Below are positions 1-64,000 of a DNA stretch of 64,000 nt, one piece after another. Both the position numbers and the translations under genes were made by a program. Numbering within the stretch: the first letter of the stretch is position 1; every line of letters begins with the position of its first letter. The notes beneath the pieces were generated by a model. The model was not told the origin of the DNA. It saw only the letters and a list, made by a program, of their open reading frames with translations, and did not search any database. Origin of the DNA: Candidatus Microgenomates bacterium (lineage in GTDB: Bacteria > Patescibacteriota > JACPGU01); NCBI GenBank assembly GCA_016188915.1, contig JACPGU010000001.1, positions 34,111 through 98,110 of the forward strand, read 5' to 3'.

Positions 1-10
1 CTTATCCTCC

Positions 11-2767
11 GTGGACATCGCCTCTATTATCTTTGACATTGTGCGTCTATTGCTTTATGCCCTGATTATCGCTGGGTGGTTTTGGGGTTTTTTGCTATTG
101 GCTAATGCTTACAAAAAAAGACGCAAAAGATTTTGGTTAGTCAAACAAGAATATACTACTTTGTTGGTCCAAGTACCGCGCAATAATGAAAAAGGCCCAT
201 TGTCTGCTCAATTGATGTTTGCTTCTATTCACGGTATTTATAAATCGGCCAAAGAGAGACTATCCGAAGGATCTTTTCAAGAGCACATCAGCTTTGAGAT
301 AGTTTCAATGAGCAAATATATTAAATTTTATGTCTATGTGCCGACCCATCTGAAAGATTTCATAGAGGGCCAGATTTACTCTCAATACCCGACCGTGGAA
401 ATGCGCGAAGTAGATGATTATACCTTGGCTAGGAGATCAGAGGGAATGCATTTTGTCGGCACCGAATTGGCTCTGGTCAAAAATGATTACTATCCTATCA
501 AGACCTTTGTTAATTTTGAAGTAGATCCGCTAGCTGGGATTACCGGCGTTTTGTCGCAAGTAGAAGAAGATGAGCAGATTTGGGCGCAATTTTTGGTAAG
601 ACCATTGGATGATAGTTGGCAGAGGAAGGCGATCTCTTATGTTTCAGATTTGAGAGCAGGTAAAAAATCTTCTTTCGCCGGCAAAGGAGTAGGGGGAATT
701 TTTAGTTTTTTGGGTTTGGTTTTAAAGGCTTTGAGCGCGCCACCAGAACAGGGGACAGCGGCCAAACCAGTCAAATTAGCCGGACCGGTAGAGCAGGCCG
801 TCAAGGCGATTGAGGACAAATCCACCAAACTGGGCTATGAAGTAAAAATCCGTCTAGCTTTTTTGTCGGACAAAGATCCAGAATCGATGAAGATCAAAAT
901 TCAATCTATCGTGGGCGCTTTCAAACAATACAATTCTTCCAATCTTAATGGTTTTGCTCACAAGAGTACCCATATGGACGATTTTGATTTTATGAACAAA
1001 TTACAGACACGCAGTTTTGAGGAGCCAGGCTTTGTTTTGAATATTGAAGAATTAGCTTCTTTGTACCATTTGCCAACGGCAACCGTTGAGACACCGAGTA
1101 TCGTCTGGGCGGGAGCTAAAAAAGGCGAACCACCGGCAATTTTGCCACTAGAAGGAGTAGTGCCGTCAGATCAATTAACTGCCTTTGCTCAAACTAATTT
1201 TCGCAATAAGGTGGCTAATTTTGGTATCAAATTAGACGATCGTCGCCGTCATATGTATATCATTGGACAAACCGGTACAGGTAAATCCAATATGATGAAA
1301 AGCATGGTCTTGGACGACATCAGAGAGGGGAGGGGATTGGCGGTTATTGATCCGCATGGCGAATTCATTGATACGGCGTTAGACTATATTCCGGAAAATC
1401 GTATTAAAGACGTAGTGGTGATTAACCCGGGCGATAGAGAATACAGCGTTGGTTTTAATTTGTTGGAAAATATCGATCCGGACAGAAGGGAGATTTTAGC
1501 GTCCGGAATGATGTCTATTTTTAAAAAAATCTGGGAAAATGTCTGGTCGGCCAGGATGGAATATATTATGAAAAATATCCTCCTCGCGCTTTTGGAAACG
1601 CCGGGTTCTACTTTGCTTGGCGCGACTAAAATGTTGGTCAATGCCGAATATCGCAGAATGATCGTGGACAATATCACCGACCCTGTAGTGAAAGAATTTT
1701 GGATCGCCGAATTTGAGAATCAGCTGAAAACCAATCCCAAATTTGCCACTGAGGCGGTGGCGCCGATCCAGAACAAAATCGGTCAATTCATCGCCGTACC
1801 CTCTATCCGCAATATCATTGGTCAGCCCAAAAGCACGATTGATATTAAAGAGATTATGGATAACAAAAAAATCCTTTTGGTCAAAATTTCCAAAGGCGAG
1901 ATCGGCGATGACAATATGGCGCTTTTGGGAGCAATGTTGATCACCAAAATACAGCTAACAGCGATGGAAAGATCAGGGACGAGAGAAGAAGAGATGCAAG
2001 ATTTTTATCTCTATGTTGATGAATTCCAAAATTTTGCCACCAGCTCTTTCGCCACTATTTTGTCTGAAGCGAGAAAATACAAATTGAACCTGATTATCGC
2101 CCACCAGTATATCGCTCAAATGACGCAGGAGGTTAGAGACGCGGTGATAGGCAATGCCGGCACAGTGGTGGCTTTTCGTGTCGGTCCGGACGACGCGCCT
2201 ATTTTGAAAAAAGTTTTTGAGCCAGTTTTTGACGAAAACGACCTTTTGAATTTGAGCAATTTTCATATTTATATCAAATTGATGATTGACAATACGGTCA
2301 ATCCGGCTTTTTCAGCTATTACCTTACCCTATACGCGCAATCAAAAGCCCGAGGGTAATCGACAGGCTATTCTAGAGCGCTCCCGCCATAATTTTGCGAT
2401 TAATAGGGGAGTGGTAGAGCAAGCGATTCTGACTTGGAGCCAGCAGATGGCAGAGTTGGAAGAAAGCGCGAAAAAATTAGGTAAAAAAGGTAAAAAAGAA
2501 AATAGGGAAGAGGGAGAAACAAAAATAATCGGCGACATAGCTTATCGTGAGATTAAAGACAAAAAAGGCGGTATCTGGTATGTTAGAAAAGATAAAATTG
2601 GTGATAACGCGAATACGGAAGAGGGGAGTAGGGGGCACGAGGGTATTCGTGATATAAAAATAGCAGAGAATGAAATCGCGGAAGATATGATTTTAACAAA
2701 AAGCGATGGCAGCAATAACAGGGTAGGGGAGGAGGCTTTGACGCCCGGGCAGACGGTGGAATTGTAA
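11..2767 (+). CDS. Membrane-anchored P-loop ATPase of the VirB4/TraG (T4SS) - HerA/DUF87 superfamily, paralog 1. The N-terminus may be truncated by the window edge or start at GTG 11.
   Basis: 918-aa ORF with an N-terminal hydrophobic segment. Walker A is IIGQTGTGKSNMM followed by VIDPHGE; Walker B-like is LYVDEFQNF, then ARKYKLNLIIAHQ. Homologous to ORF 6307..8814 (shared ELAS(L/I)(Y/F)H(L/F)P...TPSIVW block). Confidence 0.6.
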   Translation: MDIASIIFDIVRLLLYALIIAGWFWGFLLLANAYKKRRKRFWLVKQEYTTLLVQVPRNNEKGPLSAQLMFASIHGIYKSAKERLSEGSFQEHISFEIVSMSKYIKFYVYVPTHLKDFIEGQIYSQYPTVEMREVDDYTLARRSEGMHFVGTELALVKNDYYPIKTFVNFEVDPLAGITGVLSQVEEDEQIWAQFLVRPLDDSWQRKAISYVSDLRAGKKSSFAGKGVGGIFSFLGLVLKALSAPPEQGTAAKPVKLAGPVEQAVKAIEDKSTKLGYEVKIRLAFLSDKDPESMKIKIQSIVGAFKQYNSSNLNGFAHKSTHMDDFDFMNKLQTRSFEEPGFVLNIEELASLYHLPTATVETPSIVWAGAKKGEPPAILPLEGVVPSDQLTAFAQTNFRNKVANFGIKLDDRRRHMYIIGQTGTGKSNMMKSMVLDDIREGRGLAVIDPHGEFIDTALDYIPENRIKDVVVINPGDREYSVGFNLLENIDPDRREILASGMMSIFKKIWENVWSARMEYIMKNILLALLETPGSTLLGATKMLVNAEYRRMIVDNITDPVVKEFWIAEFENQLKTNPKFATEAVAPIQNKIGQFIAVPSIRNIIGQPKSTIDIKEIMDNKKILLVKISKGEIGDDNMALLGAMLITKIQLTAMERSGTREEEMQDFYLYVDEFQNFATSSFATILSEARKYKLNLIIAHQYIAQMTQEVRDAVIGNAGTVVAFRVGPDDAPILKKVFEPVFDENDLLNLSNFHIYIKLMIDNTVNPAFSAITLPYTRNQKPEGNRQAILERSRHNFAINRGVVEQAILTWSQQMAELEESAKKLGKKGKKENREEGETKIIGDIAYREIKDKKGGIWYVRKDKIGDNANTEEGSRGHEGIRDIKIAENEIAEDMILTKSDGSNNRVGEEALTPGQTVEL

Positions 2768-2841
2768 GTCTATAAAGTGCTGTAAAGCGTTTGTGTACGC
2801 ACCTAAAAAATTGGTGAAATAAAAAGAAAAGGAGAAGAGTC

Positions 2842-2955
2842 GATGAAATGGATCATTGGAGGAATTATTATTCTTGCAGTGCTTGCAGTGCTTGCAGTGG
2901 GCATTATCTGGGCAATTAGTAAAATAGTCTGCGAAATGGCCGGTTGCAACGACTG
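2842..2955 (+). CDS. Tiny hydrophobic membrane peptide (37 aa) MKWIIGGIIILAVLAVLAVGIIWAISKIVCEMAGCND.
   Basis: Strong RBS (aaaggagaag, 7 nt upstream of ATG). Single TM helix with a (cttgcagtg)x3 tandem nucleotide repeat; C-terminal CxxxxC. Sits immediately 3' of ATPase paralog 1. Confidence 0.35.
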
Positions 2956-2980
2956 AATAAAAAAGGAGGGAGAAGATTGT

Positions 2981-3103
2981 GATGAATATAGTTTTATCGT
3001 CGGTCTTAGTGGTTGTGCTTCTCTTTTTTTCTCTGGAGAATAATGGCGTGATTTTTCGCTTTCCAAAATCTATACGACCTATAAGTCACGGCCGTGAGTT
3101 ATA
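2981..3103 (+). CDS. Tiny hydrophobic peptide (40 aa) MNIVLSSVLVVVLLFFSLENNG...; the 3' end runs into palindrome A.
   Basis: RBS aaaaaggaggga upstream of ATG 2981 (alternative GTG 2978). Hydrophobic N-terminal helix. Confidence 0.3.
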
Positions 3104-3112
3104 GGTCGTATA
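3071..3112. promoter_or_regulatory. 42-bp near-perfect palindrome TATACGACCTATAAGTCACG-GC-CGTGAGTTATAGGTCGTATA (palindrome A), operator-like.
   Basis: Read directly from the sequence. The arm CGTGAGTTATAGGT is shared with the palindrome at 14669..14698. Confidence 0.5.
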
Positions 3113-3282
3113 CAAAAGGAATGCCTGTGTCGATTGACTGGGCATTTTTTGTTTGAGAAAGGTGGTGGTTGTCATGTCGGTTTTTACTTTCGGCAACATT
3201 GTGATATAATTTTGAACAGGTTCTAGGGGAGTCTGCCCCTTAACTTGTTGGAAACCGAAAACGAAAAAAAGGAGAGACAGCC

Positions 3283-3762
3283 GTGGCGAAAATCCTTCGT
3301 GTTACAGGATTCTTTTTTCAGAAAGGAATAAGGCTTGGCTTTGGGTTTGACGATGATGGAGAAAGGATCCCAGGTGTGGTGGCGTTGATAACCGCCACGG
3401 AATTTTTAGGCGCAATTTATATTTCCGAAGAGGAAGCAGGAGGAGATTTGTTTGACATCTTGGAGCATGGCAGGGGTCGCAATGAGCCCGGCGTTGATGC
3501 TTCTAGCCTTTCGGAGATTAAACTGACGGACGAGGAGTTCTCCTTCGTCAAGACATATAAAGACGGAAAGCCCCCGGTTCAGTACTCTTACCGCAAACAC
3601 CCAGACAGCAATGACAAGGTCAGTCCCTGGAAAGGGGAGTGGGTGATAGAAGCCGATGACGAGAGCGGAGAAGAGCGAGGCCCCACCAACTGCATGCTCG
3701 TGGAAATGCCGGAGTGGCTCTACGAGGCGCCAAAAGACTACGACTGGCCGGAGGGCGCATAG
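3283..3762 (+). CDS. Hypothetical acidic protein (159 aa).
   Basis: ORF with RBS aaaaaaaggagagacagcc before a GTG start. Upstream TGaTATAAT extended -10 at ~3199-3207. No recognisable domain. Confidence 0.45.
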   Translation: MAKILRVTGFFFQKGIRLGFGFDDDGERIPGVVALITATEFLGAIYISEEEAGGDLFDILEHGRGRNEPGVDASSLSEIKLTDEEFSFVKTYKDGKPPVQYSYRKHPDSNDKVSPWKGEWVIEADDESGEERGPTNCMLVEMPEWLYEAPKDYDWPEGA

Positions 3763-3798
3763 CAGATCTTTCTTGACTAAACTGAAAGGAGAGAGGGC

Positions 3799-4179
3799 AT
3801 GAAAATAGTTAAGTTTTTCTGGGTGCGATCAATGGCGAATGGGAAGGCGAAGGTATACCCCGCCGATCCAAAAGACTATGGCAAGACTTACCCCAGAACG
3901 GCCGTCGAATTCCGGGGCAAAGAGTCTTTTTTGAATGTTGGTTCTGGGATGAGAAGGATTGTGACAATAGATCACCGCGATAGAATATTTGTCGAAAAAG
4001 ATTCCAGTCCAGGGATCTATGGCAGTTTTGGAGTGATACTGCCAATCAAAAGAGGGTTAACTAAAAGGCAGATTGTCAGTAAAATTCTCAAAAAGTGGGA
4101 AGCCGAGGCCAGGGAAGGCATGGAATACAAAGACGGAGTCATGAGGGAAAGAATTTTCAGGGTGGAGGTGACGCTTTAA
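3799..4179 (+). CDS. Hypothetical protein (126 aa).
   Basis: ORF with RBS aaaggagagagggc before ATG. Followed by a double-hairpin terminator. Confidence 0.5.
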   Translation: MKIVKFFWVRSMANGKAKVYPADPKDYGKTYPRTAVEFRGKESFLNVGSGMRRIVTIDHRDRIFVEKDSSPGIYGSFGVILPIKRGLTKRQIVSKILKKWEAEAREGMEYKDGVMRERIFRVEVTL

Positions 4180-4188
4180 TTTTTCCGT

Positions 4189-4233
4189 CCGGGTTTTGCC
4201 CGGATTAACGGGGCCGCAAGGCCCTTTTGTTTT
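4189..4233 (+). terminator. Rho-independent terminator: two GC hairpins (ccgggttttgcccgg; gggccgcaaggccc) followed by a T-run.
   Basis: Stem-loops followed by TTTTGTTTT. Confidence 0.6.
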
Positions 4234-4585
4234 ACCTCTATTTTTTACCATTAAGCCTAAGCCTGCTTTCGCAAATCCCCAAGAGCAAACTTATAGGAAA
4301 TTTATTCGACCGCTAATTCACGATCGTGAGATAGAGGTCGAAAATAGTAAATACCTATCGAGGAAACGAGGAAGGCAGAACGAACATCGTTTGAGCTTAA
4401 TGTTTTAGCCTGGTAAGTGTAGGGAAGGCCGGGGCTTAGTATATTAAAGGATGCCCAAACGTCAGATATCTTTTAAGGGTAATTGTGAAGATTATCTTTC
4501 TAATCTGGTGTATCAGGTTAGGAATAGGGCTATAAGCCCGTAAAAGGGGATATGCCTTTTTATTTTACCCTGTAAAACCTTGACA

Positions 4586-4600
4586 TTATGCTAAAATATG
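4586..4600 (+). promoter_or_regulatory. Candidate extended -10 promoter (aTGcTAAAATat), adjacent to a TTGACA hexamer.
   Basis: TGnTAAAAT motif. The same tatgctaaaatat string occurs upstream of the small gene at 49312. Confidence 0.25.
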
Positions 4601-4893
4601 TTGCAATATGCAAACCTGTCAATGGCAAATAATGGCTAAATAGAGCCAAAGATAGGAGAGGGGAGGGGGGAAATAAGAAAATAAAAAAATAAGAAATTAA
4701 GAAACTAAATGAGTAGGGAATACGAGGCTAGAGATGTCGCACAAGATACCTTTTGCGACATAGGGTGGGGGCTAAACCTGAAACAGAGCCTTTCTCCTTT
4801 GACTATCATCTCGTTTGTTGTTCAGTAGTGTTTTTTATTCAAGCTCCCCTACCCTATGTCGCAAAAGGTCAATCTGATTGGCGATACGGATCC

Positions 4894-4931
4894 GATGTCC
4901 GACATCTGGGCATCCTTTGATGTCGGACATC
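4894..4931. promoter_or_regulatory. Two copies of the 13-bp palindrome GATGTC(C/G)GACATC separated by 12 bp; operator-like tandem site.
   Basis: Read directly from the sequence; center-to-center spacing is 25 bp. Confidence 0.4.
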
Positions 4932-5103
4932 TTTAAATTCGCCAGTCCCCTACTTTTTATTAATTTATTCGCAAAAATTAGCTTAAATCAGGTATAATTT
5001 ACAATTTCCCATTTAAATGCCCCAGGATGTGTTTTTTGTGTCAAAGTGGGGCAAGACTACCTTTTTTACCCAAAAATAACAGTGGTAGTGGCGTAAAGAC
5101 CTC

Positions 5104-5140
5104 AAAAAACCACCCCTAGATATTTCGGAGTGGTTTTTTG
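5104..5140 (-). terminator. Bidirectional rho-independent terminator (aaaaaaccac...gtggtttttt) ending the minus-strand operon 8814->5193.
   Basis: 9-bp stem with a 17-nt loop, flanked by an A-run and a T-run. Confidence 0.6.
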
Positions 5141-5192
5141 ATACATATCCTTACTTTTTTAATTTTTTACTTTCTTATTTTCTTAGCCAGGG

Positions 5193-5735
5193 CTATTCTT
5201 CAATCGCGGCGCTTTCAATAGCGGCCCAAGAAGATTCTTCGTCGGCGGGAATGGCAATAGTGACGGAATCGCCTGGTTTCAAACGATAATAAGTGACCGA
5301 AGCCAACAGAACCTTGTAGGATTTACTGCCGGCTAATACTTTGTATTGATTGTCTTCAAAAAGCAGTGAGCCAACTAATCTTTTTCTTTCTATGGGTTTG
5401 ATTTGTTTGTAGACGAAAGATCCATCATCTTCAATGGTCAATTTCAAGATGTCTCCTGGAACAAATTTGGATTTACTGGCGTAATTGGCCGGCACGGGAT
5501 ATTTCTTTTTGTCTGGGCCCATCATCATTTCACCGTCAAAAACACCTTCTATCATTTTGCCCTCCGACAAGATATTCAAATCAGCGGCTTTCTGGGCTAG
5601 ATTAATGCTTTTTAGCTTTTTTGTTTTTCCGCCAGATTCGCTGTTCAAAAGTTGCATCGCTGAACGGATTTGCGCTTCAGCCGATTCTAGCAGATGTCGC
5701 ACAATATCGAGATTGTTTTGTTCTTCTTTTGACAT
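5193..5735 (-). CDS. Hypothetical protein (180 aa), last gene of the ATPase-pilin operon.
   Basis: Long ORF co-directional with and closely spaced to the pilin-like gene. No recognisable domain. Confidence 0.5.
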   Translation of the reverse strand: MSKEEQNNLDIVRHLLESAEAQIRSAMQLLNSESGGKTKKLKSINLAQKAADLNILSEGKMIEGVFDGEMMMGPDKKKYPVPANYASKSKFVPGDILKLTIEDDGSFVYKQIKPIERKRLVGSLLFEDNQYKVLAGSKSYKVLLASVTYYRLKPGDSVTIAIPADEESSWAAIESAAIEE

Positions 5736-5842
5736 GGCTTTGTCTGTTTTTATGGTATTTTTTTGAAATATGTGGCTATACTAACACAAAATATAAAACA
5801 AGGCAAGAGTTTTATCCTGCTCTCCCCTACCCTGTTTGAGAA

Positions 5843-6226
5843 TTAGGGCGCTGAAGAAAGAATTTTTTTTATAAAACTCATCAAGGCCCAAGAAAAAAAC
5901 GTAAAAAGCCCGCCGACTATGGCTGCGGTCAGGGCTTTTTTGGCTGTTTCTACTTTTTTAGGATCACCGCCAGAAGTAGTGTAAAGAAAACCAGCCACAA
6001 TAATCATTATAGTCATAATAAGGCCGGTTGCCCAAGCGATATAATTGATGCCACGCCGCAAAAAACAGAAGACAAGAGAACGCCCATCAATATTTGGGTC
6101 GGAACAGATATTAGTAATAGTATCCAAATTGTTAGGGTCTGCCTCTTGTGCCAGAACTACCAATGGCAGACTCCAGGTTAGCCAGCCGGCAATTATTGTC
6201 CAAAAATGAGAAATATTTTTTAGCAT
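5843..6226 (-). CDS. VirB2/TrbC-like pilin candidate (signal peptide plus two hydrophobic helices).
   Basis: 127 aa. N-terminal signal-like segment ending ...VVLAQEA. Two TM helices separated by a short GGDPKK loop. Immediately downstream of the VirB4-like ATPase on the same strand. Confidence 0.45.
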   Translation of the reverse strand: MLKNISHFWTIIAGWLTWSLPLVVLAQEADPNNLDTITNICSDPNIDGRSLVFCFLRRGINYIAWATGLIMTIMIIVAGFLYTTSGGDPKKVETAKKALTAAIVGGLFTFFSWALMSFIKKILSSAP

Positions 6227-6306
6227 ATAATCTTTAACTATTAATTTTTATCCGCTCTAACCTTCTCCAATTCCCCACTCTTCACTTTCCACTTTCCACT
6301 AATATA

Positions 6307-8814
6307 TTACGCTCTATCCCGAATCTCTTCTTCCACGATATTACGATCTCGGCCATATTGCAAGCGCGATAAACCGATGATAGCTTCGGCTATTTTGGGA
6401 TTTTTTTCTATTTTAGAAAAATCCAAAAAAGTGTTCAAGGAAAAAGGTCGCAAATTGGTATTGTCTACCAAAAGGCTCAAATAAGCATTACCACTTTCCA
6501 GATTGGCGATGTCATAAGCATTGAAAACAGGTTCGTATTTTTTTTGTAAAAATTCGGCATCTTCTTCTCCTACTCGAAAAGTGATGAAGGTGCCAACGTT
6601 GCCAAAGACAGCGTCTTTTATCTTGGTATCCCCTCCTTTGCTTATCAGTTGATTGATAAATTGATGGCCGATAGTAAGAGCTAGCTGATATTTTCTGGCT
6701 TCAGATAAAATAGAAGCCACGGAATCAGTCGTAAAGTTTTGAAATTCGTCAATATAGAGGTAAAATGGTTTGCGGTTTTGCTCCGGCATATCTACTCTGC
6801 TCATAGCGGCCAGATATATTTTGCTGACCATAATCAGACCCAGAAGATAGGCGTTCATCTCCCCTATTTGGCCTTTGGCGAGTCGTAAAATTAATATTTT
6901 TTGATTATCCATCACCTCGCGCAAATTAAAAGCGCTTTTTTGTTGGGCGATCATCGGACGCATAATATCATTGGCGATAAATTGTGTGAGCTTGGAAGTA
7001 ATATAGGGCACAATATTAGCCAGGGCCGCTTCTCCACCAGCTTTTTCTGCTTCTTTAAGCCAATAATTTTTTATTATTGGATTGGCACAATGCGACAATT
7101 TCATCATCCGAAAATCTTCATCAGACAAAACACGAGGGATCTCCATAATAGTCGAGCCACTTTCGGGGTGCTCCATCACCAGCAAGGCCGCGTTCCTGAA
7201 ATATTGCTCAAACATTGGTCCACCCGTGGAACGCAAATCGTATAATTTATCAAAAACATTCATCAATTCATTCAAGACCAAAGTTTTCTCTTCTGGTCTG
7301 GTATATTCCAGTAAATTTATGCCGATTGGCCTCTCAAAATCGGCTGGATTAAAAAGAATAACATCCCCTACCCTTTCTTTCGGTATGCGTAAAAGAATGT
7401 CATCGGCATCAGTGCCGTGTGGATCTATGTAGCATAGCCCCTGGCCATTTTTTATATCTTGAATGATCATTTCTTTCATCAGAGTTGATTTGCCGCTACC
7501 AGTTTTGCCCACGATATAGGTATGGCGAACACGATCTTTGGGGCGCATATAGACGGGCGTCCTCAATCCGCGATAAATATTGACACCCAGATAAAGACCT
7601 TCTTTCGGTGTCTCCGGCGGAGCCGCTGCTCTTTTGGACAAAAGCCAAACGATAGAGGGTGTATCTGTATAGCGGTTGGGAAAATGGAAAATAGAGGCTA
7701 ATTCTTCGGTATTTAGAATATTTTTCTCCGCCGAATATGGAAAGGCGCGAAAAACGAAATTTTCAGCCACTATTTTGCTAGTTTGTTTTTTATTAGGTGT
7801 AAAAAAATTACCCGAAGGATGGCGGAAAACAGAAAAAGCGCTGACGATATTATTCAAATGCATTTTGGCCAAAGCTTCTTGGTCGGAAGAGACGACAACG
7901 CGGACTAAAGCCTCAAAACCGACAAAGGCGGCTTTTTCGCCAATCATTTTTATTTTTTGTTCAGTAATAGGGGTAATGGTTTTGGTTTTTTCCGCTTCTT
8001 TTTTGGCCACTTCTTCTGTTTTGAAAGGAGCAGCAGCCAATTCACCTCCTAGTTTGCTGGTAGATTCAGCGATTTTAACCCAATCAATTTTTCCTCCGGG
8101 TCCTCCCCTGCCTTCTTGCAGAGAGTGAATATAATGCTCAGAAATCTTCTGCCATTTTGTTTTCGTGGGACGAATCAATATTTGAACGGCTGCCGCTTCT
8201 TCTGGGCCTAGCTTGAACAAAGTATTGGTGATGGTGTTGAGCGGATCGGTCTCAAATTCTTTGTAGGTTTTGATAGGCATAGCTACTGACTGGCCAAGAG
8301 TTAATTCACTGGCGGCATATTTATCGTCATCTTGAAAGATATTATGGCGTTCTGTTTCTTCCAAAACAGCATCAGGGTAAAAGCTATGGATTTGTTTTTC
8401 TACCAAGGTCAATAATTCTTTTGGTAAAGCGATATAGAAAAATATCTCGCCTTTTTGTGAAACTATTTCAAAAGAAATGTGTGGAGATTTTTCGTGCCAC
8501 CAATTTTTTATTTTGGTATCGCAAACGCTGTATAGCGAAGAAAACATTTGACTAGCGCGGGAGAGCAATTCTTTGTGGTCTTTTTTGGATTCTTCTTCCT
8601 CGCGGGAAGATTTTTTAGGTAACATTATTTTAAGCAAAACCATGTCCAGAGCGCGTGGGATTTTTTTGCTTTGATAGCGTAAATAACGATAAGTATTGAT
8701 TAGCAAGATGGCTGTCAGAATTACAATAGTAATAACGACTAGCCAATACAAAAAATAAAGCAAATTGGTGGCAAGATCTGCTCCTTGGTAGATTGAATTG
8801 TCGACGTATTCCAT
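6307..8814 (-). CDS. Membrane-anchored P-loop ATPase of the VirB4/TraG (T4SS) - HerA/DUF87 superfamily, paralog 2.
   Basis: 835 aa. N-terminal TM segment. Walker A is IVGKTGSGKSTLM followed by YIDPHGT; Walker B-like is LYIDEFQNF, then ARKYQLALTIGHQ. Collinear homology to ORF 11..2767. Confidence 0.65.
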   Translation of the reverse strand: MEYVDNSIYQGADLATNLLYFLYWLVVITIVILTAILLINTYRYLRYQSKKIPRALDMVLLKIMLPKKSSREEEESKKDHKELLSRASQMFSSLYSVCDTKIKNWWHEKSPHISFEIVSQKGEIFFYIALPKELLTLVEKQIHSFYPDAVLEETERHNIFQDDDKYAASELTLGQSVAMPIKTYKEFETDPLNTITNTLFKLGPEEAAAVQILIRPTKTKWQKISEHYIHSLQEGRGGPGGKIDWVKIAESTSKLGGELAAAPFKTEEVAKKEAEKTKTITPITEQKIKMIGEKAAFVGFEALVRVVVSSDQEALAKMHLNNIVSAFSVFRHPSGNFFTPNKKQTSKIVAENFVFRAFPYSAEKNILNTEELASIFHFPNRYTDTPSIVWLLSKRAAAPPETPKEGLYLGVNIYRGLRTPVYMRPKDRVRHTYIVGKTGSGKSTLMKEMIIQDIKNGQGLCYIDPHGTDADDILLRIPKERVGDVILFNPADFERPIGINLLEYTRPEEKTLVLNELMNVFDKLYDLRSTGGPMFEQYFRNAALLVMEHPESGSTIMEIPRVLSDEDFRMMKLSHCANPIIKNYWLKEAEKAGGEAALANIVPYITSKLTQFIANDIMRPMIAQQKSAFNLREVMDNQKILILRLAKGQIGEMNAYLLGLIMVSKIYLAAMSRVDMPEQNRKPFYLYIDEFQNFTTDSVASILSEARKYQLALTIGHQFINQLISKGGDTKIKDAVFGNVGTFITFRVGEEDAEFLQKKYEPVFNAYDIANLESGNAYLSLLVDNTNLRPFSLNTFLDFSKIEKNPKIAEAIIGLSRLQYGRDRNIVEEEIRDRA

Positions 8815-9073
8815 TTTGTTTTTTGTTTTGCAATCTTTGTTTTACTTTATCATAATTTGTTTTGTCAGGCAAACAAAATACCCCGGCCTCTTTTAAGGGA
8901 CCAGGGCGGAAATAGGCGCTTTTTGTTATTGTCGATTGCGCCGATCAATCGCTTCCAGGCGAGTCGCTGTCTTCCTGAAATTAAATCCAGAAAGGCAAAA
9001 CTGAACCAAGAAGCGAAAGAGGAAATTAGCAATTTTCATAATTTGGCCACCTTCCTTGGCGTAAAGATTACTT

Positions 9074-9940
9074 TTAGAGTTCTCCTTCAGAAAAAGCGCG
9101 GAGGAGATCAAATTGCTCCAAGACGATCTCTTCCATCAAGGCCTGCTCTGCGTCGCTCAAAAAATACGGCAGAAAGGGGCGACTTTCCAGGAAATTAAAT
9201 CGCAGGCTCATCGTTCTTATGTCCATTCCTCTGGCCCAAGGAAAGGAGGGTCTCTCGCGAAAAGACTGCATTCGTCGTCGGTACCATGGTTCGGAATGAC
9301 GATCCTGCTTTTTTTCTTCAAATAACGGGATGACTTCGCCTCTTTCCTTGGCTTTTTCCCTGATGGCCCAGAGAACGCCACGCGCTTTTTCCACTGAATC
9401 GCCCAAGGAGTATTCGGGCTCAAAATTGGGCATAACCGGAATAATATGTTCGGCGAAATCAGCCGCTTCGTACGAATTGTAAAAAGGAATGCTGTCGTAA
9501 TATTCGGCTGAAAAATCCTCGGTGCCGTCAAAAAAATTATGAATGGCCGCTTCGAAAATTTCAGCTTGCGGGATATTTTCGCCGAAGGCAAACGAGCGAT
9601 GCAGGGCGAAGGGTTCGTCGTTGGTGCCGGCGCCGAGCAAGACCAAATGGGCGTGACGATCGACCTCTCCGGAATCGTTTTTCTGTAGCTCGCTTCTCTG
9701 ATAGACATAGATGATGCTGTACTTGGTATGATCCAAGGTGCGACGGGCGATATTGCAGAAAAAGCGCACTGTTTCCACGGGGAGGGCGGTATTCTTCTCG
9801 TTCTCTTTGACCTGGCAGGAACGATCATGAGGGATTGTGACGATCATCTCCATGTCAAAAACGCGATCTTCAGCTTTGGCCGGGCTTGCTCCGACCAAAA
9901 TCAGCAGAAACAGAAGCGACAACCATTTGGGGGTTTTCAT
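9074..9940 (-). CDS. Secreted hypothetical protein (signal peptide MKTPKWLSLLFLLILVGASPAKA); locally GC-rich.
   Basis: 288-aa ORF with a signal peptide. The internally overlapping same-strand ORF 9217..9828 is judged spurious. Confidence 0.5.
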   Translation of the reverse strand: MKTPKWLSLLFLLILVGASPAKAEDRVFDMEMIVTIPHDRSCQVKENEKNTALPVETVRFFCNIARRTLDHTKYSIIYVYQRSELQKNDSGEVDRHAHLVLLGAGTNDEPFALHRSFAFGENIPQAEIFEAAIHNFFDGTEDFSAEYYDSIPFYNSYEAADFAEHIIPVMPNFEPEYSLGDSVEKARGVLWAIREKAKERGEVIPLFEEKKQDRHSEPWYRRRMQSFRERPSFPWARGMDIRTMSLRFNFLESRPFLPYFLSDAEQALMEEIVLEQFDLLRAFSEGEL

Positions 9941-10074
9941 GGCTTACCATCCTTTTTTGGATTTATTTGACTGTTAAAGACCACTTCAGCCTTCCTCATT
10001 ATAGCATTTTAAAAAAACGAAAGCAAAAAATATCCAGCTGGAGATTTTTCTGATTTCTTGCTACAATCTCCTCT

Positions 10075-11381
10075 ATGGTTACTAGAAAAAATAAAATCGA
10101 ACTCCTCTCCCCCGCTGGAGATTTGCCGCGACTGAAAACCGCGGTGGCTTTCGGTGCCGATGCGGTTTATTGCGGCTTGCCCCAATGGAGTCTGCGCAAT
10201 ATCCGCGAGATTCAATTCAACGAGGAAACTATCCGCGAAGGTGTCACCTTCGCGCACGAGCGTGGAGTGAAAGTCTATGTTACCTGCAATATCTTTCCGC
10301 ACGAAAGCCATATCAAATTGCTAAAAAAAGATCTGGCAAAATTGAACAAGATCGGTTTTGACGGGATTATTCTCTCTGATATCGGTATGCTTTCTTTGGC
10401 AAAAGAATTTGCTCCGGATATTCCGATTCATCTCTCAACTCAAGCCAATACGACGAATTCCGAAGCGATAAAAATGTGGCAAGTTTTGGGCGTGAAAAGA
10501 GTAATTTTGGCGCGGGAGCTATCTCTCTTAGAAATCAAAAAAATCCACGAAGCCGTGCCGGACATAGAGCTGGAAATCTTTGTCCATGGTGCGATGTGTA
10601 TGGCGTATTCCGGGCGTTGTTTGCTATCCAAACATTATACCGGTCGCGATGCCAATCTGGGCGATTGCGCGAATTCCTGTCGATGGAAATATCAAGTAAA
10701 GAACAAGGCACCGGAAAAAGTTTTCGTGCAAGAAGAAAGTCGGCCGGATGACGCGCTGGAAATTTCGGAAGATGAGCACGGGACTTATTTTATGAATGCC
10801 AAAGACCTTTCCGCCTTGGATATTTTAGACCAAGTGCTGGATAGTGGCGTGGTCTCGGTGAAAATTGAAGGGCGGGCCAAAAGCATTTATTATGTCGGTA
10901 TGATTACGCGCCTTTACCGGCAAGCGTTAGATAGCCTTTACGCCGGTAAAAAAGTGGATGAGAAACTTTTTGCGGAATTGGATATGGTGGCCAATCGTGG
11001 TTACAACCACGGCTTTTTACTCGGTCGCGATGGCTATGAGCAAGAATACGATGTGGCGGCGATCAAACCAAATCTTGATTTCTTGGGACAAGTGTCGGAA
11101 GTTCAAGATTCAAAGTTTAAAAATTATGATATTAAAAATTCTTTAAAAATTACAAAATTAAAAATTAAAAATTACGTTCTTGTCGAGGTAAAAAATAAAT
11201 TTGCCGTGGGTGATGAGGTGGAAATAGTGACGCCGGACCAAATCGTTAAAACAAAAATTACCGAGATTTTTGATAATGGCAGTTTGGTTTCCGAGATCAA
11301 AAAACCCGGTGAAATGGTGGAAGTTTCCTTTGCTATAGGCGAAGGCGTTCCCCCCTACTCTCTAATCAGAAGGAAGAAAAA

Positions 11382-11385
<4 letters not shown>
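10075..11385 (+). CDS. Peptidase U32 family protein (collagenase-like; YhbU/RlhA family).
   Basis: ELLSPAGD...GADAVYCG...AHERGVKVYVT...FVHGAMC motifs typical of U32. Carries an in-frame KFKNYDIKNSLKITKLKIKNY insert from an AAAATT array. A TACAAT -10 lies 7 nt upstream of the ATG (possibly leaderless). Confidence 0.8.
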
Positions 11386-12780
<1,395 letters not shown>

Positions 12781-13596
12781 TTATTTTGGCAAATAAATAA
12801 CAGATAAATATAAAACGAATAATGATATCACCAGAACCATCAGATCTTTCCAGTCCCAAAATTTCTTTTTCTTCTCTTGCTCTAGTAGCTCCAAAGCATT
12901 CTTCATGGCAATTCTTGGAATAGGGAATCTTTTGTCGTTATTATAATATTCTTGTTTTGTGCCAATTCCGATTCCGCTCATATGAGCACTCTCTTTTATG
13001 GAATACAATAACCCAATAAAGTTGACTACCTCCACTTCTTTGTCTTCTTTTTTGTCTTCTTTTCTTTTAGACAAAGCATCCTTTATCTCCGCGAAGCTTT
13101 TTGAGTCATTATTTAGACCTAACTCTGTAATTATCTCAGATGCTCTATACGCTAAAGAGGCATTAGAAGAAATACAATTTTCGTATCTTTGAACATGTTG
13201 ATTGAAGCGCGAAATACCGACGCTAAGAGATATTAGAGACTCTATAAGCTCTTTGCTTATATAGCTTGCGTATGGACTAGCGATAGCACCTTGAATGCCG
13301 TGATTAGCCGTTATCTCGAATATATACACAAGGATACCATACCAACTTTTATATGTATTAGATTGCTCTGATAGCGGTAACTCAAAAAAATATTTTTTGT
13401 TTAACCATTCTCCAACCCACTCTAGCTCTTTTCCTAACGATACAAGAAAGCTATCGCGTATTTTTTTGTTAGCGGATCTAAAAGTAAACCATGCGACCAA
13501 AAGTGTCATAATAGTAGCCAGCGTTGCTGGATCAATGATTTTGGCCATCTCCCAAAAAGACATTATAAGTTTTATTTCTGTTAGTATTGATATCAT
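12781..13596 (-). CDS. Hypothetical membrane protein (N- and C-terminal TM helices).
   Basis: 271-aa ORF; the start is possibly internal. No recognisable domain. Confidence 0.4.
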   Translation of the reverse strand: MISILTEIKLIMSFWEMAKIIDPATLATIMTLLVAWFTFRSANKKIRDSFLVSLGKELEWVGEWLNKKYFFELPLSEQSNTYKSWYGILVYIFEITANHGIQGAIASPYASYISKELIESLISLSVGISRFNQHVQRYENCISSNASLAYRASEIITELGLNNDSKSFAEIKDALSKRKEDKKEDKEVEVVNFIGLLYSIKESAHMSGIGIGTKQEYYNNDKRFPIPRIAMKNALELLEQEKKKKFWDWKDLMVLVISLFVLYLSVIYLPK

Positions 13597-13661
13597 TAGC
13601 TGTCGTTATTGTTATCTTTACATTCTATCAAAAAAGCGGGTTTTTGTCCCGCTTTTTTGAA

Positions 13662-14162
13662 TCACACTAGTTCTTCGGATGTAAGTATATGTGTCAGCGG
13701 GCACGAGATGTCTCCATCTCCTCTTTTTACCACCACATAGCAACCAACAATCTCTGCTCCAGTGGGCTCGACGATTTCAATCATTTTTTTAAGACTACCG
13801 CCTGTAGTGAAAACATCATCGACAATCGCGACTTTATCTTTTTCGTTGGGGATATACCCGTCAATCCAATTATTTTTACCATGCTCCTTTGGTTTATCGC
13901 GAACCAAGGTCAGATGGATTTTGTGTTTAAAAGACAATGTTGTGGCGAGTGGCAGACCGCCATAGCCTCCAGCTACGATGCTTGTGATGCTTTGATCTAT
14001 TCTTTTCCACACTTCATCAGCCATCATATTTAGCGCGCCGGGATCACCGTAGGCCTTCTTGATGTCCACATAAAAATCTGCCATTCCGGCATTCTTCAAA
14101 TTCACTGGATTTTGATAAATAATATCCAGCTCTTGCAATTTTTTTATCAATTCATCGCGCAT
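13662..14162 (-). CDS. Phosphoribosyltransferase, orotate phosphoribosyltransferase-like.
   Basis: PRPP-binding motif VAIVDDVFTTGGS; size ~166 aa. Confidence 0.6.
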   Translation of the reverse strand: MRDELIKKLQELDIIYQNPVNLKNAGMADFYVDIKKAYGDPGALNMMADEVWKRIDQSITSIVAGGYGGLPLATTLSFKHKIHLTLVRDKPKEHGKNNWIDGYIPNEKDKVAIVDDVFTTGGSLKKMIEIVEPTGAEIVGCYVVVKRGDGDISCPLTHILTSEELV

Positions 14163-14190
14163 ATACTCGATCTAAAATCTAAAACTCCTA

Positions 14191-14586
14191 TTATTCCGTC
14201 GTTTTGCCATCAAAATGTTCTTCATTGGTCATCGCGTCTACTTTGGTCGGGTGGATAGTGCCGTCTTTATGCTCGGCGGGAGAATAAATGGTGTAGAGCT
14301 TCAATTCCACATCATTTGAGGTATTGACGATATTGTGTTTGACGCCTTCGGGGATAACGACCGCCGAGCCGTCGGTCAGCGGATGTTCCACATCGTTTAG
14401 CACCGCCTTCCCCTCCCCCGCTTCCACGCGGATGAATTGGTCGAGCGTATGTACCTCCTCCCCGATCTCCTCCCCCACTTTGAGCGACATCACGACCAGC
14501 TGACTATGGGGCGCGGTGTATAGCACTTTCCGAAAATTCTCATTGGCCAACGACTCTTTTTCAATATTGACTACATATCCTTTCAT
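14191..14586 (-). CDS. Cupin domain protein.
   Basis: Cupin_2-like G(x)5HxH...E...H pattern (GEEIGEEVHTLDQFIRVEAGEG...VVIPEGVKHNI). Confidence 0.65.
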   Translation of the reverse strand: MKGYVVNIEKESLANENFRKVLYTAPHSQLVVMSLKVGEEIGEEVHTLDQFIRVEAGEGKAVLNDVEHPLTDGSAVVIPEGVKHNIVNTSNDVELKLYTIYSPAEHKDGTIHPTKVDAMTNEEHFDGKTTE

Positions 14587-14668
14587 AATGAATTTTTAAT
14601 GATAAACATAATCCAATTATAGCATATACTTTTCTAATTTCTAAGACGATGTCATCTTAAGACACATG

Positions 14669-14698
14669 ACCTATAACTCACGACCGTGAGTTATAGGT
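14669..14698. promoter_or_regulatory. Palindrome B: ACCTATAACTCACG-AC-CGTGAGTTATAGGT, about 80 nt upstream of the cupin gene start. Same family as palindrome A.
   Basis: Perfect 14-bp arms; shares CGTGAGTTATAGGT with 3071..3112. Confidence 0.5.
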
Positions 14699-14756
14699 TA
14701 TGTGAGATGCTAAGAGCAGCTAGTTTGAGCAAGGAACTCCTTTTCGCCAAACAAAA

Positions 14757-14790
14757 AACCGCCCGAATGGGACGGTTTGGGTTGACGAGA
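14757..14790 (-). terminator. Rho-independent terminator (minus strand) after the tandem-repeat protein gene.
   Basis: On the minus strand ccgtcccattcgggcgg is followed by TTTTTTGTTT. Confidence 0.45.
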
Positions 14791-14805
14791 AGTTTTCTGG
14801 AGAGA

Positions 14806-15393
14806 TCAACTCTCCAATGCTTCCTCCCACCCTTTGATGATTTCTTCCAAGAGAGGCCTCACTTTCTCGCATTTCAGAGCTTCTTGGAATATCTTGATGG
14901 CGTCAGAGTCTCCCTCACGCACCAGATCCTTCAGGATATCAATGGCGTGGCGGTTCCCCTCTCTCACCAGATCCTTCAAGATCTTGATGGCATCATGGTC
15001 TCCCTCACGCATCAGATCCTTCAGGATATCAATGGCGTGGCGGTTCCCCTCTCTCACCAGATCCTGCAAGACCTTAGCGGCGATGAAGTTCCCCTCATTC
15101 ACCAGATCCTTCAAGATCTTGATGGCATCATGGTCTCCCTCACGCACCAGATCCTTCAGGATCTCGATGGCGCTGGAGTATCCATCATGCACCAGATCCT
15201 TCAGGTTATCAATGGCGTGAGGGTCTCCTGTCCGCACCAAGCTCTTCAAGACCCCGGTGGCGCGGAGGTCTTCTTTGCGCACTTGTTTTACCAGGTCCGC
15301 TATTTCTATTTCTTCTTCCCTCCTCTTGGATGCAAAACGTTCGAGAAGGGCATCAAGCCGTTCTTGTAAAGCCACCAGCAGTTCATTTGACAT
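14806..15393 (-). CDS. Tandem-repeat alpha-helical protein: about 8 copies of the 15-aa unit AI(D/K)ILKDLVREG(D/N)(H/R)(H/D), giving a 45/90-nt DNA period.
   Basis: G-rich RBS (aagggggggggaaagactg) before ATG 15393; terminator downstream. The antisense ORF 14686..15369 is also open but lacks start signals. Confidence 0.55.
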   Translation of the reverse strand: MSNELLVALQERLDALLERFASKRREEEIEIADLVKQVRKEDLRATGVLKSLVRTGDPHAIDNLKDLVHDGYSSAIEILKDLVREGDHDAIKILKDLVNEGNFIAAKVLQDLVREGNRHAIDILKDLMREGDHDAIKILKDLVREGNRHAIDILKDLVREGDSDAIKIFQEALKCEKVRPLLEEIIKGWEEALES

Positions 15394-15528
15394 CAGTCTT
15401 TCCCCCCCCCTTAGCCCTTTTATCAAGGAACAGTATTTCCCGATAATATATCGAGATATTGGCATTATGCTAAAAAACCCTAATATTAGCAAATAGTTAT
15501 GTTGTTTCTTGACCTATAGAAACTACTC

Positions 15529-15559
15529 AAAAGGGGCGGGTTAGAAACCCGCCCCTTTT
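15529..15559. terminator. Bidirectional terminator (aaaaggggcgggtt agaa acccgcccctttt) 3' of rplL.
   Basis: Perfect 13-bp stem with an A-run and a T-run. Confidence 0.7.
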
Positions 15560-15607
15560 GAGCTACTAAATTCTAAATCCTAAACACTAAATTCTAACCC
15601 CTAAACG

Positions 15608-15988
15608 CTATTTCAAAGCCACTTTCCCTCCTGCCGCTTCGATCTTCGCTTTCATATTTTCGGCGTCTTCTTTTTTCACATTTTCTTTGAGCATCTTCGG
15701 CGCGCCGTCAACCAAGTCCTTGGCTTCTTTGAGTCCCAATTCCGGCAAAACTTCACGGATCGCCTTGATGACATTGATCTTGGCTTCGCCCGAGGCGGTT
15801 AGCTCGACATTGAAAGCGGACTTTTCTTCAGCAGGTGCGGCTGCTTCTCCCCCGCCGGCTGGCATGGCTCCCATCATCATTGGGGCGGCCGCAGTCACAC
15901 CGAATTTTTCTTCCAAAGCCTTCACTAATTCAGCGACCTCGGTTAGCTTCAACTTTTCTATTTCCTCTACGATTTTGTCTATTGCCAT
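15608..15988 (-). CDS. rplL: 50S ribosomal protein L7/L12.
   Basis: [31 protein letters not shown]...[12 protein letters not shown] aggaaggag before ATG 15988. The ORF track extends to GTG 16036 through an AAAATT array. Confidence 0.9.
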
Positions 15989-16031
15989 GATAATCTCCTT
16001 CCTACAAATAATTTTGTAATTTTTAATTTTG

Positions 16032-16096
16032 CCCACGCCTTTGGCGGGGTCCCGCCTACTATTTTATTCTCAAAAAGATGTGGCGGGATAATTTTG
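16032..16096 (-). repeat. Copy 1 of the ~65-nt conserved core element, located in the rplJ-rplL spacer and flanked by AAAATT arrays.
   Basis: About 85-98% identical to 34252..34316 (same strand) and to 51235..51298 (reverse complement). Contains mutually exclusive GC stems: ggcggg/cccgcc/ggcggg. Confidence 0.8.
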
Positions 16097-16173
16097 TAAA
16101 TAAATCTTAATTTTTAAAAATTGAAAATTTAAACATTATTTAAAAATTCAAAAATTAAAAATTGAAAAATTTC

Positions 16174-16692
16174 TCAAACCTGTTTTTCCGAAACTGCCTT
16201 CAAAACATACACCAGTCTTTGGGCAAAATTGTTCATTGCGCCAGCGAAATTATTCCCCGGAGCTTTGACGACCCACAAGAGCTTGGTAAGCAATTCTTCT
16301 TTGTTTGGCAGGTCAGCCAAGGCCTCCATTTCTTCACGATTCAAGAATCGACCTTCATAAAATCCACCGAGGATTTTGATGTTTTCATTTTTCTTGCCGG
16401 CTTTCTTGACTTCTTTCGCGACCGAGACTTCGTCTTGATTGGAATACGCCAAGGCTAGAGACTCTCCACCGACGATTTCTTGGAGTTTTTCTTTGTCGCC
16501 AAAAGCCAATCCCGCCAGAGAAACTTTGGTGACAGTGAATTTCCCGCCTTTGCTTCTCAAAGTTTTTCTCAAGGAATCCAAATCTTCCATCTTCATTCCT
16601 CGATAATCGGTGAAAGTGATGGCTTTGGCGCCGGCAATCTGCTCTTTGATTTTCTCCAGATCTGATTGTTTTTGGAGTTTACTTTTCGGCAT
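16174..16692 (-). CDS. rplJ: 50S ribosomal protein L10.
   Basis: L10 family sequence; start MPKSKL with RBS aaaggaaaaag (ORF track start 16743). Confidence 0.85.
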   Translation of the reverse strand: MPKSKLQKQSDLEKIKEQIAGAKAITFTDYRGMKMEDLDSLRKTLRSKGGKFTVTKVSLAGLAFGDKEKLQEIVGGESLALAYSNQDEVSVAKEVKKAGKKNENIKILGGFYEGRFLNREEMEALADLPNKEELLTKLLWVVKAPGNNFAGAMNNFAQRLVYVLKAVSEKQV

Positions 16693-16847
16693 CGAAGCTT
16701 TTTCCTTTAAATAGATAATAAAAAAGGCCTTTTCCAAGACCAAATATGCATCGAAACGATGCTATTCCTGCGCGGGTCTTCTGTCTTGCGACTGCCTGCG
16801 GTCTTTGGAACTTTTTTCATTTTATCTCAAAAAATATCTCTCGTCAA
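16693..16847 (-). promoter_or_regulatory. Sigma70-like promoter (TTGACG-17-TAAAAT at ~16847-16819) plus ~120-nt structured leader upstream of rplJ; candidate L10 autoregulatory leader.
   Basis: Hexamers with 17-bp spacing on the minus strand; the GC-rich leader gcaggcagtcgcaagacagaagacccgcgcagg is atypical for this AT-rich genome. Confidence 0.4.
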
Positions 16848-16876
16848 GACAAAAAACATAACCCCCTTTTAGGAGG

Positions 16877-17470
16877 TTATTTGCCCAAGATGCGAAGCAA
16901 CTGGGCTGAAAAAGGTAAGGCCTGATGGCCATGAGTAGTCCAGGGAATATTCTGAACTAATTTCTTTGCATCATCAGGAGTAAGGGTGATGTTGCTTTGA
17001 GCAAGGCGCTGGAAGAAATCCGAGAGTTCTCTTTTGGCATTTTCCAAGATGCCCTCTTCCATCTGGATTCTTTCAGCTGCCAACCTCTCCCTGCCTCCTT
17101 TGATGTGAAGGAGAATTTGCTCAAGATTGAGCAAGATTTCTGGTCGATCCGAGCCTTCTTTTGATGACCCGAAAGATGATGGGAAAAGTTTTTCTATTTT
17201 TTCCAAAATATCACCTATGGCTCGGCCAACTTTCGTTCCGTCTCCCATGGCCATAATGTGAAAATCCTCACCCAATTCATCAGATACTTCTTTTTTGGCC
17301 ACATCAACCAAATGCTTAATGTCGCTCAAAAGTTTTTCGCCTTCCAGGATTGATCTCTTTGTTAAAAGAGCCTGGATATCGGTGAAAAGTTTGGTCAAGT
17401 GCCGATCTACCATCTGATACGCCAACTCCCATCCATCGGAGGAGCCGGTCCTTTCTTCTCTGGCGTTCAT
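16877..17470 (-). CDS. Hypothetical protein (197 aa).
   Basis: ORF only. Confidence 0.45.
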   Translation of the reverse strand: MNAREERTGSSDGWELAYQMVDRHLTKLFTDIQALLTKRSILEGEKLLSDIKHLVDVAKKEVSDELGEDFHIMAMGDGTKVGRAIGDILEKIEKLFPSSFGSSKEGSDRPEILLNLEQILLHIKGGRERLAAERIQMEEGILENAKRELSDFFQRLAQSNITLTPDDAKKLVQNIPWTTHGHQALPFSAQLLRILGK

Positions 17471-17613
17471 AGCGCTCTCCTTCTAGATTTTGGGATTTTA
17501 AGGCGGCATTCTTTCTCGTATGCTTATTATAGCGCTAATTAGTCTTCCTAGCAATGATTCCATTATCAAAAAAAGCGATTCCTATCTTTTGTGGATAGGA
17601 ATCGCTTGGCTTG

Positions 17614-19416
17614 TTAGCGCATAAGAATATGCGTTTTGAGTTTGGTGTTAAATTGATCTATTTTGGTGGCATTACCCTTGGTCGTCATCGTGCAATTGCC
17701 AAGTTTCGTTTTGCCGGTACATTCTGCTTCGCCAATTTTCTCACAATCAGTGATTCTACCATCAGAATCAAAAGACAAAGGTCCCTCCTGGTCGCAGATG
17801 GTAAAGATATCGCCTATCTCAATCGCGTCCTTGTCTCCAGTCGCAAGATAGCACCCCAGGGACATAGTGTCGTTGTTGAAGCAAAAGAAATCGTTCGGCG
17901 TAATCTCTAAAACATACGACTTGGTATTGATGGTGAATTTGTAATCGCAAGGATCACTCATGGCGAACAAATCATCGTTACTGCCGGAACAACCAGAAAT
18001 TTCAGCTGGCAAAGGATGAAAATGCAAAAGACTTCTATCCTTCATAAGCATATTGGGATGACGGCAGCCAGCAATAACAGAGCCTTTTTTCAAAAGGAGC
18101 TCCGATCGGCATAAAAAATAAAAAGACATTCTCTCCTCTACTTTGTCCGCGGTCTCAAAATTGTAGCTCTGACCTTCTGTTGATGCCTTGACTATTCGCG
18201 CGACGATTCTGCCGGATGAAGAGATTTTGTTTTCTTCATCTTTTAAAATCACCGGTCCATTAGTGCGAGGAGTTTCTTCTCCAGCTTTGGGCAGACGAGG
18301 CATTTCGCCAGTCAGCAAAAATGCCGAAGTGATCATTACATAGGGAATCTCCAGAACATAATTGGTAGTCTCACGCAGAATTTCTCTGTCAGTGAAAGAA
18401 AAATCATACCAACCATTGCGGTTTTTGATGATATCCAGCTCTTCGTATTTTTCTCCGTTTTTATAGATGATAAGGCTGGACATAGGATTGAGCAAAGAAT
18501 TTTCACGAGTCTTGAAGCGACCAAATATCTTTGCTTTTCCCTCCTTTACTTCAGAGACTATTTTGCTGGGAGCAGGATCTATCTCCAATTGAGTGATCCC
18601 GCGAGTAGCAATAGTAGAGTGCTCAGACAGAGCCGCCAAGATAGATTCTTGGCTTTTGGTGGCAGCTACAAAAGTTGCCACGCTCTCCCCTGTCGGCAAA
18701 TTAAAAGTGGAGCCAGCTAGTTTACTGTGATAGTCAGCTCCGCCGATGGCGGCTGGCCCGCTATCTTTATTCTGCGCGGACAAAAAAGCCCGGAGATGAT
18801 AGTCGTAATTGTCCACATAGCCAGTAGCGCTAACATCATTCATTAGCTCAAAGCCATCAAAAAGCCGTAAATTATCTTCCCATTTTCGGCAATCTTTCAG
18901 GTGGTTTAAGATGGTAAAAGATTTTTCGCCCTGTAAAATAGCTAAAACTTTTTCCAAATCTTCTTCTCTGTAGGCCGGGTCATAGAGATAGAGATTGGCC
19001 GTTTTGGAGATAGCGTTCAGATGACAATAGCTTTCAGCGGGAACTTTTGCCACCACTATTTCGCGGCCAGCGATAGCGACAAAATCAGAATCGTTCAATC
19101 TTTTTACTGCCTCTAGATAATCCCCAAAAGAATTCACCTCTGGATGCTCATGCGGATAAGGCAGAATATTGGCGAGCCGAATATCTTTATGTCCAGAGGC
19201 GTAGTCGGTCAAAAAACAATCCGCGTGGTCGGTGAAAATAATAGCTTCATAGCCTAATTTCTGCGCTATTTCTTTGACTTTTCGCGGGCAATTGGTGCCA
19301 TCGGAATAACAAGTGTGAACATGCACCCATATTGGCAACATTTCCGACGAATAAATCGCACCTGAAAAAATCAAAAAAAATAGAATCCCCCATATACCAA
19401 CAGCCGTTTTTTTCAT
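17614..19416 (-). CDS. Secreted/membrane-anchored PHP-domain metallophosphoesterase with a Cys-rich C-terminal domain.
   Basis: N-terminal TM segment/signal peptide. PHP motif IWVHVHTCYSDG...IIFTDHAD. The C-terminal ~150 aa carry >12 Cys. Confidence 0.6.
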   Translation of the reverse strand: MKKTAVGIWGILFFLIFSGAIYSSEMLPIWVHVHTCYSDGTNCPRKVKEIAQKLGYEAIIFTDHADCFLTDYASGHKDIRLANILPYPHEHPEVNSFGDYLEAVKRLNDSDFVAIAGREIVVAKVPAESYCHLNAISKTANLYLYDPAYREEDLEKVLAILQGEKSFTILNHLKDCRKWEDNLRLFDGFELMNDVSATGYVDNYDYHLRAFLSAQNKDSGPAAIGGADYHSKLAGSTFNLPTGESVATFVAATKSQESILAALSEHSTIATRGITQLEIDPAPSKIVSEVKEGKAKIFGRFKTRENSLLNPMSSLIIYKNGEKYEELDIIKNRNGWYDFSFTDREILRETTNYVLEIPYVMITSAFLLTGEMPRLPKAGEETPRTNGPVILKDEENKISSSGRIVARIVKASTEGQSYNFETADKVEERMSFYFLCRSELLLKKGSVIAGCRHPNMLMKDRSLLHFHPLPAEISGCSGSNDDLFAMSDPCDYKFTINTKSYVLEITPNDFFCFNNDTMSLGCYLATGDKDAIEIGDIFTICDQEGPLSFDSDGRITDCEKIGEAECTGKTKLGNCTMTTKGNATKIDQFNTKLKTHILMR

Positions 19417-19437
19417 TGCTCTCTCCTTGTCAGATTG

Positions 19438-19944
19438 TTAAGGAATTTTCAAAGAATCTAAAATTTTTTGAAAAACTTTTTCTCCATCAGGGTAGGTATT
19501 TGGATTATATCCAAAACCGATGCTATACAAATATTGATTAGAGATAAACTTTATGTCGAAAAGTCGGCCAGCAGTCACGTCTGGTTTCTCAAAAGTTCTC
19601 AAAAAAGCCTTTTTGCCGGAAATATTAATCTCTTCGCTTTTTATTTCATTACTTTTAGTATCGGCTAGTTCTTTTTCTTTCTCCACGTGGATAGTGATCT
19701 CTGCCCCCTGGCGATATTCCAGTGTTGTATCAGTCAGCAAACCATTAAAATCAGGCGTGGCAGCGCTCCAAGCATAAATAAAATCCCCTCCTCTATTTTC
19801 GTTCTCCTGCCAAGCGCCTGGCAAACTCAAAGAAAAATACTCATTTTTTATTATAGAATTGGCCTTAAAGGTTTGGGAGATCAAAAAACCCGCTAAAATA
19901 GCAATGGCGACAAAAATAATTAATTGAAAAATTATTTTTTTCAT
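19438..19944 (-). CDS. Membrane-anchored hypothetical protein.
   Basis: N-terminal TM helix; ORF only. Confidence 0.45.
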   Translation of the reverse strand: MKKIIFQLIIFVAIAILAGFLISQTFKANSIIKNEYFSLSLPGAWQENENRGGDFIYAWSAATPDFNGLLTDTTLEYRQGAEITIHVEKEKELADTKSNEIKSEEINISGKKAFLRTFEKPDVTAGRLFDIKFISNQYLYSIGFGYNPNTYPDGEKVFQKILDSLKIP

Positions 19945-19971
19945 TGCTAAAATTTTGTTTTGGCGAAAGTT

Positions 19972-20661
19972 TTATATTTTGCTCAATTCTACTTTTACTC
20001 CCGGTCCCATAGTGGAAGAAAGGTAAATTGATTTTACAAGATTGCCTTTGACAGCATTAGGTTTGGCGGCGTTAAGAGCATTGTAGAATTTTTTGAAATT
20101 TTCCAGTAAATCTTCATCCGGGAAAGATACTTTACCGATGCCGATGTGGATTCCTCCAAGCGAGTCGGAACGAAATTCAATTTTACCTTTTTTGAATTCC
20201 TCCACGGTTTTGCTGATATCATTGGTGACTGTGCCGGCTTTTGGATTGGGCATCAGACCTTTTGAACCTAGTATTTTTGCGATTTTTGCTATTTTAGGCA
20301 TTGCTTCAATGGTAGCAACAGCAATGTCAAAACCAGTCCAGCCCTTGGTTATTTTTTCTGTCATATTCTCCAATCCGATGAAATCGGCTCCGGCTGTTTT
20401 GGCGGCTTTTTCATCTTTTTCTCCAACTAGAGCCAGTATTTTTAATGTTTTGCCGGTACCCTTGGGTAGGACAACAGTAGAACGAACGTTTTGTTCCGGT
20501 TTGGCTAGATCAATATTTAGCTTCAAATGCGCTTCAATCGTAGCATCAAATTTAGCTGAGTTGGTTTTTTTGACCAACGCAATCGCCTCTCCCGCGGTGT
20601 AGGTCTTTTTCAAATCCAAATCTTTGATAGCTTCGCGATATTTTTTGCCGTGAGTTTTCAT
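19972..20661 (-). CDS. rplA: 50S ribosomal protein L1.
   Basis: L1 family sequence (MKTHGKKYREA...VVLPKGTGK...). Confidence 0.9.
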   Translation of the reverse strand: MKTHGKKYREAIKDLDLKKTYTAGEAIALVKKTNSAKFDATIEAHLKLNIDLAKPEQNVRSTVVLPKGTGKTLKILALVGEKDEKAAKTAGADFIGLENMTEKITKGWTGFDIAVATIEAMPKIAKIAKILGSKGLMPNPKAGTVTNDISKTVEEFKKGKIEFRSDSLGGIHIGIGKVSFPDEDLLENFKKFYNALNAAKPNAVKGNLVKSIYLSSTMGPGVKVELSKI

Positions 20662-20700
20662 ATAAGATAGGTCTTATTGGTCGTATAGGACTTATTTTTA

Positions 20701-21126
20701 TTATTTTTCTACTTCTACTCCCATTTGGCGAGCACTGCCTGCTATTATTTTTACCGCCCGATCAATATCTTCAGTGTTAAGATCCGACATTTTGGCGCGA
20801 GCTATTTCTTCTGCTTGCGCGCGAGATAATTTGCCTACCTTTTGTTTGTTGGGCGTACCAGAACCCTTCTCCAATTTTAGCGCTTTTTTAATCATATCCG
20901 TTACCGGAGGCTGTTTGGTAATGAAGGTAAATGATCTATCCTCAAAAATAGTAATAACAGCCGGGATTACGGCATCGCCCATTTCTTTAGTGCGTTCGTT
21001 AAATTCTTTGCAAAAATCCATAATATTGACGCCATTTTGCCCCAATACTGAACCCACCGGAGGAGCAGGGTTGGCCTTGCCGGCAGGAATTTGCAATTTG
21101 ACGATAGATTTGATTTTTTTAGCCAT
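20701..21126 (-). CDS. rplK: 50S ribosomal protein L11.
   Basis: [25 protein letters not shown]... Confidence 0.9.
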
Positions 21127-21276
21127 AATGTTGTATAATTTTTAATTCTTAATTTTTTAATTTTTAAATAATGTCCTAAATCTTAATTTTTAAACTCAAA
21201 CGCTTTTGTATTCGTTTAGAAATTAGAAAATTGAGATTTATTTAAAAATTAAAAATTACAAAATTTAAAAATTTGA

Positions 21277-22017
21277 TTATATTTTTTTCACCTGCAAGAA
21301 ATCCAGCTCTACCGGGGTCTCGCGACCGAAGATGGAAACCAGCGCCTTGACCTTGCCTTTCTCTTGATCAACTTCACGGACGATAGCCTCCATATCTTTG
21401 AATGGTCCATCGGTGATTTTGACCGGATCGCCTTCCTCCAGATCAATCTTGTATTTTGGTTCCTCCACGCCCATTCTTTTTAAGATAATATCTACCTCAT
21501 CTTCATCGATGGGCACAGGATCGGAGCCAGTACCGATAAAGCCAGTCACATTGGGCGTATTGCGAACAACATACCAGCTATTTTTGGTCATAATCATATT
21601 AACCAAAATATATCCTGGAAAAATCTTTTTTTCTACTTTACGTCTTTTGCCTCCGCGAATTTCTATCTGTTTTTCTTTGGGAACGATTATATCAAAAATT
21701 TTGTCTTTCATATCCAAAGTTTCAATCCTGTGGCGCATAGCTTCAGCGACTTGATCCTCGTAGCCGGAATAAGTATGAACGACATACCATTGGCGGTGAG
21801 TATTGCGATCTTTATCTTTTTCTAGGATTTTACCAAAAGATTTTTTTTCTTTTTCTTCATCGCTTTCTTCTTCCCCCTCCCCTTCCATCATTATCTCTGC
21901 TGCCTTCTCTTCAGATTTCGGCATTTGATCTTCTTTGGGCAAATCAGAAGACAGGTCATCTATGACTACCTGATTGCTCTCTGGCTCATTTTTATTGCTA
22001 GTGATGTCGTCTGACAT
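21277..22017 (-). CDS. nusG: Transcription termination/antitermination factor NusG with an acidic N-terminal extension.
   Basis: NGN and KOW motifs (WYVVHTYSGYE...; GDPVKITDGPFKDMEAIV). Confidence 0.85.
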   Translation of the reverse strand: MSDDITSNKNEPESNQVVIDDLSSDLPKEDQMPKSEEKAAEIMMEGEGEEESDEEKEKKSFGKILEKDKDRNTHRQWYVVHTYSGYEDQVAEAMRHRIETLDMKDKIFDIIVPKEKQIEIRGGKRRKVEKKIFPGYILVNMIMTKNSWYVVRNTPNVTGFIGTGSDPVPIDEDEVDIILKRMGVEEPKYKIDLEEGDPVKITDGPFKDMEAIVREVDQEKGKVKALVSIFGRETPVELDFLQVKKI

Positions 22018-22220
22018 TAGCGAGCGATTATTTTTTTAATTACTGCCAAAAGACCAAAATCTAAAGCTCCGACTAAAATCGCGCCAATAAGCATGGTGAG
22101 AACTACGATAATGGTCATATTGGCGACATCTTTTCTTTTTGGCCAGGCTATCTTTTTTAATTCCTGATAAGACTCTTGGAAAAAAATAGCGATAGGCGTG
22201 ATAACAGGGATTTTTTTCAT
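22017..22220 (-). CDS. secE: Preprotein translocase subunit SecE.
   Basis: 67 aa with a single C-terminal TM helix; canonical position upstream of nusG. Confidence 0.75.
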   Translation of the reverse strand: MKKIPVITPIAIFFQESYQELKKIAWPKRKDVANMTIIVVLTMLIGAILVGALDFGLLAVIKKIIAR

Positions 22221-22226
22221 AAAATT

Positions 22227-22538
22227 TTAGGCGATTATTTTGCCTATTTTGATTTTCGTTAATGTTTGCCTATGGCCGATACGGCGACGGTAGCCGGTTT
22301 TTCTTTTGAATCTTTGGATTTCTACTTTTTTGTCCTTGAATTGCTTCTCGATAATAGCCTCCACTTTGGCGCCACTGACAAAAGGCGCGCCGACATCTGT
22401 TTTCTTGTCATCGGCAACTAAAAGAACGCTTTCGAAAGTGGTGGTGCTTCCCTCTTCTCCCGTGATTTTCTCGACATCAAGAGATTGACCTTCTCGGACA
22501 ATATACTGTTTCCCGCCGGTTTTGATGATAGCTAGCAT
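22227..22538 (-). CDS. rplU: 50S ribosomal protein L21.
   Basis: MLAIIKTGGKQY... L21 signature. The start is likely ATG 22538, since a TTGCGC-17-TATAAT promoter abuts the ORF-track start at 22583. Confidence 0.8.
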   Translation of the reverse strand: MLAIIKTGGKQYIVREGQSLDVEKITGEEGSTTTFESVLLVADDKKTDVGAPFVSGAKVEAIIEKQFKDKKVEIQRFKRKTGYRRRIGHRQTLTKIKIGKIIA

Positions 22539-22585
22539 TTTCGTTTTAACTAAAAATAAGGTTTCGCACCTCGGATGATTCATAT

Positions 22586-22614
22586 TATAAAGCAGTTTTG
22601 CTATCGGCGCAAGA
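22586..22614 (-). promoter_or_regulatory. Sigma70-like promoter for rplU-secE-nusG (TTGCGC-17-TATAAT on the minus strand).
   Basis: Hexamers read on the minus strand. Confidence 0.45.
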
Positions 22615-22734
22615 GGGAATTATCAAGATGGCCAATTCATTGATTCCGGCAATGTCCGACTTCGCCTAAATATTATTTTCCGATAAAAAGAATGGTATAA
22701 TTGACTCAATTATCCGTAGATAATTAAAAAAAAT

Positions 22735-23013
22735 ATGATTGGCAAAACAATAATTGGGGGCGTAACGCACAAAGTGCCAGTAGACCTAAAGGAAATACTA
22801 ATTTCCAAGCCGGATGTGCTTGAAAAATGGAAAGGCCTCACATCCCTTGCGCGCAATGAGTGGATTTGTTGGGTGACTATTGTCAAAAGACAAGAAACAA
22901 GAAAAGAGCATCTGGTTCGTTTATGCGAGGACCTTCTCAAAGGAAAGCGCCGACCTTGCTGTTGGCCGGGCTGTCCGCACCGAAGAGAAAGCGCAAAAAA
23001 GTGGTTTAAGTAA
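22735..23013 (+). CDS. YdeI/OmpD-associated (OmdA) family protein.
   Basis: C-terminal KRQETRKEHLVRLCEDLLKGKR matches the OmdA signature. TATAAT at 22697. Confidence 0.55.
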   Translation: MIGKTIIGGVTHKVPVDLKEILISKPDVLEKWKGLTSLARNEWICWVTIVKRQETRKEHLVRLCEDLLKGKRRPCCWPGCPHRRESAKKWFK

Positions 23014-23018
23014 ATTAT

Positions 23019-23080
23019 ACTTCACCAAGGTGGCACTTTAGGAAGATCTACTTCACCAAGGTGGCACTTTAGGAAGATCT
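23019..23080. repeat. Perfect tandem duplication of the 31-bp unit ACTTCACCAAGGTGGCACTTTAGGAAGATCT.
   Basis: Two identical adjacent copies between the OmdA stop codon and the convergent terminator. Confidence 0.8.
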
Positions 23081-23091
23081 AATGGAGCAAA

Positions 23092-23119
23092 AACAAAAAA
23101 CCCGCCACTGTGTGGCGGG
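23092..23119 (-). terminator. Rho-independent terminator (cccgccac tgt gtggcggg + T-run) for gene 23146..23598.
   Basis: Stem-loop followed by a T-run on the minus strand. Confidence 0.6.
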
Positions 23120-23145
23120 CAGATAGCGCCGAGCCACGATTTGGC

Positions 23146-23598
23146 TCAGTGCGTTTTGGGTTCGGTTTGGAACAGCTCTTCCGGGGAGATTTTTCTCAAT
23201 CTTTCTTCCAGAAAAGCACAGATGATTTTTTTGTCTTGTCCTTCTCGACCTCTTACTGAAAATTCAACATCAATGAGCCGTTTGTTCTTCTCCCTGTCAA
23301 ACATTCTGGCTCCGGTGACCTTGCCGATTATACCGCTAGTTCCTTTGAGGAATGTGACGGTGTCTCCGACCTTGATCTCGCCGTTATTTCCTTCTGTCAA
23401 CTCGAGTGGTTTGCCCAAACGATAGGGCTTGGGATTCTTGTCGCATCCACAGTCTGGCTTATGGTCTTCATGTATGTTTTGACATTTTCCGCCATTACAT
23501 ACGGGTAGCGCGAATTTGATCTCTTTGCGTCCCATGAATAATCCTTTGGGTTCTTCAATCAGTAAAAGTCCTTCCGCACTTTCCAGAACAGTTAGCAT
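23146..23598 (-). CDS. Hypothetical protein with a CxxxxC...CxC metal-binding cluster and a KOW-like segment.
   Basis: ORF with KVGDTVTFLKGTSGIIGKV (KOW-like) and a Cys cluster; the family assignment is uncertain. Confidence 0.4.
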   Translation of the reverse strand: MLTVLESAEGLLLIEEPKGLFMGRKEIKFALPVCNGGKCQNIHEDHKPDCGCDKNPKPYRLGKPLELTEGNNGEIKVGDTVTFLKGTSGIIGKVTGARMFDREKNKRLIDVEFSVRGREGQDKKIICAFLEERLRKISPEELFQTEPKTH

Positions 23599-23823
23599 AG
23601 CTTTTACCTCTCCTTGGAATTTGATTTTTTAAGGTGATTTGTCGCCAAAAAAAAGAAGGCCACGAATGGTCTCTTTCCTGCTTATTCACAGGATGGACTA
23701 GCAACTTGACTATACTAGCACAAAATCAATATTCGCGCAAGAACTTATTTTAAGCCATAGCATATAGCCAATAAAAAACCCGTTTATGGCACGGGTCAGG
23801 CCGAAAAAAATGAATGGATGAAA

Positions 23824-24183
23824 TTATGACGCTCGCGAGGAAAGAATATCTCTCACAAGATCTTTGCCATCAACATCGGTGAGGGTAATATGTTTTTCCA
23901 GTGATTGTATATGGTAAACAAAATGCCCGTTTTCTGTATCGAAATACACTCTTTTCACGCGAAAAGCTTGGTTAAACCACGGACTTTTTCGCAACTCTGG
24001 ATCCAAGGGGCAATAGGTCACCGCATCTCCCTCTTTGTGTTCGGCGAGGGTAAGGGGATCTATTTTTTCGTCTTTATGTTTTGTCCCGAATAATTCTTCT
24101 TCGCTGAACACGATCTTTTCTCCTTTCATGGGGATATGGATAATATTTATCAGACAATAATTATCGCAACGCGAACAAAACAA
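23824..24183 (-). CDS. Hypothetical protein (119 aa).
   Basis: ORF followed by a terminator hairpin at 23774-23797. Confidence 0.4.
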   Translation of the reverse strand: MFCSRCDNYCLINIIHIPMKGEKIVFSEEELFGTKHKDEKIDPLTLAEHKEGDAVTYCPLDPELRKSPWFNQAFRVKRVYFDTENGHFVYHIQSLEKHITLTDVDGKDLVRDILSSRAS

Positions 24184-24193
24184 GCATTAAGCC

Positions 24194-27100
24194 CTATCTT
24201 TTTAAGGCAACAATAATATTCTGACTATCTATTATTTCTTCTTTTTTAATATCAAAATCTTTTACTTTCGTCAAATTGATTTCAGAAAGTTTAGTTTGCT
24301 CTTTTATTTTATCAATAAAGGAATCGAAAACGCCACGAATTTCTTCGCTTTCTGTTTCGATATAGGCCTCCACTTTTTCGTCAAAGTCGTAACGCGCCTC
24401 TTTGCGCGCGTCTTGGATGAGGCGCGTTATTTCGCGCATCAGGCCTTCTTTTTTGAGTTCTGGGGTGATTTCTGTATTTAGGGCGATTGATACTCCCCCA
24501 TCTTCTTTCTCGGCCCAGTTGTCATCGGGGGACAAAGTGTGCTTTGTCTCTAAAGAAACAGATTTGACATTCAATTCATCGCTAATAATGTTTAATAGTT
24601 CAATCTGCAATTTACAATTTACAATTTGCAATTCCCCCAACGGTTGCCTCACCTTAATCCCTTTTTCTTTACGCAAGGCGTGTCCCAACTCCACTATTTT
24701 TTTCACCATTTCCATTTCTTTTCCCAGCTTTTCGTCAATCAATTTTTCATCAAAAGAAGGGAAAGAGGCCAAATGCACCGACTCTTCTCCCATCAGGTTG
24801 CGATAGATTTCTTCGGAGACAAAAGGAGCAAAAGGAGCCAAAAGTTTGGTTATATCGAGCAATGTTTCGTAAAGAACAGCCAAGAAATTGTCGTCCGTCC
24901 TTTTTTTGTTATTGCGCACATACCAAGTGGAAAGTTCTATCGTGAATTCCTCGATGGCGCGAGAAGAAGTGAAAACATCATATTTATCCAAGCTTTCACT
25001 CACTTTTTTGATGAGGCGATTTTTCTTGGAAAGTAGCCAGCGATCAAAAAGAGGTCCCGAGGTCTCGCCTCCGGTGCTCCCGAGGCGAGACCTCGGGGTG
25101 AACTCTCGTGTACTTGCGTAGCCAACAAAGAAAGAGTAAGTGTTCCAGAGGATCAAAAGAAATCTCCTCACTTGATCGCGGACAGAATCTTCGTTCATTA
25201 ATTTGGACTCCCCCGGTTGATTGGCGGTATAGAAAAACCAACGGATAGCGTCGTAGCCATGACTATCACTTAGCTGAACAGGATCTAGAGAATTACCTCG
25301 AGATTTGCTCATCTTTTGCCCCTTGGCATCCAGTACTAGGCCGTTGGAAATGACATTTTTATACGCTGGGCCAAGTTCTAGGATGGTGGAAACAGCCAGC
25401 AGAGTATAGAACCAACCTCGTGTCTGGTCTTGGCCCTCGGCGATGAAATCGGCGGGGAAAAATTTCTTCTCGTCAATTTTTTCCTTATTTTCAAAAGGAT
25501 AATGCCATTGGGCGAAGGGCATACTGCCAGAATCCAACCAGCAGTCAGCGACTTCCGGAGTTCTCGTCATCTCTCCCCCGCATTCGCATTGTAATTTCAG
25601 GCGATCAATAAAAGGTTTGTGGAGATCTATAGATTTTTCATCCGCGAAGACTTCGGAGAAATTGACAGCTTTTTCTTTCAATTCCTCTATACTACCAATA
25701 CAAATAGTCCTTCCGCAACTTTTAGAATTTAGAGTTTCGGATTTAGAGTTTTTAGTTTGGCATTGCCAAAACGGTAACGGCGTTCCCCAATATCTGTCAC
25801 GCGAGATAGCCCAATCCCTGACTCCTTCTAGCCATTCGCCGAAACGACCGTCTTTCATGTGAGCCGGTATCCAATTGACTCGCGCGTTATTTTTTTTCAA
25901 TTTTTCTTTCAATTTACTCATGGCGATAAACCACGAATCTTTAGCGTAGTAGAGCAGAGCCGTGTCGCACCGCCAGCAAAAAGGGTAGTCGTGTTCGTAT
26001 AGTAGTGGCTCGCCAAACAAACCACTAGTTCCAGCGTCACCTTGCTTTTTTAAGTAATCAACGATTATTTTTTCAGTTTCTTTGTCTTTCGCAAGACGGT
26101 TCTCGAGTTCCTCTAAAATTTGATAGCTAGAAGCATAACCGCTTGGAAATGTAAACCTGCCATTCTCGTCTACTGTGTGTACTTTGGGGAGATCAACTAG
26201 TTCTCCCAGAAAATAATCTTCTTCACCATACATAACAGCAGCGTGCACCACTCCTGTACCATCTTCTGCAGTAACAAAGTCTGCTGAGTAAATCCTAAAG
26301 GCATTCTCATATCCTCCTACTTCTGGAGATATCGAGTTGAAGAGCTTTTCATATTCAAGATCTAGATCTTTACCAAGCATTTTAAACGAGAAATTCGTAG
26401 TTTTTAGCACAGCTTCAGCTCTAGAGGCAGCCACAATAAAAGTTTCATCTCCTATCTTTACGGTGCCATATTCTATATTTGAACCAACTGCTAAAGCGAC
26501 ATTACCTGGTAGCGTCCATGGTGTTGTTGTCCATGATAAGATAAAAGTTTTATCGTCTGTGACAGGAGAATCTGTCATTTTAGGATTAAGCAACTGACCT
26601 TTCTTTACCTTAAATTTCACATACACCGAATTTTCCGTCACCTTCTTATACCCCTGCGCTACTTCATGAGAGGAAAGCGCGGTACCGCAACGCGGACAAT
26701 ACGGGACGACTTTGTGTCCTTTGTAAATTAACTCTTTACGGAAGGCCTCCGATAGGATCCACCAGACGGATTCAATATAATTATTATCATAAGTGATGTA
26801 GGGGCGTTCCAAATCCAGCCAAAATCCCATTCTTCGGGTACTTTGTTCCCAGTCCGTTTTGTACTCCCAGACGCTATTTTTGCATTGCTCGTTGAAATCG
26901 GCGATACTTTCTTCGGGGTTCTTTTTCAATGTTTCAATCTGGGGTTTGCCGGAAATATTGAGCTTTTTTTCCACCTCCAGCTCTACCGGCAGACCATGCG
27001 TGTCCCAACCAGCTTTGCGTTCTACTCGGAATCCTTGCATTGTCTTGTAGCGCAAGAAAACGTCTTTCAGCGCGCGAGAGAAAATATGATGAATCCCAGG

Positions 27101-27256
27101 CCTCCCGTTGGCCGTTGGTGGCCCTTCAAAAAAAATAAAATCACCCTTGGGCGACTCTTTGGCCAAAGTTTTTTCAAATATTTTTTCCTTTTCCCAAAAA
27201 GACAGTATCTCTTCTTCTAGTTTGGGAAAAGATTGGCGCGGATCTACTTTTTTCAT
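24194..27256 (-). CDS. ileS: Isoleucyl-tRNA synthetase.
   Basis: PPTANGRPGIHH (HIGH region), KMSKSRGN (KMSKS), editing and zinc-binding regions; 1020 aa. Confidence 0.9.
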   Translation of the reverse strand: MKKVDPRQSFPKLEEEILSFWEKEKIFEKTLAKESPKGDFIFFEGPPTANGRPGIHHIFSRALKDVFLRYKTMQGFRVERKAGWDTHGLPVELEVEKKLNISGKPQIETLKKNPEESIADFNEQCKNSVWEYKTDWEQSTRRMGFWLDLERPYITYDNNYIESVWWILSEAFRKELIYKGHKVVPYCPRCGTALSSHEVAQGYKKVTENSVYVKFKVKKGQLLNPKMTDSPVTDDKTFILSWTTTPWTLPGNVALAVGSNIEYGTVKIGDETFIVAASRAEAVLKTTNFSFKMLGKDLDLEYEKLFNSISPEVGGYENAFRIYSADFVTAEDGTGVVHAAVMYGEEDYFLGELVDLPKVHTVDENGRFTFPSGYASSYQILEELENRLAKDKETEKIIVDYLKKQGDAGTSGLFGEPLLYEHDYPFCWRCDTALLYYAKDSWFIAMSKLKEKLKKNNARVNWIPAHMKDGRFGEWLEGVRDWAISRDRYWGTPLPFWQCQTKNSKSETLNSKSCGRTICIGSIEELKEKAVNFSEVFADEKSIDLHKPFIDRLKLQCECGGEMTRTPEVADCWLDSGSMPFAQWHYPFENKEKIDEKKFFPADFIAEGQDQTRGWFYTLLAVSTILELGPAYKNVISNGLVLDAKGQKMSKSRGNSLDPVQLSDSHGYDAIRWFFYTANQPGESKLMNEDSVRDQVRRFLLILWNTYSFFVGYASTREFTPRSRLGSTGGETSGPLFDRWLLSKKNRLIKKVSESLDKYDVFTSSRAIEEFTIELSTWYVRNNKKRTDDNFLAVLYETLLDITKLLAPFAPFVSEEIYRNLMGEESVHLASFPSFDEKLIDEKLGKEMEMVKKIVELGHALRKEKGIKVRQPLGELQIVNCKLQIELLNIISDELNVKSVSLETKHTLSPDDNWAEKEDGGVSIALNTEITPELKKEGLMREITRLIQDARKEARYDFDEKVEAYIETESEEIRGVFDSFIDKIKEQTKLSEINLTKVKDFDIKKEEIIDSQNIIVALKR
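25056..25097. repeat. Perfect 16-bp inverted repeat (cccgaggtctcgcctc...gaggcgagacctcggg) inserted in frame in ileS (encodes PRSRLGSTGGETSGPL).
   Basis: Read directly from the sequence. GC-rich, in contrast to the surrounding CDS. Confidence 0.6.
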
Positions 27257-27406
27257 AAAATCATCTTACTCTTTTGGCGCGTTTTGTTCAAGATATTCTT
27301 CTGGTTTTCATTTTCCTTGCTTTTTTGAGTGGAATTGCTATATTAGAGTAAATTTCTAGCTCGCGGCTCTACGGGCGGACGTTAAAAACCAGGGGAGGGA
27401 TATCTC

Positions 27407-27823
27407 ATGAATCGGAATGACAAGATGAATCCTTCCTCTGTGGAAGGGATACTTGACCTGAATGCTTTTGACAATGTTTTGGTCGCCACAATCAAGAAGG
27501 GAGCTATAGATGCTCCTGACATGGAAAGTGTTTTTGAGAAAATCAGAGATTCTCTATCTGGAAATCCATCGTCCACGATTTTCGTATTGGATTTGAGAGA
27601 AGTTTCCGAAATCAAAGATGCGGCGATCGGGCAATTGGGCGTGCAGAGTTTTTGCTTCAAGCGTCATAAGCAACTATTGGTCTTGGCTGGCATTAGCGAA
27701 GGTGTCGCGAAAGCCATTGTCGCTCTTGGCCTGGGAGGAGTGCTTGTCTTTCATGCTTCAGTAGAAAGCGCTCTCAATAGCTATCGACGCTCTCTCGTTT
27801 CCTCTTTTCCGTCAGATGAATAA
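27407..27823 (+). CDS. STAS-domain protein (anti-sigma-factor antagonist-like).
   Basis: SpoIIAA-like pattern (...IFVLDLREVSEIKDAAIGQL...LVLAGISEGVAKAI). Confidence 0.55.
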   Translation: MNRNDKMNPSSVEGILDLNAFDNVLVATIKKGAIDAPDMESVFEKIRDSLSGNPSSTIFVLDLREVSEIKDAAIGQLGVQSFCFKRHKQLLVLAGISEGVAKAIVALGLGGVLVFHASVESALNSYRRSLVSSFPSDE

Positions 27824-27824
27824 T

Positions 27825-27852
27825 AGCCCCGCCTCTTACCAGAGGCGGGGCT
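27825..27852. terminator. Bidirectional terminator (agccccgcctct tacc agaggcggggct).
   Basis: Perfect 12-bp stem between convergent genes. Confidence 0.7.
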
Positions 27853-27865
27853 GAAATTTGTCGTC

Positions 27866-28099
27866 CTACTCCACCTCTACCACTTTCAGCCGGCTGTTTG
27901 CGCCCTTTAGTATCCGGATAGAACTTTTAGGTTTTTTCAAGTAATTGCTCAAAAAATTCATCAATTCTTTGTTGGCCTTCCCCTCTGTGGCCGGAGCGGC
28001 TATTTTTATTTTCCAAACTTTATTACCGGCTAGATCAAAAGACTCGCCGATGAATTCGGACCTTTTGGCGTTAGGAGTGATATGGAGAGATATTCTCAT
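27866..28099 (-). CDS. DUF167 (YggU) family protein.
   Basis: 77 aa. ...NAKRSEF...LKIKIAAPATEGKANKEL...LKGANSRLKVVEV is typical of UPF0235. Confidence 0.65.
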   Translation of the reverse strand: MRISLHITPNAKRSEFIGESFDLAGNKVWKIKIAAPATEGKANKELMNFLSNYLKKPKSSIRILKGANSRLKVVEVE

Positions 28100-28216
28100 A
28101 ATTTCTAATTGACCTAATTTCTAATTGATCTAAAAAATATCCAAATTCCAATTAATTCATTCGCTATTATTTAGAAACCTGCTTGCCAGTAGGCAGGTTA
28201 GATCAATTAGAAATTA
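28099..28216. repeat. Heptad-array inverted-repeat element: (TAATTTCTAATTGAYC)x2 ... GC hairpin ... TTAGATCAATTAGAAATTA, with 19-bp perfect IR arms. Abuts the start of 27866..28099 and the stop of 28214..28750.
   Basis: Read directly from the sequence; the central hairpin is aacctgc-ttgccagtag-gcaggtt. Confidence 0.6.
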
Positions 28217-28750
28217 AAAATCTAATCCTTTTTTCGCCCGTATTCCCTTCTGAAAGGGGTGTTTGATTTCTTTCATTTCGGTGACGAGGTCGGCTTTTTT
28301 TATCAGCCACTCGGGGGCGTTACGACCAGTAAGAACTAAATCCAAATCCTGATTCGAATTCATAGCCAAATATATCCTAATAATATCCTCCATATCTTTT
28401 CTTCCAATCAATTCCCCATGCAGGGCGCCCAAGATTTCGTCTAGAATGACGATATTATACTTTTTGCTCTCTATTACTTCCGTCGCGCGTTGCAAGGCTT
28501 TTCGCGCTGATTTTTGATGCTCCTCTTTCGTCTTTTTATCTCCCATAATGCCGACGAAACCAGAACCCAAAGCTTCAATGGTAATATGGGGCAGGTTTTC
28601 TCTAATAGCTTTTCTCGCTCCTTCCGGCCACGATTCTTCTTTGACAAATTGCAGGATAATCACTTTTTTGTCCCAGCCCGAGGCGCGCAAAGCGAGACCC
28701 AAAGTGGCCGTTGTTTTGCCTTTACCATTGCCGGTGAATAGTAGAATCAT
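28214..28750 (-). CDS. Cob(I)yrinic acid a,c-diamide adenosyltransferase (CobA/CobO/BtuR family).
   Basis: P-loop LLFTGNGKGKTTAALG; size 178 aa. Confidence 0.7.
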   Translation of the reverse strand: MILLFTGNGKGKTTATLGLALRASGWDKKVIILQFVKEESWPEGARKAIRENLPHITIEALGSGFVGIMGDKKTKEEHQKSARKALQRATEVIESKKYNIVILDEILGALHGELIGRKDMEDIIRIYLAMNSNQDLDLVLTGRNAPEWLIKKADLVTEMKEIKHPFQKGIRAKKGLDF

Positions 28751-28834
28751 GAGTTATGAATTATGAAGTATGGGTATTTTTAAGATATCAAAAAAACGCA
28801 TCGCTTGGAAGCGGTGCGTTTTTTAATCTGTTTT

Positions 28835-29377
28835 CTATTTCACTAGTGCCGTTAGATAATCCAATTCTTTTTCGTCGGCTAATTTCTTTTTGGCAAAAAT
28901 CTCAACAGTTTTGGCGTGGAAAGCATTGTGGCGCTCTTCCTCGCCACGAATAGCGGAAATAATTTTTTCTTCTGACGCGCTGACTTTGGCATCTATTTTC
29001 TTATCAATGACAGAAATAATCTTTTCTTCTGACGCGCTGACTTTGGCATCTATTTTCTTATCAATGACAGAAATAATTTTCTCTTCCGATGCGCTGATTT
29101 TCTTATCAATGACAGAAATAATTTTCTCTTCCGATGCGCTGACTTTGGCATCTATTTTCCTGTCAATCATGGAAATGATTTCCCCCTCGGCTTTTCCCAC
29201 TCTCCTATCGGTGTAATCTTTGAGCTCGGTTTTTAAGCCTTGGGTTTTTTCATCAACAATTCTCTCGACCATATTTTCTACCGCAGGTAATAAAACATCC
29301 TCAGCAAATTCACCGAGCTTTTCGGTCAAAGTCTCACTCAGTTCTTTCTTGGTGACATATTGGTTTTCTTCTGGCAC
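28835..29377 (-). CDS. Tandem-repeat coiled-coil protein: four near-identical 20-aa units (KIDAKVSASEEKIISVIDK-like; 60-nt DNA period).
   Basis: Near-perfect 60-bp nucleotide repeats at ~28960-29200. Confidence 0.5.
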   Translation of the reverse strand: MPEENQYVTKKELSETLTEKLGEFAEDVLLPAVENMVERIVDEKTQGLKTELKDYTDRRVGKAEGEIISMIDRKIDAKVSASEEKIISVIDKKISASEEKIISVIDKKIDAKVSASEEKIISVIDKKIDAKVSASEEKIISAIRGEEERHNAFHAKTVEIFAKKKLADEKELDYLTALVK

Positions 29378-29436
29378 TTTGCCCTCCCTGTTTATTTTCG
29401 CGAAATTCGTTTTAGAATTAGTGCAATTAGTGTTTT

Positions 29437-30564
29437 CTACTTCATTTTCCTTCTAATAAAGGCCGGGACATCTAGCTCATCTTGATCGCGACGAGCAGGT
29501 TTTTTGTCTTCTTTTTCTTCCTCGTCTAGCGATTCCATTTGGCGCCCTTTTTTCTTTACGCTATCAAAACCCGTAGCTATTACAGTGATTTTCACTTCTG
29601 ATTGCATAGACTCGTCAATCACCGCGCCAAAGATGATATTAGCATCTTTATCGGAAGCTTCAGTAATAATTTTAGCAGCTTCGTCTATCTCATACATAGA
29701 AAGATCGGGCGAGCCAGTGATATTAAACAGAATACCTTTGGCTCCTTCAATAGATAGCTCCAGAAGAGGAGAATCAATGGCGGCACGGGCGGCTTCAATA
29801 GCGCGCGATTCTCCTGTCCCGCGGCCAACGCCCATCAGTGCAGAACCAGAACTTTCCATAATCGCTTTAACGTCAGCAAAGTCCACATTGATCATGCCGT
29901 GATAGGTAATGAGGTCAGAAATGCCCTGGACGGCTTGACGTAAAACATCATCAACAACAGAAAAAGCATCAATCAGAGATGTTTTTTTATCAATTACCTG
30001 CAAAAGCCTATCATTAGGGATAACGATTAGAGTATCCACTTTGTCTTTCATCTCTTCAATACCTAATTCGGCTGATTTTTGACGGCGTAAGCCTTCAAAA
30101 GAAAAAGGTTTGGTGACAACGCCTACCGTCAGAGCGCCTAATTCTTTGGCGATAGCGGCAATGGAGGGAGCAGCGCCTGTGCCAGTACCACCACCCATAC
30201 CACAAGTAACAAAAACCATGTCGGCTCCGCGAAGATATTCGTAAATTTCTTCTTTATTTTCTTCAATAGCGCGTCGTCCCAAATCTGGGTCGGCGCCAGC
30301 GCCTAACCCTCTGGTAGTTTCTTTACCGATTTGGATTTTGGCGGGAGATTCTGAATGATATAGGGCCTGCGCGTCAGTATTGGCCGCGATAAATTCCACG
30401 CCTTTAATTCGGGCGGCAATCATTCTATCAACGGCATTAGTGCCCGATCCTCCAACACCAATGACTTTGATGCGGGCAAAGACATCACCTTCGCTGACAT
30501 AGGGCCTGTTTTCGGTAGAGTGGACAGTGGTTTTTTTCATCTTGATATTGTTCTTAATATTCAT
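29437..30564 (-). CDS. ftsZ: Cell division protein FtsZ.
   Basis: [22 protein letters not shown] tubulin signature; SD aaggagggtgg. Confidence 0.9.
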
Positions 30565-30651
30565 ATAAGCTCTCCCCCACCCTCCTTATAATGAATAATA
30601 TGTGTAGTGTTTAGCCAAAATATAGCATACAGGCAGGTTAAAGTCAAAAAG

Positions 30652-31911
30652 CTATTTTTTACTGAAAAGATTTTTGATTTTGTCTATTACATTGGACGCG
30701 CCACGCAAGCCCTCAAAAACACTTTTTACCAGATTATCGCTTTTTTTCGACTCTAGCCCCCAGACAGAAAGTCCGATAGCAGTAGTAAAAGATGGATCTA
30801 GTAAAATTGCTTTATCAATTGAAGTGATAGGAACAATAATCTCGCCTAATTGCGCGGGCAGACGTAGATTTTCTCTCGCGACATCAACGATGCCGGGAAG
30901 AGACGATCCTCCGCCGGTCAAAATAGCGCCAGCTGGCAACAATCCGTCGCGACCGATACGACGCAATTCATCTTTGACCATGGCAAAAATTTCTTCTAGT
31001 CTGGCGTTTATTATTTCAACAATGTATTTGCGGCTGATATTAGCTTTGTCGGCTGACGAATCTATCAAAGAAAGATCTATAACATCTCTTTCTGAAGCCA
31101 TTTTTGGATGAGCAGCGCCGTATTCTACTTTTACTTTTTCGGCAGATTCTATAGAGGTGCGCAGACCAATAGCAATATCATTAGTGATGTGGCTGGCTCC
31201 AATCGGGATAAAGGCGGTATGAACCACCTCTCCCTCTTCAAAAATGGCAATATTAGTTCCTGCTCCACCGATGTCAACCAAGACCGCTCCGATTTCTTTT
31301 TGCTTGCCGGTTAAAAGTATTTTGGCGGCGGCCAGTGACGATAAAACTATTTCATCTACATCTATTTCAGCTTCATAGGCGCATTTCAGAATATTTTTCA
31401 CGACTGGCGAAGAGGCAGTGATAACATGAGTGTCTACTTCCAAACGAATGCCTTTCATCCCCAGAGGATCTTTTATCCCTTCTTGGCCGTCTACAATGAA
31501 AGAGCGCGAAATAACATGGATTACTTCCCTATTGGCAGGCATAGAAAAAGCTTTAGCTGCTTCTACCGCTCGCTCGATATCGTCTCTCTGAATCTCACTG
31601 CTACTTCTAGAAACAGCGACTACGCCACGACTGTTAGATGAATGAATGTGCTGGCCGGCAATAGAAATTAATGCGTGATCAATGGGAGCGCCGGACATTC
31701 TTTCGGCTTCTTCAAGAGAATTGGAAATAGTAGCAGTTGTTTCTTCCAGATCTATCACCATGCCCTTACGCATACCAGATATGGGTGTCTTTCCATAACC
31801 GATAATAGTCATATCGCCAGTATCCATATCGTAGCTACCGACGACGGTAATTACTTGGGTATTACCAATATCTACCCCTACTGAAATTTGCTTTTTGGGC
31901 GATGATGCCAT
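30652..31911 (-). CDS. ftsA: Cell division protein FtsA.
   Basis: Actin-like ATPase motifs (VGVDIGNT..., DIGGAGTNIAIF); position upstream of ftsZ. Confidence 0.85.
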   Translation of the reverse strand: MASSPKKQISVGVDIGNTQVITVVGSYDMDTGDMTIIGYGKTPISGMRKGMVIDLEETTATISNSLEEAERMSGAPIDHALISIAGQHIHSSNSRGVVAVSRSSSEIQRDDIERAVEAAKAFSMPANREVIHVISRSFIVDGQEGIKDPLGMKGIRLEVDTHVITASSPVVKNILKCAYEAEIDVDEIVLSSLAAAKILLTGKQKEIGAVLVDIGGAGTNIAIFEEGEVVHTAFIPIGASHITNDIAIGLRTSIESAEKVKVEYGAAHPKMASERDVIDLSLIDSSADKANISRKYIVEIINARLEEIFAMVKDELRRIGRDGLLPAGAILTGGGSSLPGIVDVARENLRLPAQLGEIIVPITSIDKAILLDPSFTTAIGLSVWGLESKKSDNLVKSVFEGLRGASNVIDKIKNLFSKK

Positions 31912-31943
31912 ATCTGTCTGTTTTTATTTATAACCTGCCAATT

Positions 31944-32594
31944 CTACAAAGACGGCAGGAGTGGTTTTTCTGGGATAAAACGATTGAAATATAATTTGCC
32001 TCCCCACAGTCCTCTTTGCGCCATACGAGCCTCTTCTTCAAAGATTTGCCAATCATCAAAATTGATAGATGAAGGCAAGACAGGGTAAATATGGGCTAAT
32101 CCGGCGCGTAATATCTCGGTATTGATATTGATATTTTCGCGATAAACTATCCCGCGCAGGCGACCAAACTCGTCTTTGGGCTGATTGGCGTCAGGAGCGA
32201 ATAGTATTTCATTTTTATCAATTAATTTTTGTAAAAAATCATAAGCTTCTATGCCATATTCTTCGTCTTTGTCCGGAGCCTTTATGCCCAAAAGTCTTAT
32301 TCTTTTATCATTATCTACAATAATAGTATTGCCGTCTACTACTTCGGTAACAAAGTAAGATAATAGGCCATAGGGCTGGACAACCGCAGTAGTGTCATTT
32401 TGCTCTTGCTGATCCCAGACAGAAGATTGGCCACTATCTGTCTCCGCTCTTGGCAGATATGGGATGAAAAAAGTTTCAGTTATTTTATCGGCGGCCTTTG
32501 TGACTAGATTGCTTGTCAAAACAGCGTATAGCCCTCCGCCAAAAAACAGCAAAGTGATTATAGCCAGGGTTGTTTGTCTGATATGGTGGTGCAT
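31944..32594 (-). CDS. Membrane-anchored thermonuclease (staphylococcal nuclease-like).
   Basis: VVDGNTIIVD...RIRLLGIKAPDKDEEYG... SNase pattern; N-terminal TM helix. Confidence 0.65.
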   Translation of the reverse strand: MHHHIRQTTLAIITLLFFGGGLYAVLTSNLVTKAADKITETFFIPYLPRAETDSGQSSVWDQQEQNDTTAVVQPYGLLSYFVTEVVDGNTIIVDNDKRIRLLGIKAPDKDEEYGIEAYDFLQKLIDKNEILFAPDANQPKDEFGRLRGIVYRENININTEILRAGLAHIYPVLPSSINFDDWQIFEEEARMAQRGLWGGKLYFNRFIPEKPLLPSL

Positions 32595-32605
32595 TAATAA
32601 TCCGC

Positions 32606-33127
32606 CTATTTTTTTTCCCGTCTGTTGTATTTCATCAAAATCTTTTTTTCCATTTTTCCCAGATCGGTAAAATCGTCAGCGCGAGCGACAAGATTTTGAC
32701 TAGCCGAGCGACCAAAAGCTACTACCTCCACTAATTTGCCATGATTTTGGAGATATTCCACGAGAGGGATATAGTCGCCGTCGCCGGAAACCAAAATAAT
32801 AGAGTCAATCCCCGGCGCCATTTTGATAATATCCATTGCCAAGCCTACATCCCAGTCGGCTTTTTTCGTGCCGTCCACAAAAGTTTGCAAATCTTTAGTT
32901 TTGACCTCAAAACCGCTTTTGTTTAGTGCGTCAAAAAAAGTGCCTTCTTCGGGCATTTGCGCCTTGACCGCGTAAGCAATGGCGCGAATCAGCTTTCTGT
33001 CTCCTACTGCTTCTTTCAAGATAGCGCCGAAATTGACTTTTGAGCCATACAAATGGCGCGCCGTGTAATAAAGATTCTGCACATCAACGAAGACGGCTAC
33101 TCGTTGTTCTTTGTTTTTGATGATCAT
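32606..33127 (-). CDS. NYN domain (LabA-like) protein.
   Basis: VAVFVDVQNLYY...LVSGDGDYIPLV pattern. Confidence 0.7.
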   Translation of the reverse strand: MIIKNKEQRVAVFVDVQNLYYTARHLYGSKVNFGAILKEAVGDRKLIRAIAYAVKAQMPEEGTFFDALNKSGFEVKTKDLQTFVDGTKKADWDVGLAMDIIKMAPGIDSIILVSGDGDYIPLVEYLQNHGKLVEVVAFGRSASQNLVARADDFTDLGKMEKKILMKYNRREKK

Positions 33128-33208
33128 AGTAACAGGTGTTAGGTTATAGTTTTTAGGTTTTAGGTGGGGGTTTCTGGTACATTAAGCCAAAAAATCTAAC
33201 ATCTAAAT

Positions 33209-33248
33209 TTTAGAAATTAGAGTAATTAGAAATTAGGTCAATTTTTTT
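33209..33248. promoter_or_regulatory. TTAGAAA / TTAGRNYAA heptad array (TTAGAAATTAGAGTAATTAGAAATTAGGTCAATTTTTTT) upstream of the NYN gene.
   Basis: Same motif family as 28099..28216 and 47324..47358. Confidence 0.4.
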
Positions 33249-34750
33249 ATGATTTTCTTGGCCACCACTAAACCCTCCTTCTTTTTCTGGAAAGTTCCTT
33301 CTAATTGCTGATTATAAACTTCCTCCAGCACTTTTCCAACTACTTTATTACCACTAGTTATCCCCATGAGCTTCATAATGTCGTGACCGGTAATGATTGG
33401 TTTCGGCAAGGGCTTCTTGTTCTCTTCCTCTTCCAGCCAAGACTTGGTTCTGTTGTAAACCGTTAAGTCTGGCGGGAGGATTTGCCCTCTTTTGTTAGTT
33501 CGCAGAGACGAATTGGCGTCCACCCAGAAAAGTTCCAGCAAGTCCGGGAAATAGGGGTGTTTCAAGTACATTATTTTGCGAGCCTCCCGCATTTTGGCTA
33601 GATTGCCAAAAAGCATATGATATTGGACGAGCCATTGGGCTTTGTCAATCTCTTCCCGAGAATATTTTAGTCGGCGCATGATTACTCCCGTCATCTTCGC
33701 GCCGAGAACGTCGTGCCCCGTGAAACGAACGCGGTCAGTGCCGTCTTTTTCTGGGGTTTGAATAGTGTAGGCTTTGGCTAGGTCGTGAAAAAGCACGCCC
33801 AAAGCATAGATGGGGTCGTCGTGCTTTCTCATATTTTTCAGGCAAAGCAACATATGATTCCAGACCGTGCCTTCGGCGTGATGAGAGGGCGGTTGATCGC
33901 AGGTGTGCGACTTGTCTATTTCCGGGATGATGAAATGGAGCAGACCAAGGTCGTCGAGCAATTTTAGCCCATGGCTGGGATTGGGCGAGGTCAAGATCTT
34001 GTTCAGCTCGTCGCGAAGGCGTTCGCCGGAAATTTTCGTAATATCGGCAGAGTGTTTTCTGATCGCGTCAAAGGACTTTTCTTCAATGACGAAATCCAGT
34101 TGCGCGGCAAATCTTGTTGCCCTCATCATTCGCAGAGCGTCTTCTTTGATCCTCTCCTCTGGTTCTCCGATGAATCTGATTGTTTTGGTCTTGATATCGG
34201 CAAAGCCATCAACATAATCAATGATTTCTAAATTTTTAATTTTTAATTTTCCCCACGCCTTTAGCGGGGTCCCGCCTACTATTTTATTCTCAAAAAGATG
34301 TGGCGGGATAATTTTTAAAGAATTTTTGAATTTTGTAATTTTTAATTTTGGATTTTGGATTTTTGCCACCAGTCCATTGATAGTAAAATCACGACGCAAG
34401 ACATCTTCCTCTATCGAAACATTGAATTTTACTTTTTGCGGGTGGCGCTGATCGGCTGTCCCATAATCACTCCTGAAAGTGGCGATTTCAATCAGTTGGT
34501 TGGTTTTTTTCGTCAAAGGCACGATGGCCGCCACCACCCCAAAGCTCTCCCCTATTTCAATATGCTTGACCTTGTTTTTATCCAAAGCTTTGATCGTCTC
34601 TTCCGGTGTGGCGGAGGTAGCGATATCAATATCGTGAATTTTTCGTCCCATAATCTTGTCGCGCACATACCCACCGGCAAACAAGGCAGTGTGACCTGCC
34701 TTTTCTAAAATTTCAATAATTTTTCCAGCGTTTTTTTCTTGGAGAGTCAT
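33233..34750 (-). CDS. cca: CCA-adding tRNA nucleotidyltransferase with an HD domain. Carries an in-frame ~45-aa insert encoded by the repeat element.
   Basis: GGYVRDKIMGRKIHDIDIAT, RRDFTINGL motifs. HD region HHAEG...HDLAK. The insert ...[26 protein letters not shown] lies after the RDFTIN motif. Confidence 0.85.
   Translation of the reverse strand: MTLQEKNAGKIIEILEKAGHTALFAGGYVRDKIMGRKIHDIDIATSATPEETIKALDKNKVKHIEIGESFGVVAAIVPLTKKTNQLIEIATFRSDYGTADQRHPQKVKFNVSIEEDVLRRDFTINGLVAKIQNPKLKITKFKNSLKIIPPHLFENKIVGGTPLKAWGKLKIKNLEIIDYVDGFADIKTKTIRFIGEPEERIKEDALRMMRATRFAAQLDFVIEEKSFDAIRKHSADITKISGERLRDELNKILTSPNPSHGLKLLDDLGLLHFIIPEIDKSHTCDQPPSHHAEGTVWNHMLLCLKNMRKHDDPIYALGVLFHDLAKAYTIQTPEKDGTDRVRFTGHDVLGAKMTGVIMRRLKYSREEIDKAQWLVQYHMLFGNLAKMREARKIMYLKHPYFPDLLELFWVDANSSLRTNKRGQILPPDLTVYNRTKSWLEEEENKKPLPKPIITGHDIMKLMGITSGNKVVGKVLEEVYNQQLEGTFQKKKEGLVVAKKIIKKLT
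34252..34316 (-). repeat. Copy 2 of the ~65-nt conserved core element, in frame within cca and flanked by AAAATT arrays.
   Basis: Differs from 16032..16096 at about one position over 65 nt. Confidence 0.8.
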
Positions 34751-34892
34751 GTGGGATAGTGGATAGTGGATAGTGGATAGTGAATAGACTTACTTTGACA
34801 GAATGATGATATTATACCATTTTTCTCGGGCAAAACAAAAAACCCGCTGGTGAGGCGGGCGAACGCGGAATGAGAACCCGTAAAGGGTGGGT

Positions 34893-35189
34893 CTACTCCT
34901 CTTCCTTCTCTTCGTAGGGCAGGAGCATATCGGCGCAAAACCAGCAGGAAAAGCCCTCTAATTTGATATGTCCCCCAGACGCTACTTCTTCAATGAGGAA
35001 AGGGGTATTCTTATCCTTTTCCTTTCTGCCGAATGTCCTTTTGAAGATGGTGGGGTTGAAACAAAAATTCCCTTTGTAAATATAGGTGTTTCTGCCACCT
35101 TTCTTTTCTCTGATGACCAGATTATAGCCAAGCTTCGCCAATGTTTTGAACACTACTTTATCCCCACGCTTGAAAGTGGTCTTTTCCAC
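34893..35189 (-). CDS. Hypothetical protein (98 aa).
   Basis: ORF only. Confidence 0.35.
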   Translation of the reverse strand: MEKTTFKRGDKVVFKTLAKLGYNLVIREKKGGRNTYIYKGNFCFNPTIFKRTFGRKEKDKNTPFLIEEVASGGHIKLEGFSCWFCADMLLPYEEKEEE

Positions 35190-35265
35190 GGCCTCACCTC
35201 CATTCTTTCGGCTTCGAGTTTTTTCAAAAAAGAACCAATCCTGAATCTGCTTTTTGTGGTACGAG

Positions 35266-35631
35266 CTATTCTTCCGGCCACCAGCCCGGGATTCCTACTT
35301 TATCATCTCCCGGATGAATATGGCTGAGTCGGTAGAGCCTCTTCTCCTCCATTTCAAAATTTTTGCCGTCCCTCTTTCTGAGAGTGAAAAGCTTTACTTC
35401 TACCACTTCCGCCATCTGATTGCAAAAATCCAGCATTATGTCCAGTAGGAAAAGATTAGGATAGAGCCTCCAGGTATAGCCGTCGTTGGTGAGGTTTCTG
35501 ACGAACCCCAGCGTTTTCTGTCGCACCATGTCTTTCAGCGCTTTCTCCCGAGCTATTTTGAGAATATCCCCCACTTCGATTGTCAAAGAACCCACCCCCC
35601 CTTCAATTATAGATTTCAAATCGGAGATCAT
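35266..35631 (-). CDS. Hypothetical protein (121 aa).
   Basis: ORF; downstream hairpin gggcagag-cttg-cctctgccc. Confidence 0.4.
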   Translation of the reverse strand: MISDLKSIIEGGVGSLTIEVGDILKIAREKALKDMVRQKTLGFVRNLTNDGYTWRLYPNLFLLDIMLDFCNQMAEVVEVKLFTLRKRDGKNFEMEEKRLYRLSHIHPGDDKVGIPGWWPEE

Positions 35632-35798
35632 AGTTCGTAGGGGCAGAGCTTGCCTCTGCCCTCTTCGCTAAGCCAAACCCATATCATTATACCACCTTCT
35701 ATCTATTAAAGGCAAAGGAAGGCATAAAAAAACCCGACGCAGTGGCATCGGGTTTTTGGAAAAGCATTTTGACGGTTATGGCCGGTCTTGTGTAGCAA

Positions 35799-36587
35799 TT
35801 ACCCTATTCTCTTCTTCAATTCTCCCTCAAATTTTTTTGTCAAGCGTGGCGAATCGGAGATTTTCAAAACTTCTTTGACCCAGAGGAAGCACTGTTGAGC
35901 CTTCAATTTGTTTTTTAATTTTAATTCCGTATCGCCGGCGAGCAACAAGGCTTCAATCAGCTTGTATTCTTTATCCTGCGCCAGAGCGTCAGTGATAGCG
36001 TATTCCAGCCATTTTTGCGCTTCTCGGTATTTTTTTGTCTGATACAGCAGATTGCAACGATCAATATTACCGATTAATTTCCAGTAATCGTGCTTGGATT
36101 TATTAAGTAGCGGCAAAGCCTTGGCGAAAACCAGCTGCGCTTTGCGGTAGAGCTTCATATCAGTGTAGAGCAGACCCAGCTTGGAATAAGTAATCCCAAG
36201 CGAGGCATTTCCCCCTGCTTGCCCCGACCGAAGCGTCGGGGGTCCCTCATCATTATATTTCCTCACGTATTCTATGGCGGTCAAAAACCATTTTTCCGCC
36301 TGTTGGTATTTTTTTGCGTTTTTGTAAGCTATGGCGATGTCGCGAGCAATACCGGAAAGGCGTTCAAACCAACCACCATCTTCAGCCAGTTTCAGGCCGG
36401 ACTTGAAACATTCCAGCGCCTTGGTGTACTCCTTTTCGTTCATATAGCCCAAGCCCAAAGAATCGTAGGCGTTGACCGCGATGCGGAAATCTTTGGATTT
36501 TAAGAGAGGCAACAAAATCCGGCGGGAAGCCGTCGGCTGTCCGCTATCGCGTAAGATATTAGCTTTAGAGATTAACCCCTGGCTCAT
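35799..36587 (-). CDS. Tetratricopeptide-repeat protein.
   Basis: Repeated W-LG-Y / A-YY-A 34-residue patterns. Confidence 0.6.
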   Translation of the reverse strand: MSQGLISKANILRDSGQPTASRRILLPLLKSKDFRIAVNAYDSLGLGYMNEKEYTKALECFKSGLKLAEDGGWFERLSGIARDIAIAYKNAKKYQQAEKWFLTAIEYVRKYNDEGPPTLRSGQAGGNASLGITYSKLGLLYTDMKLYRKAQLVFAKALPLLNKSKHDYWKLIGNIDRCNLLYQTKKYREAQKWLEYAITDALAQDKEYKLIEALLLAGDTELKLKNKLKAQQCFLWVKEVLKISDSPRLTKKFEGELKKRIG

Positions 36588-36606
36588 AAAATAGACTAAT
36601 CTTGTG

Positions 36607-37344
36607 TTACCTCATCTCTTCATTAATCCTCTGGGCAACGGTTGTAACATTATTTAAGGTTAAAAGACTCGCTTGGGGTAATTGTCCACTTAATCCTTGT
36701 AGATTAACTCCCCAGAAATAAACTTGGATATAAATATTGGGATTTGTGCTAGGGACAAAACGAACGCTCATCTGATCGTAAGATGAAATATCTTTTTGAT
36801 TAATAACAGTGTAATGTGCCGATTTACTACCTATTTGGTCGGTCGTGCCGGTATCATCAACGACGGTGATGCCGCCAGAGCTTTTGGTATTATACAGAGA
36901 GACGGGCCCAATATTTACTCTAGCGAAATCAACATAGGCGCCGTTGGGGTAATTGGGGTTGGGGGTTAGGACTTTGATTATGCACTGATTAGAAGTGGGA
37001 TAGGCGTAGGTGATTTGAAAACTGCCATCAAGATAGGCGTCAAAAATATTTTGCAAATTCACTTTTTCCATCAATTGCGTGCAAGTAGAGATATTGACTG
37101 TTTGAGCTGGCCCAGGATCACTAGATTTACTTTCGGGCGTAGGAGTATTTTTTTCGGGCGTAGGTGTGAAAGTATTTTTTTGCTGATCGGAAATAATTTT
37201 TTGTATTTCCGGTGAAGCATTTTTCAAAATTTCTTTTTGTATTTTTTCTGGTGTTATGGCTTTGTCGCCCAAAGTCAGTCGCACTACCAAAAAAGTAGTC
37301 AAAGACAAAATAATGAAAAAAATACTGATGAAAAAAACTTTCAT
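36607..37344 (-). CDS. Secreted hypothetical protein (N-terminal signal/TM helix).
   Basis: ORF with an N-terminal hydrophobic helix. Confidence 0.45.
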   Translation of the reverse strand: MKVFFISIFFIILSLTTFLVVRLTLGDKAITPEKIQKEILKNASPEIQKIISDQQKNTFTPTPEKNTPTPESKSSDPGPAQTVNISTCTQLMEKVNLQNIFDAYLDGSFQITYAYPTSNQCIIKVLTPNPNYPNGAYVDFARVNIGPVSLYNTKSSGGITVVDDTGTTDQIGSKSAHYTVINQKDISSYDQMSVRFVPSTNPNIYIQVYFWGVNLQGLSGQLPQASLLTLNNVTTVAQRINEEMR

Positions 37345-37385
37345 TTTATTTACTGATGTCGCGTTAATATTGTTCAGATGTTACT

Positions 37386-38237
37386 TTACTCGGCTAATTC
37401 AATTTTTATTGGCTGGCCACTGGTCGTGGTAGCTTCTATGGTTGGATTGCTGATAATATTATTGGCGTCACTAGAGACATCTTCAGTGATAGTCTTTGTG
37501 TCTGTTTTTTCTCCTTCTTTTTCTATGGTTATTTTTTTAATAATATCGTCTTGGCGAATCGCCAAAACTGTCTCCATGCCTTCTATCACTTCACCAAAAA
37601 CAGTATGCTTGCCGTTTAAATGTGGCTGATCTTTTTGGGTGATAATGAAAAATTGGCTATCGTTGGTATTAGGGCCAGAATTAGCCATAGAAACGGCTCC
37701 GACCGTATTTTTACGGGAAGATAGATTGCGATTGTAGACATACCCTTGTTCTTGGAGAGAACGAATGGTGCCAGCATCTAGTTCCAAAGACCAAGGATTG
37801 ATTTCATCGTCAAATTTATTACCCGAACCGCCAGTTCCCCATTGGTCTTTTTTACTTTCATCTCGAGACAGAGGATCTCCGGTTTGAATCATAAAATCTT
37901 CAATAACGCGATGGAACTTCACTCCATCGTAAAAGCCCGATTCAGTCAATTTGACAAAATTGGCTACCGTCTTGGGCGCAGCTGAATCATAAAGACGGAA
38001 ACGAATAGTTCCCTTATCAGTCTCTATAACAGCAATCTGCTTATCTTTATTTTCCATCGCTATTTTTTTACTTTGATAATATTGCCAGCCCTGCCAAGAG
38101 CCTACTCCTATCAGACCCATTAAGATCAATGCCCCGAGCAAAAATTTCCATATTTTTCTATTGCGATACGATCGTACTTTATGTTGATGGGCGGCCTGTT
38201 CTCTATCTATCCATTTTTGTCTAGATTTTTTCCCCAT
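37386..38237 (-). CDS. Membrane-anchored peptidyl-prolyl cis-trans isomerase (cyclophilin type).
   Basis: FHRVIEDFMIQTGDP, KHTVFGEVIEGM cyclophilin signatures; N-terminal TM helix. Confidence 0.8.
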   Translation of the reverse strand: MGKKSRQKWIDREQAAHQHKVRSYRNRKIWKFLLGALILMGLIGVGSWQGWQYYQSKKIAMENKDKQIAVIETDKGTIRFRLYDSAAPKTVANFVKLTESGFYDGVKFHRVIEDFMIQTGDPLSRDESKKDQWGTGGSGNKFDDEINPWSLELDAGTIRSLQEQGYVYNRNLSSRKNTVGAVSMANSGPNTNDSQFFIITQKDQPHLNGKHTVFGEVIEGMETVLAIRQDDIIKKITIEKEGEKTDTKTITEDVSSDANNIISNPTIEATTTSGQPIKIELAE

Positions 38238-38258
38238 AGTTATCTTTAATTGATAAAA

Positions 38259-39716
38259 TTATTTCTTTATCTTTTTATTTTTCCTATAATCTTCTTCTTC
38301 GGCCTTTCTTTCTTCTACCATATTGAAAACTCGTTCTGTTAATTCCTTTAGTTCTACGGTTTCTTGAATGCCATCACGCATATCACGAACCAGAGCTACA
38401 TTTGTCACGGCTTCTCTCTGTCCGATGATAACAGAAAAAAGAGCGTTTACTTTGTCGGCTGCTTTCATTTGCGCCTTGATTGTATCTTTGCCTACAGCCA
38501 TACCGACGGAAATACCTATCTTCCGCAGATTTTTTACTATTTGCAAAGCTATTTTTTTTGATTCTTCTCCCAGGTGAATAACATAGACATTGATTTTGGA
38601 TTTGGGCTTGGGAACTCTGATATTTTCTGTTTTGAGGTGTTCCACAATCCTGTCTATCCCCAGACCAAAACCGATAGCTGGAGTCATCTCGCCGCCCAAT
38701 TCTTCCACGAGACAGTCATAGCGTCCTCCCCCGCCCAAAGCGTTTTGTCTTTTGGTGTCATTCTTGGTGATTATTTCAAAAACTGTGCGATTATAATAAT
38801 CAAATCCACGGACGAGATTGGGAGCCAAATTATATGGCACACCCATCTCGTCTAGATATTCTAAGACAGACATAAAGTGTCCTTTGCAGTCTTCGCAAAT
38901 ATTTTCTATCATCAAAGGTGCGACTGCGATTAGTGCTTGGCATTTTTCATTTTTACAATCCAGAATACGCAAAGGATTTTTTTTCAATCTTTTTTTGCAA
39001 TCATCACAAAGTTTGCTCTCTTTTTTCTTAAAAAAATCTGTCAATATTTTTTTTATTCTTGGCCGACAGACAGAACAACCCATAGAATTAATGTTTATCT
39101 CGGCGCTGGTTATTCTCATATCTGTTAGCATTTGCCACGACACGCCGATAGTGTTGGCATCAATGGTAGGATCTGATTCTCCGAATATTTCTACCGAACA
39201 TTGCGTAAATTCGCGGAAACGTCCAGATTGAGGATTCTCGTGGCGAAAACAACGACCGATAGTGTAGAGAGAAACTGGCTTGGGCCAAACCTGCATGCCA
39301 TTTTCAATATAGGCTCGTACTATGCCAGCGGTTAATTCTGGTCGTAGAGCCAATTGAGACTGCTCTTCTTTGTCTTTTTTTCCACTTGTTCCCTTGTTTT
39401 TGCTACCATCAAAAACATACATTTCCTTGCTGACGACATCGGTTTCTTCGCCAACGCTACGCAGGAAAAGATCGGATTTTTCCAGCATAGGGACCTCTAT
39501 TTTTTCCAGCCCCGCTCCCTGGGCTACTGATTCAATAACGCTTATCGCGAAATCCCAGTAATGACTGTCTTCTGGTAAGATATCGCGAAATCCCTTGAGG
39601 CGGTTTATTGGTTGCATTTTAGGCATAAAAATATAACGGCAAATAGTAAATTTGGAGGCAATAAAAACAAACCTCTTCTTACTATTATACCGCACTCTGT
39701 CAAGAGCGAGTGGCAT
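38259..39716 (-). CDS. hisS: Histidyl-tRNA synthetase with a Cys-rich (zinc-ribbon-like) insertion; the start is probably an internal ATG (~39633).
   Basis: Class II motifs (RPELTAGIVRAY; FRHENPQSGRFREF; GGGRYD); anticodon-binding C-terminal domain. Confidence 0.8.
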   Translation of the reverse strand: MPLALDRVRYNSKKRFVFIASKFTICRYIFMPKMQPINRLKGFRDILPEDSHYWDFAISVIESVAQGAGLEKIEVPMLEKSDLFLRSVGEETDVVSKEMYVFDGSKNKGTSGKKDKEEQSQLALRPELTAGIVRAYIENGMQVWPKPVSLYTIGRCFRHENPQSGRFREFTQCSVEIFGESDPTIDANTIGVSWQMLTDMRITSAEININSMGCSVCRPRIKKILTDFFKKKESKLCDDCKKRLKKNPLRILDCKNEKCQALIAVAPLMIENICEDCKGHFMSVLEYLDEMGVPYNLAPNLVRGFDYYNRTVFEIITKNDTKRQNALGGGGRYDCLVEELGGEMTPAIGFGLGIDRIVEHLKTENIRVPKPKSKINVYVIHLGEESKKIALQIVKNLRKIGISVGMAVGKDTIKAQMKAADKVNALFSVIIGQREAVTNVALVRDMRDGIQETVELKELTERVFNMVEERKAEEEDYRKNKKIKK

Positions 39717-42213
39717 CCATTTTATTTCTGAGAATTTTTTTCTTTTCTAGGTTTAGACTGTCAGTTTTTGCATCTATTATGATATGATCACCAGAAATAA
39801 AGCGATCACCAATCAATTCTTCGGCTAATTTGTTTTCTATCTCTGCTTCTATCAAGCGACGGATCGGACGAGCGCCGTATTCCGGGTCAAATCCCCGATC
39901 AGCCAGCCATTTTTTAGCTTTGGCGGTGAATTCTAGGACAATACCTTTTTCCAGCAGGACTCTTTCCGCTAAAGTTTTCAGATTGATATTAACGATTTTG
40001 CCGATAGCAATACTATCTAATGGGCGAAAAACAACTATTTTGTCTACGCGATTGAGAAACTCCGGACTGAAATATTTTTTACTATCTGTCAAAACTTTGT
40101 TTTTCATTTGCTCGTAATCGCTCTCGGCCAAAGTTTTTTCTCGAGTTGTTTTGGCGGAAAATCCCATTGTAGCGGAACGGGACAAATCGGCCATTCCCAG
40201 GTTAGAAGTCATAATAATAATGGTGTTTTTGAAATCCACCTTGCGTCCTTTGGCATCAGTCAAATACCCATCTTCCAAAACTTGCAAAAGCATATTGAAA
40301 ACTTCGGGATGAGCTTTTTCTATTTCGTCAAACAGAACTACTGAATACGGTTTCTTACGGACTGCTTCGGTCAGTTTGCCCCCGTCGTCATAACCGACGT
40401 AACCTGCCGGTGCGCCGACAAGACGGCTGACATTATGTCGTTCCATGAATTCCGACATATCTATTTTGATTAGAGCATCCTCCCTCTCGTAAACTTCTTG
40501 AGCGAGGACTTTGGCTAATTCTGTTTTTCCCACTCCGGTTGGTCCTAGGAAAATAAAAGAACCGATTGGCCTGACGGGATTGCCCACGCCAGATCTACTT
40601 CTCCTGATAGCTCGGGCGATATTGATAATGGCTTCCTCTTGTCCGACGATTCGGCTCCCAAGAGTTTTTTCCAAAAAACTGAATTTATGGATTTCGGAAG
40701 AGATTAATTTGGTGATAGGGATACTGGTCCAATTACTGACTACGCGAGCGATGTCTTCCGTAGTAACTCGCGCTCTTTTTTCAGTTGGAATATCTTGTTT
40801 TTCCAAACGTAAGCGATCTAGCTCTTCTTTCAAAAATAATTCTTGGTCGCGTAACTGGGCGGCCATTTCAAAGGCTTGATCGGAAATAGCTTTATTTTTG
40901 CCCTTGATAGTTTCGACCAATCTGATCTCTAATTTTTTGACATCTTCGCTCTCCCCTACTTTTTCACGGATAACAACGGCTGAGCAGGCCTCATCCAGCA
41001 AATCAATAGCTTTGTCTGGCAGAAATCTATCGGCGATGTAGCGATGAGCAAGTTTGGCCGCAATCAAAAGAGCCTCTTCCTCTACCTTCACTTGGTGAAA
41101 ATCTTCATAGCGCGGAGCAATGCCTCGTAGAATAGCCACTGTTTCTTCCTGGCTTGGCTCTTCTACCAAAATGGGCTGAAAGCGTCTCTCAAAAGCGGCG
41201 TCTTTTTCAATATATTTACGATATTCATTGATGGTAGTGGCTCCGATACAGGATATTTTGCCACGAGAAAGAGCCGGTTTTAGCATATTACTAGCATCCA
41301 TTGACCCTTCTGCCGCGCCTGCTCCGACGATGGTATGCAATTCGTCAATAAAAAGAATAATGTTTTTGTCTTTTTCTACCTCGGCCAGCAACTTTTTTAT
41401 TCTTTCCTCAAATTCACCCCTAAATTTCGTGCCGGCGACCATGGCGCCCAGGTCGATAGAATAAATTTTTTTACCTTTTAGTTTGATCGGCACCTCCCCG
41501 AAAGCTATTTTGGCGGCCAATCCTTCTACAATGGCGGTTTTGCCTACGCCCGGATCGCCGATTAGAACAGGGTTGTTTTTAGTTTTGCGCGTTAAAATAT
41601 GAGTTAGGCGCGATATTTCTTTTTCACGACCGATGGTGGGATCGAGTTTTGTACCCTCGGCCTCTGCTGTCAAATCAATAGCATAAGCGTTCAACATAGA
41701 ATTAGTTTTATTTTTGACAGTACGGCCGGCAGTTACCTCTTGCTCTTTTGGTTTTTCAGGCATTTGCGCGGTGGACATAACAAAGATATGTTCAATTTGC
41801 TGAATAATGGTGGCTGGATTAACATCAATATTCTGGATTAAAGCGTAGGCTCTGAAATCAGAATTAGACAAAATACCAAAAAGCAGATGTTCACTGCCAA
41901 CATAAAAATGCTCATTTTGTCGCGCTACAACGATGGCTTTTTCTAGAGCTTGCCTCAAATCATGAGAAAGCCCGTTTTTCTGTAAATCCATTGAGCCATG
42001 CCACATCAAATTCATGGCAATTTCTATTCTTTCAAAATCTATTCCAAAACTAGATAATATTTCGTAGGCCACACCAATTTTTTCCGCTAAAATAGCGAGT
42101 AATACATGCTCGGTGCTGACAGCGCCAGAATTCATATCTTGAGCAATAGTCTGCGAAAGACTCAAAATTTTTTTAGCGTTGTAGGTGAAACGGTCAAAGC
42201 CAAATTCATTCAT
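39700..42213 (-). CDS. clpC: ATP-dependent Clp chaperone ClpC (two AAA+ modules, Clp_N repeats).
   Basis: Two Walker A sites ([13 protein letters not shown]; [12 protein letters not shown]); N-terminal Clp repeats; 837 aa. Confidence 0.85.
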
Positions 42214-42216
42214 GGC

Positions 42217-42248
42217 GAGTATTAAGTATTATGTATTAAGTATTGAGC
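42217..42248 (-). promoter_or_regulatory. TTAATAC heptad array immediately 5' of the clpC start codon.
   Basis: Minus strand reads CTCAATACTTAATACATAATACTTAATACTCGCC-ATG. Confidence 0.45.
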
Positions 42249-42450
42249 ATATGGCGATAAAAGTCCATACTCCAAATGTGCATATTGGCACTCTAAATAT
42301 CCGAGTGCTAATATTATTATATTGCTCCCGCAAAAAGCTGTCAAGATGGCGGAGGGTCACCGTAAAATTTCCCAAAAATATAGTCCTTTGGACTGATTCT
42401 CGCCTACTTAATTGATGGGTGGGGGTTTTTATTTTACTATAACAAAAAAA

Positions 42451-42479
42451 TAGTCCGCCTCGTGCTATGAGGCGGACTA
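42451..42479 (-). terminator. Rho-independent terminator (tagtccgcctc gtgctatg aggcggacta) 3' of gene 42512..43414.
   Basis: Perfect 11-bp stem with a T-run on the minus strand. Confidence 0.65.
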
Positions 42480-42511
42480 TCGAGATTCCCTGTAAATGGA
42501 AACCGTTTGGC

Positions 42512-43414
42512 TTACTGTTTTGTTGATGTTAGCCAAAGGGCATCTTTTTGGCTAAAGATTCGCAAGGTCAGGTTCCTTAAGGAGTCAATAAAGTGGTCGC
42601 CGTAAGACAATTCCCAGACGCCAGGGTGGTCAGGGACGTTGGAAAAGGCTCCAAAATCGCTATTCTCCTTTTTTTCATAGCGAAGGTGATGCTTCAAGAA
42701 ATTAGCTTCTTCTGTGGTCAGCGTCTTTTTTTCGTCGTGCCACGCTACCTGTTCTCTCCATGTCCCCACGCCATAGTTAAGAAGGAAAAGAGCGCTGTCC
42801 CCTGAAGAATGGAGATGAACTGTTATCGCGTCACTGTAGCTTTTTTGTGGCGAGCCGATTACTTCTATCGGTTTGTCAAAAGGCTGTCCCCAGAAGGAGG
42901 GAGTATTAGTATCGGCATCTATTGCCAAGAGGCATCCCCTTTTGCCATCCGAGCAACAGACGATAATACGGCGCCATTCCACCCACGCTCCCGTCACCGT
43001 AAACGGACCCTTTTTGCCCTTATGGTCGATCTCTATCGGCCAGGCTTTGAAGGGCAACCTTTCGCGACAAAAGCCATTGTGGATAATGCCATTGACGATG
43101 GCTTCTATTCCCGTCGCTCTTGCCATCGGGTTTTTGTGCCGGATACACATTTCAACAAAAGCCTTGACGAGAAGATGCCTTTTGGCTGCCAGCTTGACGT
43201 AGCGTTCCGCTTTCAGCGTTTTCGGCTCCGGACACTGATGCGTGAAGACTCGAGGAGTATAGGGGAAAGTTGCTTCCGACAAAGCGTCAGTGTTGTCCAA
43301 AAGAAAGTCAACGAAATCCTTCACTTCCTCCCCATAGATGTTGGCTAATGCCCCCATTAGTCTTACCCCATACTTTGCGTCAAAATACAGATACAAATCA
43401 TCAAATGCAGACAT
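42512..43414 (-). CDS. Hypothetical protein (300 aa), Cys/His-rich, in a locally GC-rich island.
   Basis: ORF with its own terminator. GC is visibly higher than in flanking DNA. Confidence 0.45.
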   Translation of the reverse strand: MSAFDDLYLYFDAKYGVRLMGALANIYGEEVKDFVDFLLDNTDALSEATFPYTPRVFTHQCPEPKTLKAERYVKLAAKRHLLVKAFVEMCIRHKNPMARATGIEAIVNGIIHNGFCRERLPFKAWPIEIDHKGKKGPFTVTGAWVEWRRIIVCCSDGKRGCLLAIDADTNTPSFWGQPFDKPIEVIGSPQKSYSDAITVHLHSSGDSALFLLNYGVGTWREQVAWHDEKKTLTTEEANFLKHHLRYEKKENSDFGAFSNVPDHPGVWELSYGDHFIDSLRNLTLRIFSQKDALWLTSTKQ

Positions 43415-43535
43415 CGCTGCACCTCCTGAAGTTTTGTCCGGCTCTCCATGCCGGTCGGGCCGTTTTTAACGTGCTGATAATACTCTAGCATATTGAAAAG
43501 AAAATGACAATTTGACGCATTTTTTTGCGGGAGGG

Positions 43536-44153
43536 TCAATCGTTAATGAGTGTTTTCAATTTTTCAAAATCACGGAAGAGATCTTCTCTGGTAGCGCGGT
43601 TGTAAATAGTGGCGGCGGGGTGGTAGAGGGGGAGGATTTTAATTTTTCCGTAGGGCGCTTCGACTTCAAAAACCTGCCCGTGGATTTTGGAAATAGCGCG
43701 CAGATCAGTGCCACGATTGAATTTTTTCATAATATAATCCATAGAAAACCGTCCCAAAGTAGCGATAACATGGGGTTGGATTATCTCAATTTGCCGGTCA
43801 AGGAAGGGGCTATAAAGCAAGATTTCGTCTAGTTCCGGATCGCGATTGCCCGGCGGTCGGTCTTTGACGATATTGGTGACATAGGCATCGAGGCGAGGCA
43901 TGCCAATATGCGCGAAGCACTCGTCTAATACTCGGCCGGAAGCGCCACAAAAAGGTTTGCCGGTTTTTGCCTCCGTCTCGCCAGGCGCTTCACCGACGAA
44001 CATCACCCGCGCGAAATGACTCCCCTCCCCCACCACGGGGAAATAACCGTTTTTCGTCCGGTATTCAAAAAGCGGCGAAGTGGCAAATCCCACCAGTTCA
44101 TCGCGGATAGCCTTCATCGCCTCAAATCTTTTTTGTTTTTCTTCTTGATCCAT
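43536..44153 (-). CDS. Uracil-DNA glycosylase, family 4.
   Basis: GEAPGETE...GKPFCGASG motif. Confidence 0.8.
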   Translation of the reverse strand: MDQEEKQKRFEAMKAIRDELVGFATSPLFEYRTKNGYFPVVGEGSHFARVMFVGEAPGETEAKTGKPFCGASGRVLDECFAHIGMPRLDAYVTNIVKDRPPGNRDPELDEILLYSPFLDRQIEIIQPHVIATLGRFSMDYIMKKFNRGTDLRAISKIHGQVFEVEAPYGKIKILPLYHPAATIYNRATREDLFRDFEKLKTLIND

Positions 44154-44219
44154 ATGATTATTCTAGCACAAAAAACAAAAATCACCCTAGCTCAAGAGTG
44201 ATTTTTGTTTAAAATATCT

Positions 44220-45437
44220 TTATTCGGTCGGAAGGTTGGTCTCGCTATTCTCCTCACTGGCGTCCTTTTTTTTCTTGGTTTTTTTCTCCTTCGGTTCTTT
44301 TTCGATTTTTTCTTTCTTTGCCTTTTTCACTTTTTTCTTTTCCCCCTCTTCCCCTTCGGTTGCTTCGCCCACCGGATTTTCTTTTTTCTCTACTTTTACC
44401 GGCTTTTGCGCGACATCCAGCACATCTATCTTCCAATCAGAGAGTTTGGCGGCCAGGCGAACATTTTGACCACTTTTACCGATAGCCAAAGACAGTTGGT
44501 CGGATTCCACATAGACAATAGCCTCTTTTCTTTTTTTGTCCAATTTCACTTCTGCGATTTTGGCCGGAGACAAAGCATTCGTGATATAGGCCTCTTCATT
44601 GCCGTCCCAAAGTACAATATCTATTTTCTCATTGTTTAGTTCTCCCAGGACCGCCTGAACACGCGTACCCCTTTGTCCTACGCATGAACCGACGGGGTCT
44701 ACTCCTTCTTGCAAAGCTCTCACAGCTATTTTGGTTCTGATGCCTGCCTCTCTAGCGATGCCCATTATCTCTACCGTGCCGGCCTCTATCTCTGGCACTT
44801 CAACCATAAAAAGATAACGAATCAGATCTGGATGGGCACGAGAGACGACAATCTGTGGACCGCGGTTATTTTTTTCTACCGAGGCAATGATCACTTTTAT
44901 CCTTTGGCCGGTGCGATAATGCTCGCCTACTATTTGATCGGCCGGAAACATAATGCCATTAGCCCGACCCAGATCAACGATGACATTACCCATATCTACT
45001 TGCTGAACTACGCCGTTGACCAATTTTCCTTCCTGTGATTTGAATTCATCAAAAACAATTTCGCGTTCTAGTTCTTTCAGCTTTTGGATAATTACTTGTT
45101 TAGCAGTTTGAGCGGCAATGCGACCAAAATCTTCATGAGATGGCAAATCGTAACTTATCTCTCCTTCTAGCTCTGCTTTTTTATCCATTTTTTTAGCTTC
45201 TTTTAGGGATATCTCGCAATTTTCGTCAGCTACTGCTTCCACTATTTTTTTTACCTGCCAAAATTTCATTAGCCCCTTTTCTGGGTCTATTTTGCAGCGG
45301 ATAATCTGGGTCGGCTTGCCATAATCTTTCCTGTACGCCGCTCCCAGCGCCGCTTCTACGGCCTCCAAGATAGCCTCTTTGCTAATCTTTTTCTCATCGG
45401 CCAGATGTTCGAGAGCCAAGATGAATTCTGCGTTCAT
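44220..45437 (-). CDS. nusA: Transcription termination factor NusA with a Lys/Glu-rich C-terminal tail.
   Basis: S1 and KH domain pattern; N-terminal MNAEFILALEHLADEKKISKEAI. Confidence 0.85.
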   Translation of the reverse strand: MNAEFILALEHLADEKKISKEAILEAVEAALGAAYRKDYGKPTQIIRCKIDPEKGLMKFWQVKKIVEAVADENCEISLKEAKKMDKKAELEGEISYDLPSHEDFGRIAAQTAKQVIIQKLKELEREIVFDEFKSQEGKLVNGVVQQVDMGNVIVDLGRANGIMFPADQIVGEHYRTGQRIKVIIASVEKNNRGPQIVVSRAHPDLIRYLFMVEVPEIEAGTVEIMGIAREAGIRTKIAVRALQEGVDPVGSCVGQRGTRVQAVLGELNNEKIDIVLWDGNEEAYITNALSPAKIAEVKLDKKRKEAIVYVESDQLSLAIGKSGQNVRLAAKLSDWKIDVLDVAQKPVKVEKKENPVGEATEGEEGEKKKVKKAKKEKIEKEPKEKKTKKKKDASEENSETNLPTE

Positions 45438-45450
45438 GGGTTTGGGTTAG

Positions 45451-45472
45451 TATTAAGTATTAAGTATTAAGA
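45451..45472 (-). promoter_or_regulatory. TTAATAC heptad array (x3) 5' of the nusA start codon.
   Basis: Minus strand reads CTTAATACTTAATACTTAATACTAACCCAAACCC-ATG. Confidence 0.45.
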
Positions 45473-45583
45473 AGGTTCGGCAATAAAAAAATAGAGTATA
45501 AATACTCTATTCTTACTTCGAATTATAACAAATCATTTTTTGTTTGTCAAATGAAAATACTCTCCGAGCTAACGAAGAGTATT

Positions 45584-45916
45584 TTAGAGGTCGGGATATT
45601 TGTTGAAAGCGTGGAAAATCACACCCCTGCGCGTTTTTACATCGTATTTGGCGTGGTAGAAATTGTCGTGTCGCCCGCCACAGATGGAAAAGATGATGGT
45701 CCTTGAGGGATTGCTCTTTGGCAACCCCTTTTCCCGTAAGACAGAAGTGAGTATAACTCTTATCTCGCCAATGCCTTCAAGAGCGAAGAAAACTTCTGCA
45801 TCTTCCGCCAGTTCTTCTCCTGGACCATCAGTTATCGCAATACTTTTTTTACGAAGCAATTCGTTAACAGCATCTGGGCTTTCGATTATATGGAGAAAAC
45901 TTTCCGTAGTAGGCAT
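45584..45916 (-). CDS. Hypothetical protein (110 aa) upstream of nusA.
   Basis: ORF only; no RimP signature recognised. Confidence 0.4.
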   Translation of the reverse strand: MPTTESFLHIIESPDAVNELLRKKSIAITDGPGEELAEDAEVFFALEGIGEIRVILTSVLREKGLPKSNPSRTIIFSICGGRHDNFYHAKYDVKTRRGVIFHAFNKYPDL

Positions 45917-45937
45917 TTTAAGGATCTCCTTGAATTT

Positions 45938-46765
45938 TTACCCCTGTCGGAAGACTAGGCAGACGAATTTTACCGTAGCGTTGTAGATTCGTAAAGCTCT
46001 TTTTGGTTCAAGAATCAATCGCCAGAGCCATTCCAGCCCCAATTTTTGGAAAAATTTTGGCGCTCTTTTGGCGCGCCCCGCGATGAAATCAAAGGATCCC
46101 CCGACTCCGATAGCAACAGAAACTTTAAGGTTTCGGAGGTTTTGACTGATAAAAATTTCTTGTCTCGGTGATCCAAAAGCAACAAAAAGTATATCTGGTT
46201 TGGTTTCGGCTATTTTTTTTACCAATCCTTTTTCTTGTGGAAATCCAGCATAGGCTCCAACTATTTTTAAATTCGGATAGGCAGAAATCATTTTTTGCGC
46301 TGTTTTTTTAGCTATTCCCTCGCCCGCTCCCAGTAAATAAATACCCCAGCTTTTTTTTTCTGCTAATTCTGCTATTTTCCATACCAAATCAACTCCCGTC
46401 ACTCGTTCGGGGATTTCTGATAGCAACCATTTTTTAGCAAAAATGATAGATAAAAGGGTGATTTTTAGCCAAAAAACATTGGATAAAAAACGCGAAGCGC
46501 CACTATATTTTTCACTTTTTATTTTTCTACTTAGATACTTTGCCGCCCACGCTATCCCTACTCCATCGGCTGTATTAAGAGCGCTTTCTTGCAGGATTTT
46601 TTTAAACCTTTCATTTTTTTGTGTCTCAATAATAATTTCCGGATTGACCGTGCATATTTGGCGCGGTTTTTTTGATGCCACAAAATCCTCTATCTTTCGC
46701 AGAGTTTGCTCAGTGGTCAAAACGTCAATCGGAATGTCTAAAATGTCTATTTTTTTATAATTCAT
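45938..46765 (-). CDS. WecB/TagA/CpsF family glycosyltransferase.
   Basis: ...ALNTADGVGIAWAAK...GVDLVWKIAE...FVAFGSPRQE pattern. Confidence 0.65.
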   Translation of the reverse strand: MNYKKIDILDIPIDVLTTEQTLRKIEDFVASKKPRQICTVNPEIIIETQKNERFKKILQESALNTADGVGIAWAAKYLSRKIKSEKYSGASRFLSNVFWLKITLLSIIFAKKWLLSEIPERVTGVDLVWKIAELAEKKSWGIYLLGAGEGIAKKTAQKMISAYPNLKIVGAYAGFPQEKGLVKKIAETKPDILFVAFGSPRQEIFISQNLRNLKVSVAIGVGGSFDFIAGRAKRAPKFFQKLGLEWLWRLILEPKRALRIYNATVKFVCLVFRQG

Positions 46766-47310
46766 ATTTTGATCTTAAAATTCCACAGCCATTCAACTGA
46801 CTCTCCGGCATAATTTACTCCTACTCTTCTTGAGGCTATTATATCATTTTTTTTGATTTTTATCCTACCTTCCTCTGCCCAAATCCTTTTGCTGGTTGCT
46901 AGATTTTCTCCATAAAAACTTTTGTCTATTTTTAATTCTCGACAAACCTTCCCCGGCCCGGAAATTGTTTCAGATTTCGCGCTTCGAATTTCTTGTTCGA
47001 GTTTTATCGCTCGAACGAGCACTGCCGCTGGAAAGCCTTCTCTCATCGTTACAAAATTCAGACAATAGTGCATGCCGTAAACCAAGTAAACATAAACTAG
47101 CCCTGGATGGTCGAACATTATTTTGTTGCGTTCGGTCTTTTTGCGCGAAGCGTGCGAGGCACGATCGTTAAGGCCGTGGTAAGCTTCCGTTTCGGTGATG
47201 ATGGCCTCTATCCTCACGCCATTATCAAAAACCCGGACAATTTTTTTGCCGAGAAGATTTTTCGCTACTGCGATAGTATTTTTATCAAAAAAAGACTTCT
47301 TCAGTCTCAT
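46762..47310 (-). CDS. 3-methyladenine DNA glycosylase (Mpg/AAG family).
   Basis: LGKKIV...ETEAYHG...D.ASHA...PG.VYVYLVYGMHYCLN... pattern. Confidence 0.8.
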   Translation of the reverse strand: MRLKKSFFDKNTIAVAKNLLGKKIVRVFDNGVRIEAIITETEAYHGLNDRASHASRKKTERNKIMFDHPGLVYVYLVYGMHYCLNFVTMREGFPAAVLVRAIKLEQEIRSAKSETISGPGKVCRELKIDKSFYGENLATSKRIWAEEGRIKIKKNDIIASRRVGVNYAGESVEWLWNFKIKI

Positions 47311-47323
47311 GGCAACAATTTCG

Positions 47324-47358
47324 TTAGAAATTAGGAATTAGGTCAATTAGAAATTTTT
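47324..47358. promoter_or_regulatory. TTAGAAA/TTAGGTCAA heptad array 14-48 nt upstream of the glycosylase start (contains TTGACC on the minus strand).
   Basis: TTAGAAATTAGGAATTAGGTCAATTAGAAATT; same family as the arrays at 28099 and 33209. Confidence 0.4.
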
Positions 47359-47363
47359 GGAGA

Positions 47364-47708
47364 TTATTTGATCTCCACCTTGTGCCCATCCCAAACACTA
47401 GATCTTTTTTTTCTCAGAAATCGCCATTCTTTAACGATCAAGTTCATTATTGGTCCGCCCTCCCAAATGAAAAATTCTATAAAAACCATCAAAATTATAC
47501 CCAAAACATAGGGGGCGACAACAAGACCAAAATTACCAAACCATGCCGAAAGAGGCCAAGCAATAGATGTCCCCATCAAAAGTCCGGTAAAAATTCCTAT
47601 TATTCCATAAAATAAATACCTCGGCGCAATCTTAAAATACTTGCGAATAAACAAGTACGAGATAACCGTGGTCAGAATTATGATGATAGCGAAACTTCTT
47701 TTGTCCAT
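47364..47708 (-). CDS. Small integral membrane protein (3-4 TM helices).
   Basis: Hydrophobic ORF. Confidence 0.45.
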   Translation of the reverse strand: MDKRSFAIIIILTTVISYLFIRKYFKIAPRYLFYGIIGIFTGLLMGTSIAWPLSAWFGNFGLVVAPYVLGIILMVFIEFFIWEGGPIMNLIVKEWRFLRKKRSSVWDGHKVEIK

Positions 47709-47731
47709 GAAATAACGCTTACCGCTTACCG

Positions 47732-49102
47732 TTAAACGCTTTTACCGACGATCTCTTTCAGTGTTTTTGTCTCAATGACTTTTGCCTTGCTTTTAATACT
47801 GACACTCTTCGCCATTCTTGGCAAGACGATAGTTTGAAATCCCAAACGAGTCGCCTCTTCAATTCTTTTCTCTAGATTTGGCACCGAACGCACTTCGCCA
47901 GACAATCCCAGTTCCCCAAAAATAGCGGTCTTACTGTCCAACGCTTTATTTTTCACTGCTGAAATTATTGCTAGTGCCACCGCCAGATCCACTGCGTTTT
48001 CCCGCACCTTGATCCCGCCAACGATATTCAAATAAACATCATGGGTGGACAAATCTACCCCCGCTCTTTTTTCGATAATCGCGATCAGGAGATTCAAGCG
48101 GTTCAAGTCATATCCCGAGGCTGTTCTTTTGGGATAACCGAAATAACTTTTGGCCGCCAAAGCTTGAATCTCTACGAGAAAAGGTCGATTGCCCTCAACT
48201 ATCGCCGATACCGCTACGCCAGAGGCGCCCTCCAGCCTTTCCTCCAAGAAAACTTTGGAAGGATTGGCCACCTCCACCATTCCCTCTTGCTCCATCTCAA
48301 ATATTCCCACTTCGGAAGTTTTGCCAAATCTATTTTTTATCCCTCGTAAGATGCGAAAAGATTGATAACGGTCGCCTTCCAAATACAAGACAACATCGAC
48401 CAAATGTTCCAAAGTTTTTGGTCCCGCGATTCCCCCGTCTTTGGTTACGTGGCCGATAATAAAAATGGGCGTATTGGTCGTTTTGGCGATTCTCATCAGA
48501 TTTTCTGTCGCATTTTTCACCTGCGCGATAGAACCGGAAGCGGAAGCGATATTGGCCGAATAGACCGTTTGAATAGAATCCACAATGACCAGATTGGGCT
48601 TTTCTGTCTCTATCGTGGCCACAATATTTCCCAAATCGTTTTCAGAAAGCAAGAAAATTTTCTCCTCTTTGATCTTCAATCTTTCCGCTCGCAGTTTTAT
48701 CTGTTGCGCCGATTCTTCCCCGGAAATATAGAGAATTTTTTCAATATCTTTATTTTTGGAAATGCCGACCAAAGATTGTAAGAGTAGGGTTGATTTGCCG
48801 ATCCCCGGATCGCCTCCGAGCAGGACGAGCGATCCTAGCACCACTCCCCCGCCGAGGACGCGATCGAATTCACCGATATTGGTTTTTATCCTCTCAAAAT
48901 TCTTGCTATCTACTTTGTCCAGAGAAATAAGTGGCGAAGCCCTACCTCCACTTTCCACTTTCCACTTTCCACTTTTCCCTGTCGCGACAACAGGAACTTC
49001 CTGCAAGGAATCCCAGTTTTGGCAAGCTCCACATTTCCCCTGCCATCGGACATACTCCGCCCCGCAGGAATTACAGACAAATTTTGAACTAGCCTTTGGC
49101 AT
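47732..49102 (-). CDS. radA: DNA repair protein RadA/Sms.
   Basis: N-terminal CxxC-x-CxxC zinc ribbon, Walker A GDPGIGKSTLLLQ, KNRFG motif, Lon-like C-terminal domain. Confidence 0.9.
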   Translation of the reverse strand: MPKASSKFVCNSCGAEYVRWQGKCGACQNWDSLQEVPVVATGKSGKWKVESGGRASPLISLDKVDSKNFERIKTNIGEFDRVLGGGVVLGSLVLLGGDPGIGKSTLLLQSLVGISKNKDIEKILYISGEESAQQIKLRAERLKIKEEKIFLLSENDLGNIVATIETEKPNLVIVDSIQTVYSANIASASGSIAQVKNATENLMRIAKTTNTPIFIIGHVTKDGGIAGPKTLEHLVDVVLYLEGDRYQSFRILRGIKNRFGKTSEVGIFEMEQEGMVEVANPSKVFLEERLEGASGVAVSAIVEGNRPFLVEIQALAAKSYFGYPKRTASGYDLNRLNLLIAIIEKRAGVDLSTHDVYLNIVGGIKVRENAVDLAVALAIISAVKNKALDSKTAIFGELGLSGEVRSVPNLEKRIEEATRLGFQTIVLPRMAKSVSIKSKAKVIETKTLKEIVGKSV

Positions 49103-49311
49103 TTTAATTTCTTATTTTTCGCACTCCTTAATTTTTCTGCAATAGTTTTGTGCGACCCGCCGTAGCGCAATCTATTTGCAAATTCCTGATATTCAGGATA
49201 TTGCAAGAGATTAAGCGAAGGAGGGCTTAATTTCTTATTTTCTTAGCCTCTATTTTATGCTAAAATATCCCCAGATGAAAGAGCGAGGTTTTGCTCTTTT
49301 AAAATCAAATA

Positions 49312-49533
49312 TTGGAGGTAGCAATTATGGAAGAAGTCGCAGCAGTAGGAGATGTTTCTGGCGATCCGGCAAAAATAGTCGCGATCGCTAACCGCTTGTA
49401 TGGAAAAATTGTACCAAAGGGCAAGATTGGCCCTCAAAAAAAGAAATTGCTGGAACAAGAAGGGTTCCTCGAAGAAGACCCAAATGGCTTAAGGCTCACT
49501 GAAAAAGCTTTGAAAGCAATTCAAAAAAATTAA
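49312..49533 (+). CDS. Small hypothetical protein (73 aa).
   Basis: SD ggagg 8 nt upstream; extended -10 tgctaaaat upstream; terminator downstream. Confidence 0.5.
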   Translation: MEVAIMEEVAAVGDVSGDPAKIVAIANRLYGKIVPKGKIGPQKKKLLEQEGFLEEDPNGLRLTEKALKAIQKN

Positions 49534-49537
49534 AACT

Positions 49538-49652
49538 GTCCCTCGGAAGGGACAATGGATTTTGCCTCCTAGCGCCTCGCATCCCAATTCTCCGCAACAA
49601 AATTTCCTTCCGCTTTCCGTTCAGCCAGGGCCAACACCCTGGCCTTTTTTTG
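49538..49652 (+). terminator. Two terminator hairpins (gtccct-cgga-agggac; gccagggc-caaca-ccctggc + T7) bracketing a ~70-nt pyrimidine-rich segment.
   Basis: Stem-loops read directly from the sequence; the second has a strong T-run. Confidence 0.55.
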
Positions 49653-49690
49653 CCCCAATTTGCCTGGGGAATGTTTCTTGTGTTATATTT

Positions 49691-49722
49691 ATACCTAATA
49701 CCTAATACTTAATACCAACTCC
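49691..49722 (+). promoter_or_regulatory. TTAATAC-type heptad array ending ...TTAATACCAACTCC immediately before ATG 49723.
   Basis: ATACCTAATACCTAATACTTAATACCAACTCC-ATGG; near-identical to the context at rpmF (58252..58284). Confidence 0.45.
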
Positions 49723-50379
49723 ATGGACTGTATTATTCTCGCCGGTGGCAAGGGCACTCGGATGGAAAGTCCCATTCCGAAAGTGCTGACTGAAGTCAAA
49801 GGCAAAGCCATTATCGCCCATCAAATAGATTATTTGAAAGACAAAGTGGACAAGATCGTCTTGGCTTTGGGTTTTCAGGCTGAAAAGGTCGCGCAATATA
49901 TTAAAGAAAAATATCCCGAGAGCTCTATTGAGCTTTCTTTTGAGGACGAACCTTTAGGCACCGGTGGCGCGACCAAAAAGGCGCTAGGACTCACTTCCAG
50001 CAAATTCGTTTTGGTTCTAAATAGTGACGATATCACCGATATTGACCCAAAAGATTTGGAAAAATACGCAGAAAGCGCGATTTGCGTCGCCCATCCCCGA
50101 CTGCCTTTCGGGTTAATTGAAGAAAAAGAAGGCTACGCCCGATTCGTCTTCAATCCTATTCTGGAAGACAGGTTGGTTCATATCGGCTGGCACATGCTCT
50201 CTCGCGAAGAATATCTGGAGGCTCTTCCTGACAAAGGCAGTATCGAATCTGATGTTTTTCCGAAAATGAAGTTACGCCTTCACCTTCACCAAGGATTTTG
50301 GGGAACCCTAAATAGCAAAAAGGATATTAGTAATTTTGAGCAAAGAACAGATTTGCCGGCATCATTAGAAATAAAATAA
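49723..50379 (+). CDS. Sugar-phosphate nucleotidyltransferase family protein.
   Basis: ILAGGKGTRM...P..PKVL N-terminal NTP-transferase signature. Confidence 0.7.
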   Translation: MDCIILAGGKGTRMESPIPKVLTEVKGKAIIAHQIDYLKDKVDKIVLALGFQAEKVAQYIKEKYPESSIELSFEDEPLGTGGATKKALGLTSSKFVLVLNSDDITDIDPKDLEKYAESAICVAHPRLPFGLIEEKEGYARFVFNPILEDRLVHIGWHMLSREEYLEALPDKGSIESDVFPKMKLRLHLHQGFWGTLNSKKDISNFEQRTDLPASLEIK

Positions 50380-50382
50380 AAA

Positions 50383-50931
50383 ATGAAAAATAAAAATAAT
50401 AAAGCCTGGCTTTTTTCGATTTACCTTGCGTTAGCTTTTTTTGTAGCTGTTATTTTTTATTCTAATACTTCTTTTTTTTACAAAAATAATGCCAATATAG
50501 CGGAATGGAAGACCTATATCAATCAAAATTATGGCTTCGGTTTGCGTTATCCAAAAAATTGGGTGTATGAATATGACGATTCGGACGAAAGAGGTTTTGG
50601 CGTAAGCGATGGATTGAGTTTTTATCTTGACTCTTCACTTGCTTCCAATGTCAACCTAGATAGCAATGATTATTATCTTAAGATAAACATCTACAAAAAT
50701 GATCAAAAATATCCCCTGCAAGATTTTGTCGCCAAAGACGCGAAGAGTGAATTGATTGATGCTGGTGAAAAAGGATTAGTTTTGGTCGTTGACGCGGTTG
50801 CTTCTTCGGAAAAAAAGTATTATTTCCAAACCAATTATGGCTTTGTAATCGCTTTTGAATCAGGCAATAATCTGCCTAAAAAAACTTTTGATACTATATT
50901 CAAAAGTATAGAAATTTTAGCGACCAATTGA
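50383..50931 (+). CDS. Membrane-anchored hypothetical protein.
   Basis: N-terminal TM helix; ORF only. Confidence 0.45.
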   Translation: MKNKNNKAWLFSIYLALAFFVAVIFYSNTSFFYKNNANIAEWKTYINQNYGFGLRYPKNWVYEYDDSDERGFGVSDGLSFYLDSSLASNVNLDSNDYYLKINIYKNDQKYPLQDFVAKDAKSELIDAGEKGLVLVVDAVASSEKKYYFQTNYGFVIAFESGNNLPKKTFDTIFKSIEILATN

Positions 50932-52265
50932 TGATAAAGGCAAAAATAGAAAAACTAGTTTTTGGCGGACAAGGTCTTGCGCACATTGATGCCAAGACCT
51001 TTTTGTTATGGAACGCTTTGCCGAGCGAAGTGATGGAGGTGGAAAACTGGAAGAAAAAAGCGGGGATTTTTGATGGTATTGCGAAAAATATCATGGGGCC
51101 TTCTCCTCGCAGAATAGAGCCGAAGGAAAATCATTTCCTCTCCTGTTCTCCGTGGCAAATAATGGACTGGGAATACGAAAACGAACAAAAGATAGAGATT
51201 GCCAAAGAAACCTTTGAAAAAATTACAAAATTAAAAATTGTCCCGCCACATATATCTGAGAATAAAATGGTAGGCGGGATCCCGCTGGAAGCGTGGAAAA
51301 ATTTAAAAATTACGGCTAACAAGTCGTCTTACGGTTATCGCAACAAAATGGAATTTTCTTTTGCGGAAACGGATGGACAGATAACGCTGGCGCTTTTTGG
51401 TCGTGGCTCACACGAGAAAGTGCCTCTCACTGGTTGCGAATTGGCGCATCCGGCTATTAATAGAACTGCGCGAGAAATTTTGGCTTGGATCAATGAAGCG
51501 AAAATTCCTCTCCGCTCACTAAAAACTTTGATTGTTCGTAGTAATCAAAAAGGCGAGACGCTTGCGGGATTGTTTTTGAAAGATCGCCTACCGCAAATTG
51601 TCGCAAATTTAAGCGAATTATCACAAAAAATACAAGGCTTCTGGATCTATTATTCCACGCACCAGTCCCCTGCTTCCGTGCCAACCGAGTTGCTCTATCA
51701 CGAAGGCGCGGATTTTTTGGAAGAAGAAATTTTCGGGAAAAAACTGCGCTATGGACTCTTCAGTTTTTTTCAAGTCAATGTGCCGGTTTTTGCCAAAGCT
51801 CTCGCGGATATGGCGGATTTTGTTAAGGATACCGCGAATATTTTGGACTTATATAGTGGTGTCGGCGCGATAGGGATTTGCTTGGCTGATAAAAATCAGC
51901 GTTTAATTTCGGTTGATAACAATGAGGAGTCTATTAATTTCGCTAAACGAAATACTGGACTTAACGGAATGAAAAATTGCGAGGCCATTATCGCTTCCAC
52001 AGAAAAAGCGCTAGATCTGATAATGCCAGATCAAATATTGATTTTGGATCCTCCCCGTTCTGGCTTGCACAAAAAAGTGATTGAAAAAATCCTGGAAATT
52101 CAGCCCAAAAAAATAGTTTATTTATCATGTAATCTCTCAACCCAAGCCAGAGATGTGTCTATGCTTAATACTAATTACTTAATACTTGATACTAGTTTGT
52201 ACAATTTCTTCCCCCGCACTCCACATATTGAGGGACTAGTAATTTTGGAGAAAAAAGAGACCTAG
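50928..52265 (+). CDS. RumA/TrmA-family 23S rRNA (uracil-5-)-methyltransferase. Carries an in-frame insert encoded by the repeat element.
   Basis: TRAM-like N-terminus; SAM motifs LDLYSGVGAIG, DPPRSG. Insert ...KITKLKIVPPHISENKMVGGIPLEAWKNLKIT. Confidence 0.8.
   Translation: MMIKAKIEKLVFGGQGLAHIDAKTFLLWNALPSEVMEVENWKKKAGIFDGIAKNIMGPSPRRIEPKENHFLSCSPWQIMDWEYENEQKIEIAKETFEKITKLKIVPPHISENKMVGGIPLEAWKNLKITANKSSYGYRNKMEFSFAETDGQITLALFGRGSHEKVPLTGCELAHPAINRTAREILAWINEAKIPLRSLKTLIVRSNQKGETLAGLFLKDRLPQIVANLSELSQKIQGFWIYYSTHQSPASVPTELLYHEGADFLEEEIFGKKLRYGLFSFFQVNVPVFAKALADMADFVKDTANILDLYSGVGAIGICLADKNQRLISVDNNEESINFAKRNTGLNGMKNCEAIIASTEKALDLIMPDQILILDPPRSGLHKKVIEKILEIQPKKIVYLSCNLSTQARDVSMLNTNYLILDTSLYNFFPRTPHIEGLVILEKKET
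51235..51298 (+). repeat. Copy 3 of the ~65-nt conserved core element (reverse complement relative to copies 1 and 2 on + coordinates, so the same orientation relative to its host gene).
   Basis: aaaattgtcccgccacatatatctgagaataaaatggtaggcgggatcccgctggaagcgtgga is about 85% identical to the reverse complement of 16032..16096. Confidence 0.8.
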
Positions 52266-52266
52266 A

Positions 52267-53046
52267 TTACCTTATCTCATAGGTTAGATTAACTGTAATA
52301 GCCACCTCTGTTGAGCCGGGCTCTATTGAGGACGATGGAGATGTCGCATCGGTTTCTACCCCATCTCCTCCCCTGCCCAATCCTTCAGCAGCATACATAG
52401 GCACAGGATAATTATCTTCATAGACAGAAACCAGCTTTCCCAGACGAAATCCGCCAGATTTTGCCATAAAAAGAGCTTTTTCACGGGCTGACTCCATCGC
52501 TTTTCCGCGAGCTTCATTTTCTACTTTTTCCTTATCTTCAATAGTAAAGTATAGTCCAGAGACAGAATTTGCTCCATTTTTTACAACGCCATTCAGTATC
52601 TCTCCTACTTTGCTAAAATCGCGTATCTTTACCTCTACTGTCTGTTCTATCCTGTACCCAGTAATGGCGGGCGGAGGGCAAACACCGTTTTCGCTACAAT
52701 CGTAGTATTCGTATTCTGGATTGAGATTGTATCCAGAGGTTTTGATATCTTTGCTGTCTACCCCATTTTTCTTTATATAATCTATCGCTCTATTTATTTT
52801 TTCAGCGTTGTCTTTTTGCAGTTTGGCTACATCTTTATTTTGGTCTCCCGAGCTAATAACGGAAAAATTAAATTGTGCTATATCGGGAGTAAAAACAGAT
52901 TTTCCAACGCCCGAAACGGAAAAAGAAGGCAGGTTGTTTCTTTGTGTGGAAACATAATAAGCAAAACTAGCTACCGCTATCGAAAGAGTAATTATACCAA
53001 TGACAATTATCGCGATGGCGCTATAATATTTTTTTAACATTTTCAC
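52267..53046 (-). CDS. SIMPL/DUF541 domain protein, membrane-anchored.
   Basis: N-terminal TM helix; the C-terminus is typical of the 26-kDa periplasmic immunogenic protein family. Confidence 0.55.
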   Translation of the reverse strand: MKMLKKYYSAIAIIVIGIITLSIAVASFAYYVSTQRNNLPSFSVSGVGKSVFTPDIAQFNFSVISSGDQNKDVAKLQKDNAEKINRAIDYIKKNGVDSKDIKTSGYNLNPEYEYYDCSENGVCPPPAITGYRIEQTVEVKIRDFSKVGEILNGVVKNGANSVSGLYFTIEDKEKVENEARGKAMESAREKALFMAKSGGFRLGKLVSVYEDNYPVPMYAAEGLGRGGDGVETDATSPSSSIEPGSTEVAITVNLTYEIR

Positions 53047-53115
53047 CTCCTTTTAGATTTGCTTTTTTTATAATTACAATTTAGAATAATTTTATCAGAA
53101 TCAATAATTTTTTCT

Positions 53116-53880
53116 ATGGCAATATACATTGCTGGGAGTTTTGTTGTTTTGGCAGGTTTGTGGTTTTGGTACTCTTGGCGCTATCAAGTTCTTCCTCAAT
53201 CAGCCATCTATCTTTTGGACGATATCCCCGAGCCCAAAAAAAACGAGAGGATAATTGTTTTTTCTCCCCATCCAGACGATGAGACAATAGCTGCTGGTGG
53301 CTATATCGCCGCCGCCGCCCACAATGGTGCTGAAGTCTGGATGGTTTTGGTTACCGATGGTAATAGGCACGGTCTGGAACAAAAAAGATATGATGAATTC
53401 CGCAGGTCCGCGGATATTTTGGGAGTCAAAAGACGCAATCTTTTTTTTCTTAATTATGCCGATGGCACTTTGTCCAAACAAAATACAACCATGCTAGAAT
53501 CACGGTTTTCCAGAATCGTTGCCAAAATAAAACCCGATATTATTATCGCGCCACACAAAAATGACCACCATGCCGATCACGCCATCATCGGCAAGGCTAT
53601 CAGTAATATCGCAACCAAAAAAATCGTTGTCTATTACTATTTGGTGCATCACGCGAGATTTCCTCTACCTAGAAAATTTGATCCAGAATTCTATCTTCTG
53701 CCGCCCATAAAAATGATTAGTTTTGATCAAAAATGGTACCGTTTTATGATTGCCAGAGTTAACGAAGATATTAAGCACGAGGCTGTTTTACAATACAAGA
53801 CGCAACTGCGCTTTCCTCCGCTGCGCAATCTTTTGCTCGGACTGATCAGAAGAAATGAATTATTTGTTAAAGACGAATAA
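53116..53880 (+). CDS. PIG-L/LmbE family deacetylase, membrane-anchored.
   Basis: IIVFSPHPDDETIAAGG...HNGAEVWMVLVTDGN...HADH motifs. Confidence 0.75.
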   Translation: MAIYIAGSFVVLAGLWFWYSWRYQVLPQSAIYLLDDIPEPKKNERIIVFSPHPDDETIAAGGYIAAAAHNGAEVWMVLVTDGNRHGLEQKRYDEFRRSADILGVKRRNLFFLNYADGTLSKQNTTMLESRFSRIVAKIKPDIIIAPHKNDHHADHAIIGKAISNIATKKIVVYYYLVHHARFPLPRKFDPEFYLLPPIKMISFDQKWYRFMIARVNEDIKHEAVLQYKTQLRFPPLRNLLLGLIRRNELFVKDE

Positions 53881-53888
53881 ATATACCT

Positions 53889-54812
53889 ATGCCAAAAATA
53901 GCCGATTACGACAAAAACAATTACGATTACGAGACCTATTGGAGCGACAAAAATGTGCGTCGAGACTATGAAGATCAGGCCGAAAGGATAGCCATAGGTA
54001 GACTACTACCTCGTCATGGCAGCTGGTTCTGTGATTTAGGAGCGGGTTTTGGCCGGCTTTTTGATACTTATGAGAATCGCTTTGATCATATTATTCTAGC
54101 TGATTATTCGCTAGAGAATATGAAAAAAGCTAAAAAAAGAATTAACCCTGACGGTAAAAAACCGGGAATTTATTTTTTTGCTCTCAACGCCTACCATCTA
54201 CCTTTTTCTAATGATTCTTTAGACAATATTATGTCAGTCAGAATGCTTCACCACATAGAAGATCCCCAGACCGTCATCCGTGAGATTAAAAGAGTTCTTT
54301 CTGTCAACGGAATATTTTTATTAGAATACGCCAATAAAAAACATTTTTGGGCAGTAATCAAATATTTTTTAGGCAAGGGAAAAATAAATCCTTTCAAAAA
54401 AATACCGGAAGCGCAAGGAGATCTTTTCTACAATTTTCATCCTCATCACATTCATTCGCTTTTCCATATTGAGTCTTTGGCTATCAACAAGGTGCTTTCC
54501 GTTTCTAATCTCCGCCACAAAATTTTTAAAAAAATATTGCCCAGAACAATTCTTTTGGCTTTAGAAAGTATTTTTCAAGTCTCTCTGTCCCCTATTACTT
54601 TTGGTCCCAGTATTTTTATCAAAACACAAAAATCCGGTAGAGTCAGCGACAACAGAAAGCCAGCCATCCAATTAAAAGATATTGTGATTTGTCCTCTTTG
54701 TTTAGAATCTCTGGCGCAATGTTTGCCAAAAACTGATAACGGCGAAGTCAAATGTGGCAAATGTCAATCTATCTACCCAATAATTGACGGCATTTACGAT
54801 TTTCGCGTATAA
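53889..54812 (+). CDS. Class I SAM-dependent methyltransferase with a C-terminal Trm112-like zinc ribbon.
   Basis: DLGAGFGRL glycine motif; C-terminal CPLC...CGKCQSIYPIIDGIYDF. Confidence 0.65.
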   Translation: MPKIADYDKNNYDYETYWSDKNVRRDYEDQAERIAIGRLLPRHGSWFCDLGAGFGRLFDTYENRFDHIILADYSLENMKKAKKRINPDGKKPGIYFFALNAYHLPFSNDSLDNIMSVRMLHHIEDPQTVIREIKRVLSVNGIFLLEYANKKHFWAVIKYFLGKGKINPFKKIPEAQGDLFYNFHPHHIHSLFHIESLAINKVLSVSNLRHKIFKKILPRTILLALESIFQVSLSPITFGPSIFIKTQKSGRVSDNRKPAIQLKDIVICPLCLESLAQCLPKTDNGEVKCGKCQSIYPIIDGIYDFRV

Positions 54813-54922
54813 TAGTACTACAAATATACGAATACCGACCAATGGGCTTGAAGGATTACGAGAAAATAGAGCCATTCTAGATCAGCATTTGTATATTTGT
54901 ACTTAATTTGTAAATTAGTAGT

Positions 54923-55117
54923 ATGCTTGAAGATCAAAAAGAAGATTATGACAAGCCAGATATCGTGGGCGAGATTGATACCGTTCACGAAGAGATAGAG
55001 TATCTGGAAAAAAAGAAAAAAATTCCTGTCTGGATTTGGTTAGGGTTGATTATTGTTGTTTCTATTTTGACTCTGATGATCACCGCCAATCAAAGTCCGA
55101 CTTTGATTGTGCAGTAA
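54923..55117 (+). CDS. Small membrane protein candidate (64 aa).
   Basis: ORF with one TM helix and no clear RBS. Confidence 0.25.
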   Translation: MLEDQKEDYDKPDIVGEIDTVHEEIEYLEKKKKIPVWIWLGLIIVVSILTLMITANQSPTLIVQ

Positions 55118-55567
55118 AGCTCTTTAACTTCGCGCTATTTTCAGTTCCGATGATATCGGGGCTAGACCAATCATGGAGGAAACGATGGGGAAAAAAGTTC
55201 CAGAAGAAGAAAGAGAAAGGAAGAAGGATGAAAAAAGAAGGATTTTCCCTCCGCCCGACGATGGCAATGAGCAAAGACTAGTGGAGTCACCGGTGCCACC
55301 CAGTGTTCCAATCTTTTTCGGTTCCTCACCGGCAACTTCCGGAGTAATCGTCGTCGGAGGTCCAGCCAATGGGTGAAAAAAATACTCCCACTCGCGGACA
55401 GACATTGAAATCACAGAAAAGGAAGGAACGCTTTAGGCGCATAAGAGAATTAATGGCCAAATTTTATTCTCGGCGCCAGCCCTCTCCCTCTCCAACACCT
55501 TCTCGCGCCAAAATTTGACTTTTCGGAGGCTTCCGCCTGGAAGATTTCTGTAACCTCCTTAAATATC

Positions 55568-55599
55568 GCCCTCTGGTTTTCGTGGAGGGCACTTTTTTT
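55568..55599 (+). terminator. Rho-independent terminator (gccctc...gagggc + T7).
   Basis: Stem-loop followed by a T-run. Confidence 0.55.
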
Positions 55600-55706
55600 A
55601 CTCAAAATACTAATTGCGCGAATTGCATTTTGTTCTTTCCGATGTTAATATACGAATTGATGCGAATCTACAAATGAAATACGAATAATTTTTTTTAACA
55701 CAAAAC

Positions 55707-58214
55707 ATGAAGGCATATAGTCCTCAAAAAATAGAACCTAAATGGCAAAAGATTTGGGAAGAGAAAGGTATCTTCTCCGCTCTTGATTTTGACCAGAAGC
55801 CGAAGAAATACCTGCTTTTTGAATTCCCCTATCCTTCGGGCGACAGGCTCCATGTCGGTCACGCTCGTTCTTACACGGCTCTGGACGCGATGGCAAGAAA
55901 AGCTAGAATGGAAGGCTACAATGTGCTCCTGCCAATGGGTTGGGACGCCTTTGGCTTGCCGACCGAAAATTACGCGATCAAGAATAAAATCAGCCCGCAG
56001 AAAGTGACAGTCGAAAATATCGCCAATTCTAAAAAACAGGCGCAATCTTGGGGGTTATCGATTGACTGGAATCGAGAAATCAATACTACTGATCCGGATT
56101 ATTATAAATGGACGCAATGGATTTTCATTCAATTGTTCAAGCATGGCCTCGCCTATCGCGCTAAAACACAAGTGAACTGGTGCCCATCGTGCAAGACCAC
56201 TCTGGCCAACGAAGAAGTGCTCTCCGATGGCACGCATGAAAGATGCGGTTTTGCGACTGAAAAAAGAGAGCAAGAGCAATGGGTGATAAAAATCACGGCT
56301 TACGCCGACCGCTTGATTGATGACTTGGCGGAAGTAGATTTCTTGGAAAAGATCAAAACCCAGCAAATCAACTGGATCGGAAGAAGTTTAGGCATCAATA
56401 TTTCTTATAATATTGAGGGGCTAGATGGCCAAATAGCCGTCTATACTACTCGCCCCGACACAAATTTCGGAGCAACCTTTATCGTTGTCGCCCCCGAAAG
56501 TGACTTCGTCAAAGAACATTTAAAAGATTTTTCCAATCAAGACGAGATATCTAAATATATTGAAGCCTCGAAGAAAAAAACTGACATAGAGCGTATTGCC
56601 GAGGGCAGAAAAAAAACTGGTGTCAACACGGGGTTGGTCGCCATCAACCACTTAACTGATAAGAAAATGCCTATTTATGTCAGCGATTTCGTTCTGGCCA
56701 CAGTAGGAACGGGTTGCGTGATTGGTGTGCCAGGACACGACATCAGAGATTTTGAATTTGCCACCGAAAAAGGCCTGGAAATTATTCGTGTTGTTGTGGG
56801 TAGTGATGGTGATACTTCCCCTATTACGAAACCAGAACAAGTTCAAGAGGAAAAAGGCAAAATGATTAACAGCGGATTCCTGGACGGCATGGATATTCAT
56901 GAGGCAACTACAAAGATTATGGATTATATAGAGGAAAAAGGTTGGGGCAAAAAAATAAAAAGGTATCATCTTCGCGATTGGATTTTTTCAAGGCAACATT
57001 ATTGGGGAGAACCTATTCCATTGATTTTTTGCAATTTTTGCAAAAAATCAATGGAAGCTCAAAACTCAAAACTCAAAGCTCAAAATAAAGGCGAATCATT
57101 AAATCCCGGTTGGTTTGTCGTGCCGGAGGAAGAGCTACCGGTAAAACTTCCGGAACTGGAACATTATGAACCGTCCGGCACTGGTGAGTCGCCTCTGGCA
57201 AAGATTGCCAACTGGGTTAATGTGAAATGTCCAAGGTGTGGCGGAGAAGCCAAAAGAGAGACCGACACTATGCCCAATTGGGCCGGATCTAATTGGTATT
57301 ATCTAGGCTACCTGCTAAAATCACAAATAACAAATAGCAAATCACAAACATTTTTTAACGAAGAAACAACGAAAATCCTTAAATATTGGATGCCGGTGGA
57401 TTTGTATAATGGCGGAATGGAGCACACCACCCTGCACTTGCTCTATTCGCGTTTTATCTATAAATTCCTTTACGACATCGGTGTGGTGCCGACGAAAGAG
57501 CCCTACGCGCAGAGAAGATCGCACGGAATGATCTTGGGTCCTGATCGGCAAAAAATGAGCAAATCTCGAGGCAATGTCGTCAATCCGGACGAGATTGTGG
57601 CCAAACATGGAGCCGATGCCTTTCGCCTCTACGAAGCCTTCATCGGGCCTTTCGACCAGACTGTTTCTTGGAGCGATGAGTCGCTGGCCGGTTGCTCGCG
57701 TTTTCTTTCTCGCGTCTGGAGCATCAGTCAAGAAAAAGTTTCTGATTCCCCTACCCCACCAGAACTGCTAAAAAAGTTGCACAAAACCATCAAAAAAGTC
57801 GGCGCCGATATTGACGAGATGAAATTCAATACAGCCGTGGCCGCCATGATGGAATTCGTCAACGATTGGCAAAAAGAAAGTTTTTTGAACAAAAAAGACG
57901 CGCAAGATTTCTTGAAGATTCTCTCCCCTTTCGCGCCGCATATCACCGAGGAGCTTTGGGAAATACTGGAGGGCAAGGGTCTGATCGCCGAAAATTCTTG
58001 GCCAAAATATGACGAATCGCTCATCAAAGATACTGTCGTTACCATTGTTATCCAGGAGAATGGCAAACTACGAGGCGATATTGAGGCTCCCTTTGATTCT
58101 AGCGAAGAAGAGATATCGGCTATTTGCCAAAACTCGCCAAAATTTACGCATCTTGTCGAAAATACTAAAAAAGTTATTTACGTAAAAAACAAATTGATTA
58201 ATTTTGTGAAATAG
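55707..58214 (+). CDS. leuS: Leucyl-tRNA synthetase.
   Basis: HVGHARSY (HIGH), KMSKSRGN (KMSKS), CP1 editing domain; 835 aa. Confidence 0.9.
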   Translation: MKAYSPQKIEPKWQKIWEEKGIFSALDFDQKPKKYLLFEFPYPSGDRLHVGHARSYTALDAMARKARMEGYNVLLPMGWDAFGLPTENYAIKNKISPQKVTVENIANSKKQAQSWGLSIDWNREINTTDPDYYKWTQWIFIQLFKHGLAYRAKTQVNWCPSCKTTLANEEVLSDGTHERCGFATEKREQEQWVIKITAYADRLIDDLAEVDFLEKIKTQQINWIGRSLGINISYNIEGLDGQIAVYTTRPDTNFGATFIVVAPESDFVKEHLKDFSNQDEISKYIEASKKKTDIERIAEGRKKTGVNTGLVAINHLTDKKMPIYVSDFVLATVGTGCVIGVPGHDIRDFEFATEKGLEIIRVVVGSDGDTSPITKPEQVQEEKGKMINSGFLDGMDIHEATTKIMDYIEEKGWGKKIKRYHLRDWIFSRQHYWGEPIPLIFCNFCKKSMEAQNSKLKAQNKGESLNPGWFVVPEEELPVKLPELEHYEPSGTGESPLAKIANWVNVKCPRCGGEAKRETDTMPNWAGSNWYYLGYLLKSQITNSKSQTFFNEETTKILKYWMPVDLYNGGMEHTTLHLLYSRFIYKFLYDIGVVPTKEPYAQRRSHGMILGPDRQKMSKSRGNVVNPDEIVAKHGADAFRLYEAFIGPFDQTVSWSDESLAGCSRFLSRVWSISQEKVSDSPTPPELLKKLHKTIKKVGADIDEMKFNTAVAAMMEFVNDWQKESFLNKKDAQDFLKILSPFAPHITEELWEILEGKGLIAENSWPKYDESLIKDTVVTIVIQENGKLRGDIEAPFDSSEEEISAICQNSPKFTHLVENTKKVIYVKNKLINFVK

Positions 58215-58251
58215 TTTACAAAAATAGCTTTTTGTTCTATACTCAATACGT

Positions 58252-58284
58252 TATACTTAATACTTAATACTTAATACCAATTCA
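58252..58284 (+). promoter_or_regulatory. TTAATAC heptad array (x4) ending ...TTAATACCAATTCA immediately before the rpmF ATG.
   Basis: TTATACTTAATACTTAATACTTAATACCAATTCA-ATGG. Confidence 0.45.
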
Positions 58285-58473
58285 ATGGCCGAGCCGAAAA
58301 AACGTAAAAGCAAGGCGGCGACTAGACTGCGCCGTCGTAAAAACCAAGAAATTACTCTTTCTGGTGTTTCCCTGTGCCCGCAATGCAAATCTCCCTTTAC
58401 CCCTCATCGAGCATGCGGAGTTTGTGGCACATACAGGGGAAGACAAGTGGTCAAGGCTAAAACTAAGAAGTAA
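58285..58473 (+). CDS. rpmF: 50S ribosomal protein L32.
   Basis: MAEPKKRKSKAATRLRRR...CPQC...C..CG.Y zinc-ribbon L32. Confidence 0.85.
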   Translation: MAEPKKRKSKAATRLRRRKNQEITLSGVSLCPQCKSPFTPHRACGVCGTYRGRQVVKAKTKK

Positions 58474-58566
58474 TTTTTATAATTTTTAATTTTGTAATTT
58501 TTGAAATAATTCCTTAATTTCTAATGTTTAAAAATTAGGATTTAAGGCTTATTTAAAAATTAAAAA

Positions 58567-59433
58567 TTGGAAATTAAAAATTTCAAATCTATGCCGTACC
58601 TTTCTATTCGCCATCAATCAAGAATTATTGTTCTCCAGTCTCTCTACGAGTGGGATTTTGATGAAACTAAAAATCCTCTAGATATTTTGAATCGCAACGT
58701 TAACACTTCTGGCTACAAAGTAGATGATGAGTTTTGTCAAAAATTGCTGTCTGGCGTGACTGATAAAATGAAAGATATAGATGAATTGATTAAAAAAACC
58801 GCTCCTGAATGGCCGCTAGAACAAGTAGCTGTTATTGACCGATCGGTTTTGCGGATCGGTATTTTTGAATTACTTTTTGACAATGAGGTGCCTCCCAAGG
58901 CCGTTATTAATGAAGCAGTAGAATTGGGTAAATCATTTGGTGGAGAAAATAGCGGTAAATTTGTTAATGGAGTTTTGGGCACAATTTATAGAAATAGCGC
59001 CAAATATGCCGAGGAAGAAATGGTGACTTCATCCGGCGGAATAGTTTATCGCCTAGACGAAAACAAAACTATTTATTTTTTGGCTATTAAAAATATTTAT
59101 AATAAATGGACATTCCCAAAGGGAAAGGTAGAAGAAGGTGAAACCTGGCAAGAAGCCGCTATTAGAGAAGTAAAAGAAGAGACAGGGATAGAATCGGTGG
59201 ATATCCAGGGAGAAATCGGCGACATCAAATTCACTGATAAATCTGACACAGAACCGATTAAAAAAACTGTTCATTTTTTCTTAATGCGAACGGAACAGAG
59301 AGAAACTAAAAAAAATGATGTCAAAGAGCATATCAATGATGTCGCTTGGATGACGGAAGAAAAATTGCGTCAAAATTTAGATTATCCGAATTTGGTTGAG
59401 CTTTTAGACAAAGCGAAAGAAATGATGGAATAA
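58567..59433 (+). CDS. nusB: NusB domain fused to a C-terminal NUDIX hydrolase domain. The probable start is ATG 58591; the first 8 codons of the ORF-track start derive from an AAAATT array.
   Basis: NusB region (QSRIIVLQSLYEWDF...) of about 150 aa, then the NUDIX box GKVEEGETWQEAAIREVKEETGI within one 288-aa ORF. Confidence 0.65.
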   Translation: MEIKNFKSMPYLSIRHQSRIIVLQSLYEWDFDETKNPLDILNRNVNTSGYKVDDEFCQKLLSGVTDKMKDIDELIKKTAPEWPLEQVAVIDRSVLRIGIFELLFDNEVPPKAVINEAVELGKSFGGENSGKFVNGVLGTIYRNSAKYAEEEMVTSSGGIVYRLDENKTIYFLAIKNIYNKWTFPKGKVEEGETWQEAAIREVKEETGIESVDIQGEIGDIKFTDKSDTEPIKKTVHFFLMRTEQRETKKNDVKEHINDVAWMTEEKLRQNLDYPNLVELLDKAKEMME

Positions 59434-59604
59434 GCGATGGCATAATTTTTGAATTTTGTAATTTTTAATTTTTAAACAAATTTTTAATTTCTTAATTTTT
59501 AAACATTAAAAATTGAAACATTATTTACAAAATTACAAAATTAAAAATTTTAAAAATTAATAACATGCGCTGTTCAATGTAGCTGTTTTGACAAAACAGC
59601 AATA

Positions 59605-60327
59605 ATGATTAGCGAAGAAAGGATTATTATGGAAGCAAAATTATCGAATATTGAGAAAAAAATAGGCGTTACTTTCAAGAATAAAGATCTGCTACAGCAA
59701 GCTTTTGTCCATAGATCGTATCTCAATGAAAACAAAGATTTTCGTCTAGACCATAATGAGAGGCTAGAATTCCTCGGCGATGCTTGTCTGGAATTGATCG
59801 TGACGGACTATTTGTATAATAATTTTCCCAATCCAGAAGGCGAGCTGACGAACTGGCGCGCGGCTCTGGTGCGGGGTGCGATGATCTCGCAAATCGCGAA
59901 GAAATTAGGCTACGAAGACTATCTCCTGCTCTCTCGTGGTGAAGCGAAATCTACTGGCAGAGCGAGAGAACTCATTTTGGCCAATACTTTTGAGGCGGTA
60001 CTGGGCGCTGTCTATCTGGACAAGGGCTACAAAGCGGCGGACAAATTGGTCAAAAAGCATCTCCTCCCCCGCTTGCCCGAGATTTTGGACAAAAAGCTCT
60101 ATAACGATCCGAAATCGATGTTCCAAGAAGTGGTGCAAGAAAAAACCGGCATCACGCCAGTTTATAAATTGGAACACGAAGAAGGCCCCGATCACGCCAA
60201 GGTTTTCACCATGGCGGTCTTCGTGGGCGAGAAAAGGATAACCGAAGGTAAGGGCTATTCCAAGCAAATAGCCGAGCAAGAAGCGGCTCAAAAAGCGATA
60301 GAAATCTGGGCCGAAACGCTGGAATGA
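59605..60327 (+). CDS. rnc: Ribonuclease III.
   Basis: ERLEFLGDACLEL RNase III signature; C-terminal dsRBD. Confidence 0.9.
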   Translation: MISEERIIMEAKLSNIEKKIGVTFKNKDLLQQAFVHRSYLNENKDFRLDHNERLEFLGDACLELIVTDYLYNNFPNPEGELTNWRAALVRGAMISQIAKKLGYEDYLLLSRGEAKSTGRARELILANTFEAVLGAVYLDKGYKAADKLVKKHLLPRLPEILDKKLYNDPKSMFQEVVQEKTGITPVYKLEHEEGPDHAKVFTMAVFVGEKRITEGKGYSKQIAEQEAAQKAIEIWAETLE

Positions 60328-60339
60328 AGCCAAAGATGT

Positions 60340-60379
60340 TATAAAAAACCGCCCCTAGAGACGGTTTTTTTACTTCCAC
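60340..60379. terminator. Bidirectional terminator (aaaaaaccgcccctagagacggtttttttac) between the convergent rnc and dacA-like genes.
   Basis: Stem with A/T-runs on both sides. Confidence 0.55.
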
Positions 60380-61314
60380 TCAATATTCCCCCAAACCCAT
60401 TGAATCAGCTTCTTGGTATCAGTAAAGCGATCGGACGAACCTAGGATAACCGTTATTATTTCATGGCCATCTTTTTCCGTCAAAGTTATCAGGCACTCCC
60501 CTGCCCCTGGCGTAGAGCCAGTTTTTAACCCTAAAATATTTAGCTCCCCATCTTTCAATAATTGGTTGGTAGTAGTCAAAGTATGCGTCGTTTTCCCATC
60601 TATTGAATAAACTGTTTTTTCTGGCATTTTCACCACTTCAGCAATGAAATCATTTTTTTCAGCAAAATTGGCTAAATAAGCCAAATCCTTTACCGTTGAA
60701 TAGTTTTCCGCGTTATCCAACCCGATAACATTAGAAAAATTAGTCTGAAGCATACCTAATTCTTTTGCTTTTTGATTCATAAGAGAGACAAAAGAATTGT
60801 TTGTCTGTTCTTCCACAAAATCAGCCAAGGCTAAAGCCGCGTCATTGGCCGAACTGATCAAAACGCCATTCAGTAAATCTTCTACTTTTATTTTTTCTCC
60901 GATAAAAAGCCCCATTTTACCAGGAGAAACATTAGCGTAGTCGTTATTTATTGTTACTATTTCCCCTGTCTTGATCTGTTCCAACGCGACAGTAGCTGTC
61001 ATTATTTTCGTAAGGCTTGCGATGAAAAGTTTTTGATCTGTATTTTTTTCCAAAAGAGGAGACAAAGTTTCTCTGTCCAAAATGATATAGGAGAAGGCAT
61101 CGATTGCCAAAGCTTCTTTCCCTGTGATCTGCGGGATGGAGATATTCTTTTTGGGTGGGGCAAAATATCTGCTCCAAGACAGAGATTTTTTATTCAAAAA
61201 GCTATCTGATGGAATGTAGTTTTTTTGACCAAAGCTATAAGCTGTCAGCGTTGTTATGCCAGCCGTAAAAATCAGCAATATGAAAATATAGTATTTATAG
61301 CTTTTTTTAAACAT
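60370..61314 (-). CDS. D-alanyl-D-alanine carboxypeptidase (peptidase S11, PBP5-like), membrane-anchored.
   Basis: SLTK (SxxK), SSAND (SxN), KTG motifs; N-terminal TM helix. Confidence 0.75.
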   Translation of the reverse strand: MFKKSYKYYIFILLIFTAGITTLTAYSFGQKNYIPSDSFLNKKSLSWSRYFAPPKKNISIPQITGKEALAIDAFSYIILDRETLSPLLEKNTDQKLFIASLTKIMTATVALEQIKTGEIVTINNDYANVSPGKMGLFIGEKIKVEDLLNGVLISSANDAALALADFVEEQTNNSFVSLMNQKAKELGMLQTNFSNVIGLDNAENYSTVKDLAYLANFAEKNDFIAEVVKMPEKTVYSIDGKTTHTLTTTNQLLKDGELNILGLKTGSTPGAGECLITLTEKDGHEIITVILGSSDRFTDTKKLIQWVWGNIEWK

Positions 61315-62042
61315 TATTTTTTCAAAATATCTATTTCTTTTTTAGTTAATTTCTTATATCGGCCTTTGCCTAAGTCTCCCAAAGATAAATGCCCGAATCT
61401 TATTCTTTTTAGAGACAGAACCTCCAAGCCTAAGACTTCACACATTCGTCTGATTTGCCTATTCCATCCTTGATGTAAAACTATTTTTAATTCTACCCTA
61501 TCCCCGCTCTCTTTAACAATCTCCACTTTGTCCGCCTTGGCTAGACCCTCTTTAAGCTCAACTCCCTTTATGAACTCGTTCCGAATGGAGCCGATATTCT
61601 TGAATCTTGAATCTTGAATCTTGAATCTGCCACTTACTAGATACTCTTTCTCCTTCTCATACCGCGGGTGCGTCAATTTATTGGCCAAATCGCCATCATT
61701 GGTAAAAAGGAGCGCTCCGGAAGTATCGTGATCGAGCCTACCGACCGAAAAAACTCTAGGGTTTTTTGGCACCAAATCTACCGCCTTTTTCCGTCCAAAA
61801 GGATCGAGAGAAGTAGTAATATAGCCGACCGGTTTATTGAGTAAATAATAAACCTTCTCCCCTTCCATCTGCACTTGTTTGCCACCGACAAAAATTCGGT
61901 CTTGTTCCGTATCCACTTGGAAGCCCATTTCTGTCACCACCACCCCATTCACGGACACTTGACTATTTTTCATTAGTTCTTCTGCTCCTCTGCGAGAAGA
62001 AACGCCACTTGACGCCAAGAATTTATTGAGACGCACCTGCAT
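61314..62042 (-). CDS. Pseudouridine synthase, RsuA/RluB family, with an in-frame (cttgaatc)n microsatellite insert.
   Basis: S4 domain N-terminus; VGRLDHDTSGALLFTNDG catalytic motif. Tandem 8-mer at 61597-61627 encodes RFKIQDSRFKN. Confidence 0.8.
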   Translation of the reverse strand: MQVRLNKFLASSGVSSRRGAEELMKNSQVSVNGVVVTEMGFQVDTEQDRIFVGGKQVQMEGEKVYYLLNKPVGYITTSLDPFGRKKAVDLVPKNPRVFSVGRLDHDTSGALLFTNDGDLANKLTHPRYEKEKEYLVSGRFKIQDSRFKNIGSIRNEFIKGVELKEGLAKADKVEIVKESGDRVELKIVLHQGWNRQIRRMCEVLGLEVLSLKRIRFGHLSLGDLGKGRYKKLTKKEIDILKK

Positions 62043-62043
62043 A

Positions 62044-62556
62044 TTACTCCCACACTACATACACGTACTTCTGTCCGCGACCGAATTTGTAAGAAGTCTT
62101 ACTCTGGTATTGTTTTTCCAAATGCTCGCCAATCATTCGCGCCAGGAAAACACTGGCGGTGAAAACCTTCCACATATTTTTGAATTTTTGGATTTTGACC
62201 ACACGGTTACGACAATCATCATCTAGGGCCTTTTTTTCTTGATTTTTGATCATATTTTCTATTTGTTGAGGCACCAGAAAGGTAATCCTATTTTTCAAAA
62301 CCACCTCTCCTTCCACCCAGCCATTTTTGACAGCTTCGCATCCCGGACATAATTTTTCCAGGTATTCTTTTTTCTTACTCTCCAAAATCTCCGCATCGTG
62401 AAACCAACGTTTTTTTGTCTGTATTATGCCACATTCTGGACAAACCAAAATAGCCGGAGAGCTTTTCCTCTTCGGGTCTTTGGTCGTTGGTGCCGCCTGT
62501 CCATAGGCAGTTTTTTCCGGCGACTGGCTGTGATCGCGAGAATCTCGTATAGACAT
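62044..62556 (-). CDS. Hypothetical zinc-ribbon protein (170 aa).
   Basis: CPEC...CPGC pair; no recognised family. Confidence 0.4.
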   Translation of the reverse strand: MSIRDSRDHSQSPEKTAYGQAAPTTKDPKRKSSPAILVCPECGIIQTKKRWFHDAEILESKKKEYLEKLCPGCEAVKNGWVEGEVVLKNRITFLVPQQIENMIKNQEKKALDDDCRNRVVKIQKFKNMWKVFTASVFLARMIGEHLEKQYQSKTSYKFGRGQKYVYVVWE

Positions 62557-62599
62557 GAAAAATTATGGGTAAATAAAAACCTTTTTTGTTTCTAGTTAT

Positions 62600-62881
62600 C
62601 TAGCAACACTCACATTTGCCACCGTTATCATGAGAACATTTTTTTGCCTTGACTACCAAAAGATAGATGATTTCCAAAATACCCAAAGTATTGATAAAAA
62701 CAAATACCCAGAACCAAACCTTTTGTCCGTTGCGCGCGCTACGCCAGAGTGCCGCGCCTTTGAGCAAAATCAATAGCAACAAAGCCGCAACCAAAAGACC
62801 GGCAAACAAAGACAAATAACTAGCCGGCACATTCAAATAATTAGCTAGTTCCGCTATTGGATCTATCCCTAAATTCTGCAT
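62600..62881 (-). CDS. Small membrane protein with a C-terminal Cys cluster (CSHDNGGKCECC).
   Basis: Two TM helices; 93 aa. Confidence 0.4.
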   Translation of the reverse strand: MQNLGIDPIAELANYLNVPASYLSLFAGLLVAALLLLILLKGAALWRSARNGQKVWFWVFVFINTLGILEIIYLLVVKAKKCSHDNGGKCECC

Positions 62882-62906
62882 AAAACTCCTTCCTTTATTA
62901 AAATTA

Positions 62907-64000
62907 CTATTTTTTTGTTTCTATGTGAACTTCTTTAAGCGCTTTTTTGTCTACCTCTGAAGGCGCCCCCATCATCGGATCTCGCGCATCGCCAGTTTTT
63001 GGGAAAGCCATTACTTCGCGAATATTCGGCTCATTTTGTAAAATAGCCATCAACCTGTCTAGCCCGCCGGCAATGCCTCCATGCGGCGGCGCGCCGTATT
63101 CAAAAGCCTCTAGCATATGGCCAAAACGCAAGGATATTTCTTTGTCGCCAATACCCAAAATCTGAAAAATCTTATTTTGCAAATCTTTTTTGTGTATTCT
63201 GACGGATCCGCCGGCTATTTCAAATCCGTTTAGTGCCAAATCGTAAGCCTGTGCCTTGACCTTTTCCGGACTACTGTCTAGTAGATCCATATCTTCTTCC
63301 TTGGGTGCGGTAAACGGATGGTGGGAAGACACTAATTTTTTCTCTGTTTCTGATTTCTCAAACAAAGGAAAGTCCACTATCCAGCAAAAAGCTAGCTCAT
63401 TTGGATTACTTTTATCCTCTCTTAAATCTGGTTTGTCTGTACTATATTTTTTCATAACTTCATCATAGGTGATTACTGGAAAAGGTGTTTTGGTGATAGT
63501 TTTTTCCGGATAAAATTCCTTGATCAGGCCGATCAAACAATTTTCTAAAAGTTTTCTTATTTCAGATTCGTCGGCAAAGCTCATCTCAATATCCAATTGC
63601 GTGAATTCCGGCTGTCTGTCTCCTCTTTGATCTTCATCGCGGAAACATTTGACTATCTGAAAATACCTTTCCAATCCTGCTACCATCAAGAGTTGCTTGA
63701 ATTGCTGAGGGCTTTGGGGCAAAACAAAAAATTCTCCAGGATAAAGTCTTGACGGAACGATATATTCGCGGGCGCCTTCGGGCGTGCCCTTGGTGAGAGT
63801 CGGTGTTTCTATTTCTACGAAATCGTTTTTTGAGTAAAAATCACGGATATAATTAACTGTTTTGGCTCTTTGGACCAGATTGGTTCGCATCCTTTCTGAG
63901 CGGAGGTCTAGATAGCGATATTTTAGGCGTAATTCCTCATTTATCCCTAGGGTATCTTTGTCTATTTCGAAAGGCGGGGTCTTGGCTTCGTTTAATATCG
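62907..64000 (-). CDS. aspS: Aspartyl-tRNA synthetase; the 3' ~365 codons lie in the window (5' end beyond it).
   Basis: Class II motifs ([13 protein letters not shown]; [10 protein letters not shown]; [10 protein letters not shown]). The reading frame stays open to position 64000 (…[16 protein letters not shown]...). Confidence 0.85.

Follow-up and report, generated by a model that had tools for sequence, protein, structure and literature searches.

Patescibacteria depend on host cells, and the T4SS is essential for this way of life: epibiotic growth requires both T4SS and pilin genes (PMC12102498; PMC12857230). In a survey of 3,035 genomes, T4CP homologues were detected in 2,918 and virB4 in 2,417; the VirD4-like T4CP homologues numbered 5,713 (i.e., about two per genome), and 148 of them were located near virB4 (PMC12102498). 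The T4CPs and FtsK belong to one superfamily, some members of which (TraB and TcpA) transport dsDNA without a full T4SS (PMC12857230). In the cultured patescibacterium S. epibionticum, SEML1_0142 and the small upstream gene SEML1_0141 were scored essential and SEML1_0293 was scored non-essential; this species also has a canonical, essential FtsK comprising the domains 4TM, alpha, motor, and gamma, and a XerC-like recombinase gene (PMC10633639 supplement). Besides, a cultured relative has been shown to feed on host RNA (bioRxiv 10.64898/2026.06.21.733656). The present analysis addresses the role of the two ubiquitous T4CP-like ATPases.

The two ATPases of the current study, A1 and A2, belong to this gene family already catalogued in Patescibacteria. 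The patescibacterial T4CP SEML1_0293 (VirD4-like; PMC12102498) shares PF10412, PF12696, and PF01935 with A1, at residues 402–719 versus 401–724, is of similar size (921 versus 918 aa), and is likewise preceded by a Sigma70_r4 and HARE-HTH gene. SEML1_0293 is a probable A1-type and SEML1_0142 a probable A2-type protein. The T4CP set of Quinonero-Coronel et al. 2025 (PMC12102498) lies far from virB4, as do A1 and A2, and we see no essential difference between them. That study gave no account of DUF8128, of the split into A1 and A2, of the OB-fold partner, or of the adjacency to dif, and its supplement does not contain the accessions of the MAG analyzed here.

Organization of the locus

We analyzed a window of 64 kb (i.e., the whole stretch of DNA studied) from a Patescibacteria MAG labelled as Microgenomates. 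An earlier sequence-only reading of positions 1–8880 had described a minimal or divergent T4SS-like apparatus. The following features were detected:

11–2767, plus strand: A1-type ATPase, 918 aa, with N-terminal TM helix, DUF8128, T4CP-like P-loop domain, and acidic/basic C-terminal tail (PF26449 DUF8128, PF10412, PF01935, PF12696)
2843–2956, plus strand: 37-aa hydrophobic ORF with strong SD; unconserved, putative variable cargo
2979–3104, plus strand: 41-aa hydrophobic ORF with GTG start and strong SD; unconserved, no gene call in the public assembly
3071–3112: palindrome of 42 nt that overlaps the 41-aa ORF at its end, of a small palindromic repeat family with other copies at 4305–4342 and 14668–14698
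3283–3762, plus strand: 159-aa acidic protein, putative lineage-specific cargo
3799–4179, plus strand: 126-aa basic protein, putative lineage-specific cargo
4186–4225, plus strand: terminator-like GC hairpins at the end of the plus-strand operon
4734–4761: dif-like site of 11-6-11 bp, ATGTCGCACAA GATACC TTTTGCGACAT, sole copy in the 64-kb window
4846–4931: extra dif-arm copies, with 4846–4869 an inverted copy of 4748–4771, and 4894–4906 and 4919–4931 GATGTC(C/G)GACATC palindromes
5102–5141: palindromic hairpin with A-run/T-run flanks, putative bidirectional terminator downstream of the 180-aa gene
5193–5735, minus strand: 180-aa protein with N-terminal helix and two OB/S1-like beta-barrels (model), conserved ATPase partner
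5843–6226, minus strand: VirB2-like T4SS pilin, 127 aa, with signal-peptide-like helix and two TM helices (PF18895)
6307–8814, minus strand: A2-type ATPase, 835 aa, with TM helix 14–49, DUF8128 (about 50–400), and T4CP-like P-loop domain containing a candidate all-alpha insert in the model
9074–9940, minus strand: 288-aa protein upstream of A2, with hydrophobic signal-peptide-like N-terminus; no family, unconserved

Both ATPase ORFs are present as the sequence-only reading had claimed, as are the gene orders on the plus strand (A1, 37-aa, 41-aa, 159-aa, 126-aa) and on the minus strand (A2, 127-aa, 180-aa), and the AGGAG-type ribosome-binding sites on the 37-, 41-, 159-, and 126-aa ORFs. The ATPase pair had, however, been taken for divergent, which is wrong: A1 is transcribed rightward and A2 leftward, so that they are convergent, with their 3' ends facing each other across 3,539 nt. 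The two downstream proteins had both been called acidic, which is true of the 159-aa protein (33 D+E versus 17 K+R) but not of the 126-aa protein, which is basic (15 D+E versus 27 K+R).

As far as the window ORFs were scanned, the claim that no other T4SS core parts are visible holds. We searched 27 further ORFs against Pfam, comprising all of the long ones and part of the shorter ones; they were either housekeeping genes (including IleRS, LeuRS, ClpB-like, HisRS, RadA, FtsZ, FtsA, NusA, and the CCA enzyme) or unassigned, with no VirB4, VirB3, VirB6, VirB8, relaxase, or xer gene among them. No integrase, att sites, or nuclease or methylase partner was found at the locus. A minimal, self-contained apparatus does not agree with the distribution of the ATPases, which form two housekeeping-embedded, vertically inherited paralogue families with about two members per genome, rarely beside virB4 (PMC12102498). 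A1 and A2 are adjacent because both operons converge on the replication terminus; two converging operons, and no single self-contained DNA-transfer machine, have put them side by side.

Sequence, family, and fold of the ATPases

The proposed homology of A1 and A2 was borne out (33.5% identity over ~820 aa, E 2.6e-142), and both contain the motifs reported for them (GQTGTGKS/GKTGSGKS, DPHG, DEFQNF, and IIAHQ/TIGHQ) as well as, by hydropathy, the single N-terminal hydrophobic helix. Between this helix and the P-loop domain lies DUF8128, of ~350 aa, in both A1 and A2 (precomputed PF26449 match). Profile searches, which the sequence-only reading had suggested as a check, gave matches to PF10412, PF01935, and PF12696 above the gathering cut-offs for both proteins, and the P-loop NTPase domain is of the FtsK-HerA type and matches T4CP profiles. 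A1 (NCBI record MBI2447959.1) scored 1462 against the A1 HMM versus 714 against the A2 HMM. Walker A and Walker B, like many further positions of the catalytic core, do not vary among 98 homologues, and inheritance is vertical, with identities of 45–70% in step with the neighboring genes. A1 and A2 are two old, Patescibacteria-wide paralogue families of DUF8128, VirD4/TrwB-type (T4CP-like) ATPases.

Nevertheless, the ATPases missed all NCBIfam T4CP equivalog cut-offs (best NF045973, 57.5 bits versus 250; TIGR03743, 59.2 bits versus 366). They also missed the VirB4 sequence models (TIGR00929, 33.7 bits versus a cut-off of 643), and PF03135 had no match in A1 or A2 in the Pfam scan. While TrwB, VirD4, and TraG have a two-helix membrane stem, model and hydropathy place one TM helix (14–49) in the ATPases, followed by the 350-aa, predicted cytoplasmic DUF8128. 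A1 and A2 further differ from TrwB, VirD4, and TraG in their chromosomal housekeeping context, where the pilin is the only MPF gene nearby and relaxase and oriT are lacking, as judged from the window ORFs scanned. The gamma-like winged helix of FtsK/SpoIIIE is absent as well, and the ATPases do not have the alpha/motor/gamma layout.

The AF2 model of the ATPase (pLDDT 90.9) has a helical block at 509–613, between Walker A and Walker B, and 366 of the 420 TrwB residues align to it, as counted over the whole alignment and not by domain-by-domain superposition. Foldseek gave a full-length match to TrwK/VirB4 (E 1.6e-14, ~900 columns) with a global TM of only 0.30; the two-domain body may be VirB4-like in layout. 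Compared with VirB4 itself (TrwK of R388; T. pseudethanolicus VirB4), of which Patescibacteria have a separate bona fide copy, A1 and A2 have no adjacent VirB3, VirB6, or VirB8. Full-length likeness, including DUF8128, extends to proteins of Bacillus myophages, i.e., SPO1 gp27.4, phage G gp156, and the SP8 'VirD4 component-like' protein (phrog_5156, E 1e-87 at residues 36–822; tblastn ~21% identity over 80–86% of A2), which occur in a viral context without a T4SS.

A dif-like site at the replication terminus

The large non-coding region noted previously does exist, with ~1 kb lacking a conserved ORF (4180–5192). It is, however, not a part of a secretion module but the chromosome replication terminus with a predicted dif-like Xer site. 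The site at 4734–4761 reached a PWM score of 35.3, while the runner-up in the window reached 12.6, and the maximum over 2.6 million control positions was 17. A dif-like site was found at the same place in all nine genomes examined first, six of them close relatives and three distant. It matches E. coli dif (sequence confirmed in PMC3025954) at 15–17 of 28 positions, with 19–20 of 28 in relatives and, for the central 18 positions, 16–17 in several relatives. At 32 further A1-type loci, a PWM match of at least 20 lay within 600 nt of the stop codon in 16, and within 6 kb in three more; in the remaining 13, no dif-like site was found in the sequence covered.

Gene orientation flips at the dif-like site and genes converge on it, as seen at the level of the window and not of a whole closed genome. 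The GC skew is +0.18 on the left of the site and lies between about 0 and −0.05 on the right; in 19 of 22 loci, the left value was the higher one. In other lineages, the far side of the site is occupied by secF/secD or ftsQ-murG, with genes again converging, so the far-side neighbor varies by lineage (A2 operon, secFD, or ftsQ-murG) while A1 stays. The 28-bp, 11-6-11 layout, single in the 64-kb window and located where orientation and GC skew converge, resembles the FtsK-XerCD-dif system, with the difference that the ATPase beside the site is not FtsK. The two arms are nearly symmetric (8–11 of 11 positions versus 6 of 11 in E. coli), which resembles single-recombinase systems. The extra dif-arm copies at 4846–4931 may be scars of Xer-mediated events.

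A BLASTN comparison of the intergenic regions with those of relatives detected nothing conserved except the 28-bp site. We had considered an ncRNA or an oriT-like hairpin in the non-coding region. Both were dropped, as the 11-6-11 layout, the likeness to the E. coli site, the presence of a single copy, and the switch in skew spoke for dif. Rfam searches (gathering threshold for the whole window, E-value mode for 4150–5250) and tRNA scans yielded nothing, the only weak Rfam match being that of a miRNA-precursor model to a long inverted repeat, on both strands. Of the occurrences of the KOPS-like motif GGGNAGGG, 44 are directed toward the site and six away from it; we did not use this polarity as evidence because gene-strand bias or ribosome-binding motifs give the same, inseparable signal.

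A canonical FtsK had no match in 2.3 Mb of Patescibacteria DNA, in a weak test based on an E. coli FtsK motor query and motif regexes. A replacement of FtsK by A1 or A2 is unlikely, since a canonical FtsK is present in the cultured S. epibionticum.

Pilin and OB-fold neighbors of A2

The 127-aa protein had been proposed as a pilin, and its sequence profile agrees (PF18895 T4SS_pilin, 35.7 bits, GA 26.6), while the score against NF045849 (25.8 bits) stayed under the cut-off of 40. Its hydrophobic segments (8–26, 59–87, and 98–119) give it the predicted signal peptide, two hydrophobic helices, and short basic loop of VirB2/TrbC pilins. Instead of the pilin arrays known from Patescibacteria, it is a single gene, beside a T4CP-like gene rather than virB4. 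The neighborhood comparison suggested earlier was favorable for the pilin: all six close relatives have a gene with a pilin domain in the same place after A2, there embedded in proteins of 125–699 aa. It was not favorable for the two tiny peptides or for the proteins of 159 and 126 aa, which showed no conservation. The A2-pilin adjacency is limited to this clade; among 80 more distant A2-type loci, there was one other weak pilin-like match, upstream.

The 180-aa OB-fold protein is, on the other hand, a recurrent partner of the ATPases. The best-matching homologues of other lineages share 54–60% identity, and the tandem order A2-OB-A1, with only the OB gene in between, recurs in distant lineages. 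At 78 of 80 distant loci, A1 and A2 are unlinked, and in other lineages the ATPase genes are surrounded by rplJ/rplL, tgt, dnaX, and secDF.

Potential role of the ATPases

The reading that we favor, and consider moderately probable, is that of a terminus locus in which A1 and A2 would be T4CP-like ATPases serving the chromosomal patescibacterial T4SS. It builds on the directly observed family assignments, fold, synteny, dif-like site, and strand and skew switch; the function of the ATPases, and their tie to secretion, we infer from sequence and structural models. Two vertically inherited operons meet at the 28-bp dif-like Xer site, the left one ending with A1 and the right one running from A2 through the pilin to the OB-fold gene. 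One helix would hold A1 and A2 in the cytoplasmic membrane, their DUF8128 and ATPase body lying wholly in the cytoplasm, and both proteins would probably assemble into rings, like TrwB and VirB4. Using ATP, they may feed a substrate into, or energize, the chromosomal T4SS, whose remaining parts (VirB4, VirB3, and VirB6) would be encoded elsewhere. The substrate would probably be nucleic acid, passed on by the OB-fold partner, and the pilin of the A2 operon a subunit of the pilus of that T4SS. Counting against a T4SS role are the lack of VirB4, VirB3, VirB6, and relaxase among the window ORFs scanned, the phylum-wide rarity of linkage to virB4, the occurrence of the ATPases in more genomes than virB4, the missed NCBIfam cut-offs, the lack of a two-helix membrane domain, the full-length homologues in Bacillus myophages without a T4SS, and the clade-limited pilin adjacency.

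Some of these points would suit a T4SS-independent core machine, in which the membrane-anchored A2 and A1, with the S1/OB-type protein as their nucleic-acid-binding partner, import or process host-derived RNA or DNA, or handle another housekeeping substrate, and the pilin is incidental. This is possible, though rather improbable. It fits the near-universal presence of about two ATPases per genome, also in genomes without virB4 (PMC12102498), their setting among rplJ/rplL, tgt, dnaX, and secDF, the conservation of the OB-fold partner, the scoring as essential of the probable A2-type SEML1_0142 and of the small SEML1_0141 upstream of it (PMC10633639 supplement), the host-RNA feeding of the cultured relative (bioRxiv 10.64898/2026.06.21.733656), and the phage homologues that work without a T4SS. 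The ATPase domain, however, groups with T4SS ATPases by both sequence and fold, the pilin gene has been retained in the A2 operon of 6/6 close relatives, and there is no evident transporter or channel partner. We consider it unlikely that the A1 type is an additional FtsK/SpoIIIE-like translocase aiding segregation or Xer recombination at dif, which would explain why A1 is kept next to dif, as it would act on terminus DNA. The dif-like site that immediately follows A1-type genes in all nine genomes examined first, and lies within 600 nt of them at half of the 32 further loci, the constancy of A1 while its far-side neighbor changes, and the common superfamily of T4CPs and FtsK, with TraB and TcpA moving dsDNA without a full T4SS (PMC12857230), point in that direction. 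Against it stand the canonical essential FtsK and XerC-like recombinase of S. epibionticum (PMC10633639 supplement), the missing gamma-like winged helix, the 13 A1-type loci without a site in the sequence covered, and the non-essential, probable A1-type SEML1_0293, which is followed by co-oriented GNAT, cas9, cas1, and cas2, with no convergence point. The adjacency could also be inherited synteny, since the ribosomal, tgt, and secDF genes around the site are conserved too. Equally doubtful is a combined reading, with A1 and dif as a conserved gene-site unit, in which A1 would be a second, T4CP-derived translocase of terminus DNA besides FtsK or would use dif as the point where chromosomal DNA enters or leaves via the T4SS, and with A2-OB-A1 as a machine that translocates nucleic acids, is specific to Patescibacteria, and has a VirB4-like two-domain body.

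That all proteins of the 8.9-kb stretch together form one minimal, self-contained T4SS-like module for DNA transfer or uptake is very unlikely. The T4CP-like ATPases and a T4SS pilin do lie inside 9 kb, and the tiny ORFs have strong ribosome-binding sites, but A1 and A2 are on opposite sides of the terminus site, their distant homologues are unlinked (78/80) or form a tandem separated by just the OB gene, the window ORFs scanned include no VirB6, VirB8, or VirB3 channel parts and no VirB4, and other genes occupy the slot of the unconserved peptides and 159- and 126-aa proteins in five relatives. This reading is largely refuted by the synteny comparison. A remnant of a conjugative or integrative element, or an anti-phage defense ATPase of the HerA, DndH, or MADS type, is more improbable still: the PADLOC matches (mad8, HerA, and DndH) are confined to the P-loop domain that these families share, none of the possible partners (relaxase, integrase, nuclease, or methylase) was found among the window ORFs scanned, and the housekeeping synteny is conserved across classes, with vertical inheritance at 45–70% identity.

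To the question of the two ubiquitous ATPases, the locus adds two old paralogue families with a constant OB-fold partner, a possible VirB4-like layout, and the striking position of one family beside the dif site, and the resulting hypotheses are testable in Saccharibacteria, which are genetically tractable. To those who scan genomes, it illustrates that an apparent module can be the product of terminus synteny and not of function.

Variable genes around the terminus

The products of the 37-, 41-, 159-, and 126-aa ORFs had been counted as parts of the module, but no homologues were found in the 80 genome loci searched, and close relatives carry other genes at this place. In five relatives, the slot between A1 and dif contains a 619-aa protein, DAHP synthase, seven unrelated hypothetical genes, or a 219-aa protein. 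These four genes are best read, from this comparison with the 37-, 41-, 159-, and 126-aa slot of relatives, as probable lineage-specific cargo inserted beside dif. Upstream of A2, the N-terminus of the 288-aa protein resembles a signal peptide by eye, although the hydropathy scan did not flag it, and the position of its gene is occupied by a different gene in relatives.

Two conserved operons that meet at a replication terminus

The sequence-only reading described a T4SS-like module built around two homologous ATPases of 918 and 835 aa. This observation is partly confirmed and its interpretation partly supported: the apparent module is two conserved operons that meet at the replication terminus. 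Both ORFs (A1 and A2) are present with all the ATPase motifs quoted, and share 33.5% identity over ~820 residues (E 2.6e-142), and are thus paralogues. They had been called divergent but are convergent, their 3' ends facing each other across 3,539 nt.

Features from A1 to A2 (ORF list; dif-like site from repeat search)
11-2767, + strand: A1, 918 aa
2843-2956: 37-aa ORF, downstream of A1
2979-3104: 41-aa ORF, downstream of A1
3283-3762: 159-aa ORF, downstream of A1
3799-4179: 126-aa ORF, downstream of A1
4734-4761: dif-like site, 28 bp
5193-5735, - strand: 180-aa gene (OB partner, two OB/S1-like barrels), downstream of A2
5843-6226, - strand: 127-aa gene (pilin candidate), downstream of A2
6307-8814, - strand: A2, 835 aa

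The ~1 kb at 4180-5192 holds no convincing ORF. Of the two proteins described as acidic, the 159-aa one is, and the 126-aa one is basic. The 127-aa protein, with a signal-peptide-like helix followed by two more hydrophobic helices, scores 35.7 bits against PF18895 (T4SS_pilin; cut-off 26.6), which upholds its proposal as a VirB2-type pilin candidate. Among the window ORFs put through Pfam (a subset that takes in all the long ones), no VirB4, VirB6, relaxase or Xer gene was found, in line with the reported lack of other T4SS core parts; the others are housekeeping genes (IleRS, LeuRS, ClpB-like, HisRS, RadA, FtsZ, FtsA, NusA, CCA-adding enzyme, Tgt, U32 peptidase) or lack an assignment. Rfam and tRNA scans of the window gave no matches.

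The dif-like site

The large non-coding region, formerly counted as part of the module, is a replication terminus that contains a dif-like site. Among the palindromes built on ATGTCGCA that the repeat search detected, one, at 4734-4761, is a 28-bp site of 11-6-11 layout, ATGTCGCACAA GATACC TTTTGCGACAT. Each of the six close relatives has a single site of this layout in the corresponding position (in L084 as ATGTCGCACAA TGTATC TTATGCGACAT), and in three distant genomes it lies directly after the A1-type gene; no conserved flanks surround it among the relatives compared.

Positions of the dif-like site in the loci compared
window: 4734-4761
L082: 5892-5919
L083: 14449-14476
L084: 18172-18199
L085: 11092-11119
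L001: 17165-17192
L086: 13289-13316
L087: 13156-13183
L088: 12864-12891

These sites match E. coli dif (GGTGCGCATAATGTATATTATGTTAAAT, confirmed in PMC3025954) at 14-20 of 28 positions, and several relatives' sites are identical to it at 16-17 of the 18 central positions. Their arms are nearly symmetric, as in single-recombinase systems and as also reported for archaeal dif sites (PMC2958812). The nine sites score 35-44 bits on a PWM derived from them; control sequence from A2-type loci (2.6 million positions) peaks at 17 bits, and the window has a single match (35.3; runner-up 12.6). Genes left of the site are on the plus strand and almost all of those to its right, over ~44 kb, on the minus strand; left of the site the GC skew is +0.18, right of it about 0 to -0.05, and in 19 of 22 loci the left-hand value is the higher. 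Since a strand switch and a GC-skew switch are hallmarks of a terminus, the region is read as such. No account of dif in Patescibacteria turned up in the literature searched.

Conservation in close relatives and variable cargo

The order secD-secF-DUF1290-sigma(Sigma70_r4 + HARE-HTH)-A1, then variable genes, then OB, pilin-domain gene and A2 on the opposite strand, is common to the six close relatives (L001, read for the A1-to-A2 interval only, L082-L085, and the window's own contig as L081; A1 54-71% identical). The small genes after A1, also assigned to the module, are not conserved: this slot holds a 619-aa protein, DAHP synthase, seven hypothetical genes or a 219-aa protein depending on the relative, and homologues of the window's 37-, 41-, 159-, 126- and 288-aa proteins are absent from the 80 genome loci searched. 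All four cargo genes (2820-4180) have strong AGGAG ribosome-binding sites, whereas the conserved genes for A2, the pilin and the OB protein are preceded by A-rich leaders that lack AGGAG (5736-8840), a contrast that fits a foreign origin of the cargo.

The right dif arm with its G-rich flank (4748-4771) recurs inverted at 4846-4869 (24 nt, 96% complementary, 74 nt away), followed by two GATGTC(C/G)GACATC palindromes at 4894-4931. These arm-like repeats (4846-4931) may be pseudo-dif scars left by insertions that Xer mediated; past events of this kind would fit both the repeats and the variable, SD-rich cargo that lies between A1 and the site.

The ~365-aa Sigma70_r4 + HARE-HTH gene lies immediately before A1 in this clade (L081 571-1674, just upstream of the window start; L083 8781-9869; L084 8758-9855; L085 6022-7125).

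A2-type loci in distant lineages

Of 80 A2-type loci from GTDB genomes, 69 have enough sequence to show the downstream gene; in 27 of these it is the OB gene, on the same strand and usually followed by dnaX. Directly upstream, 59 of 74 loci encode a small helical protein (~130-300 aa, typically 140-190) without a Pfam family (L002-L080, e.g. L007 836-1330), which is absent there in the window's clade; in L025 it is seemingly fused to the ATPase (1,010 aa). A second ATPase was found in just 2 of the 80 loci. Berkelbacteria and others show the order rplJ-rplL-tgt-...-A2-OB-A1, converging on secF-secD, and the tandem order A2-OB-A1 appears again in metagenome contigs; the arrangement is therefore recurrent and possibly ancestral. 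A1 of the window's clade lies across the convergence point from A2-OB.

Adjacency of A1-type genes and dif-like sites

A metagenome scan with the A1-type profile yielded 32 loci in which the A1-type gene is clear and sufficient sequence follows it. A PWM match of at least 20 lies no more than 600 nt from the stop codon in 16, a match lies beyond that but within 6 kb in 3 more, and none follows the gene in 13. The far-side gene varies by lineage (A2 operon, secF-secD, or ftsQ-murG/ddl-ftsW) and A1 is constant. The adjacency exceeds chance but could still be inherited synteny, because neighbouring housekeeping genes are conserved too.

The Tn-seq tables of the Patescibacterium S. epibionticum (Wang et al. 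2023, PMC10633639) argue against A1 as a replacement for FtsK: SEML1_0096, scored essential, is a canonical FtsK that comprises 4TM, alpha, motor and gamma domains. That genome also encodes a XerC-like recombinase, SEML1_0117, and SEML1_0293 (921 aa, PF10412 at 402-719), scored non-essential; the essential, RpoS-annotated SEML1_0294, with the same two domains as the sigma/HARE-HTH gene, precedes it (PMC10633639). By its size, PF10412 position and this neighbour, SEML1_0293 is probably A1-type. SEML1_0142 ('TraM recognition domain', 1,019 aa) and the 139-aa gene upstream, SEML1_0141, are both scored essential (PMC10633639); we take them to be a putative A2-type gene and its small partner, and SEML1_0141 may be the counterpart of the small upstream helical protein.

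Family, fold and possible function of the ATPases

Both ATPases exceed the Pfam gathering cut-offs of the T4CP-type profiles TrwB_AAD_bind (PF10412), DUF87 and TraG-D_C, and score far under all NCBIfam equivalog cut-offs. Precomputed annotation assigns their N-terminal 350 residues to PF26449 (DUF8128), which, searched alone, is N-terminal in all 1,905 cluster representatives. The confident AlphaFold model of A2 (98 homologues; pLDDT 90.9, pTM 0.83) has a single long N-terminal helix (residues 14-49), an alpha/beta DUF8128 region and a helical insert within the P-loop domain. Structure comparison scored the VirB4 C-terminal domain at 29.5, DptH C-domain 28.2, TrwB 27.8 (366 residues aligned), HerA 25.5, DotL 24.0 and FtsK 17.4. 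The top Foldseek match was full-length TrwK/VirB4 (E 1.6e-14, ~900 aligned columns, but TM 0.30), followed by TrwB (E 4e-11, target-normalised TM ~0.65). From these fold matches, the ATPase half clearly belongs to the VirB4/VirD4 branch, and the N-domain-plus-ATPase layout may be VirB4-like. Large Bacillus myophages encode full-length homologues of the combined DUF8128 and ATPase architecture, with ~21% identity across 80-86% of A2 (phrog_5156, E 1e-87): JN638751.1 (gp156), FJ230960.1 (SPO1 gp27.4) and MW001214.1 (SP8).

Beyond the family, fold, partner genes, terminus and dif-like site, which the analysis establishes, we propose that the DUF8128 and ATPase body would be wholly cytoplasmic, because Lys/Arg residues come after the single TM helix. 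By analogy with TrwB and VirB4, A1 and A2 may form rings at the membrane, where ATP hydrolysis would move or hand over a substrate, possibly single-stranded nucleic acid as the OB partner suggests. The pilin retained in this clade's A2 operon would link A2 to the patescibacterial T4SS, for which both pili and essentiality have been documented (PMC12102498; PMC12857230; possible T4SS pili, bioRxiv 10.64898/2026.06.21.733656). We hold a T4SS-coupled role with only moderate confidence, because a strict T4CP role is disfavoured: the ATPases are scarce near virB4 and occur in more genomes than virB4, the Bacillus myophages carry homologues yet have no T4SS, and the usual N-terminal architecture of T4CPs differs from that of A1 and A2. 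Two rivals are live, namely that A2-OB-A1 is a nucleic-acid machine independent of the T4SS, and that A1 acts at the terminus.

The locus is a member of a catalogued set of 5,713 VirD4-like homologues, possibly exapted, from 2,918 Patescibacteria genomes (PMC12102498), and DUF8128 and PF18895 are already Pfam entries. The searched literature yielded no mention that the family splits into two paralogue families, that an OB-fold protein is a constant partner in an A2-OB-A1 operon, that the layout may be VirB4-like, or that a dif-like site exists and adjoins A1-type genes; all of these refine a known kind rather than define a new one. Of most interest are the linkage of A1 to dif and the unit A2-OB-A1, both testable in Saccharibacteria.

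Further observations

Giant proteins of 1,267-2,006 aa have DUF8128 at their head as well (P0401, P0409, P0412, P0413, P0418, P0423, P0424, P0429, P0443, P0488), and in one contig group the DUF8128 and ATPase parts are separate adjoining ORFs (giant or split forms listed at L125, L129, L132-L135, L137, L139-L141). The A1-type C-terminal tail (window ~2430-2767, residues ~807-918) is low-complexity and charged, with two short conserved motifs, Y-R/K-E-x5-G-x2-W-Y and a terminal (L/I)KxGxx(I/V)x(L/I), which may bind partners.

A 39-aa ORF called in the public assembly (4709-4828) overlaps the dif-like site, has no SD and is probably a spurious gene call. G-rich words are strongly polarised toward the site (GGGNAGGG 44 toward/6 away, GCAGGGGA 35/0, TAGGGGAG 51/2; window and 23 loci around the site, 375 kb pooled), a bias inseparable, in these data, from gene orientation or ribosome-binding motifs. 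A small family of 30-40-nt palindromes with the core ACCTATAA(G/C)TCACG(G/A)CCGTGAGTTATAGGT, intergenic or at gene ends (3071-3112, 4305-4342, 14668-14698), may represent REP-like elements or terminators.

Follow-up and report, generated by a model that had tools for sequence, protein, structure and literature searches.

Small membrane proteins such as KdpF, AcrZ and CydX are encoded at the ends of membrane-complex operons and are conserved with their partners across genera, and the type I toxins (Fst/Ldr, TisB and Hok-like) are small peptides that have one hydrophobic helix and a tail that is polar or charged. Type IV pilins are recognized by a class III signal peptide, with a basic leader ending in Gly, a hydrophobic helix and Glu at +5, and the pilins of type IV secretion systems (T4SSs) by a length of about 100 aa, a signal peptide and two TM helices. 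The T4SS accessory components surveyed in Patescibacteria are VirB2-like pilins, VirB3/PrgI, VirB6 and TrsD, and T4CP homologues occur there at about two per genome, mostly unlinked to virB4; nothing resembling the peptide named pep1 below is described in that survey (PMC12102498).

The locus considered here is a 515-bp spacer (2768-3282) that follows the stop codon of a coupling-protein-like ATPase gene in a stretch of 64,000 nt, hereafter the window, from a metagenome-assembled genome (MAG) of Candidatus Microgenomates (Patescibacteria). The spacer carries two short hydrophobic ORFs, and the account that we favor, at a probability of roughly one half, is that the first (pep1) encodes a genuine single-pass membrane protein, young and specific to its lineage, which is made off the ATPase mRNA, the second (pep2) being an accidental frame that runs through a CU tract and a REP-like palindrome.

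Two short hydrophobic ORFs behind ATPase paralog 1

The 918-aa product of the upstream gene contains DUF8128, TrwB_AAD_bind, DUF87 and TraG-D_C domains (Pfam) and is named by NCBI as type IV secretion system DNA-binding domain-containing protein, Candidatus Microgenomates. Only two paralogs of this ATPase are present in the window, since an 835-aa candidate at 55707-58214 proved to be leucyl-tRNA synthetase and another at 39700-42213 is ClpB-like. The gene and the two ORFs are laid out as follows.

11..2767, + strand: ATPase paralog 1, T4SS coupling-protein-like (Pfam matches to DUF8128, TrwB_AAD_bind and TraG-D_C; N-terminal TM segment)
2830..2834, + strand: Shine-Dalgarno (SD) sequence of pep1, AGGAG, 8 nt before ATG 2843
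2843..2956, + strand: pep1, 37-aa ORF from ATG 2843 to TGA 2956, sequence MKWIIGGIIILAVLAVLAVGIIWAISKIVCEMAGCND
2873..2899, + strand: three perfect tandem copies of CTTGCAGTG, in frame and read as LAV-LAV-LAV within the TM segment of pep1
2964..2969, + strand: SD sequence of pep2, AGGAGG, 9 nt before GTG 2979 and 12 nt before ATG 2982
2979..3104, + strand: pep2, open frame to TAG 3104, 41 aa from GTG 2979 or 40 aa from ATG 2982

A sequence-only reading of the window had placed two tiny hydrophobic, SD-led ORFs here, to within 1 nt of where we find them, and had described the first as 37 aa long and partly encoded by a perfect threefold repeat and the second as 40 aa long; the repeat is indeed perfect and in frame, and the second length is right if ATG 2982 is the start. 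Its remark that AGGAG-type SDs are otherwise rare in the window is roughly right, a GGAG-type core being found at -6 to -18 in about 14 of 64 long ORFs, except that the genes at 3283 and 3799 also have AGGAG. When AGGAG or GGAGG sites with a start codon 4-11 nt on and at least 20 codons open were listed over the 64 kb, most were at the starts of long ORFs or inside them, and pep1 and pep2 were the only small, strongly hydrophobic ORFs so led. Among 5000 shuffled versions of the spacer (2768-3282), 0.16% contained one or more SD-led ORFs of 30 aa or longer that had a TM-like segment, and none contained two or more.

pep1 combines the marks by which a small gene is recognized, namely an SD at 5-10 nt, a start codon and coding-type codon statistics. 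Its codon log-odds score, trained on the long ORFs of the window against their other five frames, is 0.114, which lies in the top 3.7% of 377 small ORFs and at the 24th percentile of 38-codon pieces of real genes, and its codons have an RNY-like periodicity (82% purine at position 1, 49% T at position 2). A single TM helix, which the sequence-only reading had proposed to look for, is predicted at about residues 4-26, and the peptide has a short CxxxxC tail. The ORF was called by a gene caller in a Logan assembly and is absent from the NCBI (PGAP) annotation; the only other assembly is identical in sequence. An 87-aa antisense ORF at 2803-3066 was rejected as a gene on its non-coding score. Judged from these sequence features, pep1 is probably a real, unannotated, lineage-specific small membrane protein.

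Transcript model, palindromes and the status of pep2

Downstream of pep1, the spacer and the DNA beyond it contain the following elements.

3018..3033, + strand: CU-rich tract CTTCTCTTTTTTTCTC; the SD regions of pep1, pep2 and the gene at 3283 are complementary to it (inverted repeats)
3071..3112, no strand: palindrome P1, 42 bp, 21-nt arms without spacer, 20 of 21 positions paired
3120..3154, + strand: intrinsic-terminator-like hairpin AATGCCTGTGTC-GATT-GACTGGGCATT, then TTTTTTGTTT (from fold and sequence)
3183..3210, + strand: promoter-like site TTTACT-16-TATAAT with TG (extended -10), ahead of the next, separate unit
3283..4179, + strand: two SD-led ORFan genes of 159 aa (3283-3762) and 126 aa (3799-4179), from ORF, coding-score and homology searches
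4305..4342, no strand: palindrome P2, related to P1, with which it brackets the 159-aa/126-aa ORFan pair
14663..14704, no strand: palindrome P3, the remaining copy of the family, located in a different intergenic region

pep1 lies on the same strand as ATPase paralog 1, 75 nt past its stop codon, and no terminator-like site was found in between, so that co-transcription of the two is likely. The hairpin at 3120-3146, which begins nine bases after the palindrome at 3071-3112, has the U-run TTTTTTGTTT of an intrinsic terminator; the palindrome itself is followed by CAAAAGG, without a U-run, and does not qualify as one. With the first terminator-like site placed after the palindrome and none between the ATPase gene and pep1, the transcript is most simply modeled as ATPase-pep1-(pep2)-palindrome-terminator, with the element at 3120-3154 as its likely end. 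A reading of the ORFs as candidate small membrane peptides co-transcribed with the ATPase gene seems reasonable for pep1, in view of its SD, ATG, periodicity, score and the placement of the terminator, but is weaker for pep2, part of which comes from the repeat.

The second peptide does read into a 42-bp palindrome, as had been observed from the sequence alone, but with one mismatch between the arms, and this palindrome belongs to a three-copy family: a tblastn search showed the tail of pep2 to be "encoded" elsewhere in the window as well, by the copies P2 and P3. All three share the core GACC-TATAA-N-TCACG-NN-CGTGA-N-TTATA-GGTC, which had 0 matches in shuffled sequence. The outer arm bases vary between copies while each copy remains self-complementary, which argues for selection on symmetry or structure. 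Every copy is intergenic and near gene 3' ends, P1 before a terminator and P2 and P3 45-80 nt after one. The family was not found in about 770 kb of related Patescibacteria loci or in viral contigs, and no transposase-family match was obtained among ten window proteins scanned.

With several related, imperfect, intergenic palindromes of 20-45 nt, P1-P3 have the make-up of a REP-like family, and we read them as a genome-specific element of this kind into which pep2 merely runs. They resemble REP elements in being at least three dispersed, related, imperfect intergenic palindromes with co-varying arms, and differ from them in that only three copies are present, counted within 64 kb, and in that P2 and P3 stand after, not before, terminators. 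Because of this placement of two of the copies, a role at the DNA level (protein binding) is equally possible.

The status of pep2 as a gene is doubtful. Its coding score of 0.021 is ambiguous (top 16% of the 377 small ORFs; 6th percentile among 38-codon pieces of real genes), it is T-rich at every codon position without a purine bias at position 1, and it was left uncalled by every gene caller (Logan assemblies, NCBI annotation). Its hydrophobic N-terminus comes from a T/CT-rich tract, the core LLFFSL being spelled by the CU-rich element at 3018-3033, and its last 11 sense codons and stop (3102-3104) fall inside P1.

The purine-rich 21-nt stretches that precede pep1 (2818-2838) and pep2 (2956-2976) are 81% identical, and in the minimum-energy fold of 2768-3160 the segment 2826-2839, which includes the pep1 SD, is predicted to pair with 3018-3031 in the CU-rich tract; given this pairing, the purine tracts could be structural rather than ribosome-binding. 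Such a fold is at the center of an alternative in which neither ORF is translated. The spacer would then be a structured 3' untranslated region in which the purine and CU tracts pair with each other and a stabilizing REP-like hairpin and a terminator come next, and the peptides would be by-products of its T-rich sequence. The spacer folds far better than its shuffles (z = -5.9), pep2 combines its T-richness with a poor coding score, neither peptide is conserved or has homologues (see below), and PGAP annotated nothing in the spacer, all of which fit this alternative. The z-score is, however, driven largely by the palindrome and the terminator, the codon periodicity of pep1 is unexpected for non-coding DNA, its coding score is in the top 3.7% of small ORFs, and SD, 8-nt spacing, ATG and a 37-codon frame coincide. 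We consider a wholly untranslated spacer less likely than the favored account.

In the favored account, by comparison, the 515-bp spacer would be the 3' end of the ATPase paralog 1 transcription unit, and ribosomes would reach pep1 through its own SD on that mRNA. The peptide would insert in the membrane with the N-terminal Lys on the inner side and the short tail with its Cys residues on the outer, and in-frame slippage of the 9-bp unit would recently have lengthened the TM segment. By analogy with other bacterial small membrane proteins, the most likely role of pep1 would be to modulate a larger membrane complex or to ride along with one; the obvious candidate for a partner, purely by inference, would be the membrane-anchored ATPase encoded just upstream. 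pep2 would most likely not be a maintained gene, but an open frame through a CU-rich tract able to pair with the upstream SDs, whose end falls in a REP-like palindrome that is there irrespective of the frame. Points against this account include the lack of pep1 in the NCBI annotation, the predicted pairing of the pep1 SD with the CU-rich tract and the lack of co-occurrence support for a partnership with the ATPase.

Relatives of the locus and candidate functions

Searches of 1.84 billion representative proteins returned no true homologue of pep1, the matches being pep1 itself and a junk repeat protein, and pep2 had no candidate homologue among 5.8 billion proteins. Neither peptide gave anything below E = 0.08 in Pfam, PHROGs, NCBIfam and PADLOC, weak AimP and DUF6251 matches from the family-library searches being rejected as noise. 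The 159-aa and 126-aa neighbors, tried as anchors to locate the cassette elsewhere, were discarded for this purpose, both being ORFans; they are without viral relatives.

ATPase paralog 1 has thousands of relatives, the closest of which are only 61-73% identical. About 85 related loci were fetched, and small hydrophobic ORFs downstream of orthologues and paralogues were counted in about 70 of them (45-73% identity). The upstream order SecD-SecF-DUF1290-sigma70-ATPase1 is kept in the nearest relatives, as is the convergent block 180aa-pilin-ATPase2. What follows ATPase1 differs from one relative to the next (a GHMP-kinase-like gene, a HAD hydrolase, a DAHP-synthase-like gene, a 104-aa ORF, or nothing), and tblastn of pep1, pep2 and the 159-aa and 126-aa proteins against the approximately 85 loci gave no match. 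The sequence-only reading had proposed to look for short hydrophobic ORFs after orthologous ATPase genes and to give its idea up if the frames were not conserved. Formally this is the outcome; but because the whole segment is absent from the relatives, the missing frames are taken to show lineage specificity rather than non-coding status.

At the same position, the nearest relative (L007, 71% ATPase identity) has four SD-led mini-ORFs of 41, 57, 62 and 25 aa, three of them hydrophobic and two called by gene callers, and then a terminator. Alignment of pep1 with ORFs A and C of this set gave p of about 0.003-0.004 against residue shuffles, which destroy the TM block and so bias the value. Any two TM peptides would be expected to score as pep1 does with these ORFs, and tblastn detected nothing, so that homology is unproven; the L007 mini-ORFs are analogous to pep1 and pep2, not demonstrably homologous.

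These data bear on the proposal that pep1 and pep2 are functional, dedicated membrane partners of the ATPase, either accessory subunits or pilin-like components of a machinery resembling the Patescibacteria T4SS. It would agree with the probable co-transcription described above, with the N-terminal TM anchor of the ATPase, with the presence of small TM ORFs at the same position in L007 and with the fact that ATPase paralog 2 is followed by a T4SS_pilin gene (5843-6226; PF18895 match, E = 9e-09). A conserved accessory subunit of this DUF8128/TrwB-type ATPase, as the sequence-only reading had suggested, is nevertheless not supported by the downstream counts, in which small TM ORFs are not enriched (sense 10/70, antisense 14/70, shuffled 5/70). 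ORFs analogous to pep1 and pep2 occur only in L007, no homologue was found at these loci, and next to orthologues of 62-70% identity the position is either empty or taken by other genes. The peptides also lack homology to pilins, VirB3/PrgI or other proteins, and the survey of Patescibacteria lists VirB2, VirB3/PrgI, VirB6 and TrsD as components and T4CP genes as mostly unlinked to virB4 (PMC12102498). We consider a dedicated partnership of both peptides with the ATPase very improbable.

A minor pilin, also put forward earlier, finds no more favor. Like the small components of Patescibacteria T4SSs (PF18895/PF04956, VirB3/PrgI; PMC12102498), pep1 and pep2 are small, hydrophobic and near a T4SS-family ATPase gene; unlike the pilins among these, they are a third of the size, have one hydrophobic segment each where a pilin has a signal peptide plus two helices, and gave no profile match (T4SS_pilin PF18895, TrbC PF04956/VirB2 or any other Pfam family at E<=0.1). 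Derivation of pep1 from the C-terminal helix of the neighboring T4SS pilin was rejected, BLASTP showing no significant similarity to the pilin of the window. As for type IV minor pilins, the N-termini MKWIIGG (pep1) and MMNIVLSS (pep2) show neither a prepilin leader nor the G-F-T-L-I-E pattern, and there is no N_methyl Pfam match.

pep1 can be compared with KdpF, AcrZ and CydX, with which it shares a length of <50 aa, one TM helix, an SD of its own, likely co-transcription with a larger membrane machine and omission from annotation; unlike them, it has no homologue and shows no co-occurrence with its presumed partner, being missing beside the orthologous ATPase genes. Both peptides are also of type I toxin size and character (<60 aa and hydrophobic), with 37 and 40/41 aa and a maximum 15-17-residue hydropathy of about 2.8-3.4, and resemble these toxins in their single hydrophobic helix, their polar or charged tail and their location in a highly structured mRNA. 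They differ from them in matching no toxin family (Pfam, NCBIfam, PADLOC), in having no antisense promoter and in lying inside the 3' end of an operon rather than in a self-standing locus. No minus-strand promoter-like site was seen in 2768-3282, in a consensus-only scan that is weak evidence against an antisense RNA, and there was no Rfam match. The leader- or toxin-like role raised by the sequence-only reading is neither supported nor excluded by these results.

A variable slot beside a dif-like site

Between window positions 4514 and 4775, the DNA is 77% identical to L007 (blastn) without any shared ORF, and the core of this conserved stretch is a 28-mer.

4734..4761, no strand: dif-like 28-mer ATGTCGCACAA-GATACC-TTTTGCGACAT, the conserved right-hand border of the slot, at a switch of GC skew and gene strand

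A 24-nt core of the site recurs in 48 distinct loci, with ATPase identity down to 45%, usually 40-600 nt past the ATPase stop; its arms are highly conserved across these loci and its 6-bp center less so, and the gene that comes next (SecF, DUF1290 or the 180-aa gene) has a convergent orientation. In the window, the GC skew stays between +0.11 and +0.26 over the first 5 kb or so and is at or below 0 beyond, and the left skew exceeds the right at the site in 29 of 33 loci. dif sites have an 11+6+11 layout with partial dyad symmetry, as in E. coli dif, GGTGCGCATAA-TGTATA-TTATGTTAAAT (PMC3325230, PMC5357621). The 28-mer resembles the latter in sequence and layout, and has the ~11-bp partially symmetric arms, 6-bp center, skew switch and convergent genes that characterize a dif site. 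A reading as NrdR boxes, which the motif resembles, was dropped, the spacing being different and the 11+6+11 dif layout a better fit. There is one full copy of the site in the 64-kb window and a half-copy of a dif arm at 4856-4866. No Xer gene was detected among the window proteins scanned, and genes of ~300 aa and ~125 aa found beside the motif elsewhere, the former considered as Xer recombinases, are SecF and DUF1290, respectively.

Within the orthologue group, the ATPase1 stop and the dif-like site lie as little as 221 nt (L012) or as much as 2897 nt (L006) apart, compared with 1969 nt in the window. On the comparisons above, pep1, pep2 and the two ORFan genes occupy a hypervariable, terminus-proximal slot between ATPase1 and the putative dif-like site, which explains why pep1 and pep2 are not conserved in relatives. 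The segment, together with the ORFan pair, would represent fast-turnover DNA between the last conserved gene of the replichore and the dif-like site, and its filling by Xer-exploiting insertions or by local gene birth is a possibility.

The position of the slot also bears on the idea that pep1 and pep2 resemble toxins or are carried as cargo by an insertion that is mobile or evolves fast, be it a type I toxin-like system or a Xer-integrating element with the palindromes as its borders. Elements that exploit Xer integrate at dif (PMC5357621), and the slot adjoins a dif-like site and varies in every relative; all four of its ORFs have strong SDs, unlike about 78% of the genes in the window; P1 and P2 bracket the ORFan pair; a half dif-arm lies nearby; and pep1 and pep2 resemble type I toxins in size, single TM helix and charged tail. 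On the other side, pep1 and pep2 are located outside the P1-P2 bracket, the slot contains neither an integrase gene nor a second full dif-like site, and its GC content is only slightly above the window average. Nor were viral relatives, toxin, phage or defense family matches, or antisense promoter or sRNA signals found, and we regard this origin of the peptides as unlikely.

More speculative, and with the odds well against it, is a view of the slot as a birthplace or landing pad for new genes, in which pep1, pep2 and the L007 mini-ORFs would all be very young membrane peptides, arisen de novo or delivered by Xer. They would owe their expression to read-through out of the ATPase operon, and some of these peptides might act on the two FtsK/TraG-family ATPases whose genes converge on the site.

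In summary, what is new in the peptides themselves is pep1 as an unannotated small membrane ORFan, which is of a kind already known; if translated, it would be one more unannotated, lineage-specific small membrane protein in Patescibacteria, useful for annotation and unsurprising. The occurrence of a dif-like site beside coupling-protein-like ATPase genes across Patescibacteria is more notable than the peptides, and it is this context that matters more: within the reduced genomes of the CPR, the content of a short slot near the terminus, adjoining a conserved dif-like site, is replaced completely from one relative to the next. SD-led ORFans fill this slot, which makes it well suited to studies of how genes arise and are lost in these organisms.

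A dif-like site beside the ATPase gene

Downstream of the coupling-protein-like ATPase gene, a dif-like 28-mer is kept across Patescibacteria: besides the window, 48 related loci carry it (for example L012, 3201–3228, and L056, 7126–7153), at ATPase identities down to 45%. Its position coincides with a point of convergent transcription and a switch in GC skew, and both FtsK/TraG-family ATPase paralogs of the window, at 11–2767 (+) and 6307–8814 (−), point toward it. Neither the 28-mer nor its linkage to the ATPase gene was found described in the literature searched. Two ORFs matching the second paralog in size, 55707–58214 (835 aa) and 39700–42213 (837 aa), were rejected as further ATPase paralogs, the former being a leucyl-tRNA synthetase by sequence motifs and the latter a ClpB/ClpC-type AAA+ chaperone by Pfam.

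The dif-like site forms the end of a 270-nt non-coding block (4514–4775) that is 77% identical to 7546–7814 of L007, the closest relative, compared with only 71% protein identity between the two ATPases. The ~1-kb gap without genes at 4180–5192 has no match in Rfam. Elements of this region are:

4579–4612, TTGACA promoter-like box inside the block
Inside the block, purine-rich tract ATAGGAGAGGGGAGGGGGG
4734–4761, dif-like 28-mer, consensus atGTCGCACAA-TATAtc-TTgTGCGACat
4894–4931, further hairpin GATGTCCGACATC...GATGTCGGACATC, 3′ of the inverted repeat described below

One arm of the dif-like site recurs in inverted orientation, giving a 23-nt inverted repeat (CCTTTTGCGACATAGGGTGGGGG at 4749–4771, CCCCTACCCTATGTCGCAAAAGG at 4846–4868) whose copies are separated by 74 nt; the inverted copy at 4846–4868 is possibly a pseudo-dif half-site.

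Mini-ORFs in the variable slot and a palindrome family

In L007, the corresponding slot following the ATPase gene is occupied by four mini-ORFs, after which comes a terminator:

L007 6849–6972, 41 aa
L007 6986–7159, 57 aa
L007 7179–7367, 62 aa
L007 7448–7524, 25 aa

A strong Shine-Dalgarno (SD) sequence precedes each of them and three of the four include a TM segment; none has detectable homology to pep1 or pep2, the tiny hydrophobic ORFs 3′ of the first ATPase paralog in the window.

Three window palindromes of 38–42 bp constitute a genome-specific family:

3071–3112, P1
4305–4342, P2
14663–14704, P3

They share the core GACCTATAA-N-TCACG-NN-CGTGA-N-TTATAGGTC, and their outer arms co-vary, each copy thereby remaining self-complementary. 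P1 and P2 flank an ORFan gene pair (3283–4179). P3 is on the upstream side of a −35-like box belonging to the cupin gene 14191–14586, at a distance of ~18 nt.

Tandem repeats and a small ORF

Between genes, at 23018–23081, the 31-nt unit TACTTCACCAAGGTGGCACTTTAGGAAGATC is repeated perfectly in direct tandem (2.1 copies). Seven to eight units of a 45/90-nt tandem array (14891–15267; 72–77% matches) fall within the 228-aa ORF 14806–15492 (−), which points to a repeat-containing protein.

A 68-aa ORF at 49327–49533 (+), MEEVAAVGDVSGDPAKIVAIANRLYGK..., with GGAGG 8 nt 5′ of its ATG, is likely a real small gene; the surrounding intergenic region is otherwise empty.

Tandem heptamers (window units AGTATTA, ATACTTA, GGATAGT, TCCACTT, ATACCTA and CCACTTT) occur at:

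6275–6300
34754–34787
42218–42244
45449–45471
48947–48975
49691–49716
58239–58277
L007 6737–6795, unit GGATTTA

Several of these arrays immediately precede a start codon (42213, 45437, 34750 and 49723), and SD sequences are absent from most genes; the heptamers may be a feature of 5′ leaders or promoters that is specific to this lineage.

Follow-up and report, generated by a model that had tools for sequence, protein, structure and literature searches.

Palindromes with a CG-NN-CG centre in CPR bacteria: candidate protein recognition sites in a Microgenomates chromosome and on both sides of a PaaX/Cas2-like gene

A single gene flanked by two palindrome copies is the hallmark of REPtrons, and inverted arms around a 2-bp centre, in 12-2-12 geometry, are characteristic of the hix and gix sites. 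CIRCE is a 9-9-9 element of fixed sequence in chaperone operons, placed after the promoter and ahead of the start codon, and it works in two forms, as DNA and as a potential hairpin. For CPR/Patescibacteria, which have very few transcription factors and are hard to culture, almost nothing is, to our knowledge, known of gene regulation and genome dynamics. The PaaX protein of E. coli is autoregulated with a reported site of TGATTC-N27-GAATCA, and its Cas2-like domain is reported to serve in dimerisation and not as a nuclease (PMC9493321). Judged on their sequence, the CPR palindromes described here would constitute a protein-recognition element outside each of the PaaX box, REP/RAYT, attC, hix-type, intrinsic terminator and TIGR classes; no description of them, or of CPR PaaX_M-like proteins, was found in the literature.

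The window, by which we mean the whole 64-kb stretch of DNA that was analysed, is chromosomal DNA from a Candidatus Microgenomates bacterium (CPR) and carries housekeeping genes including rplL, rplJ, ftsZ, ftsA and those for IleRS and LeuRS; an 835-aa ATPase encoded in it is 100% identical to an NCBI protein from a 198,983-bp contig. A viral or plasmid origin was rejected, as no match was present among viral contigs or PLSDB plasmids. Within the window, three related intergenic palindromes of about 40 bp each were found:

3071-3112: palindrome S1, arms 3071-3091 and 3092-3112 reading TATACGACCTATAAGTCACGG and, directly adjoining, CCGTGAGTTATAGGTCGTATA; 21+21 nt with one mismatch
14663-14704: palindrome S2, arms 14663-14682 and 14685-14704 reading CACATGACCTATAACTCACG AC CGTGAGTTATAGGTTATGTG; 20-2-20 with one G/T mismatch
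4305-4342: palindrome S3, a degenerate copy reading TTCGACCGCTAATTCACG AT CGTGAGATAGAGGTCGAA; 18-2-18

S1 and S2 are both near-perfect and are built on GACCTATAAnTCACG-NN-CGTGAnTTATAGGTC, with GACCTATAA(G/C)TCACG-NN-CGTGAGTTATAGG(T/C) as their common core. The centre of S1 is CG-GC-CG, and its sole mismatch is a G/G at position 6 from the centre; S3 contains three mismatches, or two and one G-T pair, together with a compensated C-G pair at position 10. The initial annotation of this DNA had described S1 and S2 as two long palindromes on a shared arm, and both are confirmed where it placed them, and are longer than described; the arms, put at 14 bp, are 20-21 bp long. A third, partial copy was also proposed at 15511, which is a bare 8-mer, GACCTATA, found a second time at 50511; about one copy is expected by chance, so both occurrences outside the palindromes are near chance level. 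The real third copy, S3, had been missed.

Scanning the 64 kb for the 12-mer pattern TCACGNNCGTGA returned exactly three occurrences, and allowing one mismatch added none; TAA-N4-CG-N2-CG-N4-TTA occurs twice in the window, against 0.085 occurrences expected from shuffles. S2 was identical in two independent Logan assemblies (L001 and L002). Chance palindromes are ruled out by these motif statistics and by the recurrence of the motif in other genomes. Similarity among the window copies ends at about +/-21 nt from the centre and the flanks beyond are unrelated, so that an origin from a longer dispersed repeat, which the initial annotation had considered, was rejected; a MITE with target-site duplications was rejected likewise, the outer flanks being inverted and not direct repeats. 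The symmetry of S1 and S2 itself runs past the conserved core, with flanks that differ between the two sites and are complementary within each (TATAC/GTATA in S1, CACAT/ATGTG in S2).

Two VirB4/VirD4-like ATPase genes that converge on each other (plus strand, 11-2767; minus strand, 6307-8814) enclose S1 and S3, in a locus that is adjoined by a T4SS pilin gene, whereas S2 belongs to the second locus of the initial annotation, that of the cupin gene. The features which surround the three sites are as follows, promoters and terminators having been called by consensus match only:

3116-3150, plus strand: terminator-like hairpin and U run directly after S1 (RNAfold)
3183-3210, plus strand: promoter-like site of gene 3283-3762, TTTACT-16-TGnTATAAT (consensus match only)
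3283-4179, plus strand: lineage-specific two-gene unit (159 aa and 126 aa) enclosed by S1 and S3
14616-14643, minus strand: promoter-like site of the cupin operon, TAGAAA-16-TGcTATAAT (consensus match only)
14756-14778, minus strand: intrinsic terminator of the HEAT-repeat gene, upstream of S2 in this orientation (consensus match only)

As originally placed, S1 lies between the tiny peptides and gene 3283: it is 3' of an ORF for a tiny 37-aa membrane peptide (2843-2956) and precedes the promoter-like site of gene 3283-3762, from which its centre is 91.5 nt upstream with the terminator-like hairpin in between. An uncalled 40-aa ORF (2982-3104) would stop at a TAG within the right arm of S1. S3 is situated about 65 nt past the terminators of gene 3799-4179, between convergent genes; it opens a stretch of about 850 nt without ORFs of 60 aa or more and has no promoter-like site on the plus strand. 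The two-gene unit enclosed by S1 and S3 is absent from the syntenic relatives and gave no Pfam, NCBIfam or PADLOC match, and a defence system or other known function for these genes was accordingly rejected; the 126-aa protein is an ORFan, and the 159-aa protein has only six weak homologues among 1.8 billion representatives. S1 and S3 look like orphan or decaying sites that border a lineage-specific two-gene island.

S2 is 77 nt from the cupin ATG at 14586, in keeping with the distance of about 80 nt first reported, and has the HEAT-repeat gene terminator on one side and the promoter-like site of the cupin/phosphoribosyltransferase operon on the other, its centre being 40.5 nt upstream of the start of the -35 hexamer. 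Because the HEAT-repeat gene terminator precedes it, S2 is probably in an untranscribed spacer, and its position between this terminator and the cupin promoter means that it could modulate the latter. No functional theme was found to unite the genes next to the sites.

The position of S1 in the 3' region of the ATPase/peptide operon would suit hairpins acting in transcripts, as 3' stabilisers, RNase III processing sites or terminators without a U tract, and the stems are very stable, with z-scores of -4 to -8 for segments containing them. S1, however, has its own separate terminator downstream, and S2 and S3 come after canonical intrinsic terminators and before promoters or without any, so both are probably poorly transcribed. 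Since no U tract follows the stems and separate canonical terminators follow S1 and precede S2 and S3, the palindromes were rejected as intrinsic terminators. Rfam gave no family at the gathering threshold over the whole window and, at E up to 1 in 2700-5300, a single chance miRNA match.

The closest syntenic relatives (L014-L016), with 63-65% protein identity, keep the gene order sigma-like, ATPase, pilin, ATPase, TGT, L12, L10, and carry different genes at both palindrome loci; the window sites are thus within lineage-specific gene islands. No CG-NN-CG palindromes were detected in the 67 kb of these relatives, and none at orthologous positions. Among the products of ten genes near the sites and ten more small proteins, Pfam revealed no DNA-binding regulator, the sole lead of the regulator-directed scans being a weak AraC-type ligand-binding match in the cupin. 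A PaaX_M profile HMM, representing the protein family discussed below, found no homologue in the window and the adjoining 2 kb to its left (about 66 kb in total), and L003, L004 and L014-L016 likewise lack one; an early tblastn hint of one at 16549-16587 lies in rplJ. No cognate regulator was found in the window or in the same-strain assembly L006. The initial annotation had proposed a dimeric HTH repressor site and, from it, a common regulon of the ATPase and cupin loci. A sequence-specific element of two-fold symmetry, shared in cis by both loci, is what stands of this proposal; the sites hold no consistent operator position and no regulator was found in the window and the 2 kb to its left, and given inconsistent promoter distances, no binder in about 66 kb and no shared gene theme, a common regulon is unsupported beyond the shared element.

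Conservation in relatives had also been at issue. The syntenic relatives lack the motif, but other CPR genomes carry it at loci that are not homologous to those of the window. In a scan for the exact pattern, with each species represented by one genome, two copies emerged at unrelated loci of a Candidatus Saccharibacteria MAG (CAYHEQ01; L003 and L004), both reading GACCTATAATTCACG-NN-CGTGAATTATAGGTC, and these were the only 2 strict matches among the contigs of this MAG that were scanned. A metagenome scan identified two copies reading ATACCAATAaTTCACGATCGTGAaTTATTGGTAT that flank a 183-aa gene on a Hainich groundwater contig of Parcubacteria type (L005). Nearly the same 32-bp core is therefore present at non-homologous loci in three CPR lineages, namely Microgenomates, the 'Saccharibacteria' MAG and the Parcubacteria-type Hainich contig; L003, L004 and the window sites have retained GACC/GGTC as their outer block. 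A looser form, TAA-N4-CG-NN-CG-N4-TTA with arms of 15-23 bp, was present in four Parcubacteria lineages, with five sites in 20 kb of Sungbacteria L007 and 0 in the Microgenomates relatives. Copy numbers (at least two in the CAYHEQ01 MAG, three in the 64-kb window, five in 20 kb of L007) are lower bounds, as the genome and metagenome pattern scans, one of each, required near-exact cores and the strict pattern misses diverged copies. By sequence, the sites appear to form a palindrome family with a recognisable grammar that is common to at least three CPR classes.

The 183-aa protein encoded between the two Hainich palindromes has a Pfam match at 6.5e-22 to PaaX_M, which represents the central, Cas2-like domain of PaaX. 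This PaaX_M-like family has 988 homologues, which among the best 120 are 52-70% identical and nearly all about 183 aa long; an AlphaFold model (pLDDT 86) gave E. coli PaaX (8a39) as its top Foldseek match, followed by Cas2 dimers. An invariant Asp110 of the family aligns with the catalytic Asp of Cas2, and the N-terminal domain, going by secondary structure only, may be a winged helix. Beyond L005, five further PaaX_M loci were examined and palindromes were again present on both sides of the gene in four, so that both sides are occupied in five of six Parcubacteria lineages (L005/L011, L007, L017, L018, where the match is weak, and L019-21). The pairs in the lineages other than that of L005 are:

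L007 (Sungbacteria), 9933-9976 and 10550-10595: palindromes flanking the PaaX_M gene
L017, 9938-9981 and 10554-10595: palindromes flanking the PaaX_M gene
L018: weaker flanking pair, AAGCGATCGC on both sides
L019-21, 9118-9147 and 9755-9780: palindromes flanking the PaaX_M gene

The centre of the upstream palindrome is about 40-60 nt before the PaaX_M start codon, and the downstream palindrome begins 0-12 nt past the stop codon whatever the next gene, which in L018 is convergent. The Tagabacteria locus (L008-10) is an exception: on either side of its PaaX_M gene there is a direct repeat of 21 nt that is not palindromic, and a CG-NN-CG palindrome occurs elsewhere in the locus. In L005 the predicted -35 of the PaaX_M gene (TTGGTA-18-TATACT) is inside a palindrome arm; a palindrome beside the gene, and in L005 over its predicted -35, is the arrangement classically expected of a DNA-binding protein that regulates its own gene. 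That related palindromes flank a conserved PaaX/Cas2-like gene in CPR suggests that they are probably protein recognition sites.

The likeness to the PaaX of phenylacetate catabolism in E. coli and Pseudomonas consists of the Pfam PaaX_M match, the structural best match to 8a39 and a half-site, TAATTC in L003, L004 and L005, which resembles the TGATTC of E. coli PaaX and is a lead only. Unlike PaaX, the CPR proteins are 183 aa long, with no C-terminal phenylacetyl-CoA-binding domain and no paa genes in their vicinity, and the CPR protein scores 23.7 against the NCBIfam PaaX equivalog, for which the cut-off is 264.5. The sites differ also, those of CPR being contiguous palindromes of 30-46 bp; the half-sites in the window (TAAGTC and TAACTC) match the PaaX half-site at 4 of 6 positions and are spaced by 8 bp, not 27, and a PaaX box was rejected. 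With the CIRCE/HrcA operators, the CPR palindromes share long conserved inverted repeats in apparently few copies per genome, whereas the 9-9-9 form, the promoter-to-start position, the chaperone operons and the fixed sequence of CIRCE do not apply to them. The LexA/SOS box of Patescibacteria was also rejected as a match, being reported as a direct repeat, and there are no SOS genes nearby.

In order to gain insight into the symmetry of the sites, 16 of them from 7 genomes were aligned and their arm pairs counted. CG at positions 1-2 and TA at positions 8-9 from the centre were invariant on both arms in 16 of 16 sites, and A was present at position 7 in 11 of 16; the resulting grammar is a CG-NN-CG centre, TAA at positions 7-9, other positions that are variable yet complementary, and an outer block particular to each lineage. 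Paired cells amounted to 88.7%, whereas shuffling gave 62% and 0 of 500 shuffles reached the observed value, and double-change cells numbered 87 against 28.6 in shuffles; 16 of the 21 pairs had changed on both sides. G-U pairs were restricted to about six among 336 cells, and the few present are not on the transcribed strand. Arm identity within a site (0.88-0.97) exceeded half-site identity between sites of the same genome (0.68-0.88), and copies c, d and e of L007 differ at 7-8 positions, each of them compensated. Covariation that is Watson-Crick with almost no G-U points to symmetry of the DNA itself rather than to a simple operator or to structured RNA; on the alignment, the symmetry points to something stronger than in ordinary operators and unlike RNA structures, which tolerate G-U.

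For hairpins acting as RNA, the scarcity of G-U pairs thus weighs on the negative side, as does the upstream site of L005, which overlaps the predicted promoter and would not be transcribed whole. The short gaps between co-directional genes occupied by L007e, L007d and L005A would suit such hairpins, as would the terminator-like position of the downstream flanking sites just past the stop codon; taken with the terminators around the window sites and the stems that end without a U tract, we regard a function in transcripts as highly improbable. Two other classes of folded element were rejected: integron attC sites, since the CPR sites are fully symmetric, without bulges or R boxes at the stem base, and no integrase is present in any locus; and TIGR stem-loop arrays (TIGR-Tas), since the palindromes are single, fully paired hairpins without TGATGA/CTGA boxes and no Tas/Nop gene was found.

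The same covariation is what would be expected if the palindromes were REP-like elements, selected or propagated as single-stranded DNA hairpins or cruciforms, with the PaaX_M/Cas2-like protein domesticated into the role of a RAYT that recognises, and possibly cuts or maintains, them and with no gene-specific regulation. Like REP elements and REPtrons, they are short extragenic palindromes with arms compensated copy by copy (as in L007 c, d and e), placed in varied intergenic regions, with a single conserved gene between two copies. The extension of S1 and S2 beyond the core with different complementary flanks, the occurrence of sites in every intergenic type, including convergent gaps and positions within operons, the lack of sites at orthologous positions in relatives, and the alignment of the invariant Asp110 with the Cas2 catalytic residue all agree with this. 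The CPR gene is, however, PaaX_M/Cas2-like and not an HUH Y1 transposase, and no HUH/RAYT transposase was seen; there is no REP-type GTAG head, copy number is apparently low, and the core is conserved across CPR classes, as species-specific REPs seldom are. The Cas2-like domain of true PaaX, moreover, serves as a dimerisation motif by its published description, not as a nuclease (PMC9493321). Divergence at a solo site also argues the other way. In L020 this site is between a terminator and a strong promoter, which it abuts, a layout as at S2 of the window; its counterpart in the sister strain L019 has inner arms that diverged without compensation and has lost arm complementarity, with the outer blocks and the CGATCG centre kept, a pattern which fits protein contacts better than a hairpin requirement. 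We consider a REP-like system somewhat unlikely on balance.

Identity between L019 and L020 drops sharply from 100% to 85%, and the drop starts inside this solo palindrome. Such a boundary is among the observations that would be explained if the palindromes were crossover sites for site-specific recombination, for instance by a serine recombinase cutting at the central dinucleotide, and bordered exchangeable or invertible cassettes, of which the PaaX_M gene itself would be one and the ORFan pair enclosed by S1 and S3 another. The arm-2-arm geometry with its strict CG-NN-CG centre resembles that of hix/gix, and inverted arms, a 2-bp centre and site pairs flanking about 0.6-1.2 kb are shared with serine-recombinase sites (hix, gix, res site I). 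Central dinucleotides are identical within the flanking pair in five of five lineages (AT/AT, TA/TA, GT/GT, AT/AT and AT/AT), L007b looks like a hybrid that joins, at the centre, a left arm from L007c to a right arm from L007e, and all three window sites are in gene islands that differ from the syntenic relatives. Against this, the CPR arms are longer (15-23 bp), no recombinase gene is near any site and none is in the first 18 kb of the window, and the centres of S1 (GC) and S3 (AT) are incompatible, so these two could not recombine together. Nor was an inverted or excised variant seen among same-strain assemblies (L001, L002, L006, L011-13); S2 is mid-island and not at an edge; and AT is the commonest centre, so that matching centres within pairs are only weakly significant. 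Recombination sites of this kind are therefore judged improbable.

A further possibility, which we rate as quite unlikely, joins elements of the last two: an undescribed CPR element-protein system in which CG-NN-CG palindromes are recognised as hairpins or cruciforms by the PaaX_M/Cas2-like protein whose gene lies between them, in analogy to REP/RAYT. The protein, which retains the catalytic Asp of Cas2, might nick or recombine the palindromes, and the sites would thereby mark and promote the exchange of accessory islands (the ORFan pair of S1-S3 and the island of S2).

The best explanation, which we nevertheless put forward tentatively, is that S1-S3 are recognition sites of a symmetric DNA-binding protein encoded outside the window, possibly with a regulatory role at the cupin promoter. 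The conserved blocks, the conservation across classes, the apparently low copy number and the flanked gene of a dimer-type protein point to sequence-specific recognition of double-stranded or extruded DNA. Under this explanation, S1, S2 and S3 would be bound by a two-fold symmetric (dimeric or tetrameric) protein and would belong to a CPR family of CG-NN-CG-centred palindromes with conserved TAA at positions 7-9 and lineage-specific outer blocks. In Parcubacteria the likeliest binder would be the 183-aa PaaX_M protein with its Cas2-like dimerisation domain, and the simplest model is autoregulation with a few extra sites; in the Microgenomates host an orthologous or analogous protein would, we infer, bind S1-S3. 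The near-perfect, copy-specific self-complementarity may then be a by-product, intrastrand template switching at replication perfecting and extending long quasi-palindromes, which is our own suggestion.

Two-fold conserved half-sites, as expected of a dimeric-HTH operator, are present in these sequences; neither a fixed promoter position nor conservation upstream of orthologues in relatives was found. Centre to nearest -35 distances over all genomes were 10.5, 19.5, 40.5, 79.5, 91.5 and 184.5 nt, a range from which no fixed operator geometry can be derived, and some sites occupy positions where no promoter is expected: S3, L007a (181-214) and the downstream site of L018, all three between convergent genes, and S1, which is upstream of a terminator in a 3' region. 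The excess of within-site over between-site identity also counts against an operator, being atypical of operators and typical of hairpin-selected elements.

For the window, these data mean that two loci have a cis element in common, their shared regulation being a hypothesis. For the Parcubacteria, palindromes are tied to one highly conserved small protein, which provides a concrete candidate protein-DNA pair. If the PaaX_M-like protein is a regulator, it may be among the few global regulators of CPR; if instead it maintains hairpins or mediates cassette exchange, it would represent a new kind of genome-plasticity system.

A conserved CPR gene cluster reaches from the left part of the window into the organism's own left extension (L006). 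Its two ATPases are paralogues of the DUF8128/TrwB type encoded in convergent orientation; a T4SS pilin gene also belongs to it, and a sigma70_r4+HARE-HTH protein is encoded upstream. Among the relatives compared, the inter-ATPase segment was completely different from one to another.

Window 11-2767, 5843-6226 and 6307-8814, with L006 571-1674: ATPase/pilin cluster

Following the intergenic palindrome S3 (4305-4342), the window contains an ORF-poor stretch with nested inverted repeats, for which no match was obtained in Rfam; it may be what is left of a MITE-like element, or else encode a structured RNA that annotation has missed.

Window 4343-5190: about 850 nt between convergent genes, without ORFs of at least 60 aa
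Window 4671-4719 and 5148-5185: A/T-rich inverted-repeat arms, 31-38 nt
Window 4671-4710: tandem AAATAAGA, 8-nt period
Window 4748-4771 and 4846-4869: inverted-repeat arms, 24 nt, 96% complementary
Window 4894-4906 and 4919-4931: perfect inverted-repeat arms, 13 nt

Elsewhere, four intergenic regions (window 16037-16165, 21170-21265, 58471-58537 and 59452-59563) are made up of very A/T-rich blocks that resemble one another; their units are of the AAAATT/AATTTTTAAAA type, and inverted repeats overlap in them at many places. One such block lies in the rplJ-rplL gap.

Cumulative GC skew reached its maximum at approximately 10-12 kb in the window, and gene orientation changes from plus (11-4179) to mostly minus (5193-49000). 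Together, the skew peak and the strand switch (window 1-12000) resemble a replication terminus. The three related intergenic palindromes S1, S2 and S3 (3-15 kb) all lie inside this zone or slightly past it.

The gene adjoining S2 encodes a protein with internal tandem repeats, which scored 26.1 bits against HEAT_2, slightly under the Pfam cut-off of 27.7, and gave a marginal NCBIfam match to 'Lacto_palin_RPT'; the relatives lack a counterpart.

Window 14806-15492: repeat-protein gene, 228-aa product

Long palindromes were also located within two aminoacyl-tRNA synthetase genes, and it is unusual for essential genes such as LeuRS and IleRS to carry them internally.

Window 57016-57056: in the LeuRS gene (55707-58214), perfect 19-nt arms, TTCCATTGATTTTTTGCAA-TTG-TTGCAAAAAATCAATGGAA
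Window 25056-25097: in the IleRS gene (24194-27256), 19-nt arms, 95% complementary

In the alignment of the PaaX_M-like family, conserved Cas2-like proteins of about 183 aa, both the QxSVF motif and Asp110 (FDIPE) were invariant; in Cas2 (3exc), the residue aligned to Asp110 is the catalytic Asp. Several members are labelled 'CRISPR-associated endonuclease Cas2' by NCBI, although no CRISPR context was seen for members of the family. The gene is flanked by palindromes in most Parcubacteria lineages examined, whereas in the Tagabacteria loci (L008, and also L009 and L010) a 21-nt direct repeat, GCTGGAGCGGGTAAGTGTTGA, terminating in a -35-like TTGA, is present on both sides instead. L008 does possess a palindrome of the CG-NN-CG family (4346-4377), but it does not flank the PaaX_M-like gene.

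L008 9947-9969 and 10577-10597: direct-repeat copies around the PaaX_M-like gene

Two sister strains, L019 and L020, are 99.5% identical elsewhere but only 85% identical across approximately 370 bp (L019 1-441 versus L020 790-1213), a stretch that includes a promoter as well as the 5' part of a gene for a lipoprotein-like product. The start of the divergence falls exactly within a CG-NN-CG palindrome, which may represent a recombination breakpoint.

Follow-up and report, generated by a model that had tools for sequence, protein, structure and literature searches.

The question raised by this locus is what function lies in the spacer that extends from stop to stop of two convergent ORFs (4180-5192) in a 64-kb stretch of Candidatus Microgenomates DNA (CPR/Patescibacteria), the whole of which is called the window below. 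A preliminary description had read the spacer as a candidate non-coding RNA or regulatory hub. The spacer is most probably the replication-terminus region of the chromosome, with 4734-4761 as its putative dif site. The sequence features listed in the preliminary description are all present, apart from minor slips in coordinates and lengths, and its reading of the spacer as functional and conserved is supported. The borders of the spacer are formed by the following features.

3799..4179, plus strand: 126-aa ORF on the left flank, whose stop borders the spacer.
4210..4235, plus strand: intrinsic terminator of the 126-aa gene, found in a terminator scan (hairpin 4210-4225).
4542..4567, plus strand: second terminator, directly upstream of a promoter, with a tail that repeats the tail of the first.
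5102..5141, no strand assigned: bidirectional terminator hairpin (inverted repeat) after the 180-aa gene.
5193..5735, minus strand: 180-aa ORF on the right flank, whose stop borders the spacer.

The terminator-like hairpins at 4210-4225 and 5102-5141 agree with the statement that the spacer is bounded by terminators, and relatives carry a terminator at the place equivalent to 4542..4567. The spacer had also been said to hold no ORF above 40 aa, which is not strictly correct, as there are mechanical ORFs of 70 aa (4196..4408) and 55 aa (4753..4920), both with a TTG start. The spacer ORFs (70, 55, 39, 30 and 64 aa) have zero Pfam matches, and the ORFs called in the relatives' spacers are not conserved. 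Thus, a hidden protein gene in the spacer was rejected. An exact-protein search with both flanking gene products returned the same contig only. The repeat TTTCTTATTTTCTTAGCC does occur twice, once at 5171, although it is 18 nt long and not a 19-mer, and its other copy lies at 49231 rather than 49229.

The hairpin described as ATGTCGCA-N12-TGCGACAT was found in its place, and corresponds to the following element.

4734..4761, no strand assigned: dif-like site of 28 bp, ATGTCGCACAA / GATACC / TTTTGCGACAT, with 11-bp inverted arms and a 6-bp centre.

This is the sole full copy within the window when up to five substitutions are allowed. The sequence ATGTCGCA is present in five copies in the 64 kb against 1.36 expected, four of the five within 1 kb of one another. 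The 28-bp site is found once in the syntenic convergent spacer of nine close relatives (L003, L083, L084, L208, L210, L211/L212, L213, L109 and L206), in five distant CPR genomes, candidate division Kazan among them, and, invariably as a single copy, in at least 120 metagenome stretches; the copy number is one per stretch across more than 130 stretches, plus the one in the window. In the 560-kb chromosome OY968788.1 the site is located near 300.3 kb. In a search for homologous loci, on contigs mainly from distant relatives, the site is present in 5 of 80 loci among the matches listed. The recurring palindrome is GTCG(C/T)A(C/T)AA-N6-TTGTGCGAC, and all relatives keep the 11-6-11 layout. Its right arm is invariant, and variation is confined to the left arm and the centre (GATACA, CATACA, GATATA, CATATA, CCTTCA and GATACC). 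The left-arm variants are all C-to-T, each keeping G-U pairing on one strand, a pattern that would suit an RNA hairpin as well. The site is found in either orientation relative to neighbour genes, which is not the behaviour of a strand-specific RNA element.

The gene 5' of the site is often of FtsQ type (about 33 of 132 stretches) and in about 15 it is the 180-aa gene. This frequent position just 3' of FtsQ-type and 180-aa genes could hint at a gene-linked role. The 180-aa gene was considered as the determinant of the site and rejected, since the site mostly has other neighbours and is missing beside the majority of homologues of the gene.

A dif site has been defined as 28 bp in which positions 7-12 and 17-22 form more than four of six pairs (Kono 2011, PMC3025954), and five of the six are paired at 4734-4761. 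As in the dif/XerCD/FtsK-KOPS systems of Proteobacteria, Firmicutes and others (PMC3025954), a 6-bp centre separates the 11-bp inverted arms within the 28 bp, conservation is higher in one arm, the site is intergenic at a switch of GC skew and gene orientation, a G-rich polar motif converges on it, and it appears to be exploited by mobile elements. However, known dif arms read ..GATAAT / ATTATG.., against ..TCGCACAA / TTGTGCGA.. here, with the inner ATAA/TTAT symmetrically replaced by ACAA/TTGT, and the match of the CPR site to known dif profiles is only moderate. Also unlike the known systems, the site often adjoins an FtsQ-type gene or a T4SS-like gene cluster.

A position weight matrix was made from 64 known sites, of which 62 are from the Kono 2011 supplement and two are the dif sequences of E. 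coli and B. subtilis. With this matrix of other phyla's dif, the site scores 10.5 and 9.5 bits and ranks 4th and 6th of 127,946 positions, which places it some 4.2 sd over the background (mean -21.4, sd 7.7). The top match in the window is at 30581-30608 and is not the 28-bp site. The matrix ranked another position first, and sequence similarity alone would have been insufficient to identify the site.

AGGGGA, the core of a polar motif with the consensus RRNAGGGGA(G), is directed toward the site in 636 cases and in the opposite direction in 41. The 8-mers AGGGGAGA (100:0) and GCAGGGGA (79:0) are fully polar, whereas Shine-Dalgarno-like and purine-rich control motifs reach a polarity of 56-75% only. 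AGGGGA switches exactly at the site: within 250 nt of it the ratio is 33:5 on the left side and 2:72 on the right side. The switch agrees in 65 of 70 informative loci. As a negative control, 42 loci with a homologue of the 180-aa gene but without the palindrome show no polarity switch. In the window, the ratio of plus-strand to minus-strand AGGGGA is 10:0 to the left of 4734 and 4:34 to the right (Fisher p = 1.5e-7). The copies nearest the site are as follows.

4654..4670, plus strand: last G-rich polar cluster on the left, AGGAGAGGGGAGGGGGG, with AGGGGA at 4659-4664, pointing at the site.
4845..4850, minus strand: first polar motif on the right, AGGGGA, pointing back at the site.
4946-4951, minus strand: second right-side copy of AGGGGA, from the polar-motif count.

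Relatives have a G-rich block at the same relative place as 4654..4670. The polarity does not follow transcription: in ORFs transcribed away from the site the motif is directed toward the site in a ratio of 53:7, whereas the control GAAGAA follows gene direction (49:143). The motif is short, G-rich and highly skewed, and directed toward the site on both sides regardless of transcription, as a KOPS would be. The KOPS of E. coli is GGGNAGGG, to which RRNAGGGGA(G) is similar, both being G-rich and polar.

Gene orientation and base composition reverse at the same point. Coding bases are 83% on the plus strand to the left of the site and 75% on the minus strand to the right, and mean GC skew changes from +0.072 on the left to -0.049 on the right; within the window it runs at +0.12 to +0.23 and is then negative. 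Of 76 contexts, 40 have convergent neighbour genes, 33 have co-directional ones and 3 have divergent ones. As polar motif, gene orientation and GC skew all reverse at the 28-bp site, the data indicate a dif-type site at the replication terminus, the location at which a dif is expected. The divergent gene switch at about 49.2-49.7 kb was considered as a replication origin. The AGGGGA bias of the window continues through the plus-strand genes at 49.7-60.3 kb, and an origin at 49.2-49.7 kb was rejected because the polar motif keeps its direction there.

These gene contexts also bear on the regulatory-hub reading, in which tandem operators would serve a dimeric transcription factor controlling local genes. 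Several perfect palindromes do lie near a real promoter, as this reading needs. However, operators are expected as several sites upstream of regulated genes, and the main palindrome instead sits at the 3' ends of genes that are convergent in 40 contexts and divergent in just 3 of the 76, as a single copy per stretch amid unrelated genes. Since the twin palindromes proposed as the operators are also missing from relatives (see below), a regulatory hub is extremely improbable.

A protein that ends replication or organises the terminus (of the Tus/Ter, RTP or MatP/matS kind) could also be bound at the site in place of a recombinase, as the site is palindromic and lies at the terminus. A terminus is flanked by several Ter or matS sites, against one copy per stretch here, and the 11-6-11 layout, the similarity to dif profiles and the phage copies with integrase half-sites (described below) point to recombination, which makes a terminus-binding protein of this kind a highly doubtful explanation.

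At the putative dif site, one or two Xer-type tyrosine recombinases would bind the 11-bp inverted arms, with strand exchange over the 6-bp centre, and this exchange would resolve chromosome dimers at division. An FtsK-type translocase, a protein whose gamma domain recognises KOPS, may be steered to the site by RRNAGGGGA(G), which points inward on both replichores. The tested ORFs of the 64-kb window include neither an Xer recombinase nor an FtsK gene. Xer systems with a single recombinase include archaeal XerA/dif, XerH/difH and XerS/difSL, and as in these the arms are almost perfectly symmetric here, which is expected if one recombinase binds both arms. XerS and XerH are encoded next to their sites, whereas the sole adjacent recombinase found here, in L102, belongs to a phage and island integrase family.

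This L102 gene encodes an Xer-related integrase 140 nt from the site, beside a type I restriction-modification island. It was considered as the host Xer, and is not counted as the cognate host enzyme because its homologues are phage-borne and its flank is the restriction-modification island. All three phage-borne homologues examined (3/3) have dif-like half-sites beside int, and some attP-like phage sites have one good and one degenerate arm. In addition, the site is found, with no polarity switch, on 29 viral contigs that form 22 sequence clusters, and the three clusters checked are all tailed phages. As tailed phages carry the site and the integrase family has half-sites, mobile elements seem to target it.

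The 28-mer could then be a mere attB for temperate CPR phages and islands with their own Xer-like integrase, with no host role in dimer resolution. The phage contigs with the site, the half-sites next to int in the phage integrase homologues, and the integrase and restriction-modification island that abut the site in L102 would all be accounted for. However, an attB without host function would not have remained almost unchanged between CPR lineages of class level, nor would it sit at the exact reversal of the polar motif in 65 of the 70 informative loci. The sites used by phages are normally those which a host has to keep, tRNA genes and dif among them. An attB without host function is thus very unlikely.

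CTXphi, TLC and the gonococcal island are examples of IMEX. These are mobile elements that integrate at dif (Kono 2011, PMC3025954), and the CPR data resemble them in the phage genomes with a dif-like site and in the arm-like remnants beside the chromosomal site. They differ in that the carriers checked are tailed and not filamentous phages, and in that one group encodes its own Xer-related integrase; integration, with its attL/attR junctions, is putative here. In L085-87 the contigs break off about 500 nt beyond the 180-aa gene, and these ends are candidates for such junctions. It may tentatively be proposed that CPR bacteria have a dif consensus of their own, (A/G)TGTCG(C/T)A(C/T)AA-N6-TTGTGCGAC, with the KOPS-like RRNAGGGGA(G), and that diverse tailed phages and islands exploit it through either a full copy or an Xer-related integrase plus half-site.

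CPR bacteria account for much of the diversity of bacteria, and to our knowledge their chromosome biology is almost unstudied; no paper on dif, Xer or KOPS in CPR was found in the literature searched. If the proposal is true, the site is a terminus marker for metagenome-assembled CPR genomes, and the consensus and polar motif would be useful for locating termini and checking such assemblies, as an anchor for ori/ter replication-rate estimates, and as a route to the host Xer and FtsK partners. The site would also be a direct phage-to-host link, since the same 28-mer in phage genomes would allow uncultured phages to be linked to CPR hosts by sequence, and would flag the terminus as an integration hot spot. 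In the window, what was presumed to be a regulatory hub would become an expected housekeeping element.

Further repeats lie to the right of the putative dif site.

4846..4869, no strand assigned: extra half-site, composed of an inverted arm copy with 3 nt of centre and 10 nt of flank (CCCCTACCCT ATGTCGCAAAA GGT).
4894..4931, no strand assigned: twin palindromes GATGTCCGACATC and GATGTCGGACATC, each half of which resembles the outer dif arm TGTGCGACATC.

The pairing of AGGGTGGGG with CCCCTACCCT was confirmed as part of a 24-nt inverted repeat (4748-4771 / 4846-4869, 96% complementary), the second copy of ATGTCGCAAAAGG is at 4856-4868, and the two 13-bp palindromes (4894-4906 and 4919-4931) are perfect, with starts 25 bp apart. 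Together the palindromes are able to form a 13-bp stem, and they were flagged as terminator-like on the plus strand. From sequence, the extra ATGTCG repeats look like arm copies. L083, L210 (three copies) and L085-87 also have comparable extra half-sites, to the same side of their sites. Relatives do not conserve the 24-nt inverted repeat or the twin palindromes in this form, and the palindromes are absent from the relatives' spacers and specific to the window. Of the proposal that the palindromes are tandem operators, a binding role stands, in that they are best read as protein-binding DNA, although their absence from relatives does not fit with operators. The repeats at 4846-4869 and 4894-4931 may be scars or accessory half-sites from recombination or mobile elements, and if phages and islands exploit the site as tentatively proposed above, they would be scars of such events. 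Plasmid Xer sites such as cer and psi, which have accessory sequences, and the pdif modules of Acinetobacter likewise combine a core Xer-type site with nearby extra elements or half-sites, some of them inverted. Unlike these, the site here is chromosomal and at the terminus, and no ArgR/PepA-type accessory architecture is recognisable at it.

The left part of the spacer contains the element on which the non-coding RNA reading depends.

4580..4607, plus strand: sigma-70-type promoter, TTGACA-N16-(TGT)TGCAAT, about 125 nt upstream of the dif-like site and directed at it.

TTGACA is present at 4580-4585 and is followed by aTGcTAAAAT, as had been noted. It is invariant in the family spacers (9/9), in which AATATGTTGYAATAT is also conserved, and the earlier reading of it as promoter-like is supported. 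The window has three perfect promoters of the form TTGACA-N16-18-TRNAAT, this one included, and the same promoter type is also found in a phage-like contig. As a family-conserved promoter faces the site, a non-coding transcript that overlaps the site is possible, and, if the tentative proposal above is true, the direction of this conserved promoter through dif may point to a control of the site that is coupled to transcription.

It is unlikely that this promoter drives an RNA whose structure is formed by the hairpin together with the 24-nt inverted repeat and the twin palindromes. Such an RNA, perhaps an sRNA or an antisense transcript with its 3' end in the palindrome stem or in the terminator at 5102-5141, could coexist with a dif site. 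The promoter, kept in nine of nine relatives, equals real operon promoters in quality, the predicted fold of 4612-4940 is better than that of shuffled sequence (z = -4.2), the left-arm variants are G-U compatible, and no conserved ORF lies downstream. However, the search with Rfam 15 covariance models gave no hits over the whole window at the gathering score and chance-level hits only in region 4100-5250 at E up to 10, so that the proposed RNA matches no Rfam family, and a scan of the window for tRNA and tmRNA found none. The stretch from promoter to site keeps a G-rich/A-rich composition only, with no alignable sequence, and the inverted repeat and twin palindromes lack conservation as such. 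The occurrence of the 28-mer in either orientation and in many unrelated contexts is unexpected for a transcript-specific element, and an RNA leaves the convergence of the polar motif unexplained.

Three minor elements remain.

4671..4718, plus strand: A-rich repeat of 8-nt period, AAATAAGA x4, between the G-rich cluster and the 28-bp site.
4981..5054, no strand assigned: family-conserved non-coding 'block A', with a central palindrome (G/C)CATTTAAATGC, defined by comparison with relatives.
5691..5703, minus strand: 13-mer TTGTGCGACATCT inside the 180-aa gene (codons for IVRH), identical to 4731-4743, the dif arm plus flank.

A-rich tracts occur at the same place in the relatives' spacers, and the 180-aa gene has an inverted counterpart of the AAATAAGA repeat in its 3' UTR (5151-5185). 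Block A is kept in L083, L084, L208, L210 and L085-87, in a comparison of six sequences that are very alike. In the 180-aa gene, the codons GAT ATT GTG CGA CAT are nucleotide-identical in five family lineages.

The 28-bp palindrome at 4734-4761 is probably a dif-type site for dimer resolution at the replication terminus, with KOPS-like (FtsK-orienting) polar motifs converging on it, as judged from sequence comparison. The dif and KOPS systems are textbook ones, and no account of dif, Xer sites or KOPS in the candidate phyla radiation (CPR) turned up in the literature searched. The site lies in a gene-free spacer (4180 to 5192) limited at each end by the stop codon of a convergent ORF, with the following features in and around it.

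11-2767, + strand: VirB4/TrwB-like ATPase (DUF87, TrwB_AAD_bind, TraG-D_C)
stop at 4179, + strand: 126-aa ORF, left border of the spacer
4210-4225: terminator hairpin
4580-4607: promoter, TTGACA-N16-(TGT)TGCAAT
4734-4761: dif-like site, ATGTCGCA-N12-TGCGACAT
4748-4771 / 4846-4869: 24-nt inverted repeat
4894-4906 and 4919-4931: twin 13-bp palindromes
4981-5054: conserved non-coding block (~75 nt)
5102-5141: terminator hairpin
5193-5735 (stop at 5193), - strand: 180-aa ORF, right border of the spacer
6307-8814, - strand: VirB4/TrwB-like ATPase (same three domains)

The hairpin, the TTGACA at 4580, the twin palindromes and the bounding terminators of the preliminary description are all present, and the distant pairing of AGGGTGGGG with CCCCTACCCT and the second copy of ATGTCGCAAAAGG that it noted both fall within the 24-nt inverted repeat. 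Its statement that no ORF exceeds 40 aa was incorrect: the spacer holds mechanical ORFs of 70 and 55 aa, neither with a Pfam match or conservation. The window encodes aminoacyl-tRNA synthetases, NusA, NusB, a ClpB-like ATPase, a RadA-like protein, TGT and other housekeeping proteins, and is thus chromosomal. VirB4/TrwB-like ATPases on either flank of the spacer and a T4SS-type pilin on the right form an arrangement kept in relatives; the two ATPases are paralogues placed face-to-face across the putative terminus, in relatives likewise. The 180-aa protein, whose identity to HYV44_00175 of a Candidatus Microgenomates bacterium places the window in CPR/Patescibacteria, is a very conserved CPR protein with more than 7,800 homologues across CPR (50-83% identity) and no family in Pfam or NCBIfam, and its gene is always preceded by a VirB4/TrwB-like ATPase and a T4SS-type pilin.

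When the spacer was compared by BLAST with loci carrying homologues of the 180-aa gene, the hairpin was the sole part picked out. L003, L004 (candidate division Kazan), L008, L017 and L020 carry the 28-mer with at most two substitutions, and every close relative with enough sequence has exactly one 28-mer, in the convergent spacer (L083, L084, L208, L210, L211/212, L213, L109 and L206). Its layout is 11-6-11, with an invariant right arm TTGTGCGAC, left-arm variants GTCGCACAA, GTCGCATAA and GTCGTACAA, and centre variants GATACA, CATACA, CATATA and CCTTCA (GATACC in the window). Searching metagenome contigs for the exact pattern found at least 120 stretches with one copy each; since this search and that of viral contigs used a strict pattern, centre variants are under-sampled and part of the arm sequence is fixed by ascertainment. 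That the 28-mer is a Ter/matS-like site is very improbable, as such sites come in several copies. Gene contexts are diverse among the matches listed: about 15 copies follow the 180-aa gene, and in about 33 of the 132 stretches that bear the site it lies just 3' of an FtsQ-type (POTRA_1) cell-division gene. The distance beyond that gene's stop codon is 11-156 nt, in most up to about 100 nt (L088-L207; for example L111 4449-4476, L128 3929-3956), and both orientations of the site relative to this gene occur. Of the matches listed for which both neighbours could be called, 40 have a convergent pair, 33 a co-directional pair and 3 a divergent pair. The contexts of the site are thus 3' ends of genes, which argues against the regulatory hub first proposed; that the palindromes are transcription-factor operators is hardly credible on the same ground.

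Strand composition changes at the site. Coding bases are 83% on the + strand to its left and 75% on the - strand to its right, and mean GC skew passes from +0.072 to -0.049, with the same change in the window. An unbiased search for k-mers with strand skew relative to the site yielded a single outstanding family: AGGGGAG (288 toward the site, 8 away), AGGGGAGA (100 and 0), GCAGGGGA (79 and 0) and TAGGGGAG (102 and 3). The core AGGGGA is 636:41 toward versus away, compared with only 56-75% for SD-like and purine-rich control hexamers. It reverses exactly at the site (33(+):5(-) within 250 nt on its left, 2(+):72(-) within 250 nt on its right), and 65 of 70 informative loci obey the pattern. In the window, + versus - counts are 10:0 as far as 4659, then 4:34 starting at 4850 (Fisher p = 1.5e-7), and the - strand bias persists across + strand genes at 49.7-60.3 kb. 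In ORFs transcribed away from the site AGGGGA is still 53:7 toward it, whereas the control GAAGAA (49:143) tracks gene direction, and the switch is absent from 42 loci that have the 180-aa gene without the palindrome (41:35 on one side, 46:23 on the other). Because of these two controls, the polarity is distinct from transcription effects. The flank consensus of the motif, RRNAGGGGA(G), resembles the E. coli KOPS, GGGNAGGG.

The length of 28 bp and the pairing of positions 7-12 with 17-22, at more than 4 of 6 pairs, agree with the structural criteria for dif in Kono 2011 (PMC3025954). With a phylum-averaged PWM of 64 known sites (62 from the Kono supplement, plus E. coli and B. subtilis sites from general knowledge), the two orientations of the site reach 10.5 and 9.5 bits, ranking 4th and 6th, not first, of 127,946 positions, about 4.2 sd over the mean. 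The top match, 30581-30608, is away from every polarity switch. Canonical dif arms have ATAA/TTAT, whereas the CPR arms have ACAA/TTGT, a symmetric change that would fit co-evolution with a recombinase.

The strict 28-mer pattern was also found in 29 IMG/VR viral contigs (L214-L242) of 22 sequence clusters, most commonly as GTCGTACAA-CATATA-TTGTGCGAC (for example L221 6931-6958, L235 5544-5571, L217 7461-7488). In these contigs AGGGGA is sparse and has no switch (17:25 and 17:8). Three clusters inspected are real tailed phages, since they encode terminase, portal, UvsX-like recombinase, helicase and sliding clamp; the 28-bp site could link phages to CPR hosts. The site-bearing locus L102 has a Xer-like tyrosine recombinase (2262-3304) 140 nt from its site, with XerA, XerC and XerD as the best NCBIfam matches, each of them under the cut-off. 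Three homologues of this recombinase (P0141, P0142 and P0154) are located in phage genomes with dif-like sites beside int, one arm good and the other degenerate (half-sites of this Xer-related integrase family at L243 ~5000, L244 5319-5342 and L246 ~1880), and L102 itself is flanked by a type I restriction-modification island that, with the integrase, abuts the chromosomal site. The family is thus borne by mobile elements, and the L102 recombinase was dropped as a host Xer. These cases show that the dif-like site is targeted by phages and islands; mobile elements targeting dif are known in other bacteria (Kono 2011, PMC3025954). A purely phage attB is nonetheless very doubtful, as it leaves both the conservation across classes and the exact polarity switch unaccounted for.

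Several arm-like copies accompany the dif-like site. ATGTCGCA occurs five times in the window (1.36 expected), four of them within 1 kb. The 4846-4869 repeat mirrors one arm, 3 nt of the centre and 10 nt of flank; L083, L210 (three copies) and L085-87 have half-sites made of centre plus arm on this same (gene) side, a G-rich polar motif following each; and halves of the twin palindromes, which are absent from relatives, resemble the outer arm (TGTCGGACATC versus TGTGCGACATC). All of these appear to be arm-derived, and may be scars of recombination or integration, or else accessory half-sites. In L085-87, three independent assemblies of one related lineage, contigs end at one common point about 455-514 nt after the 180-aa gene, just past a degenerate half-site (L085 7066, L086 6818, L087 4658), which suggests strain-variable sequence at the terminus, perhaps an insertion. 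The 13-mer TTGTGCGACATCT (dif arm plus flank, 4731-4743) recurs inside the 180-aa gene (5691-5703, - strand), spanning codons IVRH. There, the five codons GAT ATT GTG CGA CAT are nucleotide-identical in five lineages, synonymous positions included, while neighbouring codons vary.

The promoter is kept in 9 of 9 family spacers, always preceded by a terminator and pointing at the site from a distance of 125-175 nt; the 64 kb hold only three perfect examples of this form, the other two before the NusA operon and the ClpB-like gene. This promoter type is also seen in a phage-like contig. A non-coding transcript crossing the dif-like site is possible. The 4612-4940 segment has a fold z of -4.2, much of it contributed by the inverted repeats. 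Conservation 3' of the promoter is limited to a G-rich polar cluster, an A-rich tract and a TAGGG box, with no conserved ORF in family spacers. Rfam gave no gathering-score match in the window and chance-level matches in the spacer at E up to 10, and a tRNA/tmRNA scan of the window found none. A non-coding RNA made from this promoter is unlikely as the explanation, and would be compatible with a dif site. The block at 4981-5054, in the stretch from the site to the terminator of the 180-aa gene, contains the palindrome GCATTTAAATGC and has the pattern ...TTGAACCTGTAAAATAGC-N5-GCATTTAAATGCGC..ATCGATTTT.., found also in L083, L084, L208, L210 and L085.

At 4237-4569, about 330 nt between look-alike terminators (tails GCCCTTTTGTTTTACC and GCCTTTTTATTTTACC) fold as a row of hairpins (z = -3.3) with no counterpart among the relatives fetched, and could be an sRNA or an insertion. 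The reported 19-mer repeat is an 18-mer, TTTCTTATTTTCTTAGCC, present at 5171-5188 and 49231-49248, the latter in a divergent promoter region (49.1-49.3 kb) that also shares the 12-mer ATGCTAAAATAT (4589-4600 and 49257-49268). Both look like shared promoter or UTR elements, TGCTAAAAT being an extended -10. This region was ruled out as an origin, as the polar motif keeps its strand there. On the - strand at 42285-42344, upstream of the ClpB-like AAA+ gene (39700..42213), a perfect TTGACA-N17-TATAAT promoter precedes a CIRCE-like inverted repeat, TTAGCACTC-N9-GAGTGCCAA, which looks like an HrcA-type heat-shock operator.
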